Assembly: GCA_017532725.1 (NCBI GenBank)
Contig: JAFXIZ010000059.1
Coordinates: 1-59,376 of the forward strand
DNA length: 59,376 nucleotides
Direction of reading: 5' to 3'
Source: Bacteroidaceae bacterium
GTDB taxonomy: Bacteria; Bacteroidota; Bacteroidia; Bacteroidales; Barnesiellaceae_A
In this document: one piece after another, positions 1 to 59,376 of the stretch
How the letters are laid out: each line of letters opens with the position of its first letter
How positions within the stretch are numbered: the stretch's first letter is position 1
The notes under the pieces: model-generated
What the model was told of the DNA's origin: nothing
What the model saw: the letters and a program-made list of their open reading frames with translations, nothing else
The model's database searches: none
Program-made: the position numbers and the translations under genes

Positions 1-2
1 AC

Positions 3-461
3 CGTCGATGCATCGATACACTGAAGCAACTACGTGAGCAATGCCGATACACCAAAGGTATCTATGCGTGGATGGGCTTTCGCAAGAAAGAGATTATTTG
101 CGACCAGCAAGAACGCGTTGCCGGCCAATCGAAGTGGAAATTCTTTTCGCTGCTCAATCTCGCCATTGAGGGTCTTACCTCATTCTCTGTCACTCCGTTG
201 CGTTTATCATCTATCTTGGGAGGTGTCGTATCTATCATCGCTTTTGTGTATATGATTATAATCATTACCAAGACACTGATATGGGGTGAGCCTGTGGCCG
301 GTTATCCTTCGCTGATGTGTATCATACTCTTCTTGGGAGGAATACAACTCTTGTCATTGGGTATAATAGGCGAATATTTAGGTCGCATCTTCAACGAAAC
401 CAAGAATCGCCCCACATATATAGCGCGACAGTATAAGAAACAAAATGACACAAAAGAGTAA
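3..461 (+). CDS. GT2 glycosyltransferase, GtrB/YkoT-like (5' truncated by window edge)
   Basis: Open frame from base 3 (RRCIDTLKQLRE..RYTKGIYAWMGF). C-terminal R.AGQSKW, SFSVTPLR, two TM helices and LGIIGEYLGRIFNETKNRPTYI are typical of undecaprenyl-phosphate glycosyltransferases. Confidence 0.88.
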   Translation, partial: RRCIDTLKQLREQCRYTKGIYAWMGFRKKEIICDQQERVAGQSKWKFFSLLNLAIEGLTSFSVTPLRLSSILGGVVSIIAFVYMIIIITKTLIWGEPVAGYPSLMCIILFLGGIQLLSLGIIGEYLGRIFNETKNRPTYIARQYKKQNDTKE

Positions 462-2055
462 CATATCGTTATTTGCCACTTGCTTTGTTATAGCCACCTG
501 TTTCTACCTGTTTAATAGTGTAACACCCTATTACAGTGACGATTGGTGGTACTCCTTTATACACCAAGCCGACTATAGTTACCCTACCGACAGGGTGGAG
601 AGTATAGGCGACATAGCCACTTCGCAAATCAATCATTACCGCAATGTGAATGGCCGACTGCCTGTCACATTTCTCGTTCAAGCCGTTGTTTCATTTTGCC
701 CCAAGTGGATTTTCAACATCCTCAACAGCCTTATATTTGTCATAGCATCACTACTGATGACGCGACTCACCTCAACGCGCATCACCTCGCAGCGTACCAT
801 AATATCGGCATTGTCGTTATTCCTGTTACTGCCGGGTCACTACGAAGCACTGTTGTGGGCTACAGGTGCTATCAATTACCTGTGGGTGGGAACATCGATA
901 CTGTTTGTCCTATGGCTATGGCGTGAGTTGAATAATAACCATATCGCAACATATCTACACCCTCTTATTTTCATATTAGGGCTATTGAGTGGATGGAGCA
1001 ACGAGGCTTTCTCCTTCGGGTTGGTTATGGGGTTGATTATCGAGCTGTTATGCAATAGAGCGAAAAACACGCCTGCTCATTATTGGCTTGCCATAGGGGT
1101 TGTCTTGGGCGCAGCAATGATATTTGTGGCTCCGGGCTCGTGGAACAGGTTAGACAGCATCTCTGAGCCGTCGCGCAGCATCAACGACTATCTGCCACTA
1201 TTATCGGCTCTTGTACTGCCCATCCTGCTGATTATATCGCTCATTCTGTTGGGAAACAGCGATAAAAATAAGTTGAAACTATTTATATCGCAACATCGCA
1301 TCTGCCTGATTGCGGCAACGACCTTGCTGCCAATATGCCTTGCAACCTACCAATATGCAGCACGCTCATTCTTCGGTATGTCGCTTTTCATCCTTTTACC
1401 ACTGCTCACCCTTGCCTACGAATATATGGCACCTCGCATAACAAGAACTATTGCCACGGCTTTATACCTCATTGTCGTTGTTTTCATAGGTATGCTATAT
1501 AGCGAACACTGCAAGGTTGAGAAGCATCATAAAGCGTTGATTGAAGGTTATATCAACAGCCCCGACGGAAGTGTTGCTCTTGACATCCCCCAACGAGCCG
1601 GATACGCAAGGCTATATACCCTCGACCTCGATGCCGAGTATCGACGTGGATGGACGGCACAACACTTGGCAGCGTACTATCGGGGTAAACCTCTGCAATG
1701 GATATCGACCGAACTGAACAGAATGCTTAACAACCCTCAAGAACTGTTTACAGCAGCCCATAAGGTAGAAGGCGATAACGAACTATACACCACCGACGGC
1801 ATTGAGTATTATGTTCTTGCACCCGATGCCGTTGCATACGACACATTGGTGTATAATTATACTGATGTTTCATTCAACGATTCTGTTCCCCTTCACTCGC
1901 GTTTGCTACGCTTGATTGCCCCCGAGCGATACCCCTCGAAAGAGATTCTACCGGCATACTATAGCACAATACATATCAATAATATTGACTACCTTTGTAT
2001 TGAAAAAAATCACTATCGCAATGTAAAGCGAATAGACACAAACAACTATGAATAG
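445..2055 (+). CDS. Polytopic membrane protein, DUF6056-like (putative GT-C fold glycosyltransferase)
   Basis: N-terminal PYYSDDWWY, HY..VNGR and W..GAINYLW motifs, ~10 hydrophobic segments, APGSWNR. Overlaps the GT2 gene. Confidence 0.7.
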   Translation: MTQKSNISLFATCFVIATCFYLFNSVTPYYSDDWWYSFIHQADYSYPTDRVESIGDIATSQINHYRNVNGRLPVTFLVQAVVSFCPKWIFNILNSLIFVIASLLMTRLTSTRITSQRTIISALSLFLLLPGHYEALLWATGAINYLWVGTSILFVLWLWRELNNNHIATYLHPLIFILGLLSGWSNEAFSFGLVMGLIIELLCNRAKNTPAHYWLAIGVVLGAAMIFVAPGSWNRLDSISEPSRSINDYLPLLSALVLPILLIISLILLGNSDKNKLKLFISQHRICLIAATTLLPICLATYQYAARSFFGMSLFILLPLLTLAYEYMAPRITRTIATALYLIVVVFIGMLYSEHCKVEKHHKALIEGYINSPDGSVALDIPQRAGYARLYTLDLDAEYRRGWTAQHLAAYYRGKPLQWISTELNRMLNNPQELFTAAHKVEGDNELYTTDGIEYYVLAPDAVAYDTLVYNYTDVSFNDSVPLHSRLLRLIAPERYPSKEILPAYYSTIHINNIDYLCIEKNHYRNVKRIDTNNYE

Positions 2056-3775
2056 GAAATGGGCAATAACCATCATTATGCTTGCAGTGGGCATAGTCTT
2101 TCTATGCCTCAACCTATTTGTGCCATACTACGACGATGATATATGGTATGCGTTGCGATATATCCCCAACGAAACGCTATCACCCATCACCCGATTTTCC
2201 GATATTCTTGTTTCGCAATACCATCATTATATGGGCGAGAACTCGCGCGCACTCGTTCACATTACGCTACAGAGTTTGTTGGCCATACTACCCGACTGGG
2301 GATTTGACCTACTTAATACGCTCGTATTTCTACTGCTAATATGGTGTGTAACACGCTACACACAGTACAACACAAGGAGTATCCAACCCCTTGCCTTATT
2401 ACTCGCCTTTGCCGGTATATATTGGTTACTCCCCGATATGGACTACCTCTTTTATTGGGCTGCCGGCTCGCTCAATTATATGTGGACTTCGACAGCCACT
2501 ATCCTGTTCTTGCTTTTATGGCAACGTACTATTCAAGCAGAGAAAAGGGTCGATAGATATACCTATCTGTATGTAGCAGCCATATTCTGTTGCGCCTCAC
2601 TTCACGAGGCATTTGCCCTGCCCGTAGGTGGAGCCATCCTACTCTATATGCTCGCACACTATCGCAATATAGGCTACAACACCACCACGCTATATGCCAT
2701 AGCATACGGATTGGGGTGCATTGCCATTCTTGCAGCACCGGGATTGGGCAATAAGGCTGCAAACATAGGATATGCGAGTTTCGGAGATTACTTATCGTCA
2801 TTTATTATCTCTATTCGCACACTACGCGTTGTACCCATTTGCATTGCCGTTGCTGTAATAAGTATGTGCCGACGTTCTTGGCGCAACACATTAAGCGTGT
2901 TCATCAAAGAGAATTATTTTCTTATTCTCATAACGCTTATCTCATTTGTATTTGTATTTGCAATCCGAGCCGGAGCGCACACGATGCGTATTTTCTACGC
3001 AACAGAGTTTTTTGCACTTATGCTACTGTTGCGCTATCTCAATAAGGCAATATTCACCCTGTCGGGTAAAGCCCAGCGAGCCATTACCATAACAATGGCA
3101 ATAGTGCTTGTTGGATGGGCTGTCCTTGTTCTGCCTCCCTGCTATCATACGGGCAGACAACATTATGCACTCATCGAGGCTCACCATAGTGATAGCGATG
3201 GCGTTATTTTCTTACCACAAGAAAATACACCCTCGGCAGCCACCCCTTGGGTAATGGACCTGAATCAACTCTATTATCTCTCACCCGAGGCCGAATGGCG
3301 AGCATTTGTCACCCCTCTGACGCATCTGCAAGATACGCTCAAGGTAGGGATGCCCATTATGCAACGCAATGCCGACCATAGTTACCGGCTATACAACCGA
3401 TATCTACAAATGATTCCACAGGAGTTGGAAGAGGCAATAGAAACGCCCCACGAATTTTTCACACCTCAAAACAAGATAGCCGGCAACAACCCCTTCTATG
3501 GCATTGCCGGAGGCGATTACATCATAGCACACATCGACAGCACATCGACCAATGATAAGTGGTATTGGCACTACTATCCGGCATCGTGGAGGGAGCCTTC
3601 GGCTTCGATAGTAGGTTTTATGCGCCGTGTCGTAGCCCCCAATACATTCCCGCTATCCGAGCCAATGCTGTACCCCGACACAGTGACATTGACCTCACAA
3701 ACGCGTTACATCATATACGCGCGACCTCAATATAGGAGTGTCAAGGGAATTGAGAGAGGAAACGAGTTGCCATAA
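2048..3775 (+). CDS. Second DUF6056-like polytopic membrane protein (paralog of 445..2055)
   Basis: PYYDDDIWY, SQYHHY..ENSR, WAAGSLNYMW, HEAF and APG motifs align with the upstream paralog; 8-bp overlap. Confidence 0.7.
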   Translation: MNRKWAITIIMLAVGIVFLCLNLFVPYYDDDIWYALRYIPNETLSPITRFSDILVSQYHHYMGENSRALVHITLQSLLAILPDWGFDLLNTLVFLLLIWCVTRYTQYNTRSIQPLALLLAFAGIYWLLPDMDYLFYWAAGSLNYMWTSTATILFLLLWQRTIQAEKRVDRYTYLYVAAIFCCASLHEAFALPVGGAILLYMLAHYRNIGYNTTTLYAIAYGLGCIAILAAPGLGNKAANIGYASFGDYLSSFIISIRTLRVVPICIAVAVISMCRRSWRNTLSVFIKENYFLILITLISFVFVFAIRAGAHTMRIFYATEFFALMLLLRYLNKAIFTLSGKAQRAITITMAIVLVGWAVLVLPPCYHTGRQHYALIEAHHSDSDGVIFLPQENTPSAATPWVMDLNQLYYLSPEAEWRAFVTPLTHLQDTLKVGMPIMQRNADHSYRLYNRYLQMIPQELEEAIETPHEFFTPQNKIAGNNPFYGIAGGDYIIAHIDSTSTNDKWYWHYYPASWREPSASIVGFMRRVVAPNTFPLSEPMLYPDTVTLTSQTRYIIYARPQYRSVKGIERGNELP

Positions 3776-3780
3776 AAGCA

Positions 3781-4467
3781 TTACAGTTTCCCGTTGTCGG
3801 CAAAACTGTAATAGTTGTTTTCGCATACAATAATGTGATCGACCACCGATATGCTCATCAACTGCGCAGCCTCCTTGACACGATGAGTCGATTGCTCATC
3901 TTCGCGACTCGGCTTGCACGCTCCCGACGGATGATTGTGACACAGTACAATAGCCGATGCCAACGATTGTATGGCAGCCTTGAGTATTATTTTCACATCG
4001 ACGGTAGTTGCCGCAGTACCACCCTTGCTCACCATTACCGTATCTATCACACGTCCGGCACGATTGAGCAATATAGCCCAGAACTCCTCGTGAGGCAAAT
4101 CGACAAGTCGTTGTCGCATATAGTCATATACCTTTTGACTCGTATTCAGTACCGGTCTTTCGGGCAATTCATCCTCACGACGCCTACGCCCCAACTCCAT
4201 AGCAGCCATAATGGTAATAGCCTTCGCCTCGCCAATGCCTTTGTAAGACATCAACTCCTTCAGGTCGTACTTGCCTAATCGGTTAAAATTGTTATCGGCA
4301 TCGTTGAGTATTCGTTGCGACAACTCTATGGCTGTTTCCTCCACATTGCCCGACCCTATAAGGATAGCCAACAACTCGGCATTACTCAAGGCACGCGCAC
4401 CGTGCATCATCATTTTTTCGCGAGGACGGTCATCGACCGACAGTTGTGTTATGGTAAGTTTGGTCAT
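3781..4467 (-). CDS. radC: RadC family JAB-domain protein
   Basis: DRPREK, LSNAELLAILIGSG, GIGEAKA, HEEFW, HNHPSG...S..D and DHII motifs. Confidence 0.95.
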   Translation of the reverse strand: MTKLTITQLSVDDRPREKMMMHGARALSNAELLAILIGSGNVEETAIELSQRILNDADNNFNRLGKYDLKELMSYKGIGEAKAITIMAAMELGRRRREDELPERPVLNTSQKVYDYMRQRLVDLPHEEFWAILLNRAGRVIDTVMVSKGGTAATTVDVKIILKAAIQSLASAIVLCHNHPSGACKPSREDEQSTHRVKEAAQLMSISVVDHIIVCENNYYSFADNGKL

Positions 4468-5459
4468 TACTTATAGAAACTGTTTTTAAAGGCTTCAAAT
4501 TCATCTTTTCGCAACACACAACGTTTCCACCACGCACGCAAGAAGCCCGTTCCATAGCCTATCAACTGCACAAATGCCGCCACAACCGATATAGCACCTA
4601 TCTTGATACTCTTGTTTTGTACCGAAGAATCGACAAATATCAACAGTATAAAGAGGCCTAACAGCGACGACAACCAAGGAATAAAAGGAGTACCCAACAG
4701 CAACAATACTACGCCTACAGTGAAAACGGCCGGCAACATATGCACAACCTTGAGCGATGCAGGATACTTCTTGTATAGGTTAATGCGCGCTATACCCGAG
4801 TTGTGAACTTGCTTGAAGAACTTACGCAAGTCGGTACGACGCTTGTGCCACACCCACGCTTCGGGAAACAAACGACACTTATAGCCTCCGGCAAATATGC
4901 GGATACTGAAGTCTATATCCTCACCAAATCGCATCTTGGAGAAACCACCCAACGCCTTATAGACATCGGCACGGATACCCATATTGAAACTACGGGGATA
5001 GAACTTGTCGAGTTTCTTCTTTCCACCTCTTATGCCACCTGTTGTAAAGAAAGAAGTCATAGCATAGTTAATAGCCTTCTGCATATCGGTAAAAGAGTCG
5101 TGCGCACGGTCGGGACCACCGAAGGCATCGGCTGGCTCGGCCGCAAGTTCGGCCTTTACGGCATCAATATACCCTTCGGGGATGATGCAATCGCTATCAA
5201 GCACAATAAGATACTCACCCTGCGCACGTTCAGCACCATAATTGCGCGACTGTCCGGGTCCCGAATTGGGCTTGCTGTAGTAATGAATATCCAAGCGATC
5301 GGTATATGCACGCACAATATCCTCGCAAGGTTGCTGCGAGCCATCTTCAACAATAATCACTTCAAAGTCCTTACAGCGTTGGTGCGTAAGACTTTCGAGC
5401 AATTCTCCCACCTCATCGGGGCGATTATATACAGGAACAATAAGTGAAAAGTAAGCCAT
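4467..5459 (-). CDS. GT2 family glycosyltransferase
   Basis: FSLIVPVYNRPDE, EDGS, GPGQSRNYG, LDSD and GEDIDFS motifs; C-terminal TM helices. ATG at 5459 chosen because a TAnnTTTG element lies just upstream of it. Confidence 0.9.
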   Translation of the reverse strand: MAYFSLIVPVYNRPDEVGELLESLTHQRCKDFEVIIVEDGSQQPCEDIVRAYTDRLDIHYYSKPNSGPGQSRNYGAERAQGEYLIVLDSDCIIPEGYIDAVKAELAAEPADAFGGPDRAHDSFTDMQKAINYAMTSFFTTGGIRGGKKKLDKFYPRSFNMGIRADVYKALGGFSKMRFGEDIDFSIRIFAGGYKCRLFPEAWVWHKRRTDLRKFFKQVHNSGIARINLYKKYPASLKVVHMLPAVFTVGVVLLLLGTPFIPWLSSLLGLFILLIFVDSSVQNKSIKIGAISVVAAFVQLIGYGTGFLRAWWKRCVLRKDEFEAFKNSFYK

Positions 5460-5487
5460 ACTATCCTTTTTTATTAACTGTCGAGTA

Positions 5488-5495
5488 CAAAGATA
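5488..5495 (-). promoter_or_regulatory. Bacteroidetes -7 promoter element (TATCTTTG) for GT2-radC
   Basis: Matches the TAnnTTTG consensus ~30 bp upstream of the ATG. Confidence 0.6.
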
Positions 5496-5530
5496 ATATT
5501 TTTTTCGCAACCTCAACAACAACATAAAAT

Positions 5531-5559
5531 TAGGGACTTCACCAATGGCAAAGTCCCTA
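5531..5559 (-). terminator. Putative intrinsic terminator after ompH
   Basis: TAGGGACTT...AAGTCCCTA inverted repeat followed by ATTTT on the minus strand. Confidence 0.55.
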
Positions 5560-5584
5560 TATTAGATTCATTGTAAAATTCTGA

Positions 5585-6202
5585 TTATTTGGCTTCGGCA
5601 GGAGCCTCAGCCTCTTCCTTTTCAGCAGGAGTATTCTTGTTCAAGCCATCGGCAATCTCTTGAGTGATGTCGTAAGCATCGCTGATAAAGATTGTAGCAG
5701 CCTTTTGCAAGATTACCTCATAACCGGCAGTCTTGTTGTACTCCTCGATGTAGGCACGAATTTTGTCAGAAATCTCTTGCAACATTTGTTGTTGAGCCTG
5801 CAAGTTATCGGCATCGATACGAGCAGCATCGGCTTGCAACTTCTCTTGCTCCTTGAGAAGAGCCTCATATTGTTGTTGCATACTGCTTTCCGATAGGAAT
5901 GCATTGTTCTGAGCCTTACGTTGGAATTCGCCTTGACGTTTAGCCAAACTTGCAGCACGAGCATTTAAATTGGCACGATCGTTCTCGATTTTCTCAACCA
6001 ATTTTTGCTCCAATTCCTTGGCATAGTCGTACATACCAATAAGCGAATCGGTGTCAACATAAGCAATAGGTAATTTTTTTCCTTCGCAATCGGCAGTAAC
6101 AGTATCAGCAGCCACTGCATTCTCGGTTTTGCCACACGATGTTAAAAAAAGATTTCCTGCTACGAGAGCAATTACGCACAAAGCGTTCAAAAGGTTTTTC
6201 AT
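5585..6202 (-). CDS. OmpH/Skp family outer-membrane chaperone
   Basis: IAYVDTDSL, long coiled coil, YNKTAGYEVIL and YDITQEIADGLN motifs; lipobox-like LTSC. Confidence 0.85.
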   Translation of the reverse strand: MKNLLNALCVIALVAGNLFLTSCGKTENAVAADTVTADCEGKKLPIAYVDTDSLIGMYDYAKELEQKLVEKIENDRANLNARAASLAKRQGEFQRKAQNNAFLSESSMQQQYEALLKEQEKLQADAARIDADNLQAQQQMLQEISDKIRAYIEEYNKTAGYEVILQKAATIFISDAYDITQEIADGLNKNTPAEKEEAEAPAEAK

Positions 6203-6215
6203 AATTCTATATATT

Positions 6216-6437
6216 CTATTTAATTTGATTCTGCTTCATATAATCGTCGAGTGTTTTCCGAGCCCTATCACGAGCATCGGTTGACACTGCGCAAGATATA
6301 CCCTTCTTCTGCATATTTTTATTACTACTGATGTGCATACTTGGGAACTTACCACCTTTTACAAAAAAGACTCTTATACCCAACAAAAGCACTGCGATAG
6401 CAATTATTATAACAGATACGAGTATTGTTTTCAACAT
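6216..6437 (-). CDS. Small single-TM hypothetical protein
   Basis: N-terminal TM helix, then KGGKFP..HI...K.M.KKGI.C; co-oriented 13 bp upstream of ompH. Confidence 0.75.
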   Translation of the reverse strand: MLKTILVSVIIIAIAVLLLGIRVFFVKGGKFPSMHISSNKNMQKKGISCAVSTDARDRARKTLDDYMKQNQIK

Positions 6438-6446
6438 TTGTACTAC

Positions 6447-6599
6447 TTTTTATAATATAAGATGCGGTTCGGAATAAAAAATAAGTAAGCATATTTTGTT
6501 CTTCACTCACCTTTCATTATATTTTTATAATATAAGATACGGTTCGGAATAAAAAATAAGCAAGCTTATTTTGTTCTTCACTCACCTTTCATTATATTT
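6447..6599. repeat. 75-bp tandem duplication with internal hairpin
   Basis: TTTTTATAATATAAGAT(G/A)CGGTTCGGAATAAAAAATAAG..AAGC.TATTTTGTTCTTCACTCACCTTTCATTATATTT starts at 6447 and 6522, with 3 mismatches. Confidence 0.95.
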
Positions 6600-6613
6600 G
6601 TGGTGCAAATATA
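6593..6613. promoter_or_regulatory. Pair of opposed -7 elements (TATATTTG on + at 6593-6600 and on - at 6606-6613)
   Basis: Two TAnnTTTG matches on opposite strands between the divergent pepD and hypothetical-ompH genes. Confidence 0.6.
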
Positions 6614-6750
6614 GGAAAGAGTCGCTTTCCAACCACCATTTTAGGTGGTATATTTTGTTGATTGTGTTTGAAAAACCTTAAAAATTAACATAAATTTTTC
6701 CACGATTACAAATATTGGCTTTCGTGGAGCAAAAAATTAAGAATTCTACT

Positions 6751-8214
6751 ATGAAAGTAAAAGACCTAAAACCCGCGTTGGTATGGGAAATTTTCGATGC
6801 CATTACGCAAGTGCCGCGTCCTTCTAAAAAAGAGGAGAAAATTCGCGCTTATCTTTTAGACTTCGCACACAAGCACAACCTTCAAGTTGCCACCGACGAA
6901 ATTGGCAACGTGGTAATGACAGTTCCTGCAACACCGGGTTGCGAAGATGCACCTACTGTAATCTTGCAAGCCCATATGGATATGGTATGCGAAAAGAACA
7001 GTGATGTAGAACTTGACTTTGAAAACGATCCTATCCAAACTTATATCGACGGAGAATGGGTACGTGCTCGTGGAACAACACTCGGTGCCGACAATGGTAT
7101 AGGTATGGCTGCCGCAATGGCCGTACTTATCAACCCTGAGGCTAAACACGGTCGCTTGCAAGCCCTCTTTACTGTTGATGAAGAAACCGGCCTTACAGGT
7201 GCTAATAACCTCGACGGCTCACTTATCGACGGCGATATCTTGCTCAACCTCGACTCGGAAGACGATGCCCAAATCTTTATCGGTTGCGCCGGTGGTATCG
7301 ACACCACTTCTACATTTACTTACAGCGAGCAAGCCGCTCCCCAAGACTACTACTACGCTACATTGCGCATAAAGGGTCTTAACGGTGGTCACTCGGGTGG
7401 CGACATCCACTTGGGTCGTGGCAACGCCAACAAGATTCTCGCTCGTTTCTTGTGGAATGCAATGAAGAAATACGATGTGAAATTGGCTACTATCGACGGT
7501 GGTAACTTGCGCAATGCTATTCCTCGCGAGGCTATGGCTGTTGTGGGTGTGCCTATGAAAGACAAAGAGTCGTTGCGCGTCGATTTCAACTGCCACATCG
7601 CTACTGTCGAAGACGAACTTAAAGGTGTTGATGCCCTCACAGGCTCGGGTATGGAAACTGCCGACACTCCTGCTACTTGCATCGACGACAAGACTGCTCA
7701 CAACCTCGTATCGGTACTCTACGCTGCACCTCACGGCGTGATAGCAATGAGTCGCGAATTGCCCGGTTTGGTACAAACATCGACCAACCTTGCTTCGGTG
7801 AAGATGCGCGAAGGCAACACTATCGTAGTGGCTACCAGCCAACGCAGTTCGGTAGAGAGCGAGAAACACGACATTGCCAACCAAATCGAAGATCTCTTCG
7901 CATTGGCCGGTGCAGTGCCTATGCACGGTGAAGGTTATCCCGGATGGAAACCCAATATGCATTCGGCTATTAAAGACATCGCCGTTGAGGCTTACGAGGA
8001 GTTGTTCAACGTAACACCCCAAATCCTTGCCATCCACGCAGGTCTTGAGTGTGGCTTGTTCCTCAGCAAATATCCTCACTTGGATATGATTTCGTTTGGC
8101 CCTACATTGCGCGACGTTCACTCTCCCGACGAGCGTATGCACATCCCCGCTGTTGAGAAGTTCTGGTTGCACCTCCTTCGCATCCTCGAGAAGGTTGCCG
8201 AGATGAAGAAATAA
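6751..8214 (+). CDS. pepD: Aminoacyl-histidine dipeptidase (M20C)
   Basis: VPRPSKKEE, LQAHMDMVCEK, TTLGADNGIG, DEETGL, NLDSED, GGHSG, IHAGLECG and HSPDE motifs; ATG at 6751. Confidence 0.95.
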   Translation: MKVKDLKPALVWEIFDAITQVPRPSKKEEKIRAYLLDFAHKHNLQVATDEIGNVVMTVPATPGCEDAPTVILQAHMDMVCEKNSDVELDFENDPIQTYIDGEWVRARGTTLGADNGIGMAAAMAVLINPEAKHGRLQALFTVDEETGLTGANNLDGSLIDGDILLNLDSEDDAQIFIGCAGGIDTTSTFTYSEQAAPQDYYYATLRIKGLNGGHSGGDIHLGRGNANKILARFLWNAMKKYDVKLATIDGGNLRNAIPREAMAVVGVPMKDKESLRVDFNCHIATVEDELKGVDALTGSGMETADTPATCIDDKTAHNLVSVLYAAPHGVIAMSRELPGLVQTSTNLASVKMREGNTIVVATSQRSSVESEKHDIANQIEDLFALAGAVPMHGEGYPGWKPNMHSAIKDIAVEAYEELFNVTPQILAIHAGLECGLFLSKYPHLDMISFGPTLRDVHSPDERMHIPAVEKFWLHLLRILEKVAEMKK

Positions 8215-8236
8215 GCAACAACTTATCCCCATAAAT

Positions 8237-8278
8237 AAAGGAGTTGTGTCAAAATGAAAATTTTGGCGCAACTCCTTT
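8237..8278. repeat. Imperfect inverted repeat (terminator or IS-end-like miniature element)
   Basis: AAAGGAGTTGTGTCAAAA...TTTTGGCGCAACTCCTTT. Confidence 0.75.
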
Positions 8279-8340
8279 GGTTTACGACCAAGCCACTGCA
8301 AGTAACCCCTTGATAAGAGGGAGCAACTCTTGGGCAAAAC

Positions 8341-8366
8341 AAAAGGCGAGCCAATGCTCGCCTTTT
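8341..8366. terminator. Bidirectional intrinsic terminator between convergent pepD and nuoN
   Basis: AAAAGGCGAGC-CAAT-GCTCGCCTTTT with A and T tails. Confidence 0.85.
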
Positions 8367-8386
8367 GCACATCTATGTAATATCTA

Positions 8387-9835
8387 TCAGATACCTACTG
8401 TAAGGCTCAATCCCGACAAGTAGCCATATACGCAACTTGCGATACCGAGAATCAAGATACCTGCCACGCAGATAACAAGTCCTGTGCGACCGTAGCAACC
8501 GGTCTTAACGGTTTCGATAGGATTATCGTTGGGATTGATAAACATTGCTTTTACCACCAACAGATAGTAGAACAACGAGATAATAGTATTGAGCAATGCA
8601 ATGAGTACAAGGATATAGTATCCACTGTTTACTGCCGATGCAAAGATAAAGAATTTGCTGAAGAAGCCGGCAAAGGGAGGAATACCTGCCAACGAGAACA
8701 TAGCGAGCATCATAGCAAGGCTCAACTTGGGGTTGGTTTGGTACAATCCGTTATAGTCGTCCATATTTACCTTACCTGTCTTATTCTCAATGGTAGCAAT
8801 CACACCGAAAGCAGCCAAGTTCGAGAAGATATATACAAGGATATAGTAAACAAGGGCAGTCATACCTTGTGCGCTGTTAGCCATAACACCGAGCATAATA
8901 TATCCGGCTTGTGAGATAGATGAGAAAGCGAGGAAACGTTTCAGATCTTTCTGACGGATGGCAAACAAGTTACCCAATGTAATGGTGAGGATGATAAGCA
9001 CATAGAGTATTCCTTGCCACACCTCGGGCGAGGGGCTGAATGTCTTAAACAACACCCACAAGAAAGCAAAGGCTGCAGCACCCTTCGATATTACCGAGAG
9101 GTAGGCTGTAACGGCTGTAGGGCCTCCTTGGTACACGTCGGCAGTCCACAAGTGGAAAGGAACGAGTGACAGTTTGAAGCCGATGCCCGAAATGATGAAA
9201 GCCAAGGCAACGATAAACAATGCAGTGTTGGCTGTTGCAGCAAGGGCTATATCCTCAAAGTAGAGCGAGCCCGACATTGCATACATAAATGAAATACCCA
9301 TCAGGAATATAGCCGATGAGAATACGGCATTGAAGAGGTATTTGGCACCCGACTCATACGAGTCGCCACCTTGTTTATTGAAGGCTACCAATGCAGCAAT
9401 GGGCAATGAAGCAGTTTCGAGTCCGATGAAGAAGATGAGGAAGTGACCCGATGAAATCATCAAGTACATACCGAAGAGTGTGAAGAACATCAACTCATAG
9501 AACTCACCACGACGCACCTTGCAAGCCTCGCTGTTGACCCACGAATGGGCTTGCAACAATACAAGTATAGTACCTATATTAAGCACCATTTTCATAGCAG
9601 TTGTCATAGGGGTGTTGATAAACATACCTCCAAAGAGAGTATGTGTTTCGCTACCGGGAATGCAACTTACGGCAGTTACTGCAGCAAGCAGTACGCAGGC
9701 TATGCCCGAGAACCACTTATCGAGGAAACGGGGCGATGCAAAAAGGTCGATAAAGAAAAGGAGTACTGTGGCTACCAACAGCAGCAACTCGGATTGCATA
9801 TACTCCCATATCAATGAATATTGTGAAAAATCCAT
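8387..9835 (-). CDS. nuoN: NADH-quinone oxidoreductase subunit N
   Basis: GLETASLP, FKLSLVPFHLWTADVYQG, KRFLAFSSISQAGY and FSLAGIPPFAGFFSKF motifs. Confidence 0.96.
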   Translation of the reverse strand: MDFSQYSLIWEYMQSELLLLVATVLLFFIDLFASPRFLDKWFSGIACVLLAAVTAVSCIPGSETHTLFGGMFINTPMTTAMKMVLNIGTILVLLQAHSWVNSEACKVRRGEFYELMFFTLFGMYLMISSGHFLIFFIGLETASLPIAALVAFNKQGGDSYESGAKYLFNAVFSSAIFLMGISFMYAMSGSLYFEDIALAATANTALFIVALAFIISGIGFKLSLVPFHLWTADVYQGGPTAVTAYLSVISKGAAAFAFLWVLFKTFSPSPEVWQGILYVLIILTITLGNLFAIRQKDLKRFLAFSSISQAGYIMLGVMANSAQGMTALVYYILVYIFSNLAAFGVIATIENKTGKVNMDDYNGLYQTNPKLSLAMMLAMFSLAGIPPFAGFFSKFFIFASAVNSGYYILVLIALLNTIISLFYYLLVVKAMFINPNDNPIETVKTGCYGRTGLVICVAGILILGIASCVYGYLSGLSLTVGI

Positions 9836-9846
9836 ATCTGCGATGT

Positions 9847-11340
9847 TTATGATAGACGTTCGACAATAGCGTTAAGGCTGTTACTGATGAGGTTAGAAAT
9901 CCAACCGGGGAAGCAACCTATGGCAGCGACACAGATGATGAGTGTCACAGCCGAGAGGCGTTCCCACCAAGTGGCATCGGTGAGTTCGCGATGATGCTCG
10001 TTTTGCACGGCACCATAGAGCAACTTACCTACAACACGCAAGATGTAAACAGCCGTAATTACAATCGAGCAACAGGCTACGATAGTGAATACACGGTGGA
10101 ACATATCGGTGTGTTGGAAAGAACCTACAAAGATTGTCATCTCGGCAACGAAACCACTCAAGCCCGGCAAACCGAGTGAAGCAAGACCGGCTATTACATA
10201 GCAAACCGAGAGGAAAGGCATAATTTGCATCAAGCCACCCATTTCGCGAATGTCGCGTGTGTGGGTACGACCATATATCATACCTATCAAGGCAAAGAAC
10301 AAGGCTGTCATAAGACCGTGCGAGAGCATTTGCATTACAGCACCTGTCATTGCAGTGTTATTGAGCATAAGAATGGCAAAGAGCACAAGACCACAGTGGC
10401 TCACCGATGAGTAGGCATTGATATACTTCAAGTCGGTTTGTACACAAGCCGAGAATGCACCATATACCACACTGATACCTGTGAGGATAAGGAATATCCA
10501 CGACAACTCTTGTGCAGCGAAGGGCATAAGATAGATGGCAACACGGAAGCAACCGTAACCACCCAATTTCATCAGCACACCTGCGTGAAGCATCGAAACG
10601 GCTGTAGGTGCCGATGCGTGACCGTCGGGCGACCAAGTGTGGAAGGGGAACATAGCACCCAAGATACCAAATCCCACAAAAGTCAAGGGGAAGAGGAAGT
10701 ATTGCCAATCGTGCGGGATAGCGTTGTTTTGGGCAATCTCAAGGATGTTCATTGTGAGTTGTCCGCCTTCGGGGGCAGAGTGGTAATAGATACCGAGTAT
10801 GCCCAACATAAGCAGTGCCGAGCCACCCATCAACATCAGCGTAAGTTTCATTGCCGAATAGTTCTTCTTACCACTACCCCACACACCTATAAGCAGGTAC
10901 ATAGGAATAAGCGCAACCTCGTAGAACATAAACATTGTAAACAAGTCTATCGAGATAAAGAAGCCATACACACCTATTGAAAGGAGTGTGAGCCACAAGA
11001 AAAACTCTTTCGAGAGGGGTTCAATCTTCCACGATGCAAATACACCGGCAAAAACGATGATTGCAGTGAGCAACAACATAGTAACCGAGATACCGTCAAC
11101 ACCCACAGCATAGTGTATGTTGAGAGGCTCATACCACATTGTCGAGGCTTGGAAGAGCATATCCTGGGCATTGCCGGCAGCACGCTCGGCCAAGTATTTA
11201 AATACGGTGTAGATAGCAAGTCCCAGTTGAAGGGTAGAGAACGTGACTGCTACCGTGCGTATTTGTTTCATATCTCTTGCTATGGCAAGTCCTGCCATCA
11301 TCAAGATAGGAATAAGCACAAAAAATGATAGAAAATTCAT
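9847..11340 (-). CDS. nuoM: NADH-quinone oxidoreductase subunit M
   Basis: VGVDGIS, FYEVALIPMY, FPFHTWSPDGHASAPT, MKLGGYG, AYSSVSH and SLGLPGLSGFVAE motifs. Confidence 0.96.
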   Translation of the reverse strand: MNFLSFFVLIPILMMAGLAIARDMKQIRTVAVTFSTLQLGLAIYTVFKYLAERAAGNAQDMLFQASTMWYEPLNIHYAVGVDGISVTMLLLTAIIVFAGVFASWKIEPLSKEFFLWLTLLSIGVYGFFISIDLFTMFMFYEVALIPMYLLIGVWGSGKKNYSAMKLTLMLMGGSALLMLGILGIYYHSAPEGGQLTMNILEIAQNNAIPHDWQYFLFPLTFVGFGILGAMFPFHTWSPDGHASAPTAVSMLHAGVLMKLGGYGCFRVAIYLMPFAAQELSWIFLILTGISVVYGAFSACVQTDLKYINAYSSVSHCGLVLFAILMLNNTAMTGAVMQMLSHGLMTALFFALIGMIYGRTHTRDIREMGGLMQIMPFLSVCYVIAGLASLGLPGLSGFVAEMTIFVGSFQHTDMFHRVFTIVACCSIVITAVYILRVVGKLLYGAVQNEHHRELTDATWWERLSAVTLIICVAAIGCFPGWISNLISNSLNAIVERLS

Positions 11341-11369
11341 AGTTTCTTCGTTTTATTGGTTCTTCAACT

Positions 11370-13283
11370 TTATAAGAGACAAATTATCGTTATCGCAGCA
11401 ATGAGCAATGTGCCCATAAGCAGTATCCATACATAACTTTGTATATAACCCGATTGCAAGCCTTTGATGCGAGCCGATACCCATTGTGTTACATTGGCAA
11501 ACATATCCATTGTACCATCGATGATGTGACGGTCGAACCACGCTATGGGCGCGCAGATGCCTTTGAATATGATTTTGTGAGTTATAAACAAGTATATTTC
11601 GTCGATGTAGAAACGACGATAGGCGGCAGTGTGCAGCGTGCGAGTAGCATCGGCCATTGCGGTGGGTTTCTTGTTCTCTTTCAGATACAACCAAGCAGCC
11701 AACGAGATGGCACACACTGCTACGATAATGCTGGTGGTTGCCACACTCCAATCGAGGTGGATGTGGTAGGGCTGACCATTTACACTTACCAACTCACCGA
11801 AGGGAATAAAACCTGCCACACAAGTAACCAATGCCAAGAATATAAGTGGCAATGTCATTGTGAGGGGTGCCTCGTGAGGTGTGTGATGACTGCAATCGGT
11901 ATTCTTCCACCAGAAGATACGGAAGTAGAGACGGAACATATAGAATGCTGTCAAGCCGGCTACTACTGTCATCCATATACCCCAGAATGTGCTTTTGTTC
12001 ATTACAGCAGTGAGAATCTCATCCTTACTGAAGAATCCCGAGAAGGGAGGTATTCCGGCAATGGCCAAGCAGGCAATGAGGAATGTAATGTGGGTAATGG
12101 GCATATACTTGCGCAAACCACCCATTTCGCTCATCTCGTTTGAGTGTACAGCGTGAATGATAGCACCTGCACCCAAGAAGAGCAACGCCTTGAACATAGC
12201 GTGAGTAAACAAGTGGAACATAGAAGCCATATAACCCAAGCCTTCGTGCAGGTCGGTATCGTTGGCTACGCCCAATGCTACTATCATAAAGGCTATTTGC
12301 GATATGGTAGAGAAGGCAAGCACACGCTTAATATCGGTCTGAACACAAGCCACTATAGCAGCATACAACGCTGTAATAGCACCCACGGTAGTGATAAGTT
12401 CGAGCACCTCGGGGGTTACACAATATACAGGGAAAAGGCGTGCAACCAAATATACACCGGCTACCACCATTGTAGCAGCGTGAATAAGTGCCGATACAGG
12501 AGTAGGACCCTCCATTGCATCGGGCAACCAAATGTGCAAGGGGAACATTGCCGACTTACCTGCACCACCCATAAAAATGAGAGCCAAAGCCCAAGATGCT
12601 ACCGAGCAACCGAGGAATGTAGCGCCGGCTGTTTCGGTAATGATAGCAGTGGGAGTAGCAGTGAGGGTAGCAAAGTCGAATGTCTTTGTAAAGAACGACA
12701 AAATGAGGATACCGATAAGGAATCCGAGGTCGGCAAAACGTGTAACGATAAATGCTTTCTTCGAGGCTGCAATGGCTGCCGGCTTGGTATAATAGAAGCC
12801 AATGAGCAGATAAGAAGATACACCCACAAGTTCCCAGAAGATATACATCTGGAAGATGTTGGTGGCTACTACCAAGCCCAACATCGACATACTGAAGAGC
12901 GATAGGAAAGCATAGTAACGTTGAAAACCTTTCTCGCCGTGCATATAGCCGAGGCTATAGATATGTACCATCAACGATACGGTGGTGATAACAACGAGCA
13001 TCATTACCGAGATAGGGTCGAGATATATACCCAAGTCGATGTGCAGATTCTCGGTGAAACGCAACCACTCATAGTTGTAGGGAGTAACCGAAGGTATCAC
13101 CCCCTCGGCATTGCGAGGTTGAGTAAAGAATTGGTAGGCTGTAAAATAAGCCAACGCAGCGCACACGGTCATACCCAATGTGCCCAATATACCCGCTACA
13201 CGGGGCTTCAACTTGCTGTCGAGCAGTCCCAACAACAAGAACATAGCCAAGGGCAGTAGTAAGATGAAAACTGTATATTCCAT
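11370..13283 (-). CDS. nuoL: NADH-quinone oxidoreductase subunit L
   Basis: WELVGVSSYLLIGF, GKSAMFPLHIWLPDAMEGPTPVSALIHAATMV and HLFTHAMFKALLFL motifs. Confidence 0.97.
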   Translation of the reverse strand: MEYTVFILLLPLAMFLLLGLLDSKLKPRVAGILGTLGMTVCAALAYFTAYQFFTQPRNAEGVIPSVTPYNYEWLRFTENLHIDLGIYLDPISVMMLVVITTVSLMVHIYSLGYMHGEKGFQRYYAFLSLFSMSMLGLVVATNIFQMYIFWELVGVSSYLLIGFYYTKPAAIAASKKAFIVTRFADLGFLIGILILSFFTKTFDFATLTATPTAIITETAGATFLGCSVASWALALIFMGGAGKSAMFPLHIWLPDAMEGPTPVSALIHAATMVVAGVYLVARLFPVYCVTPEVLELITTVGAITALYAAIVACVQTDIKRVLAFSTISQIAFMIVALGVANDTDLHEGLGYMASMFHLFTHAMFKALLFLGAGAIIHAVHSNEMSEMGGLRKYMPITHITFLIACLAIAGIPPFSGFFSKDEILTAVMNKSTFWGIWMTVVAGLTAFYMFRLYFRIFWWKNTDCSHHTPHEAPLTMTLPLIFLALVTCVAGFIPFGELVSVNGQPYHIHLDWSVATTSIIVAVCAISLAAWLYLKENKKPTAMADATRTLHTAAYRRFYIDEIYLFITHKIIFKGICAPIAWFDRHIIDGTMDMFANVTQWVSARIKGLQSGYIQSYVWILLMGTLLIAAITIICLL

Positions 13284-13291
13284 AGCGGTCC

Positions 13292-13603
13292 TTAATATTT
13301 CATATCGTCGAGTTTATCCACTTCGATGTCGCGGATGTGACGGAAAATGTTAATAATAATAGCAATAGCAATCGCAGTCTCGGCAGCGGCAATGGCGATG
13401 GCAAATATTGCAAAAACCATACCCTCCATTTGTCCGGGGAACAAGAAGCGATTGAAAACGGCAAAGTTTATGTCAACAGCATTGAGCATCAACTCTAACG
13501 AGATGAGCATCATAAGCATATTCTTACGAGTGATAAAACCGTACACGCCGGCAAAGAACATCACAAGACTCAATACGATGTAATATATCATTGGTATTTC
13601 CAT
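13292..13603 (-). CDS. nuoK: NADH-quinone oxidoreductase subunit K
   Basis: LISLELMLNA and IAAAETAIAIA motifs; three TM helices. Confidence 0.95.
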   Translation of the reverse strand: MEIPMIYYIVLSLVMFFAGVYGFITRKNMLMMLISLELMLNAVDINFAVFNRFLFPGQMEGMVFAIFAIAIAAAETAIAIAIIINIFRHIRDIEVDKLDDMKY

Positions 13604-13615
13604 AATCTTCAGTTT

Positions 13616-14134
13616 TTAGCGTTTACGGGCTATCATAATGGCTCCGATGATACAGGCCAATAATAAAACACTGACTGCCTCAAATGGAAGCAGATATTGG
13701 AATTTTTCCATACCTATAAGTGCGTGACCCAAAGCCTTGATGGGATGCTCGCCGGTCTCTACGAGATTGACAGCAGGCCACGAGTAGGTAAAGAGTGCGA
13801 AGGCACATACAGCGGCTCCTGTCACTGCTGCTACGATACCCAGTATTTGCTTGGTGAGGCTTGTTTTTTCGCAACGCTCGCCGGGATGGCTTGTGAGCAA
13901 GATAGAAAAGACAAACAGAACCAATATACCACCGGCATACACAGCTATTTGCACCGAGCCAAGGAATGTATAATCGAGCATAAAGTATATACCTGCTGTC
14001 GATAAAAGCACGAATAGCAGGTATGTAGCAGCCCGAAGTATGCGACGTGTGGTGACTGCCAATATCGAGCATACCACAATAACTATCGCAAGCAAGTAGA
14101 AAATAACTTGTTGAGCTAAAGGTAAGAGTTCCAT
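13616..14134 (-). CDS. nuoJ: NADH-quinone oxidoreductase subunit J
   Basis: VQIAVYAGGILVLFVF and YLLPFEAVSVLLL motifs. Confidence 0.95.
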   Translation of the reverse strand: MELLPLAQQVIFYLLAIVIVVCSILAVTTRRILRAATYLLFVLLSTAGIYFMLDYTFLGSVQIAVYAGGILVLFVFSILLTSHPGERCEKTSLTKQILGIVAAVTGAAVCAFALFTYSWPAVNLVETGEHPIKALGHALIGMEKFQYLLPFEAVSVLLLACIIGAIMIARKR

Positions 14135-14142
14135 ATATAGTA

Positions 14143-14631
14143 TTATTCTGATTTTTCTTCTTTAGGGGTTTCACGCACCGGTTCGGGACGATTGTTGAGT
14201 TGCTTAACAAGTTTCTCGCGAGAGAAAACTGCTTGCTCAAACTCGTTTGTAAACTCAATGGCGTTGTGAGGGCAAGTGCTTACGCACAATTGGCAGAAAG
14301 TACAGCAACCGAGGTCATACATATATCGGTCGAGTACGCGCTTTGTTTTGCCATCTTCGGTCTCAATTTTTTTCGCCACGACTTCGATTGTATTGTTGGG
14401 GCAGTTGTTTTGACAAATACCACAGGCTATACATTTGTGGTTGCCTTGCTCGTCATATACAAGCGAAAGTGTAGCGCGAAAACGCTCGGGAATTTCGAGT
14501 GTTTTACGATTCTCGGGATACTGTTGGGTAATCTTACGGCTGAAAAAATATTTACCCGTAATACTCATACCGGTGAGCAAACTCCCGATGCCTTCAAATA
14601 ACGATGTGAAATAGTTCTTGTTACTTCCCAT
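14143..14631 (-). CDS. nuoI: NADH-quinone oxidoreductase subunit I (two 4Fe-4S clusters)
   Basis: TQQYPE, CIACGICQNNCP and CTFCQLCVSTCP motifs. Start moved to the ATG at 14631 (MGSNKNYF). Confidence 0.93.
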   Translation of the reverse strand: MGSNKNYFTSLFEGIGSLLTGMSITGKYFFSRKITQQYPENRKTLEIPERFRATLSLVYDEQGNHKCIACGICQNNCPNNTIEVVAKKIETEDGKTKRVLDRYMYDLGCCTFCQLCVSTCPHNAIEFTNEFEQAVFSREKLVKQLNNRPEPVRETPKEEKSE

Positions 14632-14733
14632 AGGTCTGTTTGATAGTGTGCCTATCAGTTCGTTATAGTTAATATCTCTCGGCGAGAATGCTTGGCAGTT
14701 GCCTGCCAAGTCATCTCGTCAAAAGGGGTTAGT

Positions 14734-15609
14734 TTATCCGTCAACCTTGCCGCCCAATATATCGAGCAGTTCGTTTGTGATACTTTGTTGGCGTAACTTG
14801 TTGTATTCAAGTTGCAATTCTTCACGCAATTTCTTGGCATTGTCGTTGGCCGACTGCATAGCAAGAACGCGCGCTGCTTGCTCCGAGGCACGATTTTGGC
14901 TGATGCTCTCTTGCAACGATGCCAATACCGACAGTGGTAACACTGTGTCGAAGATTGTCGATACATCGGGCTCGAAAAGGTAGGGCTTGCACTCGGCTTG
15001 CTTGTCGGATGCTTCGGCTACGACCGGCAGCATAATACGATTGGCAAGTCGCTGACGTCCCATACTCAAGAATTCCATAAACACAATCTCTATGTGGTCC
15101 AATTCTTCGCTTAGGAACGCTTGCGAGAGTTCGTCGCACATTTGTTTTATCTTTTCGTCACTGCTCTTGGCTGTCATATAGGGCAACACCGATACTCGCA
15201 CATTGGGGAGTGCAAGTTTCTTGGATGCGGCAACAACCTTCTTACCAATGGGATAGATAACAAACGATACCTCCTCGTTCGATTCTTCTTTTACCCGACT
15301 TATCGTTTCGAGCATACGTTTGAATAGCATCATATTGAAAGCACCGCACAACCCTTCGTCGCTACCCAACAGCACAATACCCATTTGTTTTACAGGGCGT
15401 ACTTGGGTCAGAGGCGAGGTGTATTCGCTATCGGCAGCCAAGAGGTTGTCGATAGTAGATTGTATCTGTTGACGGAACGGCTCAACACGTTGCAATGCTT
15501 GCATTGCCTTGTGCATCTTGGCCGACGAAATCATTTTCATCGCGCCGGTAATCTTCTCGGATGTCGATACCGAGCCTATTCTGCCTTTCAGTTCGCGGAT
15601 GGATGCCAT
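14734..15609 (-). CDS. atpG: F1 ATP synthase gamma subunit
   Basis: RI.SV....KITGAMKMISSAK, SDEGLCGAFN, SEQAARVLAMQSANDNA and YNKLRQQSITNEL motifs. Confidence 0.96.
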   Translation of the reverse strand: MASIRELKGRIGSVSTSEKITGAMKMISSAKMHKAMQALQRVEPFRQQIQSTIDNLLAADSEYTSPLTQVRPVKQMGIVLLGSDEGLCGAFNMMLFKRMLETISRVKEESNEEVSFVIYPIGKKVVAASKKLALPNVRVSVLPYMTAKSSDEKIKQMCDELSQAFLSEELDHIEIVFMEFLSMGRQRLANRIMLPVVAEASDKQAECKPYLFEPDVSTIFDTVLPLSVLASLQESISQNRASEQAARVLAMQSANDNAKKLREELQLEYNKLRQQSITNELLDILGGKVDG

Positions 15610-15616
15610 ATCTTAA

Positions 15617-17194
15617 TTATGCCTTAAAGCGGTTAGCAACTTCTTTAGCCACCTCGGTGAGTTTGGCAGCAATCTCATCATTGAGAATACCTTTCTTCAA
15701 CTCATCGAGAACATCGGTTTGATGTTTAGCGTGGAGTATTTGCAGGAACAGTTTCTCAAACTCGGCCACTTTGTCGGTGGGAACGGGTGCGAGCAAGCCT
15801 TGTGTACCACAATAGATTATAGCAATCTCTTCCTCAACGGGAACAGGGCTGTATTGTGGTTGAATAAGTACACGCTCGTTCTTGCGACCTTTGTCAATAA
15901 CCATTGCAGTTACGGGGTCGATGTCGCCACCGAATTGTGTAAACGACTCAAGTTCACGGAATTGTGCTTGATCGATTTTGAGTGTACCGGCAATCTTCTT
16001 CATAGCCTTGAGTTGTGCGCTACCACCCACACGCGATACCGAGATACCTACGTTGATGGCAGGGCGTACACCTTGGTTGAAGAGTTTGGTTTCGAGGAAT
16101 ATCTGACCGTCGGTAATAGAGATTACGTTGGTGGGGATATAGGCCGAAACGTCGCCTGCTTGAGTTTCGATGATGGGGAGTGCTGTGAGCGAGCCTCCAC
16201 CTTTTACCATAGGTTTCAACACTTCGGGCAGGTCGTTCATCGAAGCAGCCACCTTATCGTTGTCGATAATCTTGGCCGAACGTTCCAACAAGCGCGAGTG
16301 GAGGTAGAAGATATCACCGGGATATGCTTCACGACCCGAAGGACGGCGCAAGATAAGTGAAATCTCGCGATAAGAAACGGCTTGTTTCGACAAGTCGTCG
16401 TATATCACAAGAGCGTGACGACCTGAATCGCGGAAGTACTCACCAATGGCAGCACCGGCCATAGGTGCATAGTAACGCATAGCAGCCGAGTCGGATGCAT
16501 TGGCAGCCAATACGATGGTATAGTCCATTGCGCCGTGTTCGCGCAGTGTGTTTACCAATGCTGCTACCGATGAAGCCTTTTGACCTATCGCAACGTAGAT
16601 ACAATAGAGGGGGTTACCGTTCTTAAAGTTCTCACGTTGATTGATAATAGTATCTATGGCAATTGTTGTTTTTCCTACTTGTCGGTCACCGATGATAAGT
16701 TCGCGTTGTCCACGACCGATGGGTACCATAGCATCGATAGCCTTGATACCGGTCTGTAGAGGTTCTTTTACAGGTTGACGGAAGATAACACCGGGAGCCT
16801 TACGGTCGAGGGGCATCAACACAGTATTGCCTGCAATGGGGCCTGCACCGTCGATGGGGTCGCCCAACGTATTGATAACACGACCCAACAAACCTTCGCC
16901 AACGGGAATTGAAGCGATGTCGCCGGTGCGACGTACAGTCATATTCTCGGTAACCTTTTCGATATCGTTTAGAAGGATTACACCCACATTACTCTCTTCG
17001 AGGTTCATAGCCACACCACGCACGCCGTTTTCAAACTCTACGAGTTCGCTCGACTTAACATTGTCAAGGCCATAGACGTGGGCAACACCGTCACCTACTT
17101 CGAGTACGGTACCTATCTCTTCAAAGTTGGCTTGTTTGTCAACCTCTTCGAGTTTGCTTTTGAGTATATCCGATATCTCGTTTGGTTTTATCAT
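15617..17194 (-). CDS. atpA: F1 ATP synthase alpha subunit
   Basis: GDRQVGKT Walker [28 protein letters not shown] and [14 protein letters not shown]; Bacteroidetes-type insertion MNDLPE.LK..VKGGGS. Confidence 0.98.
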
Positions 17195-17198
17195 AAGA

Positions 17199-17738
17199 TT
17201 ATTTGTTTAGTAATTTTACGCGCAATTTTTTAAGCTCGTTTTGAATCGAAGCATCGAGTTGCATCGACTCAACGCGCAGTATAAAACCACCGATGAGCGA
17301 GGGGTCTATTTCATAGACAAACTCCAGCTCTTTATCGAGTTTCGATTTCAACAGGCTCTTGATGCGTGCCACAATTTCGTCGCTTACAGCCGATGCTGTA
17401 ATGATAGTGACACGAGCAATGTTGTTCTCTTTACGATACACATCCTGATAGTCGAGCATAGCGGCTCGGAAGAATGTTTCACGGTGATTGAGAATTACCA
17501 AGTTGATGAATCGAAGGATAGCCTTACCGGCATCAGGGCCGGCAGCAGCAATAAGTAACTGCTCTTTTTCGGTAGCACTCAAGGCAGGATTACCCAACGC
17601 TTTGGTCAGTGCCGGGTGTGTAGCAAATGCTTCCTCAAGTCGTTGCGTATCGGCATAGACTTGTTGGGTACATTGCTGCTCTTGTGCATATTTGTACAAG
17701 GCTTTAGCGTATCTGCGAGGAATTAATCCTTCGTTCAT
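17199..17738 (-). CDS. atpH: F1 ATP synthase delta subunit
   Basis: RRYAKAL and [11 protein letters not shown]...QLDAS motifs. Confidence 0.94.
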
Positions 17739-17743
17739 AATTC

Positions 17744-18241
17744 TTAGTTTTTATGTTCAAGTTCGTTCAATAATTGCTCTACCATTTCCGCCTGAGCTTT
17801 ATCGCCCGCGAGTTCTTTGCGAATAATATTTTCGGCTATTGTGAGGGCGAATTGGCTCACTTCTTGACGGAACTGTAGTTCTGCTTCTTTGCGCGATTGC
17901 TCGATACTGATGGTGGCAGCATCAACAAGTTTCTTGGCTTCGGCGGCAGCGGCTTTCTTGGCCTCTTCGATGATTTGAGCCTTCATCTGTGCTGCTTCTT
18001 GAAGGATTTCCATTTGTTGACGTCCTGCTTCAGCGAGAATGGCGCGGGCTTGGCTCTCAGAGTCTTCGAGGCTTGCTTTGGCTGCTTCGGCATACTCTAC
18101 ACCGTTGTCGATGAGGGTAGCACGCTCGTCAACCATCTTGGTGATGACGGGCCACGCAAACTTGGCAAGTATGGCAAATAATACCACAAATACCACAAAC
18201 ATCCAAAAGACGAGCCCTGCTTCGGGCATAAACAGTTCCAT
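17744..18241 (-). CDS. atpF: Fo ATP synthase subunit b
   Basis: P..GLVFWM..F...LAKFAWP TM helix followed by an Ala/Glu-rich coiled coil. Confidence 0.93.
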   Translation of the reverse strand: MELFMPEAGLVFWMFVVFVVLFAILAKFAWPVITKMVDERATLIDNGVEYAEAAKASLEDSESQARAILAEAGRQQMEILQEAAQMKAQIIEEAKKAAAAEAKKLVDAATISIEQSRKEAELQFRQEVSQFALTIAENIIRKELAGDKAQAEMVEQLLNELEHKN

Positions 18242-18260
18242 ACGGGACTTTTAGGCGAGA

Positions 18261-18506
18261 TTAGAGGAACAATGCGAGAATACAAACGATAACGGCGAAA
18301 AGGGCAACACCCTCGATAAGAGCCGCGATAACGATCATACTACCACGAACGTCGCCTGCTGCTTCGGGTTGACGTGCGATGGCTTCCATAGCCGAACTAC
18401 CGATGCGACCGATACCCAAACCTGCAGCGATTGCTGCGATACCTGCTCCTACGCACGCACCGATTACTGTAAGAGGTGCGAGTGCTGTTAAAATCATTGC
18501 TAACAT
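18261..18506 (-). CDS. atpE: Fo ATP synthase subunit c (H+-type signature)
   Basis: GLGIG glycine zipper, ARQPE loop, ALIEGVALF with the essential Glu. Confidence 0.96.
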   Translation of the reverse strand: MLAMILTALAPLTVIGACVGAGIAAIAAGLGIGRIGSSAMEAIARQPEAAGDVRGSMIVIAALIEGVALFAVIVCILALFL

Positions 18507-18552
18507 AATGTTTTCTTTTTTATAAGGTTAATAATTTATTTGTTTTTCTTTT

Positions 18553-19626
18553 CTATTCGTGATGATGTTCTTCAACTTGTGCCAACGATATAAATATGGT
18601 TGACAACATTGTAAATACATAGGCTTGGATGTAACTTACCAACGTATCTATGATGTACATAAAGAGTGAGAATCCTACCGATAGTACGGTAGTGGCACTA
18701 CCTACGGCTATACCTCCCATCTCCTTGAAGATGAAGATAAGCGAGAGTAATACCAACACTATCATATGGCCACCCATCATATTGGCAAACAGACGCACCA
18801 TAAGCGCAATGGGCTTGGTGAATACGCCGAATATCTCAATAAAGGGCATAATGGGTAGCGGACACTTTAAGGCAATGGGTACATCGGGCCAGAATATCTC
18901 TTTCCAATACTCCTTGGTACCAAAGATGTTTACTGCCAAGAATGTGCAGATAGCGAGTACAAGTGTAATTGCCAAGTTACCGGTAAGGTTGGCTCCTGCC
19001 GGGAAGATGACCATCAAACCCATCAAGTTCGATACAAAGATAAAGTAGAATGCTGTGAGCAGATAAGGAGCAAAACGACGACCCTTCTCGGGACCGAGAA
19101 TCGACTTAATCACATCATCGTATATCATACAGGTGAGCATTTCTATTGCTCCTACAAAACCTCTCGGGGCTTTCTTACCATTATTCTTGTACCAACGAAC
19201 AAGAGGGAAGATACATAGGCACACAACGATTACGGTGATAAACAACGCAGCGACATTCTTGGTAATAGAGATGTCAAGGGGTCGATATACTTCACCTTTA
19301 TCGTTTACACCCACCACCTTGCCGTGATGTGCTTCGCTTGAATCAATATAGAATCCGTCGTATGTTTCGCCGTGTTCTACCTTGTTTGACATAAAACAGT
19401 GCCAACCACCCTTATAGTCTTGTACTATAATGGGCAGGGGTATTTTATGGCTGTGCGAAAAAGGCACTTCCCAGCTGTAGTGGTCCACCAAGTGCTCAAA
19501 GATTGTCTCTTTGGCATCGTACTTGGCATTCTCATCGTGATGCGAATGATCGAACAAGGCTATGCTTGCCGCAGCCGCTATTACAATAAGTGTAATGCTT
19601 ATGATAAGTATCGAGTGCTTTTTCAT
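18553..19626 (-). CDS. atpB: Fo ATP synthase subunit a
   Basis: LDISITKNV, NLMGL, KPIALMVRLFANMMGGH (essential Arg) and IQAYVFTMLS motifs; Bacteroidetes-type N-terminal extension. Confidence 0.95.
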   Translation of the reverse strand: MKKHSILIISITLIVIAAAASIALFDHSHHDENAKYDAKETIFEHLVDHYSWEVPFSHSHKIPLPIIVQDYKGGWHCFMSNKVEHGETYDGFYIDSSEAHHGKVVGVNDKGEVYRPLDISITKNVAALFITVIVVCLCIFPLVRWYKNNGKKAPRGFVGAIEMLTCMIYDDVIKSILGPEKGRRFAPYLLTAFYFIFVSNLMGLMVIFPAGANLTGNLAITLVLAICTFLAVNIFGTKEYWKEIFWPDVPIALKCPLPIMPFIEIFGVFTKPIALMVRLFANMMGGHMIVLVLLSLIFIFKEMGGIAVGSATTVLSVGFSLFMYIIDTLVSYIQAYVFTMLSTIFISLAQVEEHHHE

Positions 19627-19654
19627 TGATTTTTATTTCTTTATTCGGGACTTA

Positions 19655-19888
19655 TTAATAGATACATACCGCAATACGATTGTTGTCTATGTCAACAAAT
19701 CCACCACTCGTTTCTACGGAATGACGTTCATTGCCAATAACATACTCTATCGAGCCTTTTTCGAGGGTCGATACCAACGATGCGTGGTTGTGCAATACAG
19801 TGAACGAGCCTTTTGTGCCGGGTAGCGTTACCGATGTTACCTCGCCGCTGAAGAGTGTTGTTTCCGAAGATATTATTTCGAGTTTCAT
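19655..19888 (-). CDS. atpC: F1 ATP synthase epsilon subunit (N-terminal domain only, 77 aa)
   Basis: LEIIS, VTLPGTKGSFTVLHNHA and GGFV motifs; no C-terminal helices. Confidence 0.92.
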   Translation of the reverse strand: MKLEIISSETTLFSGEVTSVTLPGTKGSFTVLHNHASLVSTLEKGSIEYVIGNERHSVETSGGFVDIDNNRIAVCIY

Positions 19889-19896
19889 AACAATTA

Positions 19897-21423
<1,527 letters not shown>

Positions 21424-21456
21424 TTATAAGGTTATCTATTTTATTTATTTACAATA

Positions 21457-22533
21457 TTAAAAGTGCCAACCCATAGCCACTACAACGCTCATAATGGCGA
21501 GGTTAACAAGGCTTATGGGGAGGAGATATTTCCACTCGAGATTAAGCAGTTGGTCGATGCGCAGACGGGGGAATGTCCAACGGAACCACATACTTATCCA
21601 CACTACTACGATACTCTTACCGAGGAACCACACAATCGACGGGATGTAGTCCATAATTGCGTTGAAACTATCCCAGCCGGGTATGTGCAAAGGCATCCAA
21701 CCTCCCAAGAACAATGTTGTGGCAATACCACCCATAATGAAGAGGTTAAGATACTCTGCCAAGTAGTAGAATCCGAAGTGGATACCCGAATACTCAGTGT
21801 GATAACCGGCAGTAAGTTCACTCTCGGCCTCGGCCATATCGAAGGGGCCACGGTTGATTTCGGCTGAGCCGGCTACCAAGTAGATGATGAATGCAATAAG
21901 TGCAGGGATGTGACCCTTGAAGAGGAACCAAGCATCGTGCTGTGCCTCGACAATACCTGTTACCGACATACTGCCCGATATGGCTACGATGGTGAGTATA
22001 GACAAGCCTATAGACAACTCGTAACTAATCATTTGCGCACCGGCACGCATTGCACCGATTACGGTATATTTGCTGTTCGACGACCATCCGGCAAGGAGTA
22101 CACCCAAGATACCCAATCCCGATACGGCAAGCATAAAGAATACACCAATGTTATAGTCGATAACTTGCAATCCATTACCCCAAGGCAGACAAGCAAATGT
22201 AAGCATCGATGCCACCAATACGAAGAATGGAGCGAGGTTGAACAAGAAGTGGTCGATATTTTTCAAGTAGATAAGTTCTTTGATAAGAATCTTGAGCATA
22301 TCGGCAATACTTTGAAATACACCGAAAGGTCCTACACGATTGGGGCCAAGGCGACACTGAAACGCACCGGCTACCCTACGTTCGAAGTAGATAAGGAAGA
22401 GTGCGAGGATGCAATATAGCGCCAAGATGGCTACACCTATAAGCACAAACTCTATGAGCAACGTAGCCCATTCGGGCAAGAAACTCATTAAGAGGTTATG
22501 TATCCACATTGTAATATTCGAAAAGTCGTACAT
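21457..22533 (-). CDS. nuoH: NADH-quinone oxidoreductase subunit H
   Basis: ERR....[39 protein letters not shown] and [12 protein letters not shown] motifs. Confidence 0.97.
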
Positions 22534-22565
22534 TTTGTTTTCGTTTATTTAGGATTTACATATTT

Positions 22566-24194
22566 TTATCGGTCAATATCGGGTATCACATAGTCGAGCG
22601 AGCCACCACCGGCTATAAGGTCGGCGATTTTTCCACCACGACACACCTCATCAAGCGATGCCACAAGCATCATACCCGGTGAGTTGAATTTCAAGCGATA
22701 GGGATACTTGTCGCCACGGCTCTCGATGAATACACCGAATGCACCACGGCTGGCCTCTACCTGACGGAACCATTGTCCCTCGGGCAACTTGATGATAGGT
22801 TTCATCTTCTCCGATACGGGGCCTTCGGGGATATTATCCACCAACTGCTCAATGATGCGAATCGATTGCAATATCTCATCCATACGCACCATATAACGGG
22901 CATATATATCGCCTTCGGTACGCAACACTTCATCAAACTCTACCTTGTCGTAGAGTGCATAGGGTATGCGTTTACGCACGTCGCAAGCCCAACCCGAAGC
23001 ACGTCCCGAAGGGCCTGTCATTGAGTGTGCTATACAACGATCTTTCGAGATAACGCTGATGCCGTGCATACGGCCTTTGGCAATAACGTTACCGGTAAAG
23101 AATCGGTGATATTCTTTGAGGCGTTCGGGCATTATCTTGCAGAACTCCTTGATTTTGCGTTGATAATCGGGATGAATATCCTTCATTACACCACCTATCT
23201 TGTTGTAGTGGAACGACATACGGGCACCGGTAGTCTCTTCGAGAATATCAAGTACCATTTCACGCTCACGGAAGCCGTAGATAAGCGCAGTAGTACTGCC
23301 CAAGTCGTTGCAGAATGTACCCCAGAAGAGCAAGTGCGATGATATACGCATCAACTCATCGTTGATAGTACGAATATATTGTGCGCGCTCGGGTATCTCC
23401 ACTTGCAGGGCATCCTCGATACACATACACAAGGCGTGGCGATTTTGCATAGCCGACAGATAGTCAAGACGGTCGGTAAAGTGGAGTGTTTGGGGATATG
23501 TGAGCGACTCGCTCATCTTCTCGATACCACGGTGAATGTATCCACAATAGGGGTCAACCTTCTTGATAAACTCGCCATCGAGCGAGCAACGAAGGCGCAA
23601 CACACCGTGAGTTGAGGGGTGTTGAGGGCCTATGTTTACCACATAATCATCGGGGGCAAATATTACAGGCTCGGTCTTTTTGATAGAGCCATCGGCTTGT
23701 TCGACATACGATACAGTAGTGTCGTAAGCCTCCTCGTGATGCAAGCGAACGGGGTTGATTTCGGGGCTTGCATCGTAATCTTTACGAAGGGGATGTCCCA
23801 CCCAATCGCGACGCAAGAAGAGGCGACGCATATCGGGGTGATTGATAAAGATAATACCAAAGAAGTCGTAAACCTCTCTCTCGTAGAAGTTTGCCGAGTC
23901 CCACAGGTCGCTTACCGAGTGCAACTTGGGATTTTCGCGATCGGCTGTTTCCACTCTTACGCACAAGCGGTCGCCGGTTTTGGTCGATTCGAGGTAATAT
24001 AAACAGCCAAGTGTTTCGCCCCAATCCATACCAACGATGGTTGTAAGGTAATCAAATGGCGTATTTACATCTTCATATAGGGCTTTTGCAAGCGTGTGCC
24101 ATTGAGCATCGGGCACCGATATCTGTAGCACTTGAGCCTCAGTAAAAGTGGCTTCAGGTATCAACTTGCTTATTTTTTCTTGAATGGTTGCCAT
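22566..24194 (-). CDS. nuoCD: NADH-quinone oxidoreductase fused subunit C/D
   Basis: EREVYDFFGI and GHPLRKD (NuoC part); NIGPQHPSTHGVLR, GYIHRGIEK, DRLDY and C-terminal DIDR (NuoD part). No NiFe CxxC motifs. Confidence 0.96.
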   Translation of the reverse strand: MATIQEKISKLIPEATFTEAQVLQISVPDAQWHTLAKALYEDVNTPFDYLTTIVGMDWGETLGCLYYLESTKTGDRLCVRVETADRENPKLHSVSDLWDSANFYEREVYDFFGIIFINHPDMRRLFLRRDWVGHPLRKDYDASPEINPVRLHHEEAYDTTVSYVEQADGSIKKTEPVIFAPDDYVVNIGPQHPSTHGVLRLRCSLDGEFIKKVDPYCGYIHRGIEKMSESLTYPQTLHFTDRLDYLSAMQNRHALCMCIEDALQVEIPERAQYIRTINDELMRISSHLLFWGTFCNDLGSTTALIYGFREREMVLDILEETTGARMSFHYNKIGGVMKDIHPDYQRKIKEFCKIMPERLKEYHRFFTGNVIAKGRMHGISVISKDRCIAHSMTGPSGRASGWACDVRKRIPYALYDKVEFDEVLRTEGDIYARYMVRMDEILQSIRIIEQLVDNIPEGPVSEKMKPIIKLPEGQWFRQVEASRGAFGVFIESRGDKYPYRLKFNSPGMMLVASLDEVCRGGKIADLIAGGGSLDYVIPDIDR

Positions 24195-24244
24195 ATATTT
24201 ATATATAAGGTGTATGTTTTCTTATTGCTATTAAGAGAGTATTT

Positions 24245-24844
24245 TTATTCTTTGTCTTTGAAGAATTCTTCTCTTTTCTGTTTGCGATTAACTCCACCGA
24301 AGAAGTTCTCAACTTTTATTTTACGTTGCAATTGCATCATACCATAGAGCATTGCTTCGGGGCGTGGAGGACAACCGGGAACATATACATCGACCGGCAG
24401 GATTTGGTCGATACCCGGCACTGTATGATAAGAATTACGGAACGGACCACCCGACACTGCACAAGCACCGGTAGCAATTACATATTTAGGCTCGGCAAGT
24501 TGGTCATATACACGCTTGAGGATGGGAGCCATACGGTGTACTATTGTACCGGCCACCATCAAGAAGTCGGCTTGACGGGGTGAATTACGAGTAACCTCAA
24601 AACCGAAACGTGCCATATCGTGACGTGCAGCGGCTACCGACATAAACTCAATACCACAGCAACTTGTAGCAAAAGCCAAGGGCCACACCGAGTTGGAGCG
24701 TCCCCAGTTGATTATATCATCAAAAACGCCAACAACCACATTTGTGCCGGCAGCGTTAAGTTCTTCAACCAATTGCTCGAGTGACTCATTATCCTTGAAG
24801 TCCTCGTATGGCATAGCCTTTATTTTCGATTTTTTTACTTCCAT
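24245..24844 (-). CDS. nuoB: NADH-quinone oxidoreductase subunit B
   Basis: TSCCGIE, SPRQAD, GACA..GG and VYVPGCPPRPE motifs; ATG at 24844 overlaps the end of nuoA. Confidence 0.96.
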   Translation of the reverse strand: MEVKKSKIKAMPYEDFKDNESLEQLVEELNAAGTNVVVGVFDDIINWGRSNSVWPLAFATSCCGIEFMSVAAARHDMARFGFEVTRNSPRQADFLMVAGTIVHRMAPILKRVYDQLAEPKYVIATGACAVSGGPFRNSYHTVPGIDQILPVDVYVPGCPPRPEAMLYGMMQLQRKIKVENFFGGVNRKQKREEFFKDKE

Positions 24845-25185
24845 TCCAATGCTCCTTTCTTCCACGCGTACACAAGACCCAATACAAGAATTACCATAAA
24901 TACGGCGATGCTGATAAGACCTGCAGCACCTACATCACGCAGTATGACAGCCCAAGGAAACAGGAATACTGTTTCGACATCGAACATCAAATAGAGAATG
25001 GCAAAAAGGTAGTAACCTGCCTTGAATTGCATCCACGAAGTACCACGCGTAGGAATACCGCACTCGTAGGCCTCGCCTTTTTGGGGATTGAATGAGCGAG
25101 GTGCAAGCAACCAAGCGATAAGCAAGGCCGCTCCTACCATTACAATCGCTGTGACCAGAATCGTCACAAAAAGTGCTGAATTCAT
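24835..25185 (-). CDS. nuoA: NADH-quinone oxidoreductase subunit A
   Basis: YECG, FDVETVFLFPWA and WKKGALEW motifs. Confidence 0.96.
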   Translation of the reverse strand: MNSALFVTILVTAIVMVGAALLIAWLLAPRSFNPQKGEAYECGIPTRGTSWMQFKAGYYLFAILYLMFDVETVFLFPWAVILRDVGAAGLISIAVFMVILVLGLVYAWKKGALEWK

Positions 25186-25264
25186 AATGCTATTTTATCC
25201 TTTGTTGTTTTTGTATTTCTCCGGCATTTTCGAAAGGAACTATCTTCCGAAATATAATTCCACG

Positions 25265-25294
25265 CAAAGTTACAAAAAAGTTTTTCTCAACAAA
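25265..25294 (-). promoter_or_regulatory. Putative promoter of the nuo-atp operon (-33 TTTG at 25291-25294, -7 TAACTTTG at 25265-25272)
   Basis: Both Bacteroidetes sigma-A elements on the minus strand, ~80 bp upstream of nuoA. Confidence 0.65.
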
Positions 25295-25542
25295 AGAATA
25301 ATATACCTCTTTTATTTATAAAAAAAATTGTTTTTTGCTCATTTCCATTTCAATTGCGCTATTACAAACAGGTTGCTCATTTTCTCACCCCAAACAGTAG
25401 AATCAAATGCAAAAAATGAAAAAATTTTGTCACATATTTTGTTTGCCAAGATGCAATTACTATATTTGCTAATGATTTGTATCTTGGCGAAGTAGCGATA
25501 TACTGCCGGCCAAGTGTTGTAGAAACTAAAAAACAAAAGAAT

Positions 25543-26088
25543 ATGAAAAAATCGTATCTTTTTCTTGCCGACGGCTTTGAAGAAATCGAAGCGTTGACCG
25601 TAGTTGATGTATTGCGTCGTGCCGAAATGCCCTTGGTCACCCTATCGGTAACCGACAAGGCTGTTGTTACAGGTGCTCACAATATTCCCGTTGTAGCAGA
25701 CGCGTTGGCTCAAGATATTGCTTTTGATGATGTCGAATGGCTTATTTTGCCCGGAGGTATGCCCGGTATGACCAATTTGGCTGCAAGTCGCCCATTATGC
25801 GACCTTATAAAAGCCCACGCCGAGGCCGGTGGTCTTACAGCGGCAATATGTGCATCGCCTTCAATATTGGGTATGTTAGGACTACTGAATGGTCGCCGTT
25901 CTACTTGCTACCCGGGGTTTGAGCACAACCTTGAGGGTGCTATTATCACAGGCGAACGCTGTTCGGTCGATGACAACATCACCACAGCCAATGGCCCTGC
26001 TTCGGCCACAGTATTTGCCCTATCGTTGGTAGCGCAATCACTTGGCGAGGAGAAGGCTCAAGAGGTTGCAGCCGGTATGTTGGTATAA
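25543..26088 (+). CDS. DJ-1/ThiJ/PfpI family protein
   Basis: FLADGFEEIEA, ILPGGMPG, AAICASP, TCYPG and TANGP motifs; ATG at 25543. Confidence 0.92.
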   Translation: MKKSYLFLADGFEEIEALTVVDVLRRAEMPLVTLSVTDKAVVTGAHNIPVVADALAQDIAFDDVEWLILPGGMPGMTNLAASRPLCDLIKAHAEAGGLTAAICASPSILGMLGLLNGRRSTCYPGFEHNLEGAIITGERCSVDDNITTANGPASATVFALSLVAQSLGEEKAQEVAAGMLV

Positions 26089-26103
26089 AATATCGGGTTG
26101 TTT

Positions 26104-26781
26104 ATGCGTATTGACATTATCACTGTCCTGCCCGAGTTGCTGGACGGGCCGTTAAACAATTCCATTCTCAAGAGAGCGCAGGACAAGGGTCTTGCCGAGA
26201 TTGTTGTACACAACCTGCGCGACTTTACGCTGGATAAGCATCGCCGCGTTGACGACTACCCGTTTGGCGGCGAAGCCGGTATGGTAATGCAAATAGAGCC
26301 GGTCGATCGCGCCATATCGTACCTGAAAGAGCAACGCCACTACGACGAGGTGATATTTACCTCGCCCGATGGCGATTTGTTTGACCAACCGATGGCCAAC
26401 TCGCTGTCGATGCTCGAGAATATCATCATCCTCTGCGGGCACTACAAGGGTATAGATTATCGCATTCGCGAGCATCTTATCACGCGCGAAATTTCGATTG
26501 GCGATTATGTGCTCACCGGTGGCGAAATGCCGGCTGCTATTATTGCCGACGCCATCGTACGCCTCATCCCCGGTGCTATAGGCGATGAGCAATCGGCATT
26601 GAGCGATTCATTCCAAGACAACTTGTTGGCTCCTCCCGTATATACACGCCCTGCCGAGTACAAGGGATGGCGCGTGCCCGATGTTTTACTATCGGGACAC
26701 CAACGCAAGATAGACGAGTGGAAACACGCCCAAGCCGTAGAACGCACTCGCCGTTTGCGACCCGGACTATTGGACGAATAA
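26104..26781 (+). CDS. trmD: tRNA (guanine37-N1)-methyltransferase
   Basis: [39 protein letters not shown] and VPDVLLSGH motifs. Confidence 0.97.
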
Positions 26782-26816
26782 CCCCTACCCCAAATTGCAA
26801 GCAGTTTACACCGTAT

Positions 26817-26853
26817 AAAAAATCAGCGCACCGATTAGATGCGCTGATTTTTT
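26817..26853. terminator. Bidirectional intrinsic terminator
   Basis: AAAAAATCAGCGCA...TGCGCTGATTTTTT between convergent genes. Confidence 0.85.
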
Positions 26854-26876
26854 ATGTTAGTATTGGGTTAAGCCTC

Positions 26877-28751
26877 TTATCGTATAGCCACTTTGGTTGA
26901 TTGACCGTTAACGGTTACGATATAGATACCGGCATTAAGACCACTGTTGATGTTGGTCTTCAAGTTGTTTGCACGCTCGGTAAGTACAACACGACCGGCA
27001 ATGTCGGCAACTACGATTTCGCTACCTTGAGGAGCATTCACTACTGTGATTTCGCTACCGTTGGCATACACTGTGCAGTCGTTTACCTTGGGGGCAACCA
27101 CGGCTGCATTGTCATTGAATGTAACCAAGGGGAATATGGCAGTAGATACACCACCGGCCTTATAATATTGGATAGCATCCATCCATCCCGAAGGCATATC
27201 GGCAGTACCTACGGCATTGTAATAGAAGGCAGTATTACCCTCAGGGAAGGCACGCACATTGCTGGTTGCGAAGAAAAGGTGGTTATTTGAGCCTATCTTA
27301 ATGCCTTCGGGGAACTCAAATTCGAGGAAGAATGTACCCTTCACATCGACAGTTTCACTAAACGCCAAGCCCACCAACACTGCCGATTGGAAACTTGCTG
27401 TTCCAAAGACATCACCAATTTTGAATTTTTCGCTATAGACTTCTTCGCCGGGCATATTATTCTCGTCGGCAAGAAGAACTTTTACAGCAAACTCTTTATT
27501 CTTATTGACAATAGAAATTGTATAACGCAAAGGTATCATATATGCTCCCGATACCGAAGCAGTTACATTCTCGGGGAGTGAATAACGTTCGGCAAAACGA
27601 TAGTAGTTAGAGTTCAAACCACTCAAAGCATCATAACTACCACCTCCCGAGAATAGATAAAAGCCATCTTCGGGGCAGAAGTTACCTACAAAATCGGTAT
27701 GAGCAGTTTCATTATTCAAGCGATTTATAAAGAATTCACGAATGGCGTATGCCTCACCATCTTGGTTTTTCATAGTGAGATAAACGTCATTATACACCTC
27801 ATCGCTTTTAGCCTTTGCAAAGTCAAATGTTACAACAGGTTGCGCAGCATCATTGTTGGGGGTTGTAGCATATTTACCAAAATCCCAAGACACGCTTTCG
27901 CAATTGCTTGCATAGCAACCATACTTGATAGAGTCACCATTTTGAATATAAAGGCGATATACATCTATATTACCCTCTTCGTCTTGTGTGTGACCATCCA
28001 TCGACCACAATCCACCAATTGAGAACATAGAACCTTGAGGCAAAATCTTAACGTGGTCGCTATCGATTTGCATATAATCCCACAAGCAGAGGTTACCACC
28101 CATGGCTGTTGTACAGTGATGTATGGCAGGGTAATATGTACCACTTACAGTAGGAGTAAATGTGCCTGTATAGAGTGTCCATTTATTATCGGTCTTGGCA
28201 TTAACACCTGTACAATCGATAACAATATTGGTTTGTGCCTCAACAGTTTGCGCATTACCTATAGTCACTTGCCATTCATCTACAACACTATTATATCCTT
28301 GGCAGAATGCATATATACCAAAGTGATAAGTATGATTGGCCTCAAGTTGAACACCGGTTGCAATAGCCCAACCATCACGATGGCTTTCGTCGCTAAACAT
28401 CGAAGCCAAACCGTAATCGCCCGAGAAAGCAGTAATATAACCACTCGACGACTCAAGAATATTGGCACAGAAAACACCTCCATCAACAGTATTATCGACT
28501 ACGACCCAACCGTGAGGTACCATAGTTTCACTATTGAATGTTTCAAAGTCTTCAAAGAAAATTTCAGTATCTTCAGCAGCAGGGGCTTTGACAGTCGCTT
28601 GGCGACCAAGTTTGATACCTTGTGATTGTAATTGAGAAAGATCTTTTCTCACCAATCCATTATTTGTCAAATGAATGGGTCGCATTTCAGCCATAGCCAC
28701 ACTGCTCGACAGGGCTACAGCAACAATGCCAAGTAGTAATTTTTTAATCAT
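26877..28751 (-). CDS. T9SS type A sorting domain-containing secreted protein (cleaved-adhesin-like N-terminal domain)
   Basis: Signal peptide MIKKLLLGIVAVALSSSVAMA; FFEDFE...P.GW...D domain start; C-terminal V.DIAGRVV...GIYIVTVNGQSTKVAIR sorting domain. Confidence 0.8.
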   Translation of the reverse strand: MIKKLLLGIVAVALSSSVAMAEMRPIHLTNNGLVRKDLSQLQSQGIKLGRQATVKAPAAEDTEIFFEDFETFNSETMVPHGWVVVDNTVDGGVFCANILESSSGYITAFSGDYGLASMFSDESHRDGWAIATGVQLEANHTYHFGIYAFCQGYNSVVDEWQVTIGNAQTVEAQTNIVIDCTGVNAKTDNKWTLYTGTFTPTVSGTYYPAIHHCTTAMGGNLCLWDYMQIDSDHVKILPQGSMFSIGGLWSMDGHTQDEEGNIDVYRLYIQNGDSIKYGCYASNCESVSWDFGKYATTPNNDAAQPVVTFDFAKAKSDEVYNDVYLTMKNQDGEAYAIREFFINRLNNETAHTDFVGNFCPEDGFYLFSGGGSYDALSGLNSNYYRFAERYSLPENVTASVSGAYMIPLRYTISIVNKNKEFAVKVLLADENNMPGEEVYSEKFKIGDVFGTASFQSAVLVGLAFSETVDVKGTFFLEFEFPEGIKIGSNNHLFFATSNVRAFPEGNTAFYYNAVGTADMPSGWMDAIQYYKAGGVSTAIFPLVTFNDNAAVVAPKVNDCTVYANGSEITVVNAPQGSEIVVADIAGRVVLTERANNLKTNINSGLNAGIYIVTVNGQSTKVAIR

Positions 28752-28973
28752 AATATTATTGTTTAGGTTAATAGTTTTCTTGTGCATAAACATCGTTTGC
28801 AAATGTAGGCTAATTTTTTGTCACTGCGAAATGATTGGGCTAAAAAAAGTATTTTTCACCCAATAAACCACTCAAAAAGCATTAAGTCGTTGCTATTCAA
28901 TCATTACCCCCACAACATCACTTCCAATTGTTTATTGAAATATCGGATGCTACATTTTTGTGGATAATAAAAT

Positions 28974-28998
28974 AAGGCACACCGTTGTGGCGTGCCTT
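28974..28998 (-). terminator. Putative terminator of the sigma-factor operon
   Basis: AAGGCAC...GTGCCTT stem followed by ATTTTT on the minus strand. Confidence 0.55.
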
Positions 28999-29028
28999 CG
29001 CTAAATATTCTTTATCAAGACAAAGTCT

Positions 29029-29190
29029 TTAGTTGGCTACAAAACTTCCTAATTCACCACGCAACTTGGGCGCATAACTGTATGAACGTGCAAACTGCAT
29101 AATGGCACTCAATGTCGATGGACGGGCGTGCAACTCTGTGACGCGATTTTGGGATGTTTTAGCAGATACAGGAGTAGAGTTTTTCTTCAT
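29029..29190 (-). CDS. Small 53-aa hypothetical protein (below the ORF track cutoff)
   Basis: Manual translation: MKKNSTPVSAKTSQNRVTELHARPSTLSAIMQFARSYSYAPKLRGELGSFVAN*. Lies between the sigma gene and a terminator. Confidence 0.65.
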   Translation of the reverse strand: MKKNSTPVSAKTSQNRVTELHARPSTLSAIMQFARSYSYAPKLRGELGSFVAN

Positions 29191-29274
29191 AGGCTATTGC
29201 TTTAAGTGGTTACACTTATATAACGCAAGGCCTACTTGTTTTATTACACCGATATCGATATTTTTTTTGCAGTA

Positions 29275-29865
29275 TTACAAAGTAAGAGCGATATTATATT
29301 GCTCGGCCATACGGCGTATGTTGAGAATGGCGTAACGCATACGTCCCAGAGCCGTATTGATACTTACGTTGGTAAGGTCGGCTATCTCTTTAAAACTCAA
29401 GTCTTTGTAGTATCGCAATTCTATCACTTCGCGTTGATTGTCGGGCAAGGCATCGACCAATCGGCGTATATCAAATGATATTTGGTCTTGAATAAGAGCA
29501 TCTTCAATAGTACCTTCGCTCAACTCTTTGCGATTGAATACATCTATCGAATCATCTTCACTACTGATGCAATTCTCTATTTTTTCTTGGCGATAGTTGT
29601 CGATAATAAGATTGTGTGCTATGCGTGTAATCCACGAAACAAAACGGCCATTGCCTGTGTAGCGACCTTGGCGTATAGTCATAATGGCTTTGACAAATGT
29701 CTCTTGGAAAACATCATTTGCCTTGTCCTCGTCTTTAACTATATAATATATGTACGAATAGATTTTCGACTCGTGCCTTTTAAGCAGAACGTCAAAAGCC
29801 TCATTATCACCATCGGCATACCTGACAACAAGTTCGTCGTCGGTATAATTAAACAAATTGTTCAT
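29275..29865 (-). CDS. ECF-type RNA polymerase sigma-70 factor
   Basis: GDNEAF..L, DVFQETFVK and WITRIAHNLIID (region 2); LPDNQREVIELRYYKDLSFKEIA...SINTALGRMRYA (region 4). Confidence 0.93.
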   Translation of the reverse strand: MNNLFNYTDDELVVRYADGDNEAFDVLLKRHESKIYSYIYYIVKDEDKANDVFQETFVKAIMTIRQGRYTGNGRFVSWITRIAHNLIIDNYRQEKIENCISSEDDSIDVFNRKELSEGTIEDALIQDQISFDIRRLVDALPDNQREVIELRYYKDLSFKEIADLTNVSINTALGRMRYAILNIRRMAEQYNIALTL

Positions 29866-30166
29866 TTACTCTACTATTTTGCGTTTAAATAAGAGTAATT
29901 TTGTTCAATAGGCGATAGTTTTTTATGAGTTAATAAGTCGGTTCGTTTTTAAGATTGAGTTGCAAATAAAGAGTATTTTTTGCGAATAGCGAAATATTTT
30001 TGAAAAAAATTATCACAGCAAGTGGTTTTTTAACGGTTTTAACTAAAATTTCTCATCAAACAAGACAATAAAAGCCGATTTTTCCCGATATATAGAGTTG
30101 CATTGTGCGCAACGTCATACTTTTTTGTTACCTTCGCCATAGTAAAACCACCGGACAGCCCCTCCT

Positions 30167-32269
30167 ATGAACAACACACCTCGATACACCATTGCGCACA
30201 TTCCATTTCTGCGATTGCTGTTGCCTTTGGCAATAGGTATTGTATGTGGGCATTATACAACCTGCGTGGGTGGTATTTATGTGTGCGCTTTCGTAGCAAT
30301 AGCAGGTGGAGTTGTTGCGTGGATGACTCGCCACAACAGACTCAAGAGGCTGCATCATTGGGCTTTCTTCACATCGGCTACAATGGCTATGGTAGGATTG
30401 GGGATGTTTGTGTATATGCACAGCCAACCCGATGAGGAGTTACCCTGCACCACCTCAAGCACTGTTGCCATAGCGCGAATAGAGGAAGCCCCTATCAAGA
30501 AGCAATACTCCTATCAGGTAAATGCAACGATTATTGCTATGGATGACAGTTCCTGCACCCATACGGCACACATACCCGTGTTGCTCAATATCAAGCACTC
30601 CTACACAGCCAACGGCTTGCAAGCAGGCGATATCATTATGTTTTTACCACGGTTGCAACGCATAGAGAGTTCGGCTCTGCCCGATGCCTTCGATTATGCG
30701 CAATATATGAAGATGCAAGGTGTTGTATTCAGGCAGTATTTAGCCGACGGCGAGTGGCAACAATCGGCCTATACAGCAACGCCTACACTTCGACAAAGGG
30801 CGCAAAGGGTGCAGTCGGCTTGTGTCGAAAGTCTGCGCAACAGTGGTTTATCGACCGAAAATATTGCCCTGCTCTCGGCATTGCTGTGGGGTGATAAAAC
30901 CAATCTTCCAGCCACTACTCGCGAATACTTCTCAGCAGCCGGTCTGTCGCACGTTCTTGCCGTAAGCGGGCTGCACACCGGTATCATCGCGCTCATCATC
31001 TCCTGCTTGCTCTACCCCTTGCGATATACGGGACTACGCAAGTTGCCTTACGCCTTGACCATAGCAACACTGTGGGTGTATGCCTTCATTACAGGGTTGT
31101 CGCCATCGGTAGTGCGCGCCTGTATTATGGCAACATTTGTAGGTACAGCCGTACTCATCAACCGTCGCAACACAGCCCTCAATGCACTGTGTGCATCGGC
31201 TGTTTGTGTATTACTGTTCGACCCTACGCAACTCTTTGATATAGGCTTCCAATTGAGTTACGTTGCCGTAGCCGGCATTTTGTTGTTTAGCCCTTATTTC
31301 GACTTGGGTCGCATTCTCGACATTCGCAATTTCATAGCGAGAGCCATACTGCAAAGCGTTTCGGTGTCAACGGCTGCAATGATAGCCACCACACCCATAG
31401 CAGCCTATTACTTTCATTACATCCCTGTGTGGGGATTGCTATCCAATATAATTTTCGTACCGTTGTTGCCATACCTTGTCGTGGCAACACTTGCGCTGCA
31501 ACTCTGCTGTGCCTTTCATTGGCCACATCAATGGCTGTTACAAGCCACCGACCGACTTACACAAATACTCACCGACGGTGCTAATTTCATAGCCGGCTTG
31601 CCGAGTGCAACCATCGACGGAATATGGCTGTCGCCACTCTTTCTGATACTCTATTTTGCCATCACAATATGCCTATGGCACATCTTGTCGCGTCGCACAC
31701 TGCGTCCTTGCTTACCCTTGTTAATACTGCTCATCACCCTACAAATACTACTGATATACCAATCGGCCAAGCCGTCGGCATCTTTGGCATTTGTAGCACA
31801 AGAGCGCAACTACACACACCTGCAACTTGCCGACAATGCCCGACATTGTTACATCATAAGCACCGACACCACCTCGGCACTACCTCGACAGGGCGAGGAG
31901 TGGCGCATAAGAGAACAGTTACATACTAATATTGTAAATAGCAATGACACCATGCGCACTACCCACATTTACATTGCACTGCCATTTATACAATACTACG
32001 ACAGCCGACTGCTGTGGGTAGATGACAACGAGTGGCGATACACCCACACATCGCAACCCATACACATCGATTATGCCATTATTACCGAACAGTACAAAGG
32101 CAAGATAAAGCCCCTTACTGCCACATTCGACATCGACACCATCATATTGGCAGCCTCCATATTCCCACCTAAAGCCAAGCAACTACGACAAGAGTGCGCC
32201 ACGATAGGCATAGGCTGCCACGATACAGGCGAGGCAGATGTATGGCTGTACAAGCCCAATAGCGATTAG
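30167..32269 (+). CDS. comEC: ComEC/Rec2 family competence protein
   Basis: FDY..Y, AGLSHVLAVSGLH, SPSVVRA, DIGFQLSY and SN..FVP motifs. Confidence 0.9.
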   Translation: MNNTPRYTIAHIPFLRLLLPLAIGIVCGHYTTCVGGIYVCAFVAIAGGVVAWMTRHNRLKRLHHWAFFTSATMAMVGLGMFVYMHSQPDEELPCTTSSTVAIARIEEAPIKKQYSYQVNATIIAMDDSSCTHTAHIPVLLNIKHSYTANGLQAGDIIMFLPRLQRIESSALPDAFDYAQYMKMQGVVFRQYLADGEWQQSAYTATPTLRQRAQRVQSACVESLRNSGLSTENIALLSALLWGDKTNLPATTREYFSAAGLSHVLAVSGLHTGIIALIISCLLYPLRYTGLRKLPYALTIATLWVYAFITGLSPSVVRACIMATFVGTAVLINRRNTALNALCASAVCVLLFDPTQLFDIGFQLSYVAVAGILLFSPYFDLGRILDIRNFIARAILQSVSVSTAAMIATTPIAAYYFHYIPVWGLLSNIIFVPLLPYLVVATLALQLCCAFHWPHQWLLQATDRLTQILTDGANFIAGLPSATIDGIWLSPLFLILYFAITICLWHILSRRTLRPCLPLLILLITLQILLIYQSAKPSASLAFVAQERNYTHLQLADNARHCYIISTDTTSALPRQGEEWRIREQLHTNIVNSNDTMRTTHIYIALPFIQYYDSRLLWVDDNEWRYTHTSQPIHIDYAIITEQYKGKIKPLTATFDIDTIILAASIFPPKAKQLRQECATIGIGCHDTGEADVWLYKPNSD

Positions 32270-32288
32270 ATAGAGGAACGACAGCAGC

Positions 32289-33035
32289 CTACTTAAAGCC
32301 TTGCGAAGCAATAAAGTCGGCCCATATACGCGAGAAATACTCGTTGTCTTTCTTGGTATAGCGTACATCGGTAAAGACTTGTGCCAACGTCGCTTTTCCA
32401 TTCTCCTCGACAAAGCGCTTATTGGCAGGGAGAGCCTCCTTCTCGGCATAGAGGCGATGAATATCATCGGTGGTATAATCCTTATACTGCTCGTGGTGAA
32501 CGATAGCCTCCAACGGTAATCGCTCGACCTGCTGAGGCACATCGGCAGGGAAACCCACTGTCAGCGTCGTTACAGGCACTACAAGGCGAGGAAGATTCAA
32601 TATTTCGGCTATTTGAGGAGCATTATAAGTGGTAGTACCCAGATAACAACAACCCAACCCACGCAACTCGGCAGCCGTATTGAATTGCTGCGCCACCAAC
32701 AAGGTATCGATCATTGCCGTTGTAAACGAAGCAAAATTGTCATATCCGGGCTGTGCATCACTCGCCTCACACCACTTTACAAAACGGTTGTAATCGGCGC
32801 AGAAAGTCAGCACCACCGGTGCAGAGGTTACAGTAGGCTGATTGAAGTGCGTAGGAGCCAACTTTTGTTTCATCTCGTTGTCGCGAGTAACAACAACACT
32901 ATATAGTTGCATACCACCGGTAGTGGGCGCACGAAATGCCACCTCGAGCAATTCCGACAAGAGTTCATCACCGATGGGTGTATCATTATACTTTCTAATG
33001 GTGCGACGGTTACGCAATAAATCCAATGTATCCAT
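32289..33035 (-). CDS. Nitroreductase family flavin oxidoreductase (NfsA/FRP-like)
   Basis: RRTIRKY, APTTGGMQLYSVV, FCADYNR, GLGCCYLG and RLPLEAIVHHE motifs. Confidence 0.9.
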   Translation of the reverse strand: MDTLDLLRNRRTIRKYNDTPIGDELLSELLEVAFRAPTTGGMQLYSVVVTRDNEMKQKLAPTHFNQPTVTSAPVVLTFCADYNRFVKWCEASDAQPGYDNFASFTTAMIDTLLVAQQFNTAAELRGLGCCYLGTTTYNAPQIAEILNLPRLVVPVTTLTVGFPADVPQQVERLPLEAIVHHEQYKDYTTDDIHRLYAEKEALPANKRFVEENGKATLAQVFTDVRYTKKDNEYFSRIWADFIASQGFK

Positions 33036-33100
33036 ATTGACAAAAGTTGAGTGTATAGAGGTTAACGTTTAAAGAGTCGGGGGGACACCTAAAAACAACA

Positions 33101-33123
33101 AAAGCTGCCTTAACAGCAGCTTT
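33101..33123 (-). terminator. Terminator downstream of tRNA-Tyr
   Basis: AAAGCTGC...GCAGCTTT stem followed by TGTTGTTTTT on the minus strand. Confidence 0.7.
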
Positions 33124-33128
33124 CGTTG

Positions 33129-33211
33129 TGGGCGAAGATGGATTCGAACCACCGAAGGTAAAAACCAGCAGATTTACAGTCTGCCCCATTTGGCCACTCT
33201 GGTATTCGCCC
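33129..33211 (-). tRNA. tRNA-Tyr (GTA)
   Basis: Reverse complement GGGCGAATACCAGAGTGGCCAAATGGGGCAGACTGTAAATCTGCTGGTTTTTACCTTCGGTGGTTCGAATCCATCTTCGCCCA: anticodon GTA, long variable arm, TTCGAAT T-loop, CCA not encoded. TATCTTTG promoter at 33222-33229. Confidence 0.97.
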
Positions 33212-33326
33212 ATTGCGAGTGCAAAGATACAAAGTTTTGTTTGAATTTTGCAAATTTATAGTGATATTTTTAATACCCACCTATAAATTTTCTGCACGCA
33301 GATATTATAACTTGCTATAATACAAA

Positions 33327-33857
33327 TTATTTCGCGAGTGATTTTTCTGCACCGTCGATCGACATTGCCTTCATAGCAGTCATCTTCAAGGCAGTTGCCG
33401 CACATTCGCTACCCTTGTTTCCCACTTTACCACCGGCACGGTCGAGTGCTTGCTCCATCGTGTTGGTAGTAATAACGCCAAAGATGACAGGTATGCGCGA
33501 GTTGTGCATAAGATTCAGTTCGGTAACACCTTGCGTAACGCTATCGCACACATAGTCGAAGTGAGGGGTATCGCCACGCACCACACAACCCAACACGATA
33601 ACAGCATCGGGGCACAATGTTTCCATCACGCAACGCGCACCATAGGTAAGTTCCACCGTACCGGGCACACGCGACACATAGATATTGCAGGGTTGTACAC
33701 CACGCTCGGCAAGGGTATCGATAGCACCTTGCAAGAGAGGCGAAATAACGTTGTCGTTCCACTCGGCAGCCACAATGGCTACTTTCAGTTGCGAGCAATG
33801 CTCGATTGAGGGCATACCCAACATAAATACTTGGGTGTTGTCTGTTACATTTGCCAT
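33327..33857 (-). CDS. ribH: 6,7-dimethyl-8-ribityllumazine synthase
   Basis: [35 protein letters not shown] and [10 protein letters not shown] motifs. Confidence 0.95.
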
Positions 33858-33886
33858 ACTAACTTGTAGAGTATAGTGAAAAAATA

Positions 33887-33925
33887 AAGGGCTGTCTGCA
33901 TCTTACAAAAGAGAGAACAGCCCTT
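33887..33925 (-). terminator. Hairpin/terminator between the TPR gene and ribH
   Basis: AAGGGCTGT...ACAGCCCTT stem followed by TATTTTTT on the minus strand. Confidence 0.55.
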
Positions 33926-33946
33926 ATGATTCGGTTTAATCTTTTA

Positions 33947-34606
33947 TTATTTTACACGCTCGATGTAAGCATCCATTTGGCCTGCTTGTTGCGATGTGGG
34001 ATATTGAGCCTTGATTTGCTCATACACCTTCAACGCTGCGGCTTTGTCGCCAAGTTTCTCATAAACGTTGGCAGCCTTCATCAAGTAAAGGGGCGAGAAT
34101 ACATCGTTATCGGCTACCTTGGCTGCTTTTTCGAAGTATTTTACAGCCTCGGCTGCTTTATCCATATTAACAAGCGCATTACCGATAGTAGCAGTAATAG
34201 CAGGTGAGAGCAATGCCTCCTTGGCAGCAAACTTGCTCAAGTACTCTTGTGCATTCTCATACTCGCCTTTTTCGTAGTAAGCCAAACCGGCATAAGCGCA
34301 AGCGAGGTTACCGGCCTTGGTCGAGCCATAGTTATCGATAACGGCAAGCAAGCCTTCAAACTCGGCATTTCCATTCAATGCGAGATCGAGAGAGTCTTGC
34401 TCAAACGCCAATACGGGTTGGAACAAAGCCTCTTGTGCCTTGGTTTCGCGAGGCTCAAGATAGAAGTGCTTTACAGCCAACACGATGGCTACCACTGCAA
34501 TAATTGCTACTAAGACAGTAATAATTGTCTTTTGATTTTTCACTAAGAATTTTTCTGACGACGAAATTACTTCGTTTACCATTTCGTCCTTTTTTTGTTC
34601 TGCCAT
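33947..34606 (-). CDS. Membrane-anchored tetratricopeptide repeat protein (YfgM-like)
   Basis: One N-terminal TM helix; YGSTKAGNLA..YAG and further TPR-like helices. Confidence 0.85.
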   Translation of the reverse strand: MAEQKKDEMVNEVISSSEKFLVKNQKTIITVLVAIIAVVAIVLAVKHFYLEPRETKAQEALFQPVLAFEQDSLDLALNGNAEFEGLLAVIDNYGSTKAGNLACAYAGLAYYEKGEYENAQEYLSKFAAKEALLSPAITATIGNALVNMDKAAEAVKYFEKAAKVADNDVFSPLYLMKAANVYEKLGDKAAALKVYEQIKAQYPTSQQAGQMDAYIERVK

Positions 34607-34778
34607 ATTATTGTATTATTTTTTATTCCTCGTTTAAGAACAGGTCGTTTTTAAATTCGACCGACAAAATTAATTGTTTTCTTTTGATATACGAAATTTC
34701 ACACTCATTTTTTTTAGCAAGATACACCAAAGGGCGACAAATGTGGCAAAAATCCATCAAACAAAGTGATATCGAGGC

Positions 34779-35219
34779 CTATTTTCGCAATCGGGCAAGT
34801 ACATAGATAAGTACAAGATTACCCAACAGCATAGCGACAACAGCCCACCACATCCAAGCAGGCACGACCTCAACCCTCTCGCCGGGCATAGGCACAAGGT
34901 AGGGAACAGAGTCGATGGTATGCACTTCGCGCCATTGCAATCGGATGCTGTCACGACGGGGCAACACCGAGAGCGAATGCGACAACACGCCTTGCGCCAC
35001 CGATGCCACGCTATAGGCACGCTCGGCACACAAGACACTCACCGTATCGGCCGTCTTATTTCGCTGCAATTCGCCCTCCGTAACCACCTCTATTACAGTA
35101 TCGCGCGTTACTATCATCTCGCTGCGATGCGACTGTGTGGGTACATACACAGTGCGTGTACACGACAACAAAACAGGCACAACCACCACAGCAAGCAGCA
35201 ACAACATCACACGCCTCAT
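34779..35219 (-). CDS. Lipoprotein with C-terminal TM helix (unimolecular-spanin-like)
   Basis: Lipobox LLSC at residue 20; beta-rich middle with DT/DS repeats; C-terminal WMWWAVVAMLLGNLVLIYVL-ARLRK. ATGA overlap with the endolysin gene. Confidence 0.65.
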   Translation of the reverse strand: MRRVMLLLLAVVVVPVLLSCTRTVYVPTQSHRSEMIVTRDTVIEVVTEGELQRNKTADTVSVLCAERAYSVASVAQGVLSHSLSVLPRRDSIRLQWREVHTIDSVPYLVPMPGERVEVVPAWMWWAVVAMLLGNLVLIYVLARLRK

Positions 35220-35623
35220 TGTCGCAACACCTCCCTCCTATTCTTGCCATTGCGTTTGTAACTGACGTGTATCCACGCAGGCCCCACATCCGAGCCTTGT
35301 TCCCATATCAATTGGTCGAAAGGGAGTTCGAGCAGCACCTCATAGAGCCTCTTATTCATCGCCGGCGAGCCAACACGCACATCGGCAGCCTCGCCCAGCA
35401 GATGCTGGCTATCGCTTACGCCACCCACAGCCTTGTTCAGTTGCTGCGAACGATAACCACTATTGACGCGTATAGGCATCCCTATGCGCTCTCGTGCAGG
35501 GTCGAGTACATTCATCACCAACGCCTTCAAGTTTTCAGCAGCCTCGGCATCGGGTTTATTGCCGATGTGCAATATTCTTGCCACAGCACTGTTGGTCATC
35601 TCGGCCATTGTAAAGTACTTCAT
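35216..35623 (-). CDS. Peptidase M15-type Zn peptidoglycan hydrolase (endolysin-like)
   Basis: KYFT..E, SGYRS..LN.AVGG, SQHLLGEAAD (SxHxxGxAxD), FDQLIWE and WIHVSY motifs; no signal peptide. Confidence 0.88.
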   Translation of the reverse strand: MKYFTMAEMTNSAVARILHIGNKPDAEAAENLKALVMNVLDPARERIGMPIRVNSGYRSQQLNKAVGGVSDSQHLLGEAADVRVGSPAMNKRLYEVLLELPFDQLIWEQGSDVGPAWIHVSYKRNGKNRREVLRQ

Positions 35624-35856
35624 ACACCATCACCCCCTCTCTCATTGCGTGGCACACCATTATACCTACGATAACTATAATCCACACCAAACAACGCTCC
35701 AGCAAACGTCACCACCTCACCAAAAGCCACCAAAACACTACTGTGAATTTCGCCCTCGGGAGCAACCCAAAAGCCCGAAAAGACCAGCACCAAACCGGCT
35801 ATACACATAATGCAGGCAATCCACAACTGCACCGATAATTTATTCATTTTAGACAT
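35620..35856 (-). CDS. Small two-TM membrane protein, putative holin
   Basis: Two hydrophobic helices around P.GEIHSSVL..FGE..TFAGALFG.DY, a charged C-tail and an ATGA overlap with the endolysin. Start uncertain (35856 or 35847). Confidence 0.6.
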   Translation of the reverse strand: MSKMNKLSVQLWIACIMCIAGLVLVFSGFWVAPEGEIHSSVLVAFGEVVTFAGALFGVDYSYRRYNGVPRNERGGDGV

Positions 35857-36015
35857 ATCTTTTTTTTGCACAAAGATGCAATCGCATCTATAAAAATGAA
35901 TGCGATAAAACGAATAGATACATTTGTTACATCACTACTTTATTTTCCTAACAGATATATCGGCCGATAATACAAATTCATACTTCGACAACAAAGTGTA
36001 CCCTAATAGTTGTTA

Positions 36016-36034
36016 TGTAAACTATAAGGATACA
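36016..36034. promoter_or_regulatory. Operator-like dyad TGTAAAC-N5-GGATACA
   Basis: TGTA-N11-TACA dyad, repeated at 36446-36464. Confidence 0.45.
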
Positions 36035-36210
36035 TATAATAAGACAAAACTAAAACCTATAATGCTAATTTTGTGGTATTAATGGGAATTTTATTAAAAA
36101 AATCCTATTCCTGACCTATTTAACACACGAAGACAAATTATACAGACAATCCAATTGGCAGAAATGCAGATTAAACCTAATTACACAAAAACAAATTAAT
36201 ACGAAAGGAT

Positions 36211-36420
36211 ATGCACATAGGACAACTTATCAAACAACAAGTCGAAAAACAAGGCGTAACCGTATCGTGGTTTGCCCGACAATTACCTTGCAGTCGCACC
36301 AATATCTACAAGATATTCGATCGCGCCACAATAGACACGAGTGTACTTATGCGCATTTCCATCATCTTGAAATACGATTTCTTCAAGCATTATAGCGAAG
36401 ACATCAAGGACAAGATGTAG
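36211..36420 (+). CDS. XRE-family HTH transcriptional regulator
   Basis: HIGQLIK...V.WFA.QL.CSRTNIYKIF...IDT..L.RIS..L.YDFF, a common small Bacteroidales HTH pattern. Confidence 0.85.
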   Translation: MHIGQLIKQQVEKQGVTVSWFARQLPCSRTNIYKIFDRATIDTSVLMRISIILKYDFFKHYSEDIKDKM

Positions 36421-36445
36421 TTTTTGTGCGTCTATAAGCCAATAG

Positions 36446-36464
36446 TGTAAACCAAACGGCTACA
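36446..36464. promoter_or_regulatory. Operator-like dyad TGTAAAC-N5-GGCTACA upstream of the grpE-like promoter
   Basis: Near-identical arms to 36016-36034; -7 element TACTTTTG at 36496-36503. Confidence 0.45.
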
Positions 36465-36539
36465 TCGACACGGGCAAAATTATACTATATAATATTACTT
36501 TTGCAAACTAACACAATATTTAAACTAATAACAAATACT

Positions 36540-37325
36540 ATGGGCCTTTTCACAAACAAAGAGAGCGAACATTCAATTGAGAAAAATCAATTTGAACAAA
36601 CTATAGAGAACATCAAAGCCGAGTGTGAGAAGTTGATACAAGAAAACAAGGCCAAAGATGAAGAAATCCTCAACCTGAAGAAAACCATCGAGGCATTGAA
36701 AGGACAAGCAGTACCACAAGAAAACACACCCGAGCAACCTATTGTAGCCGAGGAGAAACCCGAAACTCCCGTAGTTGGCACAGACTATGCTCCGGCACTT
36801 GAAGCCATCAACGCCTCAATCAAGGAGTTGACAGCCAAGTCGGACGAACTGAAAACAATGATAGGCTATCGCGATATACAAGATGAGAACGTAAAAGCAA
36901 TGCACAAAGAGTTGGAGAAATTCCGTGGCAACTTCTACGCCAAGATTACCCAACCCTACTTGATGGCAATGCTCGACCTGCACAAACGTTTCTTCGAAAC
37001 CTACGCACACTTCGACCACCTCGACAACAGCGAGGCCGATATGAGCCAACTCTACAGCAACTTAATGGAGCAATTCAAGAGTGCCGTAGATGCTTTGGAA
37101 AATCGCATATACAACGACTTCGGTGTAGAATATTACCTACCTCAAGAGGGTGATGATTTCAACCCCAAACAACATCAGGCATTTGAAGTTATCACAACAG
37201 GTATTGAATCATACGATAAGAAAATAGCAAAAGTTATATACGGAGGCTTCCGCGATATAGACACCGAAAGAATACTTCGCCCCGCACGCATTGCTTGCTA
37301 TAAATATCAATTAATTATAGAATAA
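36540..37325 (+). CDS. GrpE-like nucleotide exchange factor with N-terminal coiled coil
   Basis: C-terminal GDDFNPKQHQA...KIAKVIYGGF....RILRPARI resembles the GrpE beta-domain; directly upstream of an Hsp70 gene. Confidence 0.7.
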   Translation: MGLFTNKESEHSIEKNQFEQTIENIKAECEKLIQENKAKDEEILNLKKTIEALKGQAVPQENTPEQPIVAEEKPETPVVGTDYAPALEAINASIKELTAKSDELKTMIGYRDIQDENVKAMHKELEKFRGNFYAKITQPYLMAMLDLHKRFFETYAHFDHLDNSEADMSQLYSNLMEQFKSAVDALENRIYNDFGVEYYLPQEGDDFNPKQHQAFEVITTGIESYDKKIAKVIYGGFRDIDTERILRPARIACYKYQLIIE

Positions 37326-37349
37326 CAAATAATAAAAACATATATAACT

Positions 37350-38948
37350 ATGGCAAATGACAAAAGCAGAGCCGTTTACGGCATCGACTTGGGTACAACA
37401 TACAGTTGTATCTCACAAGTGGACAAATACGACCAAGCAGTCGTACTTCGCAACTTCGAAGGTGATGCAACAACACCTTCGGTAGTATATTTCGAATCAG
37501 AGTCAAATATGATAGTGGGTAAAGAGGCGAAGAATATGCTTCCCGTTGAGCCCGAAAAAACCGTTTCGTTCATCAAACGTCAGATTGGTAACGATGAGGC
37601 TTTCGACAAGAGCAAAAACACAACTCCGTTCCACTGCGACCCCGTTGAAATTTCGGCTCTTATCTTGAAAAAACTTGTACAAGATGCCAACGACTTGGGC
37701 GACAACCCCGAGCCTATCAAAGACGTCGTTATTACTTGCCCCGCATACTTCGGTAACAAAGAGCGCTTGCAAACCAAGCAAGCCGGTATCAGTGCCGGTC
37801 TTAACGTATTGGGTATCATCAACGAGCCTACAGCAGCCGCTATCTCATACGGTATGAAGGTTGATGAGCGTCGCACTATCTTGGTGTATGACCTTGGTGG
37901 TGGTACTTTCGACGTAACAATCATCGTGGTAAACGGTGGTGCTATCAAGGTTGTGGCTACCGGTGGTGACCACCACTTGGGTGGTGTCGATTGGGATACC
38001 GAGTTGGCTAAATATGTACTCAACACATTCAATTCACAAAACGGTACAGCATACGACTTTGACACACTCTCGGCCAACGCTCGTTTCGACCTCTTGCTCA
38101 ACGCCGAAAACTGGAAAAAGAACCTCTCGGCTCGTCAAACTGCCAAAGTTAACTTCTCATACGAAGGCAAGTCGGTTAACTTCGACCTTCCTCGCGAAAC
38201 ATTCAACGCTATCACCGAGGATCGTTTGAACGAAACAATCGATGCAACACGCAAGATTATCGACATCGCCAAGGAAAAAGGTTACGAAACAATCGACGAA
38301 ATCATCCTCGTGGGTGGTAGTAGCCGTATGCCCCAAATCAAGGATCGCGTAGAGGCTGAGTTTGGCTTGCCTACTCGCTTGAACGACCCCGACGAGTGTG
38401 TTGCCAAGGGTGCTGCCATCTATGCAATGAACGAGGCTTACGCACAAGCCGTTAAAGGTTGGGAAGAGGGTACTATAGATGAAGCCCCCGCACCTCTTAC
38501 CGACGGCAAGAAACGTACTCGCATCGTGAACGTAACAAGTAAGACTTACGGCCTCGGATTGGTTGACAATATGGTAGGTAACCTTATCTTTGCCAACTCT
38601 ACACTCCCCGTATCACGCACTCGTTCATTTGAAACCGTACAAGACGGACAGACAGGTGTTACACTACCTATCTACGAGAGCGACTTTACCGATGAGGAGA
38701 AAGACCAAACCGTAGAGGATCGCTTCTGTAACTTGGCAACCGAAGATATCTCGGTATTGAAAATCACCGGAAATCACCCCAAAGGTACCGAAATCAAGGT
38801 TACATTCAGCATCGACAATGAGGGTATCCTCAGTGTAAATGCTACACGCGATACCGACGTGATAGACTTCAAACTCAAGATTGCCGGTGTGAAAGACGAG
38901 GAAGAGTTGAAGAAGTCGCAAGAATTTATTGCGAACGCAACTGTATAA
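37350..38948 (+). CDS. Atypical Hsp70-family protein (532 aa, no helical lid)
   Basis: GIDLGTTYS, TPSVV, VITCPAYF, INEPTAAA, YDLGGGTFD, LGGVDWD, LVGGSSRMP and PDECVAKGAA motifs. The substrate-binding beta domain ends IKVTFSIDNEGILSV and the protein stops ~35 aa later. Confidence 0.92.
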   Translation: MANDKSRAVYGIDLGTTYSCISQVDKYDQAVVLRNFEGDATTPSVVYFESESNMIVGKEAKNMLPVEPEKTVSFIKRQIGNDEAFDKSKNTTPFHCDPVEISALILKKLVQDANDLGDNPEPIKDVVITCPAYFGNKERLQTKQAGISAGLNVLGIINEPTAAAISYGMKVDERRTILVYDLGGGTFDVTIIVVNGGAIKVVATGGDHHLGGVDWDTELAKYVLNTFNSQNGTAYDFDTLSANARFDLLLNAENWKKNLSARQTAKVNFSYEGKSVNFDLPRETFNAITEDRLNETIDATRKIIDIAKEKGYETIDEIILVGGSSRMPQIKDRVEAEFGLPTRLNDPDECVAKGAAIYAMNEAYAQAVKGWEEGTIDEAPAPLTDGKKRTRIVNVTSKTYGLGLVDNMVGNLIFANSTLPVSRTRSFETVQDGQTGVTLPIYESDFTDEEKDQTVEDRFCNLATEDISVLKITGNHPKGTEIKVTFSIDNEGILSVNATRDTDVIDFKLKIAGVKDEEELKKSQEFIANATV

Positions 38949-38985
38949 CACGTCAGTAAAACACCTTTTTTAAAATACTATAACC

Positions 38986-39017
38986 GAGGTTGTGTCACCC
39001 GACACAACCTCATTTTT
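38986..39017 (+). terminator. Intrinsic terminator-like hairpin between hsp70 and the downstream gene
   Basis: GAGGTTGTGTC-ACCC-GACACAACCTC (perfect 11-bp stem) plus ATTTTT. Confidence 0.7.
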
Positions 39018-39028
39018 AGCAAAAGTAG

Positions 39029-41566
39029 ATGGATAAAACTCTTCTCAAACAGAAAATAGCCGAATGGGGAAAAGCGTGCGAATACTTTGCAAGCCCCGAC
39101 ATACAAAAACAACTCGCAGACGAAGAAAAAAGCGCAATCAAATTCTTGGTGGAGTTTTGGAAGAACAACGAATTTGACAAGGCCACTTGCGAGAAACACA
39201 TCAACACACTCAAAGAATGTGACAAACTACACTCTTCAAATCGCGATATCATTGAGAAGAGTAAAAACTTCAGAGGTATAGCCGCAACATTCTATACCAA
39301 AGATGCTCAAACATTCCACGAATTTCGCACCGAGATGGGCTGGACACGCCAAACGCCTACTCCCGTACCCACTCCTACGCCTACGCCTACACCCACCCCT
39401 ACGCCTCAGCACAACGAAGCGATGATGATGATTAACGTAGAGAAGTGGAGCAAGGCTATACAATACCTGCGCAGTGAGGAGATTACGCCACTGCTTGATG
39501 TTAATGAATTTACTGCCATAGAGCAATTGGCCGATATGTGGCGACGCCCTTCATACCAACCGACTATGAAGGAGGAGGCTGCCGAAATGATTAAGGTGCT
39601 GGTCGATTCACACAAACTGCACTCATCCAATCGTGAGATTATAGAGAAAAGCAAAAGTCTGTGTGGTGTTGCTCGCAAGGTATATGACAACAAAGAGACT
39701 TTCGACGCCTTCAAGAAGGCCATTACACAATATTACAAGGAGAATAAGCCTCCTAAAAAAGAGCCTGTTCCCGATCCCAAGAAGGAGACACCCAAGAAGA
39801 CTCCTACTCCTACCAAGCAAGATAAGGAACTGATATTGCAAGATGTTGTTTTTGCCAACACCACTTACAACAACGACATTATCAAAGACTTTGGCAAGAC
39901 ACTCTTTACCGATACTCAATATATCACCCCTCGCATAACTGTATCGAGCGAATACTACGGCACCGAAACCATTGAAGTAAAACTCCGTTACCCCAATGGC
40001 GAAACAGTACAATACGAAGATGAGGTAGTATTCAAAGGTAAAGGCAATTACATTATATCGGGTTGGGGAAGCAAGACCGGCTCGTCGTACGCATCATACA
40101 GTTATGTAGAGTACACATTCATCTGCCGCGGTAAGAAGTTGTGGCAAGGCCGGGTAACCATCAAGCAAGACCCCAAGAAATTGCCTTACCCCAACATTGT
40201 CGATATCAAGTTTGGAGCAACCGACTATGACGGTAATATTGTGGTAGAACACGGCAATCCCATTCCTACCGGTATCCCCTACCTCAGTCCTATGATTGTG
40301 GTCGATAACAATTTCCGTGGCAGTATAACCCTCGACATCGAATACAAATATGAGAAACGAGGCACGAATAAAACAAATTGCGAAGTGTATATACAAGGCC
40401 CCGGTGAATACAGTCTGTCCGGTTGGGGTAGAAAAGATTGTGGCTTCTATACCGAGCCCGAAACTATCAAATGTACTATCAGTTACGATGGCAAAACGCT
40501 ATATAGCAAGAGCGTAAAGATAGGCAAAGGTGGCAGCCCCCGAAGAGAGACTCGACGACGCAACAGCGATGGCAAAGAATCGGGCTGGACACTATTTAAG
40601 AACAAGATAGAGGATGTAGGCGACTGGTTTGAGGATAAGACCGAAGATCCCGAGTCGGTTACCTCAATCATCTCGGCACTTATCTTTATACTATACGTTA
40701 TATTAGTTATAGGTATATGGATAAGCGAAGGTTTCTGGAGCGCACTATTAGTAGGTGGTATAGGATTCTTCGTAACGGGATTTGTAATCTTAGCCAGCAA
40801 CTTTGTCACAAAGGTAATTCTACACATCCTACGCTTTGTATTCCTCAACGTATGGACATTCCTTATTGCAGTGATAATATTCCTTGCACAAATAATTATT
40901 CCTGCACTCACCTCATTCGGTTCGGGCTTGTTCAGCAATATTGGCGATATGTTTGAGAAGAAGAATAAGACCGAGATGGTCGTTCCCGAAACCCTGCCAT
41001 ACATCTGTACAGCCAAGTCGGGTGTAAACGTACGCCAGTCGCCCTCATCATCGGCAGCCCAAGTGGGTGCTTTGCTTTACGGACAACAGATTGAGGTCTA
41101 TGAAACAAATGGCGACTTTGCAAGAATAAAGTTCGACCACAGCAATGGCAACGATGCTTGGGTAAGCAGCAAATACATCCAAATCGATGAAGATGCTTTT
41201 TTCGCGCAAAACGAGCAACGAAAAGGCGTGAAAACCCTATCGAGTGGCGTGCAATATGAGGTGATAAAAAAGGGTAAAGGCGACAAGCCCCAAGTAAGCG
41301 ACATCGTAAAATGCAACTACACGATGACACTTGTTGACGGCACATTTCTCGATGGCACAACCAGCAGTTCAGGTCCTATCTCTTTTGGCGTAGATAAAGT
41401 AATAGCAGGCTGGAGCGATGCGCTAACCAATATGAAAGAAGGCGCCCAATGGAAGTTATACATACCCTCGCACCTCGCATTTGGCGAGAAAGGTAATAAT
41501 ATGCTTGCGCCCAACACGCCTCTTGTCTGCGAGGTAGAATTGGTGGAAATTGAAGAAAACATATAA
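39029..41566 (+). CDS. Multidomain membrane protein: 2 helical repeats, 2 SGWG beta repeats, ~3 TM helices, SH3b, FKBP-type PPIase
   Basis: KLHSSNR.IIEKSK twice; SGWG twice; hydrophobic block; VNVRQSPS...G.L..G...V...G.FA.I.....AWVS..YI (SH3b); SGVQYEV...GW..AL..M..G....LYIP.HLAFG (FKBP). Confidence 0.8.
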   Translation: MDKTLLKQKIAEWGKACEYFASPDIQKQLADEEKSAIKFLVEFWKNNEFDKATCEKHINTLKECDKLHSSNRDIIEKSKNFRGIAATFYTKDAQTFHEFRTEMGWTRQTPTPVPTPTPTPTPTPTPQHNEAMMMINVEKWSKAIQYLRSEEITPLLDVNEFTAIEQLADMWRRPSYQPTMKEEAAEMIKVLVDSHKLHSSNREIIEKSKSLCGVARKVYDNKETFDAFKKAITQYYKENKPPKKEPVPDPKKETPKKTPTPTKQDKELILQDVVFANTTYNNDIIKDFGKTLFTDTQYITPRITVSSEYYGTETIEVKLRYPNGETVQYEDEVVFKGKGNYIISGWGSKTGSSYASYSYVEYTFICRGKKLWQGRVTIKQDPKKLPYPNIVDIKFGATDYDGNIVVEHGNPIPTGIPYLSPMIVVDNNFRGSITLDIEYKYEKRGTNKTNCEVYIQGPGEYSLSGWGRKDCGFYTEPETIKCTISYDGKTLYSKSVKIGKGGSPRRETRRRNSDGKESGWTLFKNKIEDVGDWFEDKTEDPESVTSIISALIFILYVILVIGIWISEGFWSALLVGGIGFFVTGFVILASNFVTKVILHILRFVFLNVWTFLIAVIIFLAQIIIPALTSFGSGLFSNIGDMFEKKNKTEMVVPETLPYICTAKSGVNVRQSPSSSAAQVGALLYGQQIEVYETNGDFARIKFDHSNGNDAWVSSKYIQIDEDAFFAQNEQRKGVKTLSSGVQYEVIKKGKGDKPQVSDIVKCNYTMTLVDGTFLDGTTSSSGPISFGVDKVIAGWSDALTNMKEGAQWKLYIPSHLAFGEKGNNMLAPNTPLVCEVELVEIEENI
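39352..39406 (+). repeat. Pro-Thr low-complexity linker repeat
   Basis: Degenerate ACN-CCN hexamers encoding TPTPVPTPTPTPTPTPTP. Confidence 0.9.
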
Positions 41567-41652
41567 GCCCAATTCATCAATTTCATCGTAACGCAGAAAG
41601 TCGGCACACAGGTTACACCAAGCAATTATCCTTATCGACTACAACCATTATG

Positions 41653-41692
41653 ATACAAGAAGAGCAGCCTCGCGAGGCTGCTCTTCTTGTAT
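41653..41692. terminator. 40-bp perfect palindrome, probable bidirectional terminator
   Basis: ATACAAGAAGAGCAGCCTCG|CGAGGCTGCTCTTCTTGTAT between convergent genes. Confidence 0.8.
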
Positions 41693-41714
41693 ATAGTAGT
41701 CATATCTATTAGAA

Positions 41715-44621
41715 TTACAGAGAGTCATCGGTATAGAGTTTGGCACGTTGCAACTTAACAACTTTACCAAATTTGGCGAGGTCTTTCTCCTTCACATCTT
41801 TGGGACTGCCAACAACGGCTATTGCAATAGGTTTGCCCTTGATATTCTCGTTGTAGAACTTCACAATGTCCTCGAAAGTAAGTTCATCGATACGTTTCAT
41901 ATCATCGATGGCTGGGTCTTGTGTGTAGCCCATACGCTTCCAATAGTCGATAACCACACTGCGATTACGGAAGTTAGGCTCGTTGGTCAATTGCGACTCG
42001 CGCATATTGGTCTTGATAACATCAAAACTCTCGCGCACCTCGGGCATATTGTTCAACAAGTCGGTATATACTTGCAGAGCCTCGATAGTCTTATCGGCTT
42101 GAGTTCCTACATAACCCATAAACATCCAATCCTTTTCGGGCACTTGAGGCGCTCTGATAGCACCATAAGCAGTGTATGCCATAGCACGTTTTTCGCGAAT
42201 TTCATCGACAACGAGGCTACCAAATCCGGCACCGAAATAGGTAGTGAAGGCTTGCAACAACACATTATCCTTGATATCCAAAGGCTCACCTTCAACAAAG
42301 AAATAGATGTTACTTTGTTTAGCCTTGTCGTTGGGCAAGAAGTAAACGGTATTCTCGCCATACGCTACACGCTCCTCAAACTCGGGCGACATAGATACCT
42401 TTTCGTCCTCAACAAGGGGCAGATTTTGGCTCAATATTTCATACAATTGCTCAAAGGGCATTGTTCCCACATAGTGAGCCGTAAACTCATACTTGGTAGC
42501 CTCAAGGAATGCCGAAGCCAACTCACCTATCGATAGAGTTACAACCTTTTGCAAAGGCATACGAGTGAGAAAGTCAGAGTTTTCGCCGTGGAGCAAGTAT
42601 TGCAACAAGGCTTGTTGTTGCGACTCGATGCTCTCCTTCTCGCTCATACGCGCGCTATACTCTTGGTTGATGATTGCATACAACTGTTTCTCATCCAATT
42701 GAGGCATCAACACCTGACGTTGCAAGAGTTTGCAAGCAGCAGTAAGCGAACTTTCAGATCCGTAGAGAGTAATAGTCATATAATCCTCTGATACCGAGTA
42801 GTGAATAGTGGTATTGAGGCGAGCCAATGCTTGCTTGAAGTCGTAGGGCGAGAGGTGTGCCAATGTACCGGCATTGTTCATCAAGGGAACGGCATACTCA
42901 AGAATAGGCATACGACGAGTACCTACGCCATAACGCAAAGTAAGGCTGTAAACATCGTTCTCGGGGTTGACGGTATAATAGAGTTTGCTGCGATTGTTGA
43001 TTGAACGCATTTGCACCGAGTTGAAGTCGCAGAAGTTGGGTTGAGGAGTAGGAACATCCATCGACTCGAGGTATTGAGCATAGTCACTCTTAACACCACG
43101 CACAGCCTCAACGGGTTGGTAACCGGGTTTAGCCACCTTATCGAGTTTCTCTACCTTACGCTCGCCACGAATCTCTTGAACGTTAACAACCAAATAATCG
43201 GAGTTGAGATATTTTTGTGCCACAGCAACAACATCCTCGGCAGTTACGGCAGCCACTTTGTCGCAGTACGAAAGCAACTCGACAGGATTAGTACCTGTAT
43301 TGAACAAGTTGGCAAGATTTTGAGCCTTCATTGCGCTCGACTCCATACCCAACTGATAACTGCGTATCATAGCGCTCTTAACAGCCTCAAGTTGTTCGGC
43401 AGTAAAGTCGCCCTTGTGCAATTGTTCGATAGCCTCCAACACTTTCTTCTCGACCGATGCGTGGCTATCATATTTCATTTGGCTTTGGTCATATTGAGGG
43501 AAGGCTTGCACCATAATGATACCATCGCTACGGAACGAAGTAGGGCCGGCGGCAGCACCCATAATGTCGCCATCGACAGTAAGTTTGTCCAAGATACCAC
43601 TCGACTGTGCATTGGTGAGCAACTGGGTTGCAACCGATATAGCAACCTCATCGGCAGCATTAGAGGCAACACCATTGTACATCATAACCACGAAGGGTTG
43701 ATAGAACAACTTTTCAGATATGGCCTTGCGACCCTTGAAGGGTGTACGGGCAAACTCTTGGTGAGGTTGTGCCGAGCGACGGCTTATGCGCTCAAACTTT
43801 TGCTTAATCAAAGGTACGGCAGTAGCGGCATCGACATTACCTACAAGGATGATAGCCATATTCTCGGGGCCGTACCAATTGTTATAGAAGTCAATCAAAC
43901 GACTCAGGCTGGGATTCTTCAAGTGCTCGGGCAAACCAATGATGGGACGTCCGTAGGGAGTACCCTTGAAAGCCTGTCCGAAAAGGAATTGTGACAAGTT
44001 AGAGCCCATATTGTCTTGGTACATATTGTACTCCTCATATACAGCCTCCAACTCGGTTTGGAAACCACGGAACACGGGGTCGATAAGACGCTCGCTGTAC
44101 AACTCCAACCACTTTTCGAGTTGTGTGGGAGGGAATGTATTGAAGTACGATGTCTGGTCGTAACCTGTACCGGCATTCAAGCCTTGACCACCCATACCAT
44201 CTACCAAGAGAGTAAATTCGTTGGCAGCGGCATATTGAGCAGCCTCAACCGATAGTTTATTTATTTCCAATCCTATCGCTTCCTTCTCTTCAGTGGTAGC
44301 AGCATTTGCCATTTCGTCGTACTTGGCAATGATTTGCTCATAGAGAGGTTTCTCTTTTTCCCAATCGAGACAACCTATAAGTTGTGTACCCTTGAACATA
44401 ACGTGCTCAAGATAGTGAGCCAAACCTGTGTACTCAACGGGATCATCGATAGAACCTACATTGAATGTCACCATACCATATACATCGGGTTGCGACTTGT
44501 CCTCCCAGATGTACACTGTAGCACCGTTGCGCAATGTAAAAGTACTCAAGCCTTGCGCTACTGAGTAGCAACAAGTACACACGAGCAACAGTAATAGCAG
44601 TAATAATTTTCTTGTTCTCAT
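41715..44621 (-). CDS. M16 (insulinase) family zinc metallopeptidase, exported
   Basis: GLAHYLEHVMFKGT (HxxEH), NAGT..D.T.Y, EAVYEE and IREKRAMAY motifs; N-terminal signal peptide. Confidence 0.92.
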   Translation of the reverse strand: MRTRKLLLLLLLLVCTCCYSVAQGLSTFTLRNGATVYIWEDKSQPDVYGMVTFNVGSIDDPVEYTGLAHYLEHVMFKGTQLIGCLDWEKEKPLYEQIIAKYDEMANAATTEEKEAIGLEINKLSVEAAQYAAANEFTLLVDGMGGQGLNAGTGYDQTSYFNTFPPTQLEKWLELYSERLIDPVFRGFQTELEAVYEEYNMYQDNMGSNLSQFLFGQAFKGTPYGRPIIGLPEHLKNPSLSRLIDFYNNWYGPENMAIILVGNVDAATAVPLIKQKFERISRRSAQPHQEFARTPFKGRKAISEKLFYQPFVVMMYNGVASNAADEVAISVATQLLTNAQSSGILDKLTVDGDIMGAAAGPTSFRSDGIIMVQAFPQYDQSQMKYDSHASVEKKVLEAIEQLHKGDFTAEQLEAVKSAMIRSYQLGMESSAMKAQNLANLFNTGTNPVELLSYCDKVAAVTAEDVVAVAQKYLNSDYLVVNVQEIRGERKVEKLDKVAKPGYQPVEAVRGVKSDYAQYLESMDVPTPQPNFCDFNSVQMRSINNRSKLYYTVNPENDVYSLTLRYGVGTRRMPILEYAVPLMNNAGTLAHLSPYDFKQALARLNTTIHYSVSEDYMTITLYGSESSLTAACKLLQRQVLMPQLDEKQLYAIINQEYSARMSEKESIESQQQALLQYLLHGENSDFLTRMPLQKVVTLSIGELASAFLEATKYEFTAHYVGTMPFEQLYEILSQNLPLVEDEKVSMSPEFEERVAYGENTVYFLPNDKAKQSNIYFFVEGEPLDIKDNVLLQAFTTYFGAGFGSLVVDEIREKRAMAYTAYGAIRAPQVPEKDWMFMGYVGTQADKTIEALQVYTDLLNNMPEVRESFDVIKTNMRESQLTNEPNFRNRSVVIDYWKRMGYTQDPAIDDMKRIDELTFEDIVKFYNENIKGKPIAIAVVGSPKDVKEKDLAKFGKVVKLQRAKLYTDDSL

Positions 44622-44924
44622 AGTTAATGTTATTATTGGTTGTTATTTTATGTTACAAATATAGTATATCCATTTTTCTCTAACAATATTTTCACGCGAC
44701 AAAGGTGCAATATTTTTTGGATATATCAAAATATATCAATAAATATTTATCGTTTTTCGATAAAACAAATATTTTATTTGGCGATTTTTAGATAAAAGCA
44801 ATATTAAAAATCAATAAAATAGCATCAAATAGTGCAGAAATATGGGGTACAAAGTACCTAAAAAATAAAAATATGTGTAATTTCGTACCTTGAAGATGTT
44901 TTCTAATAAAATCAGAAAAAAAAT

Positions 44925-45638
44925 ATGAAAAGGAATATCGTTACGGTACTGATGATATGCGCAACAGCGTGTATAGCCACAGCACAATTCTCCAACGAGT
45001 ATGAGCCATCGGTGGGCTGGCCCTATATGTTCGATGACTTTAAGGAGGCTGTTGTTTATTACGAAAACGACAACCCCGAGAGCGCAAGAGTAAACGTACA
45101 CCTGCTCAACAATAAGTTGCACTTTACCGACAACAACAAGATAATGATTGTTCACGATGCCAACGATATCGACTCGGTGGTGTGCAAGGATAGCACCATA
45201 TTGCTACACCGAGCCAACCTATACATCACAAAGATAACCAACACCGACAGGATTGTAGTAGGTCGCAGTTGTGAGGGCGACTTGCACGCTCTCGACGATA
45301 GCAACGGCGCATACGGTATGGGTACTTCGACAGGTGCTACACAGAACATCGCATCGTTTAAGGACCACGGCAATATGGCAGCACTGCGCTACAAGGAGAT
45401 GATAGCCGACCGTCACAACACACGCACATTGCCTACCATCAATCGCACGGTGTTCATCATCGACAACCGAGTTGTGTGCCACGCCACCAAAAATGGTGTT
45501 AACAAGATTCTCGACAAAGAGCAGCGTAACTTGTTCAAGGCCTTCTTGAAAGAGAATAAGATAAAATGGAAGAATATCGAGCACCTCACATCGGTGGCTC
45601 AATTCTTGGAAACTATTATAGCCGAGGGCAGTATGTAA
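44925..45638 (+). CDS. Hypothetical exported protein
   Basis: Signal peptide ending ..IATA-Q; WPYMFDDF and FLKENKIKWK segments; no family recognised. Confidence 0.75.
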   Translation: MKRNIVTVLMICATACIATAQFSNEYEPSVGWPYMFDDFKEAVVYYENDNPESARVNVHLLNNKLHFTDNNKIMIVHDANDIDSVVCKDSTILLHRANLYITKITNTDRIVVGRSCEGDLHALDDSNGAYGMGTSTGATQNIASFKDHGNMAALRYKEMIADRHNTRTLPTINRTVFIIDNRVVCHATKNGVNKILDKEQRNLFKAFLKENKIKWKNIEHLTSVAQFLETIIAEGSM

Positions 45639-45692
45639 ACCCTATATTTACAGCCTCCCTTACAGCAACCACAAGCAGTCACAAGCATAGTT

Positions 45693-46043
45693 ATGAAGAT
45701 TAATAAGTCAAAATTTTCAGCAACTTTAAAACGGTTCTCCCCATACACACCTGCCATTCTTATCGTGGCGTTTGTTGTGTGGCATCTATTCATTGCCCGC
45801 AACAACTATATCGATATATGTCGCAATGATGCCAAGATAAGAGAGTTGGAGAAAAATATAGCACAAGAAGAGGCATTGATACAACAACTCAAAGAGGATA
45901 TCAGTAACACCGAATCGGATACTGTGACTATCAATCGCATCGCTCGCGAGAAACACGGAATGCAACAAGCCCACGAGGATGTTTACATCATTGTTCCCGC
46001 CCCTAATTCGCAACAAACTCAAACCAATCAAGATGAAGATTAA
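45693..46043 (+). CDS. FtsB/DivIC-like septum formation initiator
   Basis: TM helix, coiled coil, then RIAREKHGM....EDVYII. Confidence 0.8.
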   Translation: MKINKSKFSATLKRFSPYTPAILIVAFVVWHLFIARNNYIDICRNDAKIRELEKNIAQEEALIQQLKEDISNTESDTVTINRIAREKHGMQQAHEDVYIIVPAPNSQQTQTNQDED

Positions 46044-46374
46044 CATAAAAGATATCATTTTCAAAGCCTCTGCTATGCTGGTGGTAGTAGGCGCTGTACT
46101 ACCACTTTTTGTATTTGAGGAGTGGGTGCCATACATCTTTGCTGTGGGAGCAGCAGGTATGTCAACCATACGCCTCATCACCCCCTATCGAGGCAAAAAC
46201 GTCCGTATGCGTCGCCTCGTTCTCATCGAACTGCTTGCCACATTGATGTTGTTGTTCGCATCATACCTGATGTTTAAGGGTGGAAACGATTGGATAGTCA
46301 TACTCACCATATCGGCATTCCTGCAACTATACACATCTATCACCATCCCTCGCCAAGCAAGCAAGGAGGAATAA
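46033..46374 (+). CDS. Hypothetical four-TM membrane protein
   Basis: Four hydrophobic segments with Y.GKNVRMRRL and A.LQLYT; ATG at 46033 overlaps the ftsB-like gene. Confidence 0.7.
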   Translation: MKINIKDIIFKASAMLVVVGAVLPLFVFEEWVPYIFAVGAAGMSTIRLITPYRGKNVRMRRLVLIELLATLMLLFASYLMFKGGNDWIVILTISAFLQLYTSITIPRQASKEE

Positions 46375-46391
46375 AGAGGAACAGACATAAT

Positions 46392-46430
46392 AAAACAGAA
46401 ACAGCCTGCGTTGCAGGCTGTTTCTGTTTT
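46392..46430. terminator. Bidirectional intrinsic terminator
   Basis: AAAACAGAAACAGCCTGC-GTT-GCAGGCTGTTTCTGTTTT. Confidence 0.88.
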
Positions 46431-46443
46431 ATATAATCGAGTA

Positions 46444-47891
46444 TCAAAAATGTTCGCTTCGTGAGGCATCTATGCGCAGTAATATAAAGAGCAGGATGGT
46501 AAAGCCCCATAGCGATGAGCCTCCGTAACTGAAGAAGGGCAACGGGATGCCAATGACAGGACACAACCCTATAACCATACCTATATTAATAAAGAGGTGG
46601 AAGAATAGTATTCCCAATACACAATAGGCATATACCCGTCCGAAGGGGCGAGGCTGTCGCTCGGCTATCGCCATAATGCGCAATATGAGCGCAGTAAATA
46701 GTCCCAAGACCAAACAAGCACCCCAAAAGCCCTCTTCCTCGCCGATGGTACAAAATATAAAGTCGGTATCTTGCTCGGGTACATACTTGAGTTTGGTTTG
46801 CGTTCCATTAAGGAAACCTTTACCCCAGAAGCCACCCGATCCGATGGCAATCTTCGACTGATTGACGTTATATCCGGCAGCCTTCAAGTCCTCCTTCATA
46901 CCCAACAACACCTCGATACGCGTGCGTTGGTGGGGTTGCAACTTATTGAATACCATATTGCAGGATAGAGAAATACCACCGACACGATGGTAACGGCTAC
47001 AGCCACCAATATACGGGAAGAGAAGGTATAGAAATAGACTACCAGCAGATACAACAACGAAACGGCTATGATACCCAACAGCACATACATCATAGGCACC
47101 TCAACGTGACAGGCTATGAGAATAGCCGTTATCACTGCCATTGCTATATAGAAGATGGATAGATTGCGTGCGACAGTGCGATTCCGGGCAAAGAAGTATA
47201 TTACGCCCACCAACACTGCACATATAATAATAAGCACTATGCTATCGCCCAATGGTGCGCCCATCCACATATCGGTGCTAAACTTGATGCCTAAAACGAA
47301 ATATATGACAGCACATATACCTCCACACAATACCAATCCGGTCATCCCTTCGCGATACATCATAAGGATAAACGAGAGATATACCAATGCCGAGCCTGTC
47401 TCCTGTTGCATCACAATAATCAACATAGGCAATATTATCAAACCTACGACCTTAAAGAAATTGGAGGGTTGCGTAAACTTGAAGTTATAGCCATTGAACA
47501 TCTTGGCTATGGCCAAAGCCGTAGCAAACTTGGCAAATTCGGCCGGCTGCAGGCGTATCGACTCGGTTATGGTAAGCCACGATCGGGAGCCTTTCACCTC
47601 ATCGGCCACGACCAACGTAAATAACAGTAACGCAATAAAGGCTATATATATAAGATAGGCATAAGTCTCGAACATACGGGAGTCGATAAGCATAATGACC
47701 GAAGCCAATACAAACGACAAACCTATCCACACCAATTGTTTGCCCGAACGCTCGGCAAAGTCGAAAATACTCGCCTGATCATAATCGTAACTGGCTGCAT
47801 AAATACTTACCCAACCCAGAAAGACAAGCACGACGTAAAGAAACACCGTCAACTTATCTATCGATTTCCACGCACTATCGTTTCTTGCCAC
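46444..47891 (-). pseudogene. rodA: Rod shape-determining protein RodA, split by a 1-bp frameshift near 46965 (possibly a sequence error)
   Basis: The N-part (46896..47891) has GSRSW..LQPAEFAK and QQETGSALV. The C-part (46444..46956) has GYNVNQSKIAIGSGG, PEQDTDFIF and GIPLPFFSYGGSS. One added T restores ...FLYSCNMVFNKL. Confidence 0.88.
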
Positions 47892-49737
47892 TGTTTCCTA
47901 CAACTTTAGAGTTAAACATACGTTGTTCGAGGTCTTTTCGCGCCGGATCGGTTATCTCGCCCTTGAGATAATATTCCATCATAAGGCTGCCTATGGGCAC
48001 ACCGTATGTAGCACCAAAACCGGCATTCTCGACATAGACGGCAATAGCAATCTGAGGATTGTCCATAGGAGCAAAACCCATAAAAGCCGAGTGGTCACGA
48101 CCGTGGGGATTTTGCGCCGTACCCGTCTTACCACAAACCTCAATATCGGGCAGATTGGCCGTACGGCAAGTACCTCCCGTTACAGCAGCACGCATACCTT
48201 CCACTATATAATCGTAATAATGACTATCGATGGTAGGATAGCGACGCTCGGTGTAGGTGGTGTCGATAACACTATCCTGTATAGCCTTTACAATGTGAGG
48301 GGTATAGAAGTATCCTCTATTGGCTATTGTGGCTGCAAGGTTTGCTATCTGCAACGGAGTGGCCAATATCTCGCCCTGACCGATGGCTATAGATATAATG
48401 GTGAGCGCACGCCAACGATTCTCGCCATAGAACTTGTCATAATACTTACTGTTGGGCAGGAAGCCACGTTTCTCGCCGGGCAGGTCTATACCCAAGCGAT
48501 AGCCATATCCCATAGATACAAGGTGATTTTTCCATATCTCAAACGCCTCCGATGTGCTTTCATAACGTCGGCGATTGTCGAGCATCGATCGCAGTCCGTA
48601 ACAATAGTAGGCATTACACGAGGTTGCCAACGACGGAATCAGAGGGAGTGGCGAAGGGTGTCCGTGACAGCCCACACGAAGCCCACCTACCACAAAGCCA
48701 CCCGTACAAGGGTAGGTTGTTTCGGGGGTAATTATTCCCTCCTCAAGAAAGATAAGCCCCTGCGTGGGCTTGAAAGTAGAGCCGGGAGGATACATAGCCA
48801 TAATGGCGCGGTCGAAGAGAGGGTTGGCAGGGTCACGGGTAAGTTTGGCATAATTCTTACCACGCTCGCGACCCACCAATATCGATGGATCGTAAGTAGG
48901 ACTCGAAACAAGAGCCAAAATCTCGCCGGTAGCAGGCTCGATAGCCACGACAGCACCGGTCTTTCCCTGCATCAACTTTTCGCCATAGGCCTGCAAGTCA
49001 GCATCGATAGAGAGGGTAATATTACGTCCCGAGATAGGTTGCACATCATAACGGCCGTCCTCATACTTACCCTTGATGCGACCGTGAGCATCGCGCAGGA
49101 GTATCTCCTCGCCCTTGACTCCACGCAACACCTCCTCAAAGGACTTCTCCACACCCAAGTCGCCCGTATAGTCGCCTCGACGATAATAGTCGTCACGCTC
49201 TATATCGGAGGGCGATACCTCACGGATGTTACCCAACACATTGGCAGCGACAGGTCGGCTATATTGACGCAACACGCGATTTTGTATGTAACAACCCGGG
49301 TATCGGTACAACTTCTCTTGCAAGCGACCATAGTCACGAGCCGAGAGTTGCGTCATAAACACTTGAGGAGTATAAGTCGAGTAACCGGGATTCTTGCGTT
49401 TGTTCTTCATATCGGCGATATACTGCTCAAACTGCTCTATCGTGATACCCAGCGTATTGCAAAAATCAAGTGTGTCGAGATTGCGCATCTCACGAGGTAT
49501 CATCATCACATCATAGGCAGGTTGGTTATACACCAGCAACTCGCCATTACGGTCGTATATAAATCCACGCGAGGGATATAGCATCTTACGCTGGAAGGCA
49601 TTACTATCGGCATAACGCTTATAATCGTTATTGCCCACCTGCAACGAGAACAGACGCACAACATAGATAGCCACTATCGCCAATACAGCACCGGCTATCA
49701 CCCATTTCCTTTTTTCGAGATTATAATCTTTTCTCAC
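47875..49737 (-). CDS. mrdA: Penicillin-binding protein 2
   Basis: RG.IYDRNG, YPPGSTFK (SxxK), SCN and KTGTAQ motifs. Confidence 0.96.
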   Translation of the reverse strand: MRKDYNLEKRKWVIAGAVLAIVAIYVVRLFSLQVGNNDYKRYADSNAFQRKMLYPSRGFIYDRNGELLVYNQPAYDVMMIPREMRNLDTLDFCNTLGITIEQFEQYIADMKNKRKNPGYSTYTPQVFMTQLSARDYGRLQEKLYRYPGCYIQNRVLRQYSRPVAANVLGNIREVSPSDIERDDYYRRGDYTGDLGVEKSFEEVLRGVKGEEILLRDAHGRIKGKYEDGRYDVQPISGRNITLSIDADLQAYGEKLMQGKTGAVVAIEPATGEILALVSSPTYDPSILVGRERGKNYAKLTRDPANPLFDRAIMAMYPPGSTFKPTQGLIFLEEGIITPETTYPCTGGFVVGGLRVGCHGHPSPLPLIPSLATSCNAYYCYGLRSMLDNRRRYESTSEAFEIWKNHLVSMGYGYRLGIDLPGEKRGFLPNSKYYDKFYGENRWRALTIISIAIGQGEILATPLQIANLAATIANRGYFYTPHIVKAIQDSVIDTTYTERRYPTIDSHYYDYIVEGMRAAVTGGTCRTANLPDIEVCGKTGTAQNPHGRDHSAFMGFAPMDNPQIAIAVYVENAGFGATYGVPIGSLMMEYYLKGEITDPARKDLEQRMFNSKVVGNSGKKR

Positions 49738-50239
49738 GCTGTTGACCGAAACTATCTATACAAAGAATAAAGACAAAGGTAAGCAGTGTACTGCTCACTA
49801 TACGCAATATCATATAAGGCAAGTCGAAGAACGAAAGCGACTCGATAGTAAACAACAATATACAATATAAGAGCGTAAGTGTAAAGGCATAACGCACATA
49901 CAACCACATACCAAACTCTCTCAACGAGGGCTTTTCGGCATTATAATCGTTACCGTGAGGCAAATATAATGTAAATACCGGACGACGCAGGAATGCCATA
50001 ACGGTGCAAGCCAATGCATTCATTCCGGGTGTATTGCTAACTATATCGACAACAAGACCTAAAAGGAAGGATATAGTAAGTACCCACACCGTAGAGAGCC
50101 CCACGGGCAATCGGAAGATGACATATATAAACACCAATGGTATTGCCAACCCGAAGAGATGAATCTGATTGAATACGACAGCCTGCAACAACACCAAGAG
50201 CAGAGCCAATCCTACTTCACGAATCAACGTTATATTCAT
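49721..50239 (-). CDS. mreD: Rod shape-determining protein MreD
   Basis: Hydrophobic 172 aa with FLLGLVVDI.SNTPG; lies between mreC and mrdA. Confidence 0.9.
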   Translation of the reverse strand: MNITLIREVGLALLLVLLQAVVFNQIHLFGLAIPLVFIYVIFRLPVGLSTVWVLTISFLLGLVVDIVSNTPGMNALACTVMAFLRRPVFTLYLPHGNDYNAEKPSLREFGMWLYVRYAFTLTLLYCILLFTIESLSFFDLPYMILRIVSSTLLTFVFILCIDSFGQQREKRL

Positions 50240-51081
50240 TGCTGCGCCTCCTGTTCCAATAAATGTTGTTTCTCGCGACTCTCGTTCGACACAATGCGCA
50301 CAGCACCCAATCGGCTGAAGTCGGTCGATAGTTTCACACGCATCGTATAGAAGTTATCATCCTTCTGCTTGGCATAGTCGTGTATCGTTCCCACCAATAC
50401 GCCATCGGGAAAAACAGCCGAGAAACCACTTGTAACAATGGTATCGCCGGGCTGAAACTCGACGTGACGGGGCATCTCCTCAAGAACGGCATATTCATAA
50501 TTGCGACCATCCCACGTCAACGAGCCGAAACAGTCGGTACCTTTCACCTTGCAACTTACGCGCAACTTGGTATTCAGCACCGATATAGCCACAGCATTAT
50601 GCTCATTTACCACATTGACAATACCCACAATACCATCGGATGTTACGACAGCCATTTCGGGGGTCACGCCATCGGCACTGCCTTTGTCGAGAGTGATATA
50701 GTTATCCAATCGCGACACGCTGTTATTTATGACACGCGCAACGACAAAATCATAACCTCGCAATAACGTATCGGCAGAGGCAAGAGAGTCGGCAGCAGCG
50801 GCATAACTATATTGCTGCAATTGGCGACGCAACATCAGATTTTCCATCTCCAACTCGCCATTGCGATGCAACAGCGACTCGTTAACCTTACGCAACCCAA
50901 AGTAACCCGTAAAGACGTCCGACCACTCATATATGCGAGCAACCACCCTATTGGATGAGCCGAAATAGACACTGCGCTGATAGGGATTGGACTGAAACAA
51001 CAGGGCACAACTTATCACCACATAGATAATAAAAAATACCCACGCGTGATGTTTAATAATAAAGTCGATAAGGTTGCGCAT
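50236..51081 (-). CDS. mreC: Rod shape-determining protein MreC
   Basis: ARVINNS....NYITLDKG..DGV, GDTIVTSG.S.VFP.G and VKLSTDF motifs. Confidence 0.93.
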   Translation of the reverse strand: MRNLIDFIIKHHAWVFFIIYVVISCALLFQSNPYQRSVYFGSSNRVVARIYEWSDVFTGYFGLRKVNESLLHRNGELEMENLMLRRQLQQYSYAAAADSLASADTLLRGYDFVVARVINNSVSRLDNYITLDKGSADGVTPEMAVVTSDGIVGIVNVVNEHNAVAISVLNTKLRVSCKVKGTDCFGSLTWDGRNYEYAVLEEMPRHVEFQPGDTIVTSGFSAVFPDGVLVGTIHDYAKQKDDNFYTMRVKLSTDFSRLGAVRIVSNESREKQHLLEQEAQQ

Positions 51082-51169
51082 CGATGACTTGTGGTTTTGC
51101 TGTATTGCAACGAGTTACACTGCTCTTTTCAAAGCGTGTAACTCGTATATCTATTTACATTAAGTCCTA

Positions 51170-52189
51170 TTATCTAATCAAGAAATTGAACTTGTCAATA
51201 TTCTTGAGAGCCACACCGGTACCTTTGGCAACGGCGTGCAAGGGGTCTTCGGCAACGTGGAATGTGATACCAATCTTGTCGGTCAAACGCTTGTCAAGAC
51301 CTCTCAACAAAGCACCACCACCGGCCAAGTAGATACCGTTACGCACAAGGTCGGCATACAACTCGGGAGGAGTGTTATCCAACGCACTGAGTACAGCAGC
51401 CTCAATCTTCGAGATTGATTTCTCAATACAGTGCGAAACCTCTTGATACGACACAGGTATCTCCATAGGCAACGCTGTCATACGGTTAGGACCGTGAACG
51501 ATGTAATCCTCGGGGGGATCGGCAAGGTCGGTCAACGCCGAGCCTACATTAATCTTAATCATCTCGGCAGTACGCTCACCTACACGCACATTGTACTGAC
51601 GGCTCATATACTCTTGGATATCGGCAGTGAGGTCGTCACCGGCAATACGGATGGACTTGTTAGAAACAATACCGCCCAACGAAATAACAGCAATTTCGGT
51701 GCTACCACCACCTATATCGACAATCATATTACCCTCGGGGGCAGTAACATCGATACCTATACCTATAGCGGCAGCCATAGGCTCGTATATCATATATACA
51801 TCACGACCACCGGCGTGTTCCGACGAGTCACGCACGGCACGAATCTCCACCTCGGTACTGCCCGAAGGGATACACACTACCATACGCAACGAGGGAGTAA
51901 ACAGGCGACGTTGAGGATTTACCATTTTCACCATACCACGAATCATTTGCTCGGCAGCGTAGAAGTCGGCAATAACACCGTCACGCAAAGGGCGAATAGT
52001 GGTAATGTGAGGGGCTGTCTTTTCGTGCATCTGACGAGCCTTCTCGCCTACTGCAACCAATTTTTCGGTCTTTTTTTCCAATGCTACCACCGAAGGCTCA
52101 TCGACAACAATCTTATCATCGTGAATGATGATGGTGTTGGCTGTACCGAGGTCGATAGCAATCTCTTGTGTGAATGAGAAGAATCCCAT
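51170..52189 (-). CDS. mreB: Actin-like rod shape protein MreB
   Basis: IDLGTANT, RPLRDGVIADF, EPMAAAIG, VDIGGGSTE and AGGGALLRG motifs. Confidence 0.98.
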   Translation of the reverse strand: MGFFSFTQEIAIDLGTANTIIIHDDKIVVDEPSVVALEKKTEKLVAVGEKARQMHEKTAPHITTIRPLRDGVIADFYAAEQMIRGMVKMVNPQRRLFTPSLRMVVCIPSGSTEVEIRAVRDSSEHAGGRDVYMIYEPMAAAIGIGIDVTAPEGNMIVDIGGGSTEIAVISLGGIVSNKSIRIAGDDLTADIQEYMSRQYNVRVGERTAEMIKINVGSALTDLADPPEDYIVHGPNRMTALPMEIPVSYQEVSHCIEKSISKIEAAVLSALDNTPPELYADLVRNGIYLAGGGALLRGLDKRLTDKIGITFHVAEDPLHAVAKGTGVALKNIDKFNFLIR

Positions 52190-52218
52190 TTTGTTCTATA
52201 TTTTAAGGGTTTTTACTT

Positions 52219-53742
52219 TTAATGTTTAAAGTGACGAATACCGGTCATTACCATAGCAACATCGTGGGCATTGCAATAGTCGATGGTATCTTGGTCACGC
52301 ACCGAGCCACCGGGTTGTATCACAGCATCTACGCCTGCTTGGTGTGCAATCTCGACACAATCGGCAAAGGGGAAGAAGGCATCGGATGCCATTACAGCAC
52401 CATTCAAGTCGAAGTTGAACGAGTGAGCCTTCTCGATGGCTTGGCGCAGGGCATCTACTCGCGATGTTTGTCCCACACCACTTGCACACAGTTGACGATT
52501 CTTGGCAAGAACGATAGCATTCGACTTGCTATGTTTCACAATCTTGTTGGCAAAGAGCAGGTCGGCAATGCGCTCATCGGCAACAGGTTTGTTTGTCACT
52601 TGCTTCAACTCGCAGGGTTGCTCGGTGTGCAAGTCACGGTCTTGCACCAATACGCCTCCCAACAACGAACGATATTGCACGGTGGCTGTATTGGGGTGCT
52701 TCTGCACGAGGATGATACGGTTTTTCTTTTGTTTCAACACCTCAAGAGCCTCGCTGTCGTATGCCGGAGCAATTACGACCTCAAAGAATATCTTGTTTAC
52801 CTCCTCGGCTGTGGCAAGGTCGATGGGACGGTTGGCTATCAATACACCACCAAAGGCCGACACAGGATCACACTCAAGCGCAGCCTTCCACGCATCGAGT
52901 ATGGTATCGCGAGAGGCTATACCACAAGCATTGTTGTGCTTGAGTACGGCAAATGTAGTATCTTCAAACTCGGCTATCAACGACACGGCCGCATCGATGT
53001 CAAGCAAGTTGTTGTACGAAATCTCCTTACCGTGAAGTTGCTTAAACATAGCATCAAAGTCGCCATAGAAAGCACCCTTTTGGTGGGGATTTTCGCCATA
53101 ACGCAACGACTTCTTGTTGTTGGCTGTGGCACGGAACGACGAGCCTTCGCCACCATCGAAGTAGTTGAATATGGCTGTATCGTAACCCGACGATACAGCA
53201 AACGCCTCGCGCGCCAAGAGTCGGCGATCTTCGAGTGTGGTTTTCGCACCATTGCGACGGAGTATATCAAGCAATATGCCATATTGACCCTTCGATGCCA
53301 CGATAGCAACATCGTTGAAGTTCTTGGCGGCTGCACGAATAAGCGATATACCACCTATGTCGATTTTCTCGATAATAGCACTCTCCTCGGCTCCCGAAGC
53401 AACAGTTTGCTCAAAGGGATAGAGATCGACTATTACAAGATCTATTGAGGGAATTTCATACTCAGCAATTTGCGAAGCATCGCTCGCGTTATCGCGACGG
53501 TTGAGAATACCACCGAAAACTTTGGGGTGTAATGTTTTGACACGACCTCCCAAGATTGAGGGATATCCTGTCAAATCTTCTACTGCCTTACAAGGAATAC
53601 CTAACGACTCGATAAACGATTGTGTACCACCGGTTGACAAAAATTCGACACCATCGGCATACAGCATTTTAATAATATCGTCCAAGCCGTCCTTGTGAAA
53701 GACCGAAACAAGCGCGGTCTTTATTTTTTTCTCTTTTACCAT
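52219..53742 (-). CDS. purH: Bifunctional AICAR transformylase / IMP cyclohydrolase
   Basis: STGGT, GGRVKTLHP, IDIGGISL.RAAAKN, LRYGENPHQ, KHNNACG, SDAFFPF and RHFKH motifs. Confidence 0.98.
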   Translation of the reverse strand: MVKEKKIKTALVSVFHKDGLDDIIKMLYADGVEFLSTGGTQSFIESLGIPCKAVEDLTGYPSILGGRVKTLHPKVFGGILNRRDNASDASQIAEYEIPSIDLVIVDLYPFEQTVASGAEESAIIEKIDIGGISLIRAAAKNFNDVAIVASKGQYGILLDILRRNGAKTTLEDRRLLAREAFAVSSGYDTAIFNYFDGGEGSSFRATANNKKSLRYGENPHQKGAFYGDFDAMFKQLHGKEISYNNLLDIDAAVSLIAEFEDTTFAVLKHNNACGIASRDTILDAWKAALECDPVSAFGGVLIANRPIDLATAEEVNKIFFEVVIAPAYDSEALEVLKQKKNRIILVQKHPNTATVQYRSLLGGVLVQDRDLHTEQPCELKQVTNKPVADERIADLLFANKIVKHSKSNAIVLAKNRQLCASGVGQTSRVDALRQAIEKAHSFNFDLNGAVMASDAFFPFADCVEIAHQAGVDAVIQPGGSVRDQDTIDYCNAHDVAMVMTGIRHFKH

Positions 53743-53769
53743 TATATTTCGTTATAGATTATTTGTGTG

Positions 53770-53777
53770 CAAAAGTA
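53770..53777 (-). promoter_or_regulatory. -7 element (TACTTTTG) of the purH-mre operon
   Basis: TAnnTTTG ~28 bp upstream of the purH start. Confidence 0.6.
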
Positions 53778-53999
53778 CGAAATTTTATTAGGTTTCACAC
53801 TACATTATTACAATAATTTTCAACGAATTTATCAATATTTATAACCAACTAAATATCAGCATATTAACAAGGCATACAAAAGAGACGCAACATCATTGCA
53901 ATTTCATAGCGATATAATTATTTATTGGTAATAAAATAGGCCAAAATAACCAAATAAGGTTATTGCAGCATCCTCGCACTACCCATAACTTTGCATCAG

Positions 54000-54170
54000 T
54001 TTAATTACCGAACAGATCGAGTATTAAATCGGGTTTGCACGATACACGCGTGATGCGACAACGCCACAAACCACAACTTGCAGTTGAAATATTAGGTTAT
54101 ATGATTGTAAATTAATACAGGCTTCATATACGACACTTTACAAGCGTATATAGAGCCTGTATTATTTTTT
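54000..54170 (+). ncRNA. Candidate small RNA or leader transcript
   Basis: TAACTTTG at 53986-53993 and a long hairpin at 54113-54164 followed by a T-run, inside a ~540-bp intergenic gap. Confidence 0.4.
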
Positions 54171-54283
54171 TAACATTTCGAAATGGAACAATTTGCACCA
54201 CTTATGCGTTTATATATAGAGAGCAACTACGCACTGCAACAAACAACCACTATTACAACAGAGGAGCATCCTCACACATCACT

Positions 54284-55156
54284 ATGATAAGAGCGCACTT
54301 TTACCACGCACAAGAGGCTGTACTTGAGGGCATTACACAACAACTATTCAAACACATCGATACAACCCGTTTCATTGCCGACCCACACCATTCGTGCGAC
54401 GACTTTTTCTACCAAGACGTATTCCTACACCAAGAGGGAGTTCAGTTTGCATTAGCCCTATCGGGTGGCGAAACCACACGAAAATTATTCACCCATTGGC
54501 GCAAGCAACACTTGAGCAACCAAGCGTGGAACAGCATTGACTACTATTGGATAGACGAATGCCACACCCCCTACATAAACAAGGAGAGCAACTTCGGCGA
54601 AGCATATCGCCGATTCTTTCAGCATAGCAATATCAACCCCTCGCGCATACACCCCATCCACTACACCCCACAACCCCAAGAAGAGATAGAGCGATACGCC
54701 TCGCAACTACCCCACTCAAGAGGTCTATATTACGACCCAACAAGGTATTACACAAACGATTACCCCTGCATAGCACCATACCAATCGCACTTTCATTGCG
54801 CCATATTAGACATCGACGACAACGGGCAAATAACACCCCTACTCAACAGCACAACAGCACCCGTGCCAACCACACCATACCATCTACTGCAACACCCCCA
54901 AACAAGACAAAAACACATCGCCGCAACAGTGCAAACCATTCGCGAAACACCTCGCATCATACTACCCCTAATAGGGAAAGAGAAAGCACAAATCATTACC
55001 GACCTATACCACCAACACAACACCCACCTACCCCACATACAACTATTGATGGAGCACCCCAACGTACACATTTTTACCGACAACAAAGAGTTGGAAACCC
55101 TCATCTACCCCAACAGAAAATATGTACAAACCACCCCCGACACCATACATTTGTAA
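54284..55156 (+). CDS. Divergent 6-phosphogluconolactonase / glucosamine-6P isomerase family homologue
   Basis: FALALSGGET, YYWIDEC, ESNFG.A, I.PSRIH.I, HPQT.Q..I and GKEKA segments follow the 6PGL pattern, but the catalytic GxGxDGH motif is altered. Confidence 0.7.
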   Translation: MIRAHFYHAQEAVLEGITQQLFKHIDTTRFIADPHHSCDDFFYQDVFLHQEGVQFALALSGGETTRKLFTHWRKQHLSNQAWNSIDYYWIDECHTPYINKESNFGEAYRRFFQHSNINPSRIHPIHYTPQPQEEIERYASQLPHSRGLYYDPTRYYTNDYPCIAPYQSHFHCAILDIDDNGQITPLLNSTTAPVPTTPYHLLQHPQTRQKHIAATVQTIRETPRIILPLIGKEKAQIITDLYHQHNTHLPHIQLLMEHPNVHIFTDNKELETLIYPNRKYVQTTPDTIHL

Positions 55157-55295
55157 CAATATTCGATACAAAAACAAGAGATACCAAACACTCTAAACAC
55201 CACAGCCATAACACACAAGCCACGAGTCACAACATTCGCGTGTATTTTATAATGTGATTTTTGAAGAATTATTTAGGTAATTAGACAGAAAATTG

Positions 55296-55303
55296 TATCT
55301 TTG
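55296..55303 (+). promoter_or_regulatory. -7 element (TATCTTTG) of the mce-mmd operon
   Basis: Consensus match ~65 bp upstream of mce. Confidence 0.6.
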
Positions 55304-55367
55304 CAACGGCAATACTATAGTATTGCGACCAAACTAAAAATTCTGTTTAACTTAATACAAATTAACA

Positions 55368-55781
55368 ATGGAACTTTCTCACATTGAACATTTGGGTATA
55401 GCCGTAAAAAGCCTTGAAGAGGCTATCCCTTACTATGAAAACATCCTTGGTCTTAAATGCTATTCAATCGAAGAAGTAGCCGACCAAAAAGTAAAAACAG
55501 CGTTCTTTAAAGTAGGTCAAACCAAGATCGAATTACTTGAACCTACCAGCCCTGAAAGCACAATTGCCGGTTTCATCGAGAAACGTGGCGAAGGCATCCA
55601 TCACCTTGCATTTGCAGTAGCCGACGGAGTAGCCAACGCACTTGCCGAAGTAGAAGGCAAAGGCGTACGCCTCATCGACAAAGCCCCCCGCAAAGGTGCC
55701 GAAGGTCTTAACATCGCATTCCTCCACCCCAAATCGACAGGTGGCGTATTAACCGAACTTTGTGAAAATCCTAACAAATAA
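55368..55781 (+). CDS. mce: Methylmalonyl-CoA epimerase
   Basis: [24 protein letters not shown] and [14 protein letters not shown] motifs. Confidence 0.96.
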
Positions 55782-55785
55782 TAAA

Positions 55786-57339
55786 ATGAGCAATCAACTT
55801 GAAAAAGTAAAAGAGCTTATCGCATTGCGTAACGAAGCTCGTCTCGGTGGTGGTGAAAAAGCCATTGCCAAGCAACACGAACGCGGCAAATACACAGCAC
55901 GCGAGCGTATCAACCAACTCCTCGACGAAGGTAGTTTTGAAGAAATCGATATGTTTGTACGCCACCGTTGCTACAACTTCGGTCAAGAGAAAAAATCATA
56001 TCTCGGTGACGGTGTTGTAACAGGTTACGGTACAATCGAAGGTCGTCTTGTATATGTATTTGCACAAGATTTCACCGTATTCGGAGGTTCACTCTCGGAG
56101 CAAATGGCGATGAAGATTTGCAAAGTAATGGATATGGCAATGAAGATGGGTGCCCCCATCATCGGTATCAACGACTCGGGTGGCGCACGTATCCAAGAGG
56201 GTATCAACGCTCTTGCCGGCTACTCTGAAATCTTCCAACGCAACATTATGGCATCGGGTGTAGTACCCCAAATCTCGGGTATCTTTGGTCCATGCGCCGG
56301 TGGTGCTGTTTACTCTCCCGCCCTCACCGACTTTATCGTGATGGTTAAAGAGATTTCTTATATGTTCCTTACAGGTCCTGCCGTTGTTAAGACAGTAACA
56401 GGCGAGGACGTAACACAAGAGCAATTGGGTGGTGCCGAGATGCACTCAAAGACTTCGGGTGTAGCACACTTTGCTTGCGAAACAGGCGACGAAGGTCTTG
56501 ATGTTATCCGCAAACTCATCAGTTACATTCCTCAAAACAACCTCGAAGAAGCCCCCATACTTCCTTGCGAAGACCCCATCGACCGTCTTGAAGATTCGCT
56601 CAACGAAATCATCCCCGATAGCCCCAACCAACCCTACGATATGTATCAAGTTATCGGCGCTATCATCGACAACGGTGAGTTCCTCGAAGTACAACGCGAC
56701 TTCGCACGCAACATCATCATCGGTTTTGCTCGTTTCAACGGACAATCTGTTGGTATCGTTGCCAACCAACCTCAATACCTCGCCGGTGTACTCGACTGCA
56801 ACGCATCGCGCAAAGCAGCCCGTTTCGTACGCTTCTGCGACGCCTTCAACATTCCTTTGGTAACACTTGTCGACGTTCCCGGATTCTTGCCCGGTACAGG
56901 TCAAGAGTACAACGCCGTTATCTCTCACGGTGCCAAATTGCTCTACGCTTACGGCGAGGCTACAGTGCCCAAAGTTACCGTTACATTGCGTAAATCGTAC
57001 GGTGGTTCACACATCGTGATGAGTTGTAAACAACTCCGTGGTGATATGAACTACGCTTGGCCTACTGCCGAAATCGCAGTTATGGGTGCATCGGGTGCAG
57101 CAGCCGTTCTCTACGCCAAAGAGGCCAAAGAACAAGCCGACCCCAAAGCATACATCGCAGAGAAAGAAGCAGAATACACCAAGTTGTTTGCTAACCCCTA
57201 CAATGCAGCACGCTACGGCTACATCGACGATGTTATCGAGCCCCGTAACACTCGTTTCCGCATAATCCGCGCATTGGAGCAATTGCGTACCAAGAAACTC
57301 ATCAACCCCGCCAAGAAACACGGTAATATTCCTCTATAA
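55786..57339 (+). CDS. mmdA: Methylmalonyl-CoA decarboxylase alpha (carboxyltransferase) subunit
   Basis: [45 protein letters not shown] and KKHGNIPL motifs; operon context. Confidence 0.93.
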
Positions 57340-57358
57340 TCTTTAAAACACAATCAAT

Positions 57359-58300
57359 ATGAACAAAAATAAATTTGGGATATTGAGTATGTTGCTTGCC
57401 GTAGTCGTAGCATTTGCTTCGTGCAAACCTGCTGTTGAAGGTGAGGAGACAGGCAGCAAAATCTTAATCAACGAGATTTTGATGACCAACGAAACCAACT
57501 TCCAAGACGACTATGGTATGCACAGCGCGTGGGTGGAATTGTTCAACAAATCGTACGGAAGTTACAACGTAGCAGCACACCTGCTCAAGTATAGCGACAC
57601 TCCGGGCGATACTGCTGTATATTTCATCCCCAAAGGTGACGTACTCACACTTATCCAACCCCGTCAACACAGCCTCTTCTGGGCCGACGGTCAACCTGCT
57701 CGTGGTACATTCCACGTTAACTTCGTATTTAACCCCGAGAAAGAGGTATGGTTAGGTCTTTATGACGGTGGCAACAAACTACTCAACCAAGTTACAGTTC
57801 CCGCCGGAACACTCTCGACCGATCAATCATACGCTCGCATTATCGACGGCGAAAATGAATGGGAGGTGCGCGGAGCCGGTACAAATAGCCACATAACCCC
57901 CAGTACCAACAACTATACCCTCAACAAGAACGTGAAGATGGAAAAATTCCAACAACACGACAGCATAGGTATAGGTATGGCTATTACAGCGATGGCAGTA
58001 GTGTTCTCGGGTCTTTTATTGCTCTACATCATCTTCCGCACAATCGGCAAGATATCGGCTTGGCACGCACAAAGAGTAGCAGCCAAAGCCAAAGGCTTGA
58101 GTAAAGAAGAAGAGAAAGAAGCAATGGCTAAAGGTTCTACTCCCGGTGAGGTATTTGCCGCTATCGCATTGGCAATGCACGAGATGCAAGAAGACGTCCA
58201 CGATGTTGAGGATACCATCCTTACCATACATCAAATTGAGCGTCGCTACTCACCTTGGAACTCGAAGATTTACACTTTGCGTGACAACCCAAAAAAATAA
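57359..58300 (+). CDS. Decarboxylase delta/OadG-like subunit with N-terminal lamin-tail-like domain
   Basis: Lipobox FASC; INEI...N....D.YG..SAWVELFN (lamin-tail-like); TM segment AMAVVFSGLLLLY; AAIALA..E..HD.E...LT and SPWNSK motifs. Confidence 0.85.
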   Translation: MNKNKFGILSMLLAVVVAFASCKPAVEGEETGSKILINEILMTNETNFQDDYGMHSAWVELFNKSYGSYNVAAHLLKYSDTPGDTAVYFIPKGDVLTLIQPRQHSLFWADGQPARGTFHVNFVFNPEKEVWLGLYDGGNKLLNQVTVPAGTLSTDQSYARIIDGENEWEVRGAGTNSHITPSTNNYTLNKNVKMEKFQQHDSIGIGMAITAMAVVFSGLLLLYIIFRTIGKISAWHAQRVAAKAKGLSKEEEKEAMAKGSTPGEVFAAIALAMHEMQEDVHDVEDTILTIHQIERRYSPWNSKIYTLRDNPKK

Positions 58301-58333
58301 TCTAAACCCTAACATTCAAAAAATAATAAAACA

Positions 58334-58762
58334 ATGAAAGACTATAAATATACCATCAACGGCAATATTTATAAGGTAACAATCGGAGATATCGAAGAGA
58401 ATGTAGCCCACGTTGAGGTAAACGGTACTCCCTACCTTGTCGAGATGGAGAAAGTGGTTAAACCCACAATGAAACCCGTAGTTAAAGCACGTCCTACAAC
58501 ACCTGCTGCTCCTACAACACAACTCAATCGTCCTACCCCCGCTGCCGGAGCAAGTGGTATCAAATCGCCCCTACCCGGTGTTATCCTCAGTGTTAATATC
58601 AATGTAGGCGACACAGTGAAAAAAGGCGACACTATTCTCATCCTCGAGGCTATGAAGATGGAGAACGCCATCAAAGCCGACCGCGATGGTAAAGTAACTG
58701 CTATCAATGTTAAACAAGGAGATTCGGTTCTCGAAGGTACCGTTCTCGTAACAATCGAGTAA
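58334..58762 (+). CDS. mmdC: Biotin carboxyl carrier (gamma) subunit
   Basis: SPLPG and EAMKM biotinylation motifs; Pro/Ala/Thr linker. Confidence 0.93.
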
Positions 58763-58763
58763 T

Positions 58764-59376
58764 ATGGGTGAATTTCTTTCATTTATTAGTCAAAACCTCG
58801 GCGATTTCTGGGCATATACCGGTATGGCAAATGCTACTTGGCAACACTTTGCTATGATAGCCATCGGTATATTGTTCATCTACCTCGCCGTAGCAAAGGA
58901 ATTTGAGCCTATGCTCTTGATTCCTATCGGCTTTGGTATGCTCATCGGTAACATTCCATTCAATATGGATGCCGGTTTGCAAGTAGGTATCTACGAACAA
59001 GGCTCGGTACTCAACATCTTCTACCAAGGTGTTACATCGGGTTGGTATCCCCCTCTCATCTTCTTGGGTATTGGTGCTATGACCGACTTCTCGGCTCTTA
59101 TATCTAACCCCAAATTGATGCTCGTGGGTGCTGCTGCCCAATTTGGTATCTTCGGTGCATATATGATTGCTTTGTGGCTCGGATTTGATCCTATGCAAGC
59201 CGGTGCAATCGGTATCATTGGTGGTGCCGACGGTCCTACAGCAATCTTCCTTTCATCGAAACTCGCTCCCAACTTGATGGGTGCTATCGCAGTGTCGGCT
59301 TACTCTTATATGGCTCTAGTGCCTGTAATTCAGCCCCCTATTATGCGATTGCTCACCACCAAAAATGAGCGTCTTA
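58764..59376 (+). CDS. mmdB: Na+-translocating decarboxylase beta subunit (3' truncated by window edge)
   Basis: Manual translation from the ATG at 58764: [48 protein letters not shown] and [17 protein letters not shown]. Confidence 0.93.

Follow-up and report, generated by a model that had tools for sequence, protein, structure and literature searches.

The window analysed, a stretch of 59,376 nucleotides, is one entire contig of the MAG of a gut bacterium, which has 85 contigs and is 92.65% complete. Between 8387 and 25185 its minus strand carries 18 genes in the order nuoA-B-CD-H, then atpD-C-B-E-F-H-A-G, then nuoI-J-K-L-M-N. An earlier note on this DNA had claimed that a complete ATP synthase cluster is nested between nuoH and nuoI of a complex I (NUO) operon, and all 18 genes were confirmed in these places. 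The features, beginning upstream of nuoA, are as follows.

25265-25294, minus strand: Bacteroidetes-type promoter motif, TTTG (-33), 18 nt, TAACTTTG (-7); a motif match only
24835-25185, minus strand: nuoA (PF00507, 125.8 bits)
24245-24865, minus strand: nuoB (PF01058; NF011391, 373 bits against a cut-off of 283)
22566-24194, minus strand: nuoCD fusion, 542 amino acids (PF00329 and PF00346; NF004739, 423.5 bits against a cut-off of 360)
21457-22533, minus strand: nuoH (PF00146, 384 bits; NF004741 above cut-off)
21406-21456, minus strand: nuoH-atpD spacer, A/T-rich, containing the motif TAACCTTATAA
19897-21405, minus strand: atpD, F1 beta (PF00006, PF02874, PF22919); conserved start at 21405, longest ORF start at 21423
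19655-19888, minus strand: atpC, epsilon, 77 amino acids, N-terminal domain only (PF02823)
18553-19626, minus strand: atpB, Fo a (PF00119)
18261-18506, minus strand: atpE, Fo c, with the ion-binding Glu within IEGVALF (PF00137)
17744-18241, minus strand: atpF, Fo b (PF00430)
17199-17738, minus strand: atpH, delta/OSCP (PF00213)
15617-17194, minus strand: atpA, F1 alpha (PF00006, PF00306, PF02874)
14734-15609, minus strand: atpG, gamma (PF00231)
14676-14725, minus strand: long RNA hairpin directly 3' of atpG, about 21 pairs, without a U-tract; predicted fold
14641-14657, minus strand: short palindrome or small hairpin, GATAGG-N-ACTATC, conserved in 9 of 9 loci of the genus and present in G011 too
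14143-14631, minus strand: nuoI (Fer4 families; TIGR01971, 109.4 bits against a cut-off of 113.05), assigned by position and orthology
13616-14134, minus strand: nuoJ (PF00499)
13292-13603, minus strand: nuoK (PF00420; NF004320 above cut-off)
11370-13283, minus strand: nuoL (PF00361, PF00662; NF005141 above cut-off)
9847-11340, minus strand: nuoM (PF00361; TIGR01972 above cut-off)
8387-9835, minus strand: nuoN (PF00361; TIGR01770 above cut-off)
about 8335-8366, minus strand: predicted intrinsic terminator after nuoN, AAAAGGCGAGC-ATTG-GCTCGCCTTTT followed by GTTTTG

Every nuo and atp subunit has a Pfam match above the curated cut-off except NuoI, which matches Fer4 families only; on NCBIfam its TIGR01971 match is just below the cut-off, and the next matches are several NuoI equivalog models. 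The longest ORF of nuoB overlaps nuoA by 31 nt. Neither other ORFs nor mobile genes were found between the 18 genes (8387-25185), in agreement with the earlier claim that no transposase is present, and the largest intergenic gap is 102 nt; the genes thus form an operon in the sense of sharing a strand with short gaps and no intervening genes. The genome has single copies of nuoH and atpD.

The possibility that the contig is a chimera joining atp and nuo fragments was raised by its origin, the window being a whole contig of a fragmented MAG, and can be put close to nil. Both junctions, which the earlier note had proposed to check by mapping reads, are spanned in two other sequencing runs by contigs 1-2% different from the window (X1 records 4 (12841-16652) and 7 (18877-23496); X16 records 12 and 14), and the same order recurs in dozens of independent genomes, some on contigs of 0.3-1.3 Mb; the bridging contigs and this recurrence refute misassembly. 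The atpG-nuoI gap was correctly given as 102 nt (14632-14733), measured to the nuoI ATG at 14631, which is kept in 9 of 9 close relatives. The nuoH-atpD gap of 33 nt holds for the longest ORF of atpD only: its ATG at 21423 is replaced by TTG, ACG or CTG at the same place in relatives, and because the conserved start is ATGAGTGAA at 21405, the gap is really about 51 nt.

The nested layout is real and old. Adjacency of nuoH and atpD was found in 12 of 12 same-genus genomes with both genes, and among nuoH-carrying relatives from other families in 2 of 16. In an even sample of 201 genomes across the order Bacteroidales, 79 have nuoH; among the best 30 of these loci, 11 from seven families are nested and 19 have nuoH next to nuoI in the canonical way, which supplies the survey of nuoH and nuoI neighbours that the earlier note had called for, and among the remaining 49 genomes with nuoH, atpD lies elsewhere in 42. 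The entire order from nuoCD to nuoN was confirmed in ten further genomes of the seven families, as well as in named MAG records, and in one family (f21) 30 of 30 loci are nested. In a tree of NuoH, 15 of 16 nested rows form one clade (support 97/96), with the sixteenth adjacent to it across an unresolved fork, and a single nested clade is retained by the AU test (p = 0.464); these results are compatible with a single origin. Record labels tentatively point to Muribaculaceae and Barnesiella-like organisms. The earlier note had allowed that the arrangement might prove to be already widespread and documented; widespread it is, occurring in at least seven families, but no description was found in the literature, and the nested layout is apparently undescribed, as that note had supposed.

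The inserted cluster encodes all eight F1Fo subunits (alpha, beta, gamma, delta, epsilon, a, b and c), each above its Pfam cut-off. The earlier note took it to be of Bacteroidetes type, and it agrees with what passages of PMC5709465 and PMC4154653 describe in its gene order (beta-epsilon-a-c-b-delta-alpha-gamma), its short epsilon and the insertion in alpha, a short epsilon subunit of Bacteroidetes/Chlorobi being described in the latter. An N-type ATPase, in which beta and epsilon also come first, was considered; according to part of the text of 10.64898/2026.10.01.756066, N-ATPases lack a delta subunit and have genes for two extra small membrane proteins, and the identification was rejected since a delta/OSCP gene (PF00213) is present and extra ORFs are not. 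A V/A-type ATPase, for which the earlier note had suggested a search, was looked for as V-ATPase subunit I and not found in the 92.65% complete genome, where the F1Fo enzyme is the only rotary ATPase found. The carboxylate of the c subunit is followed by Gly-Val instead of Ser/Thr, so that the Na+-ligand residues of the Ilyobacter tartaricus Na+ site are lacking, and by this criterion the enzyme looks H+-coupled.

Complex I is proton-coupled. The NUO encoded here has the 11-subunit set (NuoA, B, C, D, H, I, J, K, L, M and N), 10 of the 11 above their Pfam cut-offs. Genes for NuoE, NuoF and NuoG are not in the operon, which has no extra ORFs, and a search of the genome for NuoF with TIGR01959 gave no match above the cut-off, only 43 bits inside RnfC; at 92.65% completeness, not found does not amount to absent. 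Passages of PMC7002350 describe the B. fragilis NUO without NuoEFG as not oxidizing NADH and as having an unknown electron donor. Since NuoEFG are likewise lacking, the NUO here is probably not an NADH dehydrogenase at all; from what PMC7002350 relates in part of B. fragilis, it would pump protons with electrons from a donor other than NADH. NQR, PFOR, Rnf and a fumarate reductase flavoprotein are present in the genome, and cytochrome bd was not found in it, again at 92.65% completeness. The notion of an H+ circuit in the earlier note fits the c subunit without Na+-ligand residues and the failure to find a V-type ATPase. Its further suggestion, that NUO and F1Fo are co-translated as a supercomplex or that a reversed ATPase drives reverse electron flow through NUO, is unsupported and very improbable: it can draw on co-location and its conservation across seven families and on the apparent proton coupling of both machines, but co-location is weak evidence for binding, neither additional genes nor linkers nor fusion proteins are encoded in the cluster, its subunits have the usual lengths and domains, and in canonical relatives these two enzymes are encoded apart from each other.

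Promoters were inferred from one consensus motif, TAnnTTTG, strictly scanned. A single Bacteroidetes-type motif lies before nuoA, where the earlier note had placed a promoter and where a sigma-70 scan listed no minus-strand site between nuoA and the next upstream gene; its -7 box (25265-25272) is 87 nt upstream of the nuoA ATG, and 9 of 9 loci of the genus have a TAnnTTTG box between -85 and -89 relative to nuoA. The terminator that had been claimed after nuoN is a single clear canonical site consisting of an A-tract, a GC stem of 7-11 bp, the loop ATTG and a T-tract, and it faces a convergent M20 peptidase gene. In the window's genus no promoter is recognisable except the one before nuoA, and no canonical terminator except the one behind nuoN, which suggests that the 18 genes would start as one long transcript. 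Two metatranscriptome runs (Logan contigs) gave short intragenic contigs, none bridging either junction among the 32 records listed, with 648 more beyond these.

It is also possible, though a good deal less probable than a shared transcript, that the atp cluster landed with its own promoter and terminator, leaving three largely independent units (nuoA-H, atpD-G and nuoI-N) whose nesting has no regulatory meaning and persists only since break-up is rarely harmless. The expression level required is normally much higher for ATP synthase than for NUO, and this argues for separate units. The poor expression of the B. fragilis nuo operon in rich medium, related in passages of PMC7002350, points the same way. 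So does a TAnnTTTG box within the nuoH gene, some 780 nt ahead of atpD, which recurs in 3 of 9 loci of the genus and could act as a promoter inside the cluster. Against separate units, a strict scan of the nine genus loci found no TAnnTTTG box in either spacer, none at a consistent position upstream of atpD and none within 900 nt upstream of nuoI, and the nuoH-atpD gap of about 51 nt (21406-21456), which contains neither a hairpin nor a TAnnTTTG box, is too short for a full promoter and leader.

The atpG-nuoI spacer bears on both readings. It is the widest gap in the cluster, which suits independent units, and it contains the hairpin at 14676-14725 that the earlier note overlooked. For the complete spacer the predicted folding energy is -35.2 kcal/mol (z = -8.2), a value matched by 0 of 200 shuffles; its architecture is common to 9 of 9 close relatives, and RNAalifold predicts 17 pairs in the hairpin, 12 with compensatory double changes. 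The smaller palindrome GATAGG-N-ACTATC ends some 10 nt short of the ATG of nuoI. Sister families (L013-15, L018, L055-58) have an equivalent hairpin followed by a T-rich tail and a longer spacer, which looks like a true terminator with room for a nuoI promoter; the terminator-like hairpin found after atpG in most lineages likewise favours independent units. Contrary to that reading, the U-tract behind the hairpin is missing in 9 of 9 close genus members, and family f28 has gaps of only about 18-29 nt at the two junctions, without a hairpin, leaving no room for separate transcription signals. Three junction states occur in different families: the hairpin may resemble a terminator, it may lack the U-tract, or there may be no spacer at all. 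The predicted hairpin is very stable and could terminate or process most transcripts; if it stops transcription in this genus, nuoI-N would need a promoter invisible to the strict TAnnTTTG scan. The single 18-gene transcript proposed in the earlier note is suggested by the sole conserved promoter motif, which lies before nuoA, but the strong conserved hairpin after atpG makes one plain transcript uncertain; co-regulation of the nuo and atp genes is plausible.

The account considered probable combines vertical inheritance after one insertion, one long starting transcript, a disarmed hairpin after atpG as a control point, and joint expression. In the ancestor of a clade of Bacteroidales, one rearrangement put a complete, ordinary F1Fo cluster into the short nuoH-nuoI spacer of an 11-subunit nuo operon without NuoEFG, and the nested layout has been vertically inherited since. 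The hairpin may be the disarmed former atp terminator, kept as a partial stop, RNase barrier or mRNA stabiliser that would set the ratio of atp to nuoI-N message. Joint expression would link a proton-pumping menaquinone reductase, its donor probably reduced ferredoxin or flavodoxin from PFOR, to the cell's sole, apparently H+-coupled rotary ATPase, with NQR and Rnf possibly on a separate Na+ circuit. Persistence requires no special coupling, because only precise excision would undo the nesting once nuoI-N rely on transcription through atp. A stronger version, in which the nesting would be an adaptation that became fixed throughout a major gut clade, is doubtful: one promoter would serve both halves of a proton circuit (a ferredoxin- or flavodoxin-driven pump and an H+-ATP synthase) apart from the Na+ circuit of NQR and Rnf, and the RNA element after atpG would be an evolvable rheostat tuning the ratio of ATP synthase to NUO by lineage, set as a terminator in some families, reduced to a hairpin lacking the U-tract in this genus and lost by deletion in f28. 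As far as gene order goes, a frozen accident and adaptive co-regulation look the same.

Both enzymes are textbook and ordinary here, and the novelty is the operon architecture. As a stable, single-origin gene-order marker for at least seven GTDB families of Bacteroidales, among them a large gut family with 30 of 30 loci nested, the layout works as a synapomorphy. The three junction states constitute a natural experiment in gene dosage, and it is a puzzle how nuoI-N are kept in step with nuoA-H despite the eight highly expressed genes between them. The nesting also offers a handle on the role of the NuoEFG-less NUO in gut Bacteroidales, which can be argued not to be a dispensable relic in this clade because its expression would be tied to the cell's only ATP synthase.

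Four known systems resemble parts of the locus. The nuoABCDHIJKLMN operon of B. fragilis and Prevotella has the same 11 subunits, the same flanking order and the NuoC-D fusion, and it too lacks nuoEFG; here, however, 6.8 kb of atp genes separate its nuoH from its nuoI, whereas in canonical relatives that gap is tens of nucleotides (19 of 30 loci; L053). The F1Fo cluster is identical in order and content to the Bacteroides/Prevotella type, with the short epsilon and the alpha and beta insertions described in parts of PMC5709465 and PMC4154653. Elsewhere that cluster is free-standing, preceded by an intergenic region of its own (860 nt in the near-outgroup G143, L052), whereas here it is flanked by nuoH at a distance of about 51 nt on the upstream side and by nuoI at 102 nt on the downstream side. 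The conserved hairpin after atpG is, like those of the Rhodobacter puf operon and the E. coli REP elements, a stable intercistronic stem-loop without a U-tract, and such stem-loops set differential mRNA levels inside polycistrons; here it is a predicted fold, for which neither an Rfam family nor a sequence relationship was found. In the Bacillus cereus group, according to a passage of PMC3144371, an 11-subunit nuo operon adjoins the atp cluster, so that the two are neighbours there as well, but in that unrelated lineage they lie side by side and uninterrupted, whereas here one is nested in the other.

The interval 8387-25185 is tiled by 18 ORFs on the minus strand, which Pfam assigns in the order nuoA, nuoB, nuoCD (fused), nuoH, atpD (beta), atpC (epsilon), atpB (a), atpE (c), atpF (b), atpH (delta), atpA (alpha), atpG (gamma), nuoI, nuoJ, nuoK, nuoL, nuoM, nuoN; the earlier note's account of 18 genes, with atp nested between nuoH and nuoI, is thus borne out. 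NuoB, D, H, K, L, M and N are named at subunit level by NCBIfam models over their cut-offs, and NuoI scores 3.6 bits below the TIGR01971 cut-off. No further genes lie within 8387-25185, where the widest gap is 102 nt.

Features flanking the cluster and elsewhere in the window.
Upstream flank: DJ-1/PfpI and trmD genes, transcribed divergently from the cluster
Downstream flank: M20 peptidase gene, convergent with the cluster
26877-28802, minus strand: 641-aa protein with weak CBM_4_9, DUF6383 and Por_Secre_tail matches, probably a T9SS cargo
33129-33211: tRNA gene

The window is one whole contig of the genome (G000), an 85-contig MAG with 92.65% completeness, and a misassembly could produce such a layout. 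This explanation is excluded because contigs of other public sequencing runs, about 1-2% divergent, bridge both junctions (X1 records 4 and 7, X16 records 12 and 14), and because many independent genomes repeat the same order. Within the genus, 12 of 13 genomes carry nuoH and atpD, adjacent in all 12, and the thirteenth (77% complete) has neither. Among 27 other families represented by one genome each, nuoH was found in 16 and was adjacent to atpD in two of these. In an even, order-wide sample of 201 genomes from approximately 148 coded families, nuoH was present at E <= 1e-100 in 79; the best 30 of these 79 loci by tblastn comprise 11 in which nuoH is followed by atpD (families f1, f21, f28, f63, f80, f105 and f135) and 19 in which it is followed by nuoI. 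In the remaining 49 genomes with nuoH, atpD is on another contig or far off in 42, was not found at the threshold in two, and is not among the matches listed for five. The complete nested order from nuoCD to nuoN was seen in 10 further genomes spanning the seven families, and in family f21 nuoH was found in 31 of 31 sampled genomes and precedes atpD in all 30 loci returned (29 genera). Named MAG records from the gut of ruminants and humans show the complete nested order as well; they bear the labels Bacteroidaceae, Barnesiella, Porphyromonadaceae and Muribaculaceae, and two of the records are obviously mislabelled. The bins of loci L013 and L014 are labelled Agathobacter rectalis and Bacteroides fragilis, labels that look wrong, as each contains a Bacteroidales nested nuo-atp cluster that groups with Muribaculaceae-labelled records. 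Two actinomycete MAGs (L020, L021) have a second nuoA-B-CD-H set directly after a complete nuo cluster on the same strand, an arrangement resembling two complex I operons in tandem.

In a NuoH tree of 36 sequences, 15 of the 16 from nested loci form one clade (support 97/96), and the sixteenth (genome G117) lies beside this clade at an unresolved fork; a single clade of all 16 is not rejected by the AU test (p = 0.464). Each genome has one copy of nuoH and one of atpD, and AtpD identity to the window is 82-94% within the nested clade and at most 74% outside it, except in genome G143 of family f131. The nesting is genuine and ancient and has been stably inherited, and the simplest reading of it within the Bacteroidales sample is one intragenomic relocation in a common ancestor. 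The AtpD of G143 is 81% identical to that of the window, within the range of the nested clade, yet this genome combines a stand-alone atp cluster (L052) with a canonical nuo operon (L053), and its NuoH is placed far away from the nested clade. G143 could be a sister lineage or have reverted, or atp could have been transferred. An "empty site" from which the atp cluster had departed could not be defined from the genes flanking the stand-alone atp cluster of G143, which either match best to other G000 contigs (C79, C42) or have no match. The NuoH of the window's sub-lineage is on a long branch (0.34), and its identity to that of the same-genus genome G011 is only 73%, versus 93-94% for AtpD, 92% for NuoM and 87% for NuoL, which points to faster evolution of this quinone-site subunit.

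Promoters of Bacteroidetes have the consensus TTTG ... TAnnTTTG. Among the intergenic sequences of the operon strand it is matched only once, 87 nt upstream of nuoA (predicted -7 box TAACTTTG), and a TAnnTTTG box is located at -85 to -89 from nuoA in nine of nine genus loci; there is a textbook terminator after nuoN. The single promoter motif and the clear terminator described in the earlier note were thus both recovered. No TAnnTTTG box is present in either junction spacer of the window, nor within 900 nt upstream of nuoI in the nine genus loci; upstream of atpD, matches are sporadic, with a box inside nuoH at about -780 in three of the nine. Boxes in the 3' end of nuoH, approximately -90 to -112 from atpD, in four of ten loci of other families were considered as an internal promoter and judged coincidental because those of L054 and L055 overlap conserved coding sequence (TAC CTT TG). 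Scans for sigma-70 promoters (27 sites versus 33.8 expected) and for terminators (19 versus 18.1 expected) were uninformative for a Bacteroidota genome.

The spacing of the atpG-nuoI junction had been given as 102 nt, which stands, and that of the nuoH-atpD junction as 33 nt, which does not: the longest-ORF ATG of atpD at 21423 is absent in relatives, which share a start 18 nt further downstream, at 21405 in the window. The gap is then 51 nt in the window and ranges from 40 to 65 nt in nine relatives (L019 left out). The sequence TAACCTTATAA, at 21426-21436 and 18526-18536 on the minus strand, has three copies in the 2.1-Mb genome, all of them immediately before the start of an ORF, and two precede atpD and atpE, which encode the multi-copy beta and c subunits; three genomic copies are too rare for a test of a genome-wide translation signal. 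In family f21 (L060, L061), the nuoH-atpD spacer is about 95-103 nt, GC-rich and has a GCAGC...GCTGC inverted repeat, quite different from the A/T-rich spacer of the window's genus.

The atpG-nuoI spacer (14632-14733), for which the earlier note mentions no structure, contains two hairpins in the window and eight close relatives. The long hairpin is directly 3' of atpG; its apical sequence is wholly different between species while its pairing is kept, and RNAalifold on a MAFFT alignment in which one row aligned poorly gave 17 pairs, 12 with double compensatory changes. Folding energies of the nine spacers are -28.9 to -39.0 kcal/mol (z-scores -6.4 to -8.7), matched by none of 200 shuffles of each. 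The small hairpin or palindrome GATAGG-N-ACTATC (14641-14657, minus strand), about 10 nt before the nuoI ATG, is conserved in sequence in nine of nine close genus loci and recognisable in G011 and in f63 loci. It may serve as a binding site for a protein or as a hairpin that controls translation. Against Rfam, neither spacer matched a family, the sole return being an enterobacterial sRNA far below its cut-off (E-value 0.15). No U-tract follows the long stem in the nine genus loci. The junction differs by lineage and is therefore evolving.

States of the atpG-nuoI junction in other lineages.
L013-15, L018, L055-58: hairpin then T-rich tail, spacer 94-157 nt, terminator-like
f28: unstructured gap of about 18-29 nt
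G011, a divergent genus member: weak hairpin only

The long hairpin of the window's genus may derive from an atp terminator through loss of the U-tract, and such a U-less hairpin would be retained for RNA processing, stability or partial termination. The public runs that contain the stretch consist of contigs, and their depth per bin cannot rank genes. In two metatranscriptomes (X17, X18), short contigs (270-625 nt) lie within genes of both nuo and atp, and none among the matches listed crosses 14632-14733 or 21406-21456, which argues neither for nor against co-transcription. The favoured reading for the window's genus, with a confidence near the midpoint of the scale, is co-regulation of all 18 genes by the nuoA promoter; in f28 this is nearly forced, as gaps so short could not accommodate signals of their own. 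Three units (nuoA-H, atp and nuoI-N) are a serious rival arrangement, which has a lower confidence overall and is likely where a family has retained a terminator-like element after atpG. Conservation of the nesting does not by itself prove adaptive coupling; once nuoI-N depended on transcription through atp, the layout would be hard to undo. Nothing supports a supercomplex of NUO (the complex I encoded here) with F1Fo, or reverse electron flow.

NUO is the 11-subunit Bacteroidales form, and a search of G000 for NuoF returned only a weak match inside RnfC. The 11-subunit NUO of B. fragilis is reported to make no contribution to NADH:quinone activity (PMC7002350). G000 carries NQR, Rnf, PFOR and a fumarate reductase flavoprotein, and cytochrome bd was not found in it; from these gene sets we infer a fumarate-respiring anaerobe. 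The PFOR (nifJ-type) gene is split across two MAG contig ends (C35:2-2887, C31:4653-5360). The earlier note had proposed looking for a V/A-type ATPase: V-ATPase subunit I was not found in G000, and the B. thetaiotaomicron control matched. The sole rotary ATPase gene cluster found thus appears to sit inside the operon of a presumptive proton pump, NUO. An N-ATPase identity was considered for this cluster and ruled out, since a delta subunit is encoded and additional small genes are lacking. In the c subunit the ion-binding Glu is followed by Gly-Val, which by a criterion based on the Na+ site of Ilyobacter would suggest an H+-coupled ATP synthase.

The earlier note knew of no description of this nesting, and none was found in the full-text literature searched, where supplementary operon maps might show it; the layout is absent too from the available parts of ATP synthase operon surveys, a rotary ATPase preprint, an 11-subunit complex I survey and the B. 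fragilis respiration paper. The enzymes are familiar, and the operon architecture is unreported, clade-defining and accompanied by a natural series of junction variants. The nesting is a genuine oddity whose regulatory consequences can be tested in abundant gut bacteria, so far with no sign of new biochemistry. The order beta-epsilon-a-c-b-delta-alpha-gamma is that reported for Bacteroides and Prevotella (PMC5709465), and the short epsilon subunit and alpha insertion are traits reported for Bacteroidetes and Chlorobi (PMC4154653). The closest printed case (PMC3144371) is that of the Bacillus cereus group, in which nuo and atp are side by side, whereas in the window one is nested within the other.

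Follow-up and report, generated by a model that had tools for sequence, protein, structure and literature searches.

The window, that is, the whole 59,376-nucleotide stretch of DNA analysed here, is an entire contig (C34) of a 2.13-Mb draft genome (85 contigs; 92.65% complete). Its minus strand carries three open reading frames, all intact and coupled by an ATGA overlap at each of the two junctions, in agreement with the initial annotation: a holin-like gene (35620-35856; 78 amino acids, or 75 from a second in-frame ATG at 35847), an M15 zinc peptidase gene encoding a predicted endolysin (35216-35623; 135 amino acids) and a gene for a predicted unimolecular spanin (34779-35219; 146 amino acids). 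A holin-like gene and a peptidoglycan hydrolase gene are found together outside a prophage, as in type 10 secretion systems.

Hydropathy analysis confirmed the two transmembrane stretches previously noticed in the first product, which had no match among the curated holin families of Pfam, PHROGs and NCBIfam and matched PF20712 weakly, below the family cut-off. Its position before endolysin-type genes suggests that it is probably a holin: as in phage lysis cassettes, a small membrane protein precedes the endolysin. The protein starts with M-S-K-M (35847-35856), and a second methionine follows a lysine or arginine within seven residues in 10 of the 13 other holin orthologues; the dual start of the lambda holin/antiholin may offer a parallel. 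The second product matches PF08291 (61 bits; cut-off 23.2), the endolysin family phrog_894 (E 5e-34) and PDB entry 1lbu (E 8e-11). Both M15 motifs reported earlier are intact (S72-x-H74-x-x-G77-x-A79-x-D81 and W117-x-H119), with all seven residues invariant in 18 of 18 aligned proteins, and the N-terminus is not hydrophobic, as expected from the reported absence of a signal peptide. An M15_3 domain with His-Asp-His zinc ligands (H74, D81 and H119) and no export signal is the profile of an M15 endolysin.

The third product had been described as a lipoprotein, which holds for its lipobox (LLSC, with the cysteine, C20, invariant in 18 of 18 aligned sequences) but overlooked a C-terminal transmembrane helix. 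In the structural model (pLDDT 75.5 and pTM 0.29, read for secondary structure only), residues 32-103 form strands and residues 121-145 the helix, which hydropathy and the alignment also support. A lipobox cysteine, a ß-rich periplasmic part and a C-terminal transmembrane helix make up the layout of a unimolecular spanin (u-spanin), and we predict the protein to be a candidate host-encoded member of this class; a fold search with the model returned nothing at E 0.001 or better. The u-spanin of phage T1, gp11, as described in the available text of PMC6139136, likewise combines a lipoprotein signal, a ß-rich periplasmic part and a C-terminal transmembrane helix and is the last gene of its cassette, although no sequence or fold match to it was found and the spanin here is encoded by the host. 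In addition, the present protein has one non-conserved periplasmic cysteine (C64), whereas the 58 u-spanins covered in that text have none.

Promoter-like elements upstream of the holin-like gene

A near-consensus -7 box (CATCTTTG, 35871-35878, minus strand) had been noted upstream of the cassette. The box is present, but since the genome contains 153 copies, it is of little significance by itself. Over 35870-35879 (minus strand) it reads as a non-canonical -7-like element, GCATCTTTGT, with a C where the Bacteroidota consensus, TAnnTTTG, has a T; among ORF-proximal AT-rich boxes in the genome, 18 are of the CA type and 368 of the TA type (slightly different patterns were counted for the two). 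A second promoter-like box, TATCGCA (35901-35907, minus strand), lies further upstream and is common to the dispersed virion loci described below, while an A-tract (35860-35867, minus strand), typical of Bacteroidota translation starts and seen in the orthologues too, immediately precedes the start codon. CAnnTTTG is kept in all 14 orthologous holin promoters, exactly 21 nt behind the second box, which is TATCGCA in ten, TATTGCA in three and AATCGCA in one, with the 21-nt spacer in all.

Contigs from two RNA libraries of one study cover parts of the cassette (X2, 34785-35395; X3, 35349-35625), in a sample set where comEC and other genes are also patchily covered and DNA carry-over is possible; libraries X1, X4 and X5 of the same study gave the cassette no cover. 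A further run (X6, library type unstated) spans it at about 99% identity.

Conservation and context of the cassette

The named GTDB relatives of this genome are uncultured gut Bacteroidales, most of them from ruminants, labelled Bacteroidaceae, Barnesiella sp. or Porphyromonadaceae. The M15 gene is present in 14 of 14 genomes of the genus (60-72% identity), as are the holin-like orthologues (67-76%), and the gene order is the same throughout, one copy ending at a contig edge. When 47 genomes from other families were queried with the M15 protein, two matched, weakly. A TPR gene directly follows the cassette in 10 of the 14 genomes and lies 6.6 kb away in two more, and GrpE-Hsp70-FKBP genes stand upstream in 10 of 14. 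In the window, the latter form an operon (36501-41566) that encodes a GrpE-like protein, a paralogue of Hsp70 and a membrane protein of the SH3/FKBP type; past the TPR gene and ribH, at a distance of 1.6 kb downstream from the cassette, there is a tRNA-Tyr gene (33128-33211). No direct or att-like repeats bounding the cassette were evident in the window. Two neighbours were considered as partners and set aside: a divergent XRE gene (36211-36420) as regulator, which adjoins the cassette in no more than 2 of the 14 genomes, and the GrpE-Hsp70-FKBP operon as cargo, adjacent in 10 of 14 and so not in all.

Median dN/dS values were 0.13 for the holin, 0.14 for the M15 gene and 0.31 for the spanin, compared with 0.05-0.10 for six flanking host genes (cassette medians from the 17-30 of 91 pairs with dS < 2). 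True prophages of the genus have separate M15 copies at 51-54% identity. A quick tree of 76 M15 proteins separates these prophage copies, and also the Parabacteroides modules discussed below, from the 14 host copies, which cluster together among viral sequences with an SH-aLRT support of 87 (not starred). The proposal that the cassette is domesticated and not debris is borne out by its presence across the genus, its housekeeping context, dN/dS well below 1, its own clade and a tree that mostly matches that of the hosts. Strain specificity, neutral evolution and a confinement of close homologues to prophages had been named as grounds for doubt; what we found is a cassette in every genome of the genus, dN/dS of 0.13-0.31 and close homologues outside prophages. 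These data support a real, conserved, host-controlled and domesticated cassette.

Dispersed virion loci in the same genome

A search of the genome with phage open reading frames located virion-type genes at five other loci on four other contigs, amid housekeeping genes; with the cassette, they amount to 14.9 kb. They comprise scaffold-like, major capsid and adaptor-like genes (C49:18207-21218); a portal gene (C47:19531-21426); an 82-residue gene followed by the large terminase, with two divergent ejection-like genes encoding 184 and 718 residues (C52:15250-20628); an 854-residue gene, probably for a tail 'nozzle' (C80:698-3262); and a pair of genes for a 149-residue, HTH-like protein and a 165-residue protein (C80:13361-14307). 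In the window itself, 1356 open reading frames from phage loci matched the M15 gene alone and a later search the cassette genes only; it contains no capsid, portal or terminase gene, the absence of a capsid gene having been stated earlier.

The major capsid protein is of the SU10 type (PF17236, E 2e-48), the portal is P22-like (PF16510, E 1e-45) and the large terminase matches phrog_2 (E 3e-22), with conserved motifs that we take to be of the ATPase and nuclease types. An SU10_adaptor match was obtained for 1 of 12 relatives of the adaptor, and a prophage homologue of the 184-residue protein gave a weak match to T7 gp14. The remaining labels are assigned by position: those of the putative ejection genes from related prophages, and that of the putative nozzle from prophage homologues located between portal and internal-virion genes. 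The 854-residue protein has 4216 relatives at E 0.001 or better; it gave no PDB match, and 34 of its distant relatives no relevant Pfam match.

Each of the 14 genomes encodes the capsid (66-82% identity), portal (67-79%), terminase (65-87%), 854-residue (44-58%) and 149-residue (47-79%) proteins, and the scaffold, adaptor, 82-, 184- and 165-residue genes were seen in all 14 fetched loci; these counts cover every virion gene except that of 718 residues and use terminase copy L376 of G005, its copy L371 (an apparent duplicate of the one in G001) being left out. None contains internal stops, and dN/dS ranges from 0.09 to 0.31, with most values near 0.1 (medians over the 2-54 of 91 pairs with dS < 2); for capsid, portal, terminase, 854- and 149-residue genes it is 0.09-0.10, the value for the 854-residue gene coming from 2 of 91 pairs. 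Trees from concatenated lysis, virion and host genes have 8-9 of 11 splits in common, and the lysis and virion trees each contain one well-supported split (0.94 and 0.99) that is missing from the host tree. Three features by which gene transfer agents (GTAs) are recognized are thus found here: intact, host-kept phage head, portal and terminase genes; scattered, vertically inherited loci under purifying selection, all six with conserved host flanks; and no replication or integration genes at the loci, whose surrounding open reading frames are of housekeeping type (judged largely by eye).

We also considered whether these genes could be the remains of an old prophage, or pieces of one that the assembly had split. 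All of them are phage-derived, the draft consists of 85 contigs and real prophage pieces are present, namely a separate remnant with an integrase on contig C81. This explanation is nevertheless very improbable, given the intact frames, the conserved housekeeping flanks and a dN/dS that lies far under 1 between species whose synonymous sites are close to saturation; moreover, in G011 the loci lie at 364, 401, 596 and 785 kb of a single 1.29-Mb contig.

A promoter-like motif common to lysis and virion genes

The motif defined by the 14 holin promoters, TATCGCA (or a one-base variant), exactly 21 nt and then NCAnnTTTG, was fixed from these promoters alone, before the virion genes were found. It occurs at 22 sites genome-wide and lies within 100 nt of three of the six virion units (portal, scaffold-capsid and ejection), against a chance expectation of 0.003 units (P 4e-9), or 0.03 if all sites are taken to be intergenic (P 4e-6). 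Variants precede the terminase unit and the 854-residue gene. Across the genus, all 14 genomes have the motif before the scaffold gene, 11 before the ejection gene and 9 before the terminase unit; it also precedes the portal gene in 12 of the 13 genomes for which upstream DNA was available. A scan placed an exact TATCGCA box before the 854-residue gene in 11 of 14. At the paralogous prophage loci the motif precedes none of the scaffold, portal, ejection and terminase genes. Relaxed patterns used later were tuned on virion sites and are not independent evidence, and the motif also stands before a few unrelated genes. We infer that it serves a dedicated activator or sigma factor.

Several individual sites deserve mention. 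Between the terminase unit and the ejection-like genes, two motif copies overlap back to back (G000:C52:18287-18340; G000 being the present genome), and both are found in 9 of the 14 genomes. In three genomes (G000:C72:19095, minus strand; L384; L400) the motif lies about 500 nt before an XRE-type gene with no long open reading frame between, possibly reflecting a small RNA or a feedback link. A 108-residue, nuclease-like open reading frame (by eye; G000:C66:2411-2787) in a mobile-looking island has a perfect copy; it was rejected as a member of the system, being strain-specific (1 of 14 genomes).

A candidate switch gene

The 149-residue protein consists of two similar halves and yields a confident, all-helical model (pLDDT 88), for which fold searches returned only HTH-like folds (Z 6.6 or less) and no clear match; in the Atlas it falls into unnamed clusters only. 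Two palindromes of the GGTA-N3/4-TACC type overlap its canonical promoter (G000:C80:14381-14415; L412-L425) in all 13 genomes with upstream DNA. Because of this canonical promoter with twin palindromes, the gene fits the part of a putative master switch; alternatively, it may encode a small terminase, and its phage homologues stand where the small terminase usually does. Similar palindrome boxes occur near capsid promoters in sister families.

Sister families

Of 401 Bacteroidales genomes searched with the capsid protein, 30 gave a match. Orthologues at 59-69% identity occur in five other families (f28, f63, f80, f104 and f133) and at 44-58% in a sixth (f21), and the named carriers are Coprobacter fastidiosus, C. 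tertius, Barnesiella viscericola and B. propionica. All five sister-family genomes that were searched encode portal and terminase, and four the 854-residue protein. In six genomes the scaffold-capsid operon lies beside the same fumarate-hydratase-like gene (by eye), four of the five capsid promoters viewed carry the motif or a close variant, and fibre-like genes are kept.

At the end of the capsid operon stand a PF05105 holin gene and an M15 or M15-like gene (G305 and G116), or holin-like, endolysin-like and lipoprotein genes (G040); the homologue of the 149-residue gene is followed by a u-spanin-like gene in G305 and G316. Since holin and endolysin genes close the capsid operon in these families, lysis genes belong to the system. 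They also differ between families, because the M15 family of the cassette was not found in four of the five sister-family genomes; in G353 and G145, the 20 kb fetched contained no lysis genes. The genus studied here likely replaced its original lysis genes with another phage cassette, which would have been placed under the same motif. In family f21 (L458, L459, L460 and L461) the set is reduced: G033 and G170 have a capsid gene by itself, and G281 and G371 have scaffold, capsid, adaptor and a short portal gene, followed in G371 by a homologue of the window's spanin; the 854-residue gene was not found in G371.

A proposed particle and its release

Because the promoter motif is common to capsid, portal and packaging genes, the cassette is probably tied to the particle. 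We propose, with a probability of about 0.7, that it is the release module of a dispersed, podovirus-like and GTA-like particle that would package host DNA, known here from its genes alone. The original reading of a domesticated lysis or release module therefore stands, but it missed the likely cargo, namely the scattered genes for head and packaging that come under the same motif. In the model, a repressor bound at the twin GGTA-N3/4-TACC sites would hold down the 149-residue, HTH-like gene; once released, its product, or another activator, would switch on the weak TATCGCA-N21-TTTG promoters. Heads would then assemble and be filled by the terminase with chromosome fragments, after which the holin would open the inner membrane, the M15 enzyme would cut peptidoglycan cross-links and the u-spanin would fuse the inner and outer membranes, so that a subpopulation of cells bursts and releases particles. 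At somewhat better than even odds, we further suggest an ancient, independently evolved GTA of gut Bacteroidales, spread over about seven families including Coprobacter and Barnesiella: it would descend from a podovirus-like ancestor, be arranged in single-gene loci under one dedicated motif and a phage-derived switch gene, and have had its lysis module swapped between lineages and re-wired to the motif.

Adsorption is left unexplained by this model, because the search for tail-fibre-like genes succeeded in only 3 of the 14 genomes (one subclade) and not in the present one, where a divergent gene could escape detection. The absence of a detectable fibre gene from 11 of 14 genomes would suit a particle that does not deliver DNA but serves as a decoy, kills in the manner of PBSX, stores DNA or interferes with the assembly of related podoviruses; prophages whose capsid, portal and terminase are 39-53% identical do occur in the same genus, and PBSX, according to the accessible portion of PMC7667829, packages host DNA without transferring it. 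We consider such a particle unlikely, given that the terminase, 854-residue and 184-residue ejection-like genes are under purifying selection in all 14 genomes and that fibre-like genes are kept in the sister families and in one subclade.

The closest analogue of the proposed DNA-packaging particle is FpGTA of Faecalibacterium prausnitzii, which, in the portion of PMC12946183 available to us, is likewise found in a gut commensal, podovirus-like, built from terminase, portal, scaffold and capsid genes, equipped with a holin and an endolysin at a separate locus and near-ubiquitous in its genus. The likeness is not a claim of homology: FpGTA has a Gram-positive host, two operons and demonstrated particles with about 9 kb of DNA, whereas the present system has a Gram-negative Bacteroidales host, a spanin-like gene and six loci. 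GTAs of the RcGTA/CcGTA type (PMC11841831, in part) are also domesticated phages inherited vertically, with several loci of one or a few genes and lysis apart from the head, and the same source describes a multi-locus layout with separate lysis genes as typical of GTAs; the system here differs in ancestor (SU10-type capsid, P22-like portal) and phylum, its head genes are themselves split up and no tail fibre was found in most members. The type 10 cassettes ChiWXYZ of Serratia and YenLC of Yersinia, as presented in the consulted sections of PMC10847048, similarly join holin, peptidoglycan peptidase and spanin among host genes outside prophages and are co-regulated with their cargo; here, by contrast, the spanin has the one-piece layout and not that of Rz/Rz1, and the cargo would be a virus-like particle instead of enzymes or toxins.

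In the main texts covered (supplementary tables and most subscription papers were outside the scope), we found no description of a GTA or of a cassette of this sort in Bacteroidota, and the available parts of 10.64898/2026.07.08.737213, PMC7667829, PMC13371074 and 10.64898/2026.06.25.734096 mention no Bacteroidota GTA. According to the accessible portion of PMC12946183, Bacteroidales belong to the gut groups in which genes are transferred at the highest rates; for Bacteroides/Bacteroidales, the 2026 survey of gut DNA packed in capsids describes lateral transduction and not GTAs, which are assigned mainly to Gram-positive families. A multi-locus particle with its own motif, a candidate switch and a lysis module is directly testable in cultured Coprobacter fastidiosus and Barnesiella viscericola. 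More generally, a common promoter can link a lysis cassette that seems to be an orphan to its cargo, and a candidate host-encoded unimolecular spanin is added to those described.

Viral relatives and phage-free modules of Parabacteroides

Among IMG/VR sequences, 181 holin relatives were confirmed and 80 kept; they often immediately precede genes of the amidase, GH19 or M15 type (most labels assigned by eye). Within the loci fetched by holin and M15 alignments, a u-spanin-like gene lies near the holin in at least 39 of the 66 with room for one, near-copies included. Bacteroidales temperate phages combine the same three families, in the order holin, M15 and lipoprotein with C-terminal transmembrane helix in L107; the best M15 relatives from the 80 retained loci show 49-58% identity and stand amid virion genes, whereas the host copies form their own clade.

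Parabacteroides and relatives (L211-L278, for example L212:5868-8117 and L227:5874-8077) have several phage-free modules per genome, each with a 155-residue gene without known function, an HU-like gene (TIGR01201), the holin family, an M15 or amidase gene and a lipoprotein with a C-terminal transmembrane helix; an M15 gene was found nearby in 47 of 64 anchored loci. Such modules contradict the statement, in the accessible part of PMC5499826, that HU-HIG genes are almost wholly without conserved operon partners.

That holin-M15-lipoprotein modules beside HU-like genes are so common here, that type 10 secretion systems are themselves phage-free holin/endolysin/spanin clusters (PMC10847048, in part) and that the window holds no virion gene would all agree with a stand-alone type 10 secretion or explosive-lysis cassette, releasing proteins, DNA or vesicles and having no tie to a capsid. 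This is quite unlikely: the virion loci have the motif in common with the cassette much more often than chance would allow, and across the genus it is conserved at these loci; the M15 proteins of Parabacteroides fall into a clade of their own; and none of the neighbours that might serve as cargo is retained in all 14 genomes. Release of the dispersed, GTA-like particle remains the reading we prefer.

Two further observations concern M15 genes elsewhere. Open reading frames of about 280 residues occur in Parabacteroides (L251:7209-8060, and in L259, L260, L265, L267, L271 and L277); in L251 a lipobox-like segment follows the M15 domain in the same frame, which may reflect a fusion of endolysin and spanin or an internal start. 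Finally, a microvirus-like element with an M15 peptidase (L038:9618-15370) is integrated in G033, as judged by eye.

Follow-up and report, generated by a model that had tools for sequence, protein, structure and literature searches.

In the parts of the literature cited here, Hsp70s are regarded as obligatorily triggered by a J-domain bearing the HPD motif (PMC8215388, PMC13254874). DnaJ D35 bonds DnaK R167 and Q378, DnaJ H33 binds the backbone of DnaK L391 and DnaJ P34 contacts P419 (PMC8215388, section 8); DnaK E206, D211, E217 and D477 position the J-domain and DnaK D148 is required for substrate stimulation (cited parts of PMC8215388), and DnaK K414I raises the basal ATPase 25-fold (PMC8215388, section 6). 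Changing HPD to HPN abolishes stimulation, and a designed HPD-less analogue can work (PMC13254874, part cited). E. coli HscC, with DjlB/DjlC, is an accessory, sporadic Hsp70 beside a membrane-anchored partner (PMC8215388, section 12); in the parts of that paper cited, it is orthogonal to DnaJ, has true J-domains (HPE) as partners and is believed to be GrpE-free. Kaur et al. 2020 (PMC7159879, section 29) described computationally an HSP70/GrpE/DnaJ theme of GAP1-N2 GTPase-centric systems, which according to that section occurs mainly in actinobacteria and firmicutes and has a DnaJ or a TPR fusion as partner. In EACC1-protease defence modules, fused lidless DnaK-like domains have been proposed to sense without refolding (PMC12642450, part cited), and the cited part of a 2026 review (PMC13580251) gives the function of lid-lacking prokaryotic Hsp70 derivatives as unknown.

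The window analysed here, a stretch of 59,376 nucleotides from a Bacteroidaceae bacterium (GCA_017532725.1 JAFXIZ010000059.1:1-59376), carries a real, conserved and apparently uncharacterised Hsp70 cassette; no description of it, or of the N-terminal helical domain (N-domain) of its third protein, was found in the literature searched (main texts, few subscription papers). The sequence-only reading had reported a GrpE-like and lidless Hsp70 pair at 36540..38948. Both open reading frames are as described in coordinates, length and Pfam matches, and the span omits the third, most informative gene: the cassette is a unit of three genes, not two, in the order grpE-like, lidless Hsp70 and predicted inner-membrane protein (Table 1). 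It has the ATPase core, the beta substrate-binding domain and GrpE in common with DnaK-DnaJ-GrpE, but lacks the lid and tail, and its linker, J-docking surface and several allostery residues are altered. We propose that the three proteins form a private Hsp70 machine, the partner's cytoplasmic helical domain taking over from the J-domain in recruiting and possibly triggering the Hsp70, and give this reading an even chance.

Table 1. Features of the cassette, in coordinates of the window.
Feature	Position	Strand	Length	Evidence or remark
GrpE-like protein	36540..37325	+	261 aa	PF01025 E 8.8e-10
Lidless Hsp70	37350..38948	+	532 aa	PF00012 E 1e-104
Hairpin (11 bp) and T-run between Hsp70 and gene 3	38986..39011	+		predicted partial terminator
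Partner protein, predicted inner-membrane	39029..41566	+	845 aa	directly downstream of Hsp70
Helical N-domain, copy 1	39029..39346	+	~105 aa	five helices, conserved E33 and H68
Helical N-domain, copy 2	39410..39733	+		profile match E 9e-44
Two beta-rich repeats, ~residues 268-500, predicted cytoplasmic	39830..40528	+		boundaries by eye from sequence
Three predicted transmembrane segments, residues 547-565, 571-589, 606-624	40667..40900	+		hydropathy scan
SH3b (664-718) and FKBP-type prolyl isomerase (720-839), predicted periplasmic	41018..41545	+		PF08239 E 8e-13, PF00254 E 6e-19, PF01346

The host genome encodes a separate canonical DnaK (636 aa, DVLLLDVTPLSLG) on contig C60 and a grpE-dnaJ pair on contig C36, whose DnaJ is the sole PF00226 match in this genome (92.65% complete). 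The cassette Hsp70, 34% identical to that DnaK, is thus not the only Hsp70 present, and the housekeeping set whose existence was to be confirmed does exist. Across 45 related loci, a GrpE-like gene lies immediately 5' of the Hsp70 in 42; of the other three, two are at contig ends and in L049 the gene is absent. The N-domain gene follows immediately 3' of the Hsp70 in 41 of the 45 (partial in L029). At L049 the Hsp70 is split by a contig break, its end lying on another contig with the N-domain after it, L022 and L023 carry the N-domain gene elsewhere in the genome, and in L043, which has GrpE-like and Hsp70 genes, the N-domain was not found with two profiles, the only such case among the 45. 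No J-domain was found in the open reading frames of these loci or of the window region, which agrees with the claim that no HPD-containing J protein is nearby. Within the window's own family of 14 genomes, which are kin and not independent, 10 have both Hsp70 and N-domain and the same 4 have neither. Both metagenome loci fetched via a distant N-domain clade (n=2) have grpE-like and Hsp70 genes, in that order, upstream, and one of them (L127) encodes two N-domain proteins; in protein P0204 the N-domain is fused to a piece of the cassette-Hsp70 linker and beta domain (E 1e-17).

Against three relatives, dN/dS was 0.03-0.06 for the Hsp70, 0.07-0.11 for the N-domain and ~0.11-0.17 for the GrpE-like gene, showing that all three are under purifying selection. 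Linkage, co-occurrence and purifying selection together bear out the earlier idea that the Hsp70 is specialised, has an exchange factor of its own and stands apart from the housekeeping DnaK, and they tie the downstream protein functionally to the pair; its suggested role as a mere client is not the best reading, for reasons given below. The hairpin before gene 3 (z -4.6) was matched by 0 of 200 shuffles. A long, hairpin-bearing spacer separates Hsp70 and gene 3 in 26 of the 41 adjacent loci and a short one in 15, as judged on minimum-energy folds, the shuffle control applying to the window hairpin only. From this hairpin less partner than Hsp70 would be expected, as for catalytic J-proteins. 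A promoter scan of the window was at chance level (14 matches against 11.9 expected), and the motif TAnnTTTG stands at 36496 as one of 64 matches in the window. In RNA contigs (4 runs, one study) each of the three genes is covered in part; neighbouring genes and spacer DNA are covered at like depth, so that these contigs do not demonstrate transcription of the cassette.

The Hsp70 belongs to the Hsp70 superfamily, having an actin-fold nucleotide-binding domain (NBD) with the catalytic residues and a beta substrate-binding domain (SBD). Its residues were mapped in E. coli DnaK numbering over 113 of 121 family sequences, those that were short or of odd size being excluded. The equivalents of D8, K70, E171, D194, T199 and D201 are invariant in all 113, so the ATPase motifs are kept, as previously stated. 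An AlphaFold2 model (pLDDT 90; TM 0.81 to ATP-state DnaK) consists of an intact NBD, the beta SBD and helix A only. Its last element is helix A (predicted helix 517-529), which puts the end of the protein near DnaK residue 523, and since all 113 relatives are equally short (524-539 aa), the lid loss already noticed is a family trait and no truncation artefact. The linker reads TRIVNVTSKTYG and is preceded by an insertion of ~19 residues; it is non-canonical, as had been recognised, but its hydrophobicity is lost only in part, the L391 and L392 positions still being V/I.

Membership of known classes was considered in turn. As a canonical DnaK the protein scores 326.7 bits against a cut-off of 822.55 (TIGR02350) and 334.7 against 648 bits (PRK00290), it has no alpha-helical lid, and TRIVN stands in place of DVLLLD in the linker. 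As an HscA it scores 318.6 against 708.55 bits, and the isc operon/HscB context is missing. It shares NBD lobe-I and D211-loop deletions with HscC, which, unlike the cassette protein, keeps a shortened lid (550-580 aa versus 524-539 aa), R167, Q378, D148 and D393 (one HscC compared); R167, Q378 and D393 are replaced in the cassette family. The context also differs from that of HscC: a GrpE-like gene is upstream in 42 of 45 loci, and these hold no DjlB/C-type J-protein, so that a private GrpE and no detectable J-domain stand where HscC has J-domains and supposedly no GrpE.

On the J-docking face, the residue map shows that the two residues with which DnaK holds the HPD aspartate are replaced throughout the family. 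R167 is replaced by A/G/S, Q378 by Y/F and E217 by K/R in each of the 113 sequences, and D211 is deleted; position 391 is V/I and P419 is kept, again in 113/113. A divergent Hsp70 set (n=19) includes three cases each of P419 to D and E217 to T. The changes at D211, E206 and D477 are less informative, since these positions also differ in HscC or in the sister group described below. Among allostery residues, D148 has become T/N in 112/113, D393 is N, N147 is G, and both partners of the K414-D326 clamp are gone together (A in 112/113, I in 107/113); P143, R151, V440 and L484 are kept, with D481 changed to E. Loss of D148, D393 and K414 with D326 may mean that this Hsp70 needs no trigger, or that it is uncoupled. 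In the nucleotide cleft, K55 (112/113) and E267 (113/113) are retained, as is expected where GrpE is needed, and R56 and E264 are changed.

PF01025 covers residues 89-251 of the GrpE-like protein (38.9 bits, cut-off 25.8), whose layout is an M-x-x-F start, a coiled coil, a Pro/Glu linker and the GrpE domain. The extra coiled coil and Pro/Glu linker singled out earlier are real in the window and variable in the family, which ranges from 182 to 338 aa and includes two members (L020 and L021) without the Pro/Glu linker. From the linkage and the retained K55/E267 we infer that this protein would exchange nucleotide on the cassette Hsp70. The M-x-x-F start, found in 31 of 44 GrpE-like proteins, might speculatively act as a tail competing for the peptide groove (cf. 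PMC8215388, section 9, as cited).

The two N-domain copies of the window partner are 31% identical. The N-domain is modelled as five helices (pLDDT 92), and its profile matches 197 relatives (E<=0.001) in a set of representatives clustered at 50% identity. E33, probably a helix cap, is present in 97% of N-domains and H68, which tips the hairpin of helices 3 and 4 in the model, in 91%. Of 194 copies, 169 have a histidine at the helix tip and the other 25, including that of the L126 partner, lack it or are gapped; the local motif is HPD in only 2 of the 194, with HGN (31), HSN (22), HPA (12), HSS (11) and HPN (11) more frequent. Among the 150 N-domain matches listed, 76 have annotated and variable C-termini, with SH3b, MORN, Sel1, TonB-C, YARHG, WG, Big_2, CD225, rhomboid, kinase or vWA-lipase modules, and PF00226 is not found among the matches listed. 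The beta-rich repeats of the window partner have similar repeats in relatives and no Pfam match. As far as family comparison goes, the N-domain is the sole constant part of the partner, the membrane and periplasmic modules being interchangeable. A simple hydropathy scan found a hydrophobic segment in 100 of 115 N-domain proteins of at least 300 aa, none within the first 40 residues, and the number of such segments before the module is odd in 19 of 24 SH3b/YARHG-bearing proteins; the N-domain is therefore predicted to be cytoplasmic.

Related lidless Hsp70s were examined at two sister-group loci, for which no paper was found. L125, on a Rhodococcus plasmid (NZ_CP070617), encodes a 510-aa lidless Hsp70, a GrpE and a TPR protein that matches PF00226, is hydrophobic at its C-terminus and reads HPNPD at the motif; its Hsp70 keeps R167 and Q378. 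L177, from 1 of 301 genomes, has the order grpE, lidless Hsp70, J-TPR-membrane protein, as in the window; its J-protein lacks HPD and its Hsp70 has R167Q and Q378L. The sister group resembles the cassette in the truncation, the pre-linker insertion, K55/E267 and the three roles. N13Y/F, a hydrophobic residue at E230, P396S and the truncation point are common to the cassette family and 115 full-length relatives of the L125 Hsp70, and all four are absent from HscC (one sequence). The sister group differs in having a recognisable J-domain partner and in keeping D148, D393 and K/R414 and, for the most part, R167 and Q378 (115/115 and 112/115). Three states can thus be laid side by side: HPNPD with R167/Q378, no HPD with Q/L, and no J-domain with A/Y. 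Taken from L125, L177 and the cassette family, this suggests that the HPD contact may have decayed stepwise.

Trees unite the cassette family with the sister lidless Hsp70s (FastTree 0.999; IQ-TREE quick SH-aLRT 93, unstarred), and an NBD-only FastTree gives the same grouping (0.96; 0.91 minus the long row L120). The stem of the cassette family is very long (2.17 changes per column), and in an NBD-plus-SBD FastTree run the unrelated long branch L120 joined the family. Phylogeny and neighbourhood, the checks proposed for the pair, accordingly yield the three-gene linkage and an apparent grouping of the cassette Hsp70 with other lidless Hsp70s, the latter at unstarred support. Kinship with a characterised subfamily such as HscC, which the sequence-only reading had named as a refutation, is opposed by the absence of HscC features, but the AU test (p-AU 0.06, one HscC in the tree) leaves that grouping unrejected.

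Whether the N-domain is itself a J-domain was assessed by HHalign, which set H68 on the HPD histidine (P 0.009) over 25 columns with a probability of 4.5%. Of 60 block-shuffled profiles, at least 10 outscored the insert-free value of 13.7 (P 0.043), 2 of them above 16.8, and since shuffled controls exceed the score the N-domain is not classed as a J-domain. Among the families listed, 0 of 52 N-domain members matched PF00226 at E<=1; the same HHalign method readily recovered the degenerate J-domains at both sister loci (probability 97% for L125, 94% for L177). The N-domain could still be a J-domain descendant that diverged beyond recognition while co-evolving with the Hsp70 (HPD to HxN, helices added). 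Its place in the operon slot of HPD-damaged J-proteins, the histidine at a helical hairpin tip followed by a third short helix, and the pairing of H68 with the HPD histidine point that way; a signal no higher than shuffled controls, the absence of PF00226 matches where the degenerate J-domains of the sister loci are easily detected, and the lack of a YYEILG helix I make such a descent rather unlikely.

No clear fold relative of the N-domain emerged from structure searches. Foldseek gave no match to the model at E<=0.001; the VIA wide fold search returned an MIT domain as best match (Z 7.6, rmsd 3.1, 80 aligned) and none at Z>=8, a second fold search reached Z 6.9 at best, and neither a J-domain nor an Hsp70 lid is among the fold matches listed. 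An Atlas search with an N-domain homologue found its own family only (TM 0.73) and weak TPR-like matches, and a PDB sequence search found a designed TPR only. The N-domain tree is poorly resolved. By eye the N-domain resembles DnaK helix C, and the partner gene starts right after the Hsp70 truncation, as if the missing lid were supplied in trans; BAG domains also occur among the fold matches (Z 6.2, rmsd 4.0, 72 aligned), as if a BAG-like bundle acted on the NBD. Both ideas are very improbable: the lid profile (P 0.076) scores like a reversed-profile control (0.091), Z 6.2 for BAG lies inside the helical-bundle background, the cassette already has a GrpE, and the hairpin before gene 3 suggests a partner scarcer than the Hsp70.

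A partner whose one constant part is the cytoplasmic N-domain on exchangeable modules, and which stands in the slot that a membrane J-protein takes at related lidless loci, fits a co-chaperone or adaptor better than a client. Were the partner instead the dedicated client of a J-independent Hsp70 with a loosened clamp and high basal ATPase, the N-domain would be a degron-like handle by which the membrane protein is folded, assembled or regulated. The lost K414-D326 pair would agree with this, given the effect of K414I in DnaK (PMC8215388, section 6), and a constant N-domain on variable bodies would also suit a tag; yet D148, needed for substrate stimulation in DnaK, is T/N in 112/113, the N-domain is a well-folded bundle rather than an extended peptide, and J-proteins fill the partner's slot in related loci, so that we regard the client reading as unlikely.

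In the proposed J-domain replacement, DnaJ would be unable to drive the cassette Hsp70, which would be insulated from the housekeeping system. The Hsp70 would likely be recruited, and might be triggered, by the N-domain: as a membrane adaptor it would bring in ATP-bound Hsp70, its His-tipped helix 3-helix 4 hairpin docking at the remodelled linker surface. The lidless Hsp70 would bind and release peptide fast and would grip or pull a membrane-proximal client briefly, rather than perform bulk refolding, the private GrpE-like protein would reset it, and the interchangeable outer modules (SH3b, FKBP, TonB-C, YARHG, MORN, Sel1) would link the cycle to the cell envelope. As client, the likeliest candidates would be the beta-rich repeats of the partner itself or a membrane complex in its neighbourhood. 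A fuller version, in which a non-J domain triggers the Hsp70 ATPase, HPD decayed stepwise within a lidless lineage and a new, modular five-helix adaptor couples modules sensing peptidoglycan and envelope to an orthogonal Hsp70 across the inner membrane, is a tentative proposal that probably goes too far. The cassette would provide a small, soluble three-component test of whether a J-domain has been replaced in nature and of the role of a lidless Hsp70; if the replacement is true, it would yield a chaperone pair that is orthogonal, together with a new domain for recruiting Hsp70; should the N-domain prove inert, the cassette would still offer an Hsp70 that naturally works independently of a J-domain and whose allosteric network has been rewired.

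Several observations run against a replacement of the J-domain: the 25 of 194 N-domain copies with the histidine missing or gapped, the change of P419 to D in 3 of 19 divergent Hsp70s, the genome L043 in which two profiles found no N-domain, the lost allostery residues, and the 15 of 41 loci without the hairpin spacer.

The nearest relatives of the cassette are Bacteroidales MAGs from animal guts, and it is rare. It occurs in 0 of 400 phylum-sample genomes, in 1 of 400 order-sample genomes besides the host, and in 0 of 300 genomes around G1137 besides G1137 itself; a class sample of 400 genomes gave no family member, only DnaK-level matches, and there was none in viral contigs or, above 38% identity, in plasmids. 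Conserved neighbours over the 45 loci comprise only the GrpE-like, Hsp70 and N-domain genes with lineage-specific genes, and the flanking genes are mostly housekeeping. The cassette resembles the GAP1-N2 theme (PMC7159879, section 29) in that both unite a private HSP70 and GrpE in one operon close to the membrane, have variable components and carry outer domains of SH3 type. Membership of that system was rejected, no zinc-ribbon GTPase, GAP1 or FNIII-DnaJ gene being seen among the conserved neighbours of the 45 loci. It also differs from the EACC1 fusions, which in the part of PMC12642450 cited are ~50% identical to DnaK and protease-fused; the cassette Hsp70 is stand-alone, with 34% identity and no protease or pore-former. 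These systems nevertheless lend some colour to a conflict module, whose Hsp70 would detect foreign or misfolded proteins, leave them unrefolded and switch a membrane effector, as do the patchy distribution, the hypervariable partner C-termini (kinase, rhomboid, vWA-lipase and CD225 included) and the sister locus L125, which adjoins an FtsK-family gene and a transposon. PADLOC gave no match for the Hsp70 or the partner, the conserved neighbourhood shows no GTPase, GAP1, protease or toxic effector, the flanks are mostly housekeeping, and the viral and (above 38% identity) plasmid searches gave no member, all of which renders a conflict module quite improbable. Such a role would concern purpose rather than mechanism and is compatible with replacement of the J-domain.

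Of the 45 related loci with this lidless Hsp70, 9 have the trio of holin-like, peptidase M15 and lipoprotein genes on the 5' side of the cassette; in the window the trio resembles the remnant of a lysis cassette, with a putative holin and a putative spanin. The 70-aa HTH gene was present in a single one of the 45 loci and has a paralogue on C82, another contig of the same genome, and it is therefore probably not a member of the cassette proper.

Location and organization of genes near the cassette and at related or accessory Hsp70 loci (L-numbers, loci or contigs of other genomes)
Feature	Location	Strand	Remark
Holin-like, peptidase M15 and lipoprotein trio	window 34779-35871	-	divergent from cassette
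70-aa HTH gene	window 36208-36420	+	directly 5' of grpE-like
Two tandem lidless Hsp70 genes	L036:6338-9587		between grpE-like and partner
Stand-alone N-domain membrane protein	L176:1501-2196		downstream of WYL gene
Hsp20 gene	L043:3102-3551		after lidless Hsp70
Multi-pass membrane protein	L173:28-2028		weak PF00226 match, without HPD
Rhodococcus plasmid locus	L125:8013-14001		lidless Hsp70, J(HPN)-TPR protein, GrpE, FtsK/SpoIIIE gene
Accessory Hsp70 (843 aa)	L120:2914-10234		operon with kinase-like and TerB-like genes (identified by eye)

The Prevotella-type loci, ten of the 45 (L019, L020, L021, L035, L037-L040, L049 and L050), carry a membrane-bound AraC regulator upstream, and three more conserved genes close by, of which one encodes a DUF1963 protein and two have no Pfam match. 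Three of these ten loci, with the same flanking genes, are in records titled Flexilinea (L037), bacterium (L039) and Bulleidia (L040). Either the records may be mislabelled or their contigs may have been assigned to the wrong bins, and we therefore claim no spread of the cassette beyond the Bacteroidota.

The genome with the stand-alone N-domain protein (the five-helix domain that opens the cassette's membrane partner) also possesses the cassette, and two N-domain genes are likewise present in L016, L034 and L127. One sequence, P0204, fuses the N-domain with a fragment of the linker and beta domain of the lidless-Hsp70 family; this is a lone example and could have arisen by recombination or through an error of assembly. 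The genome with the Hsp20 gene is the only one of the 45 where the N-domain was not found by two profiles. The genome encoding the multi-pass membrane protein has the cassette.

The Rhodococcus plasmid locus adjoins a TniABQ transposon, and its J(HPN)-TPR protein is annotated only as a TPR protein; lidless Hsp70s of this type form a clade of at least 120 members. Another accessory Hsp70 was observed at L120.
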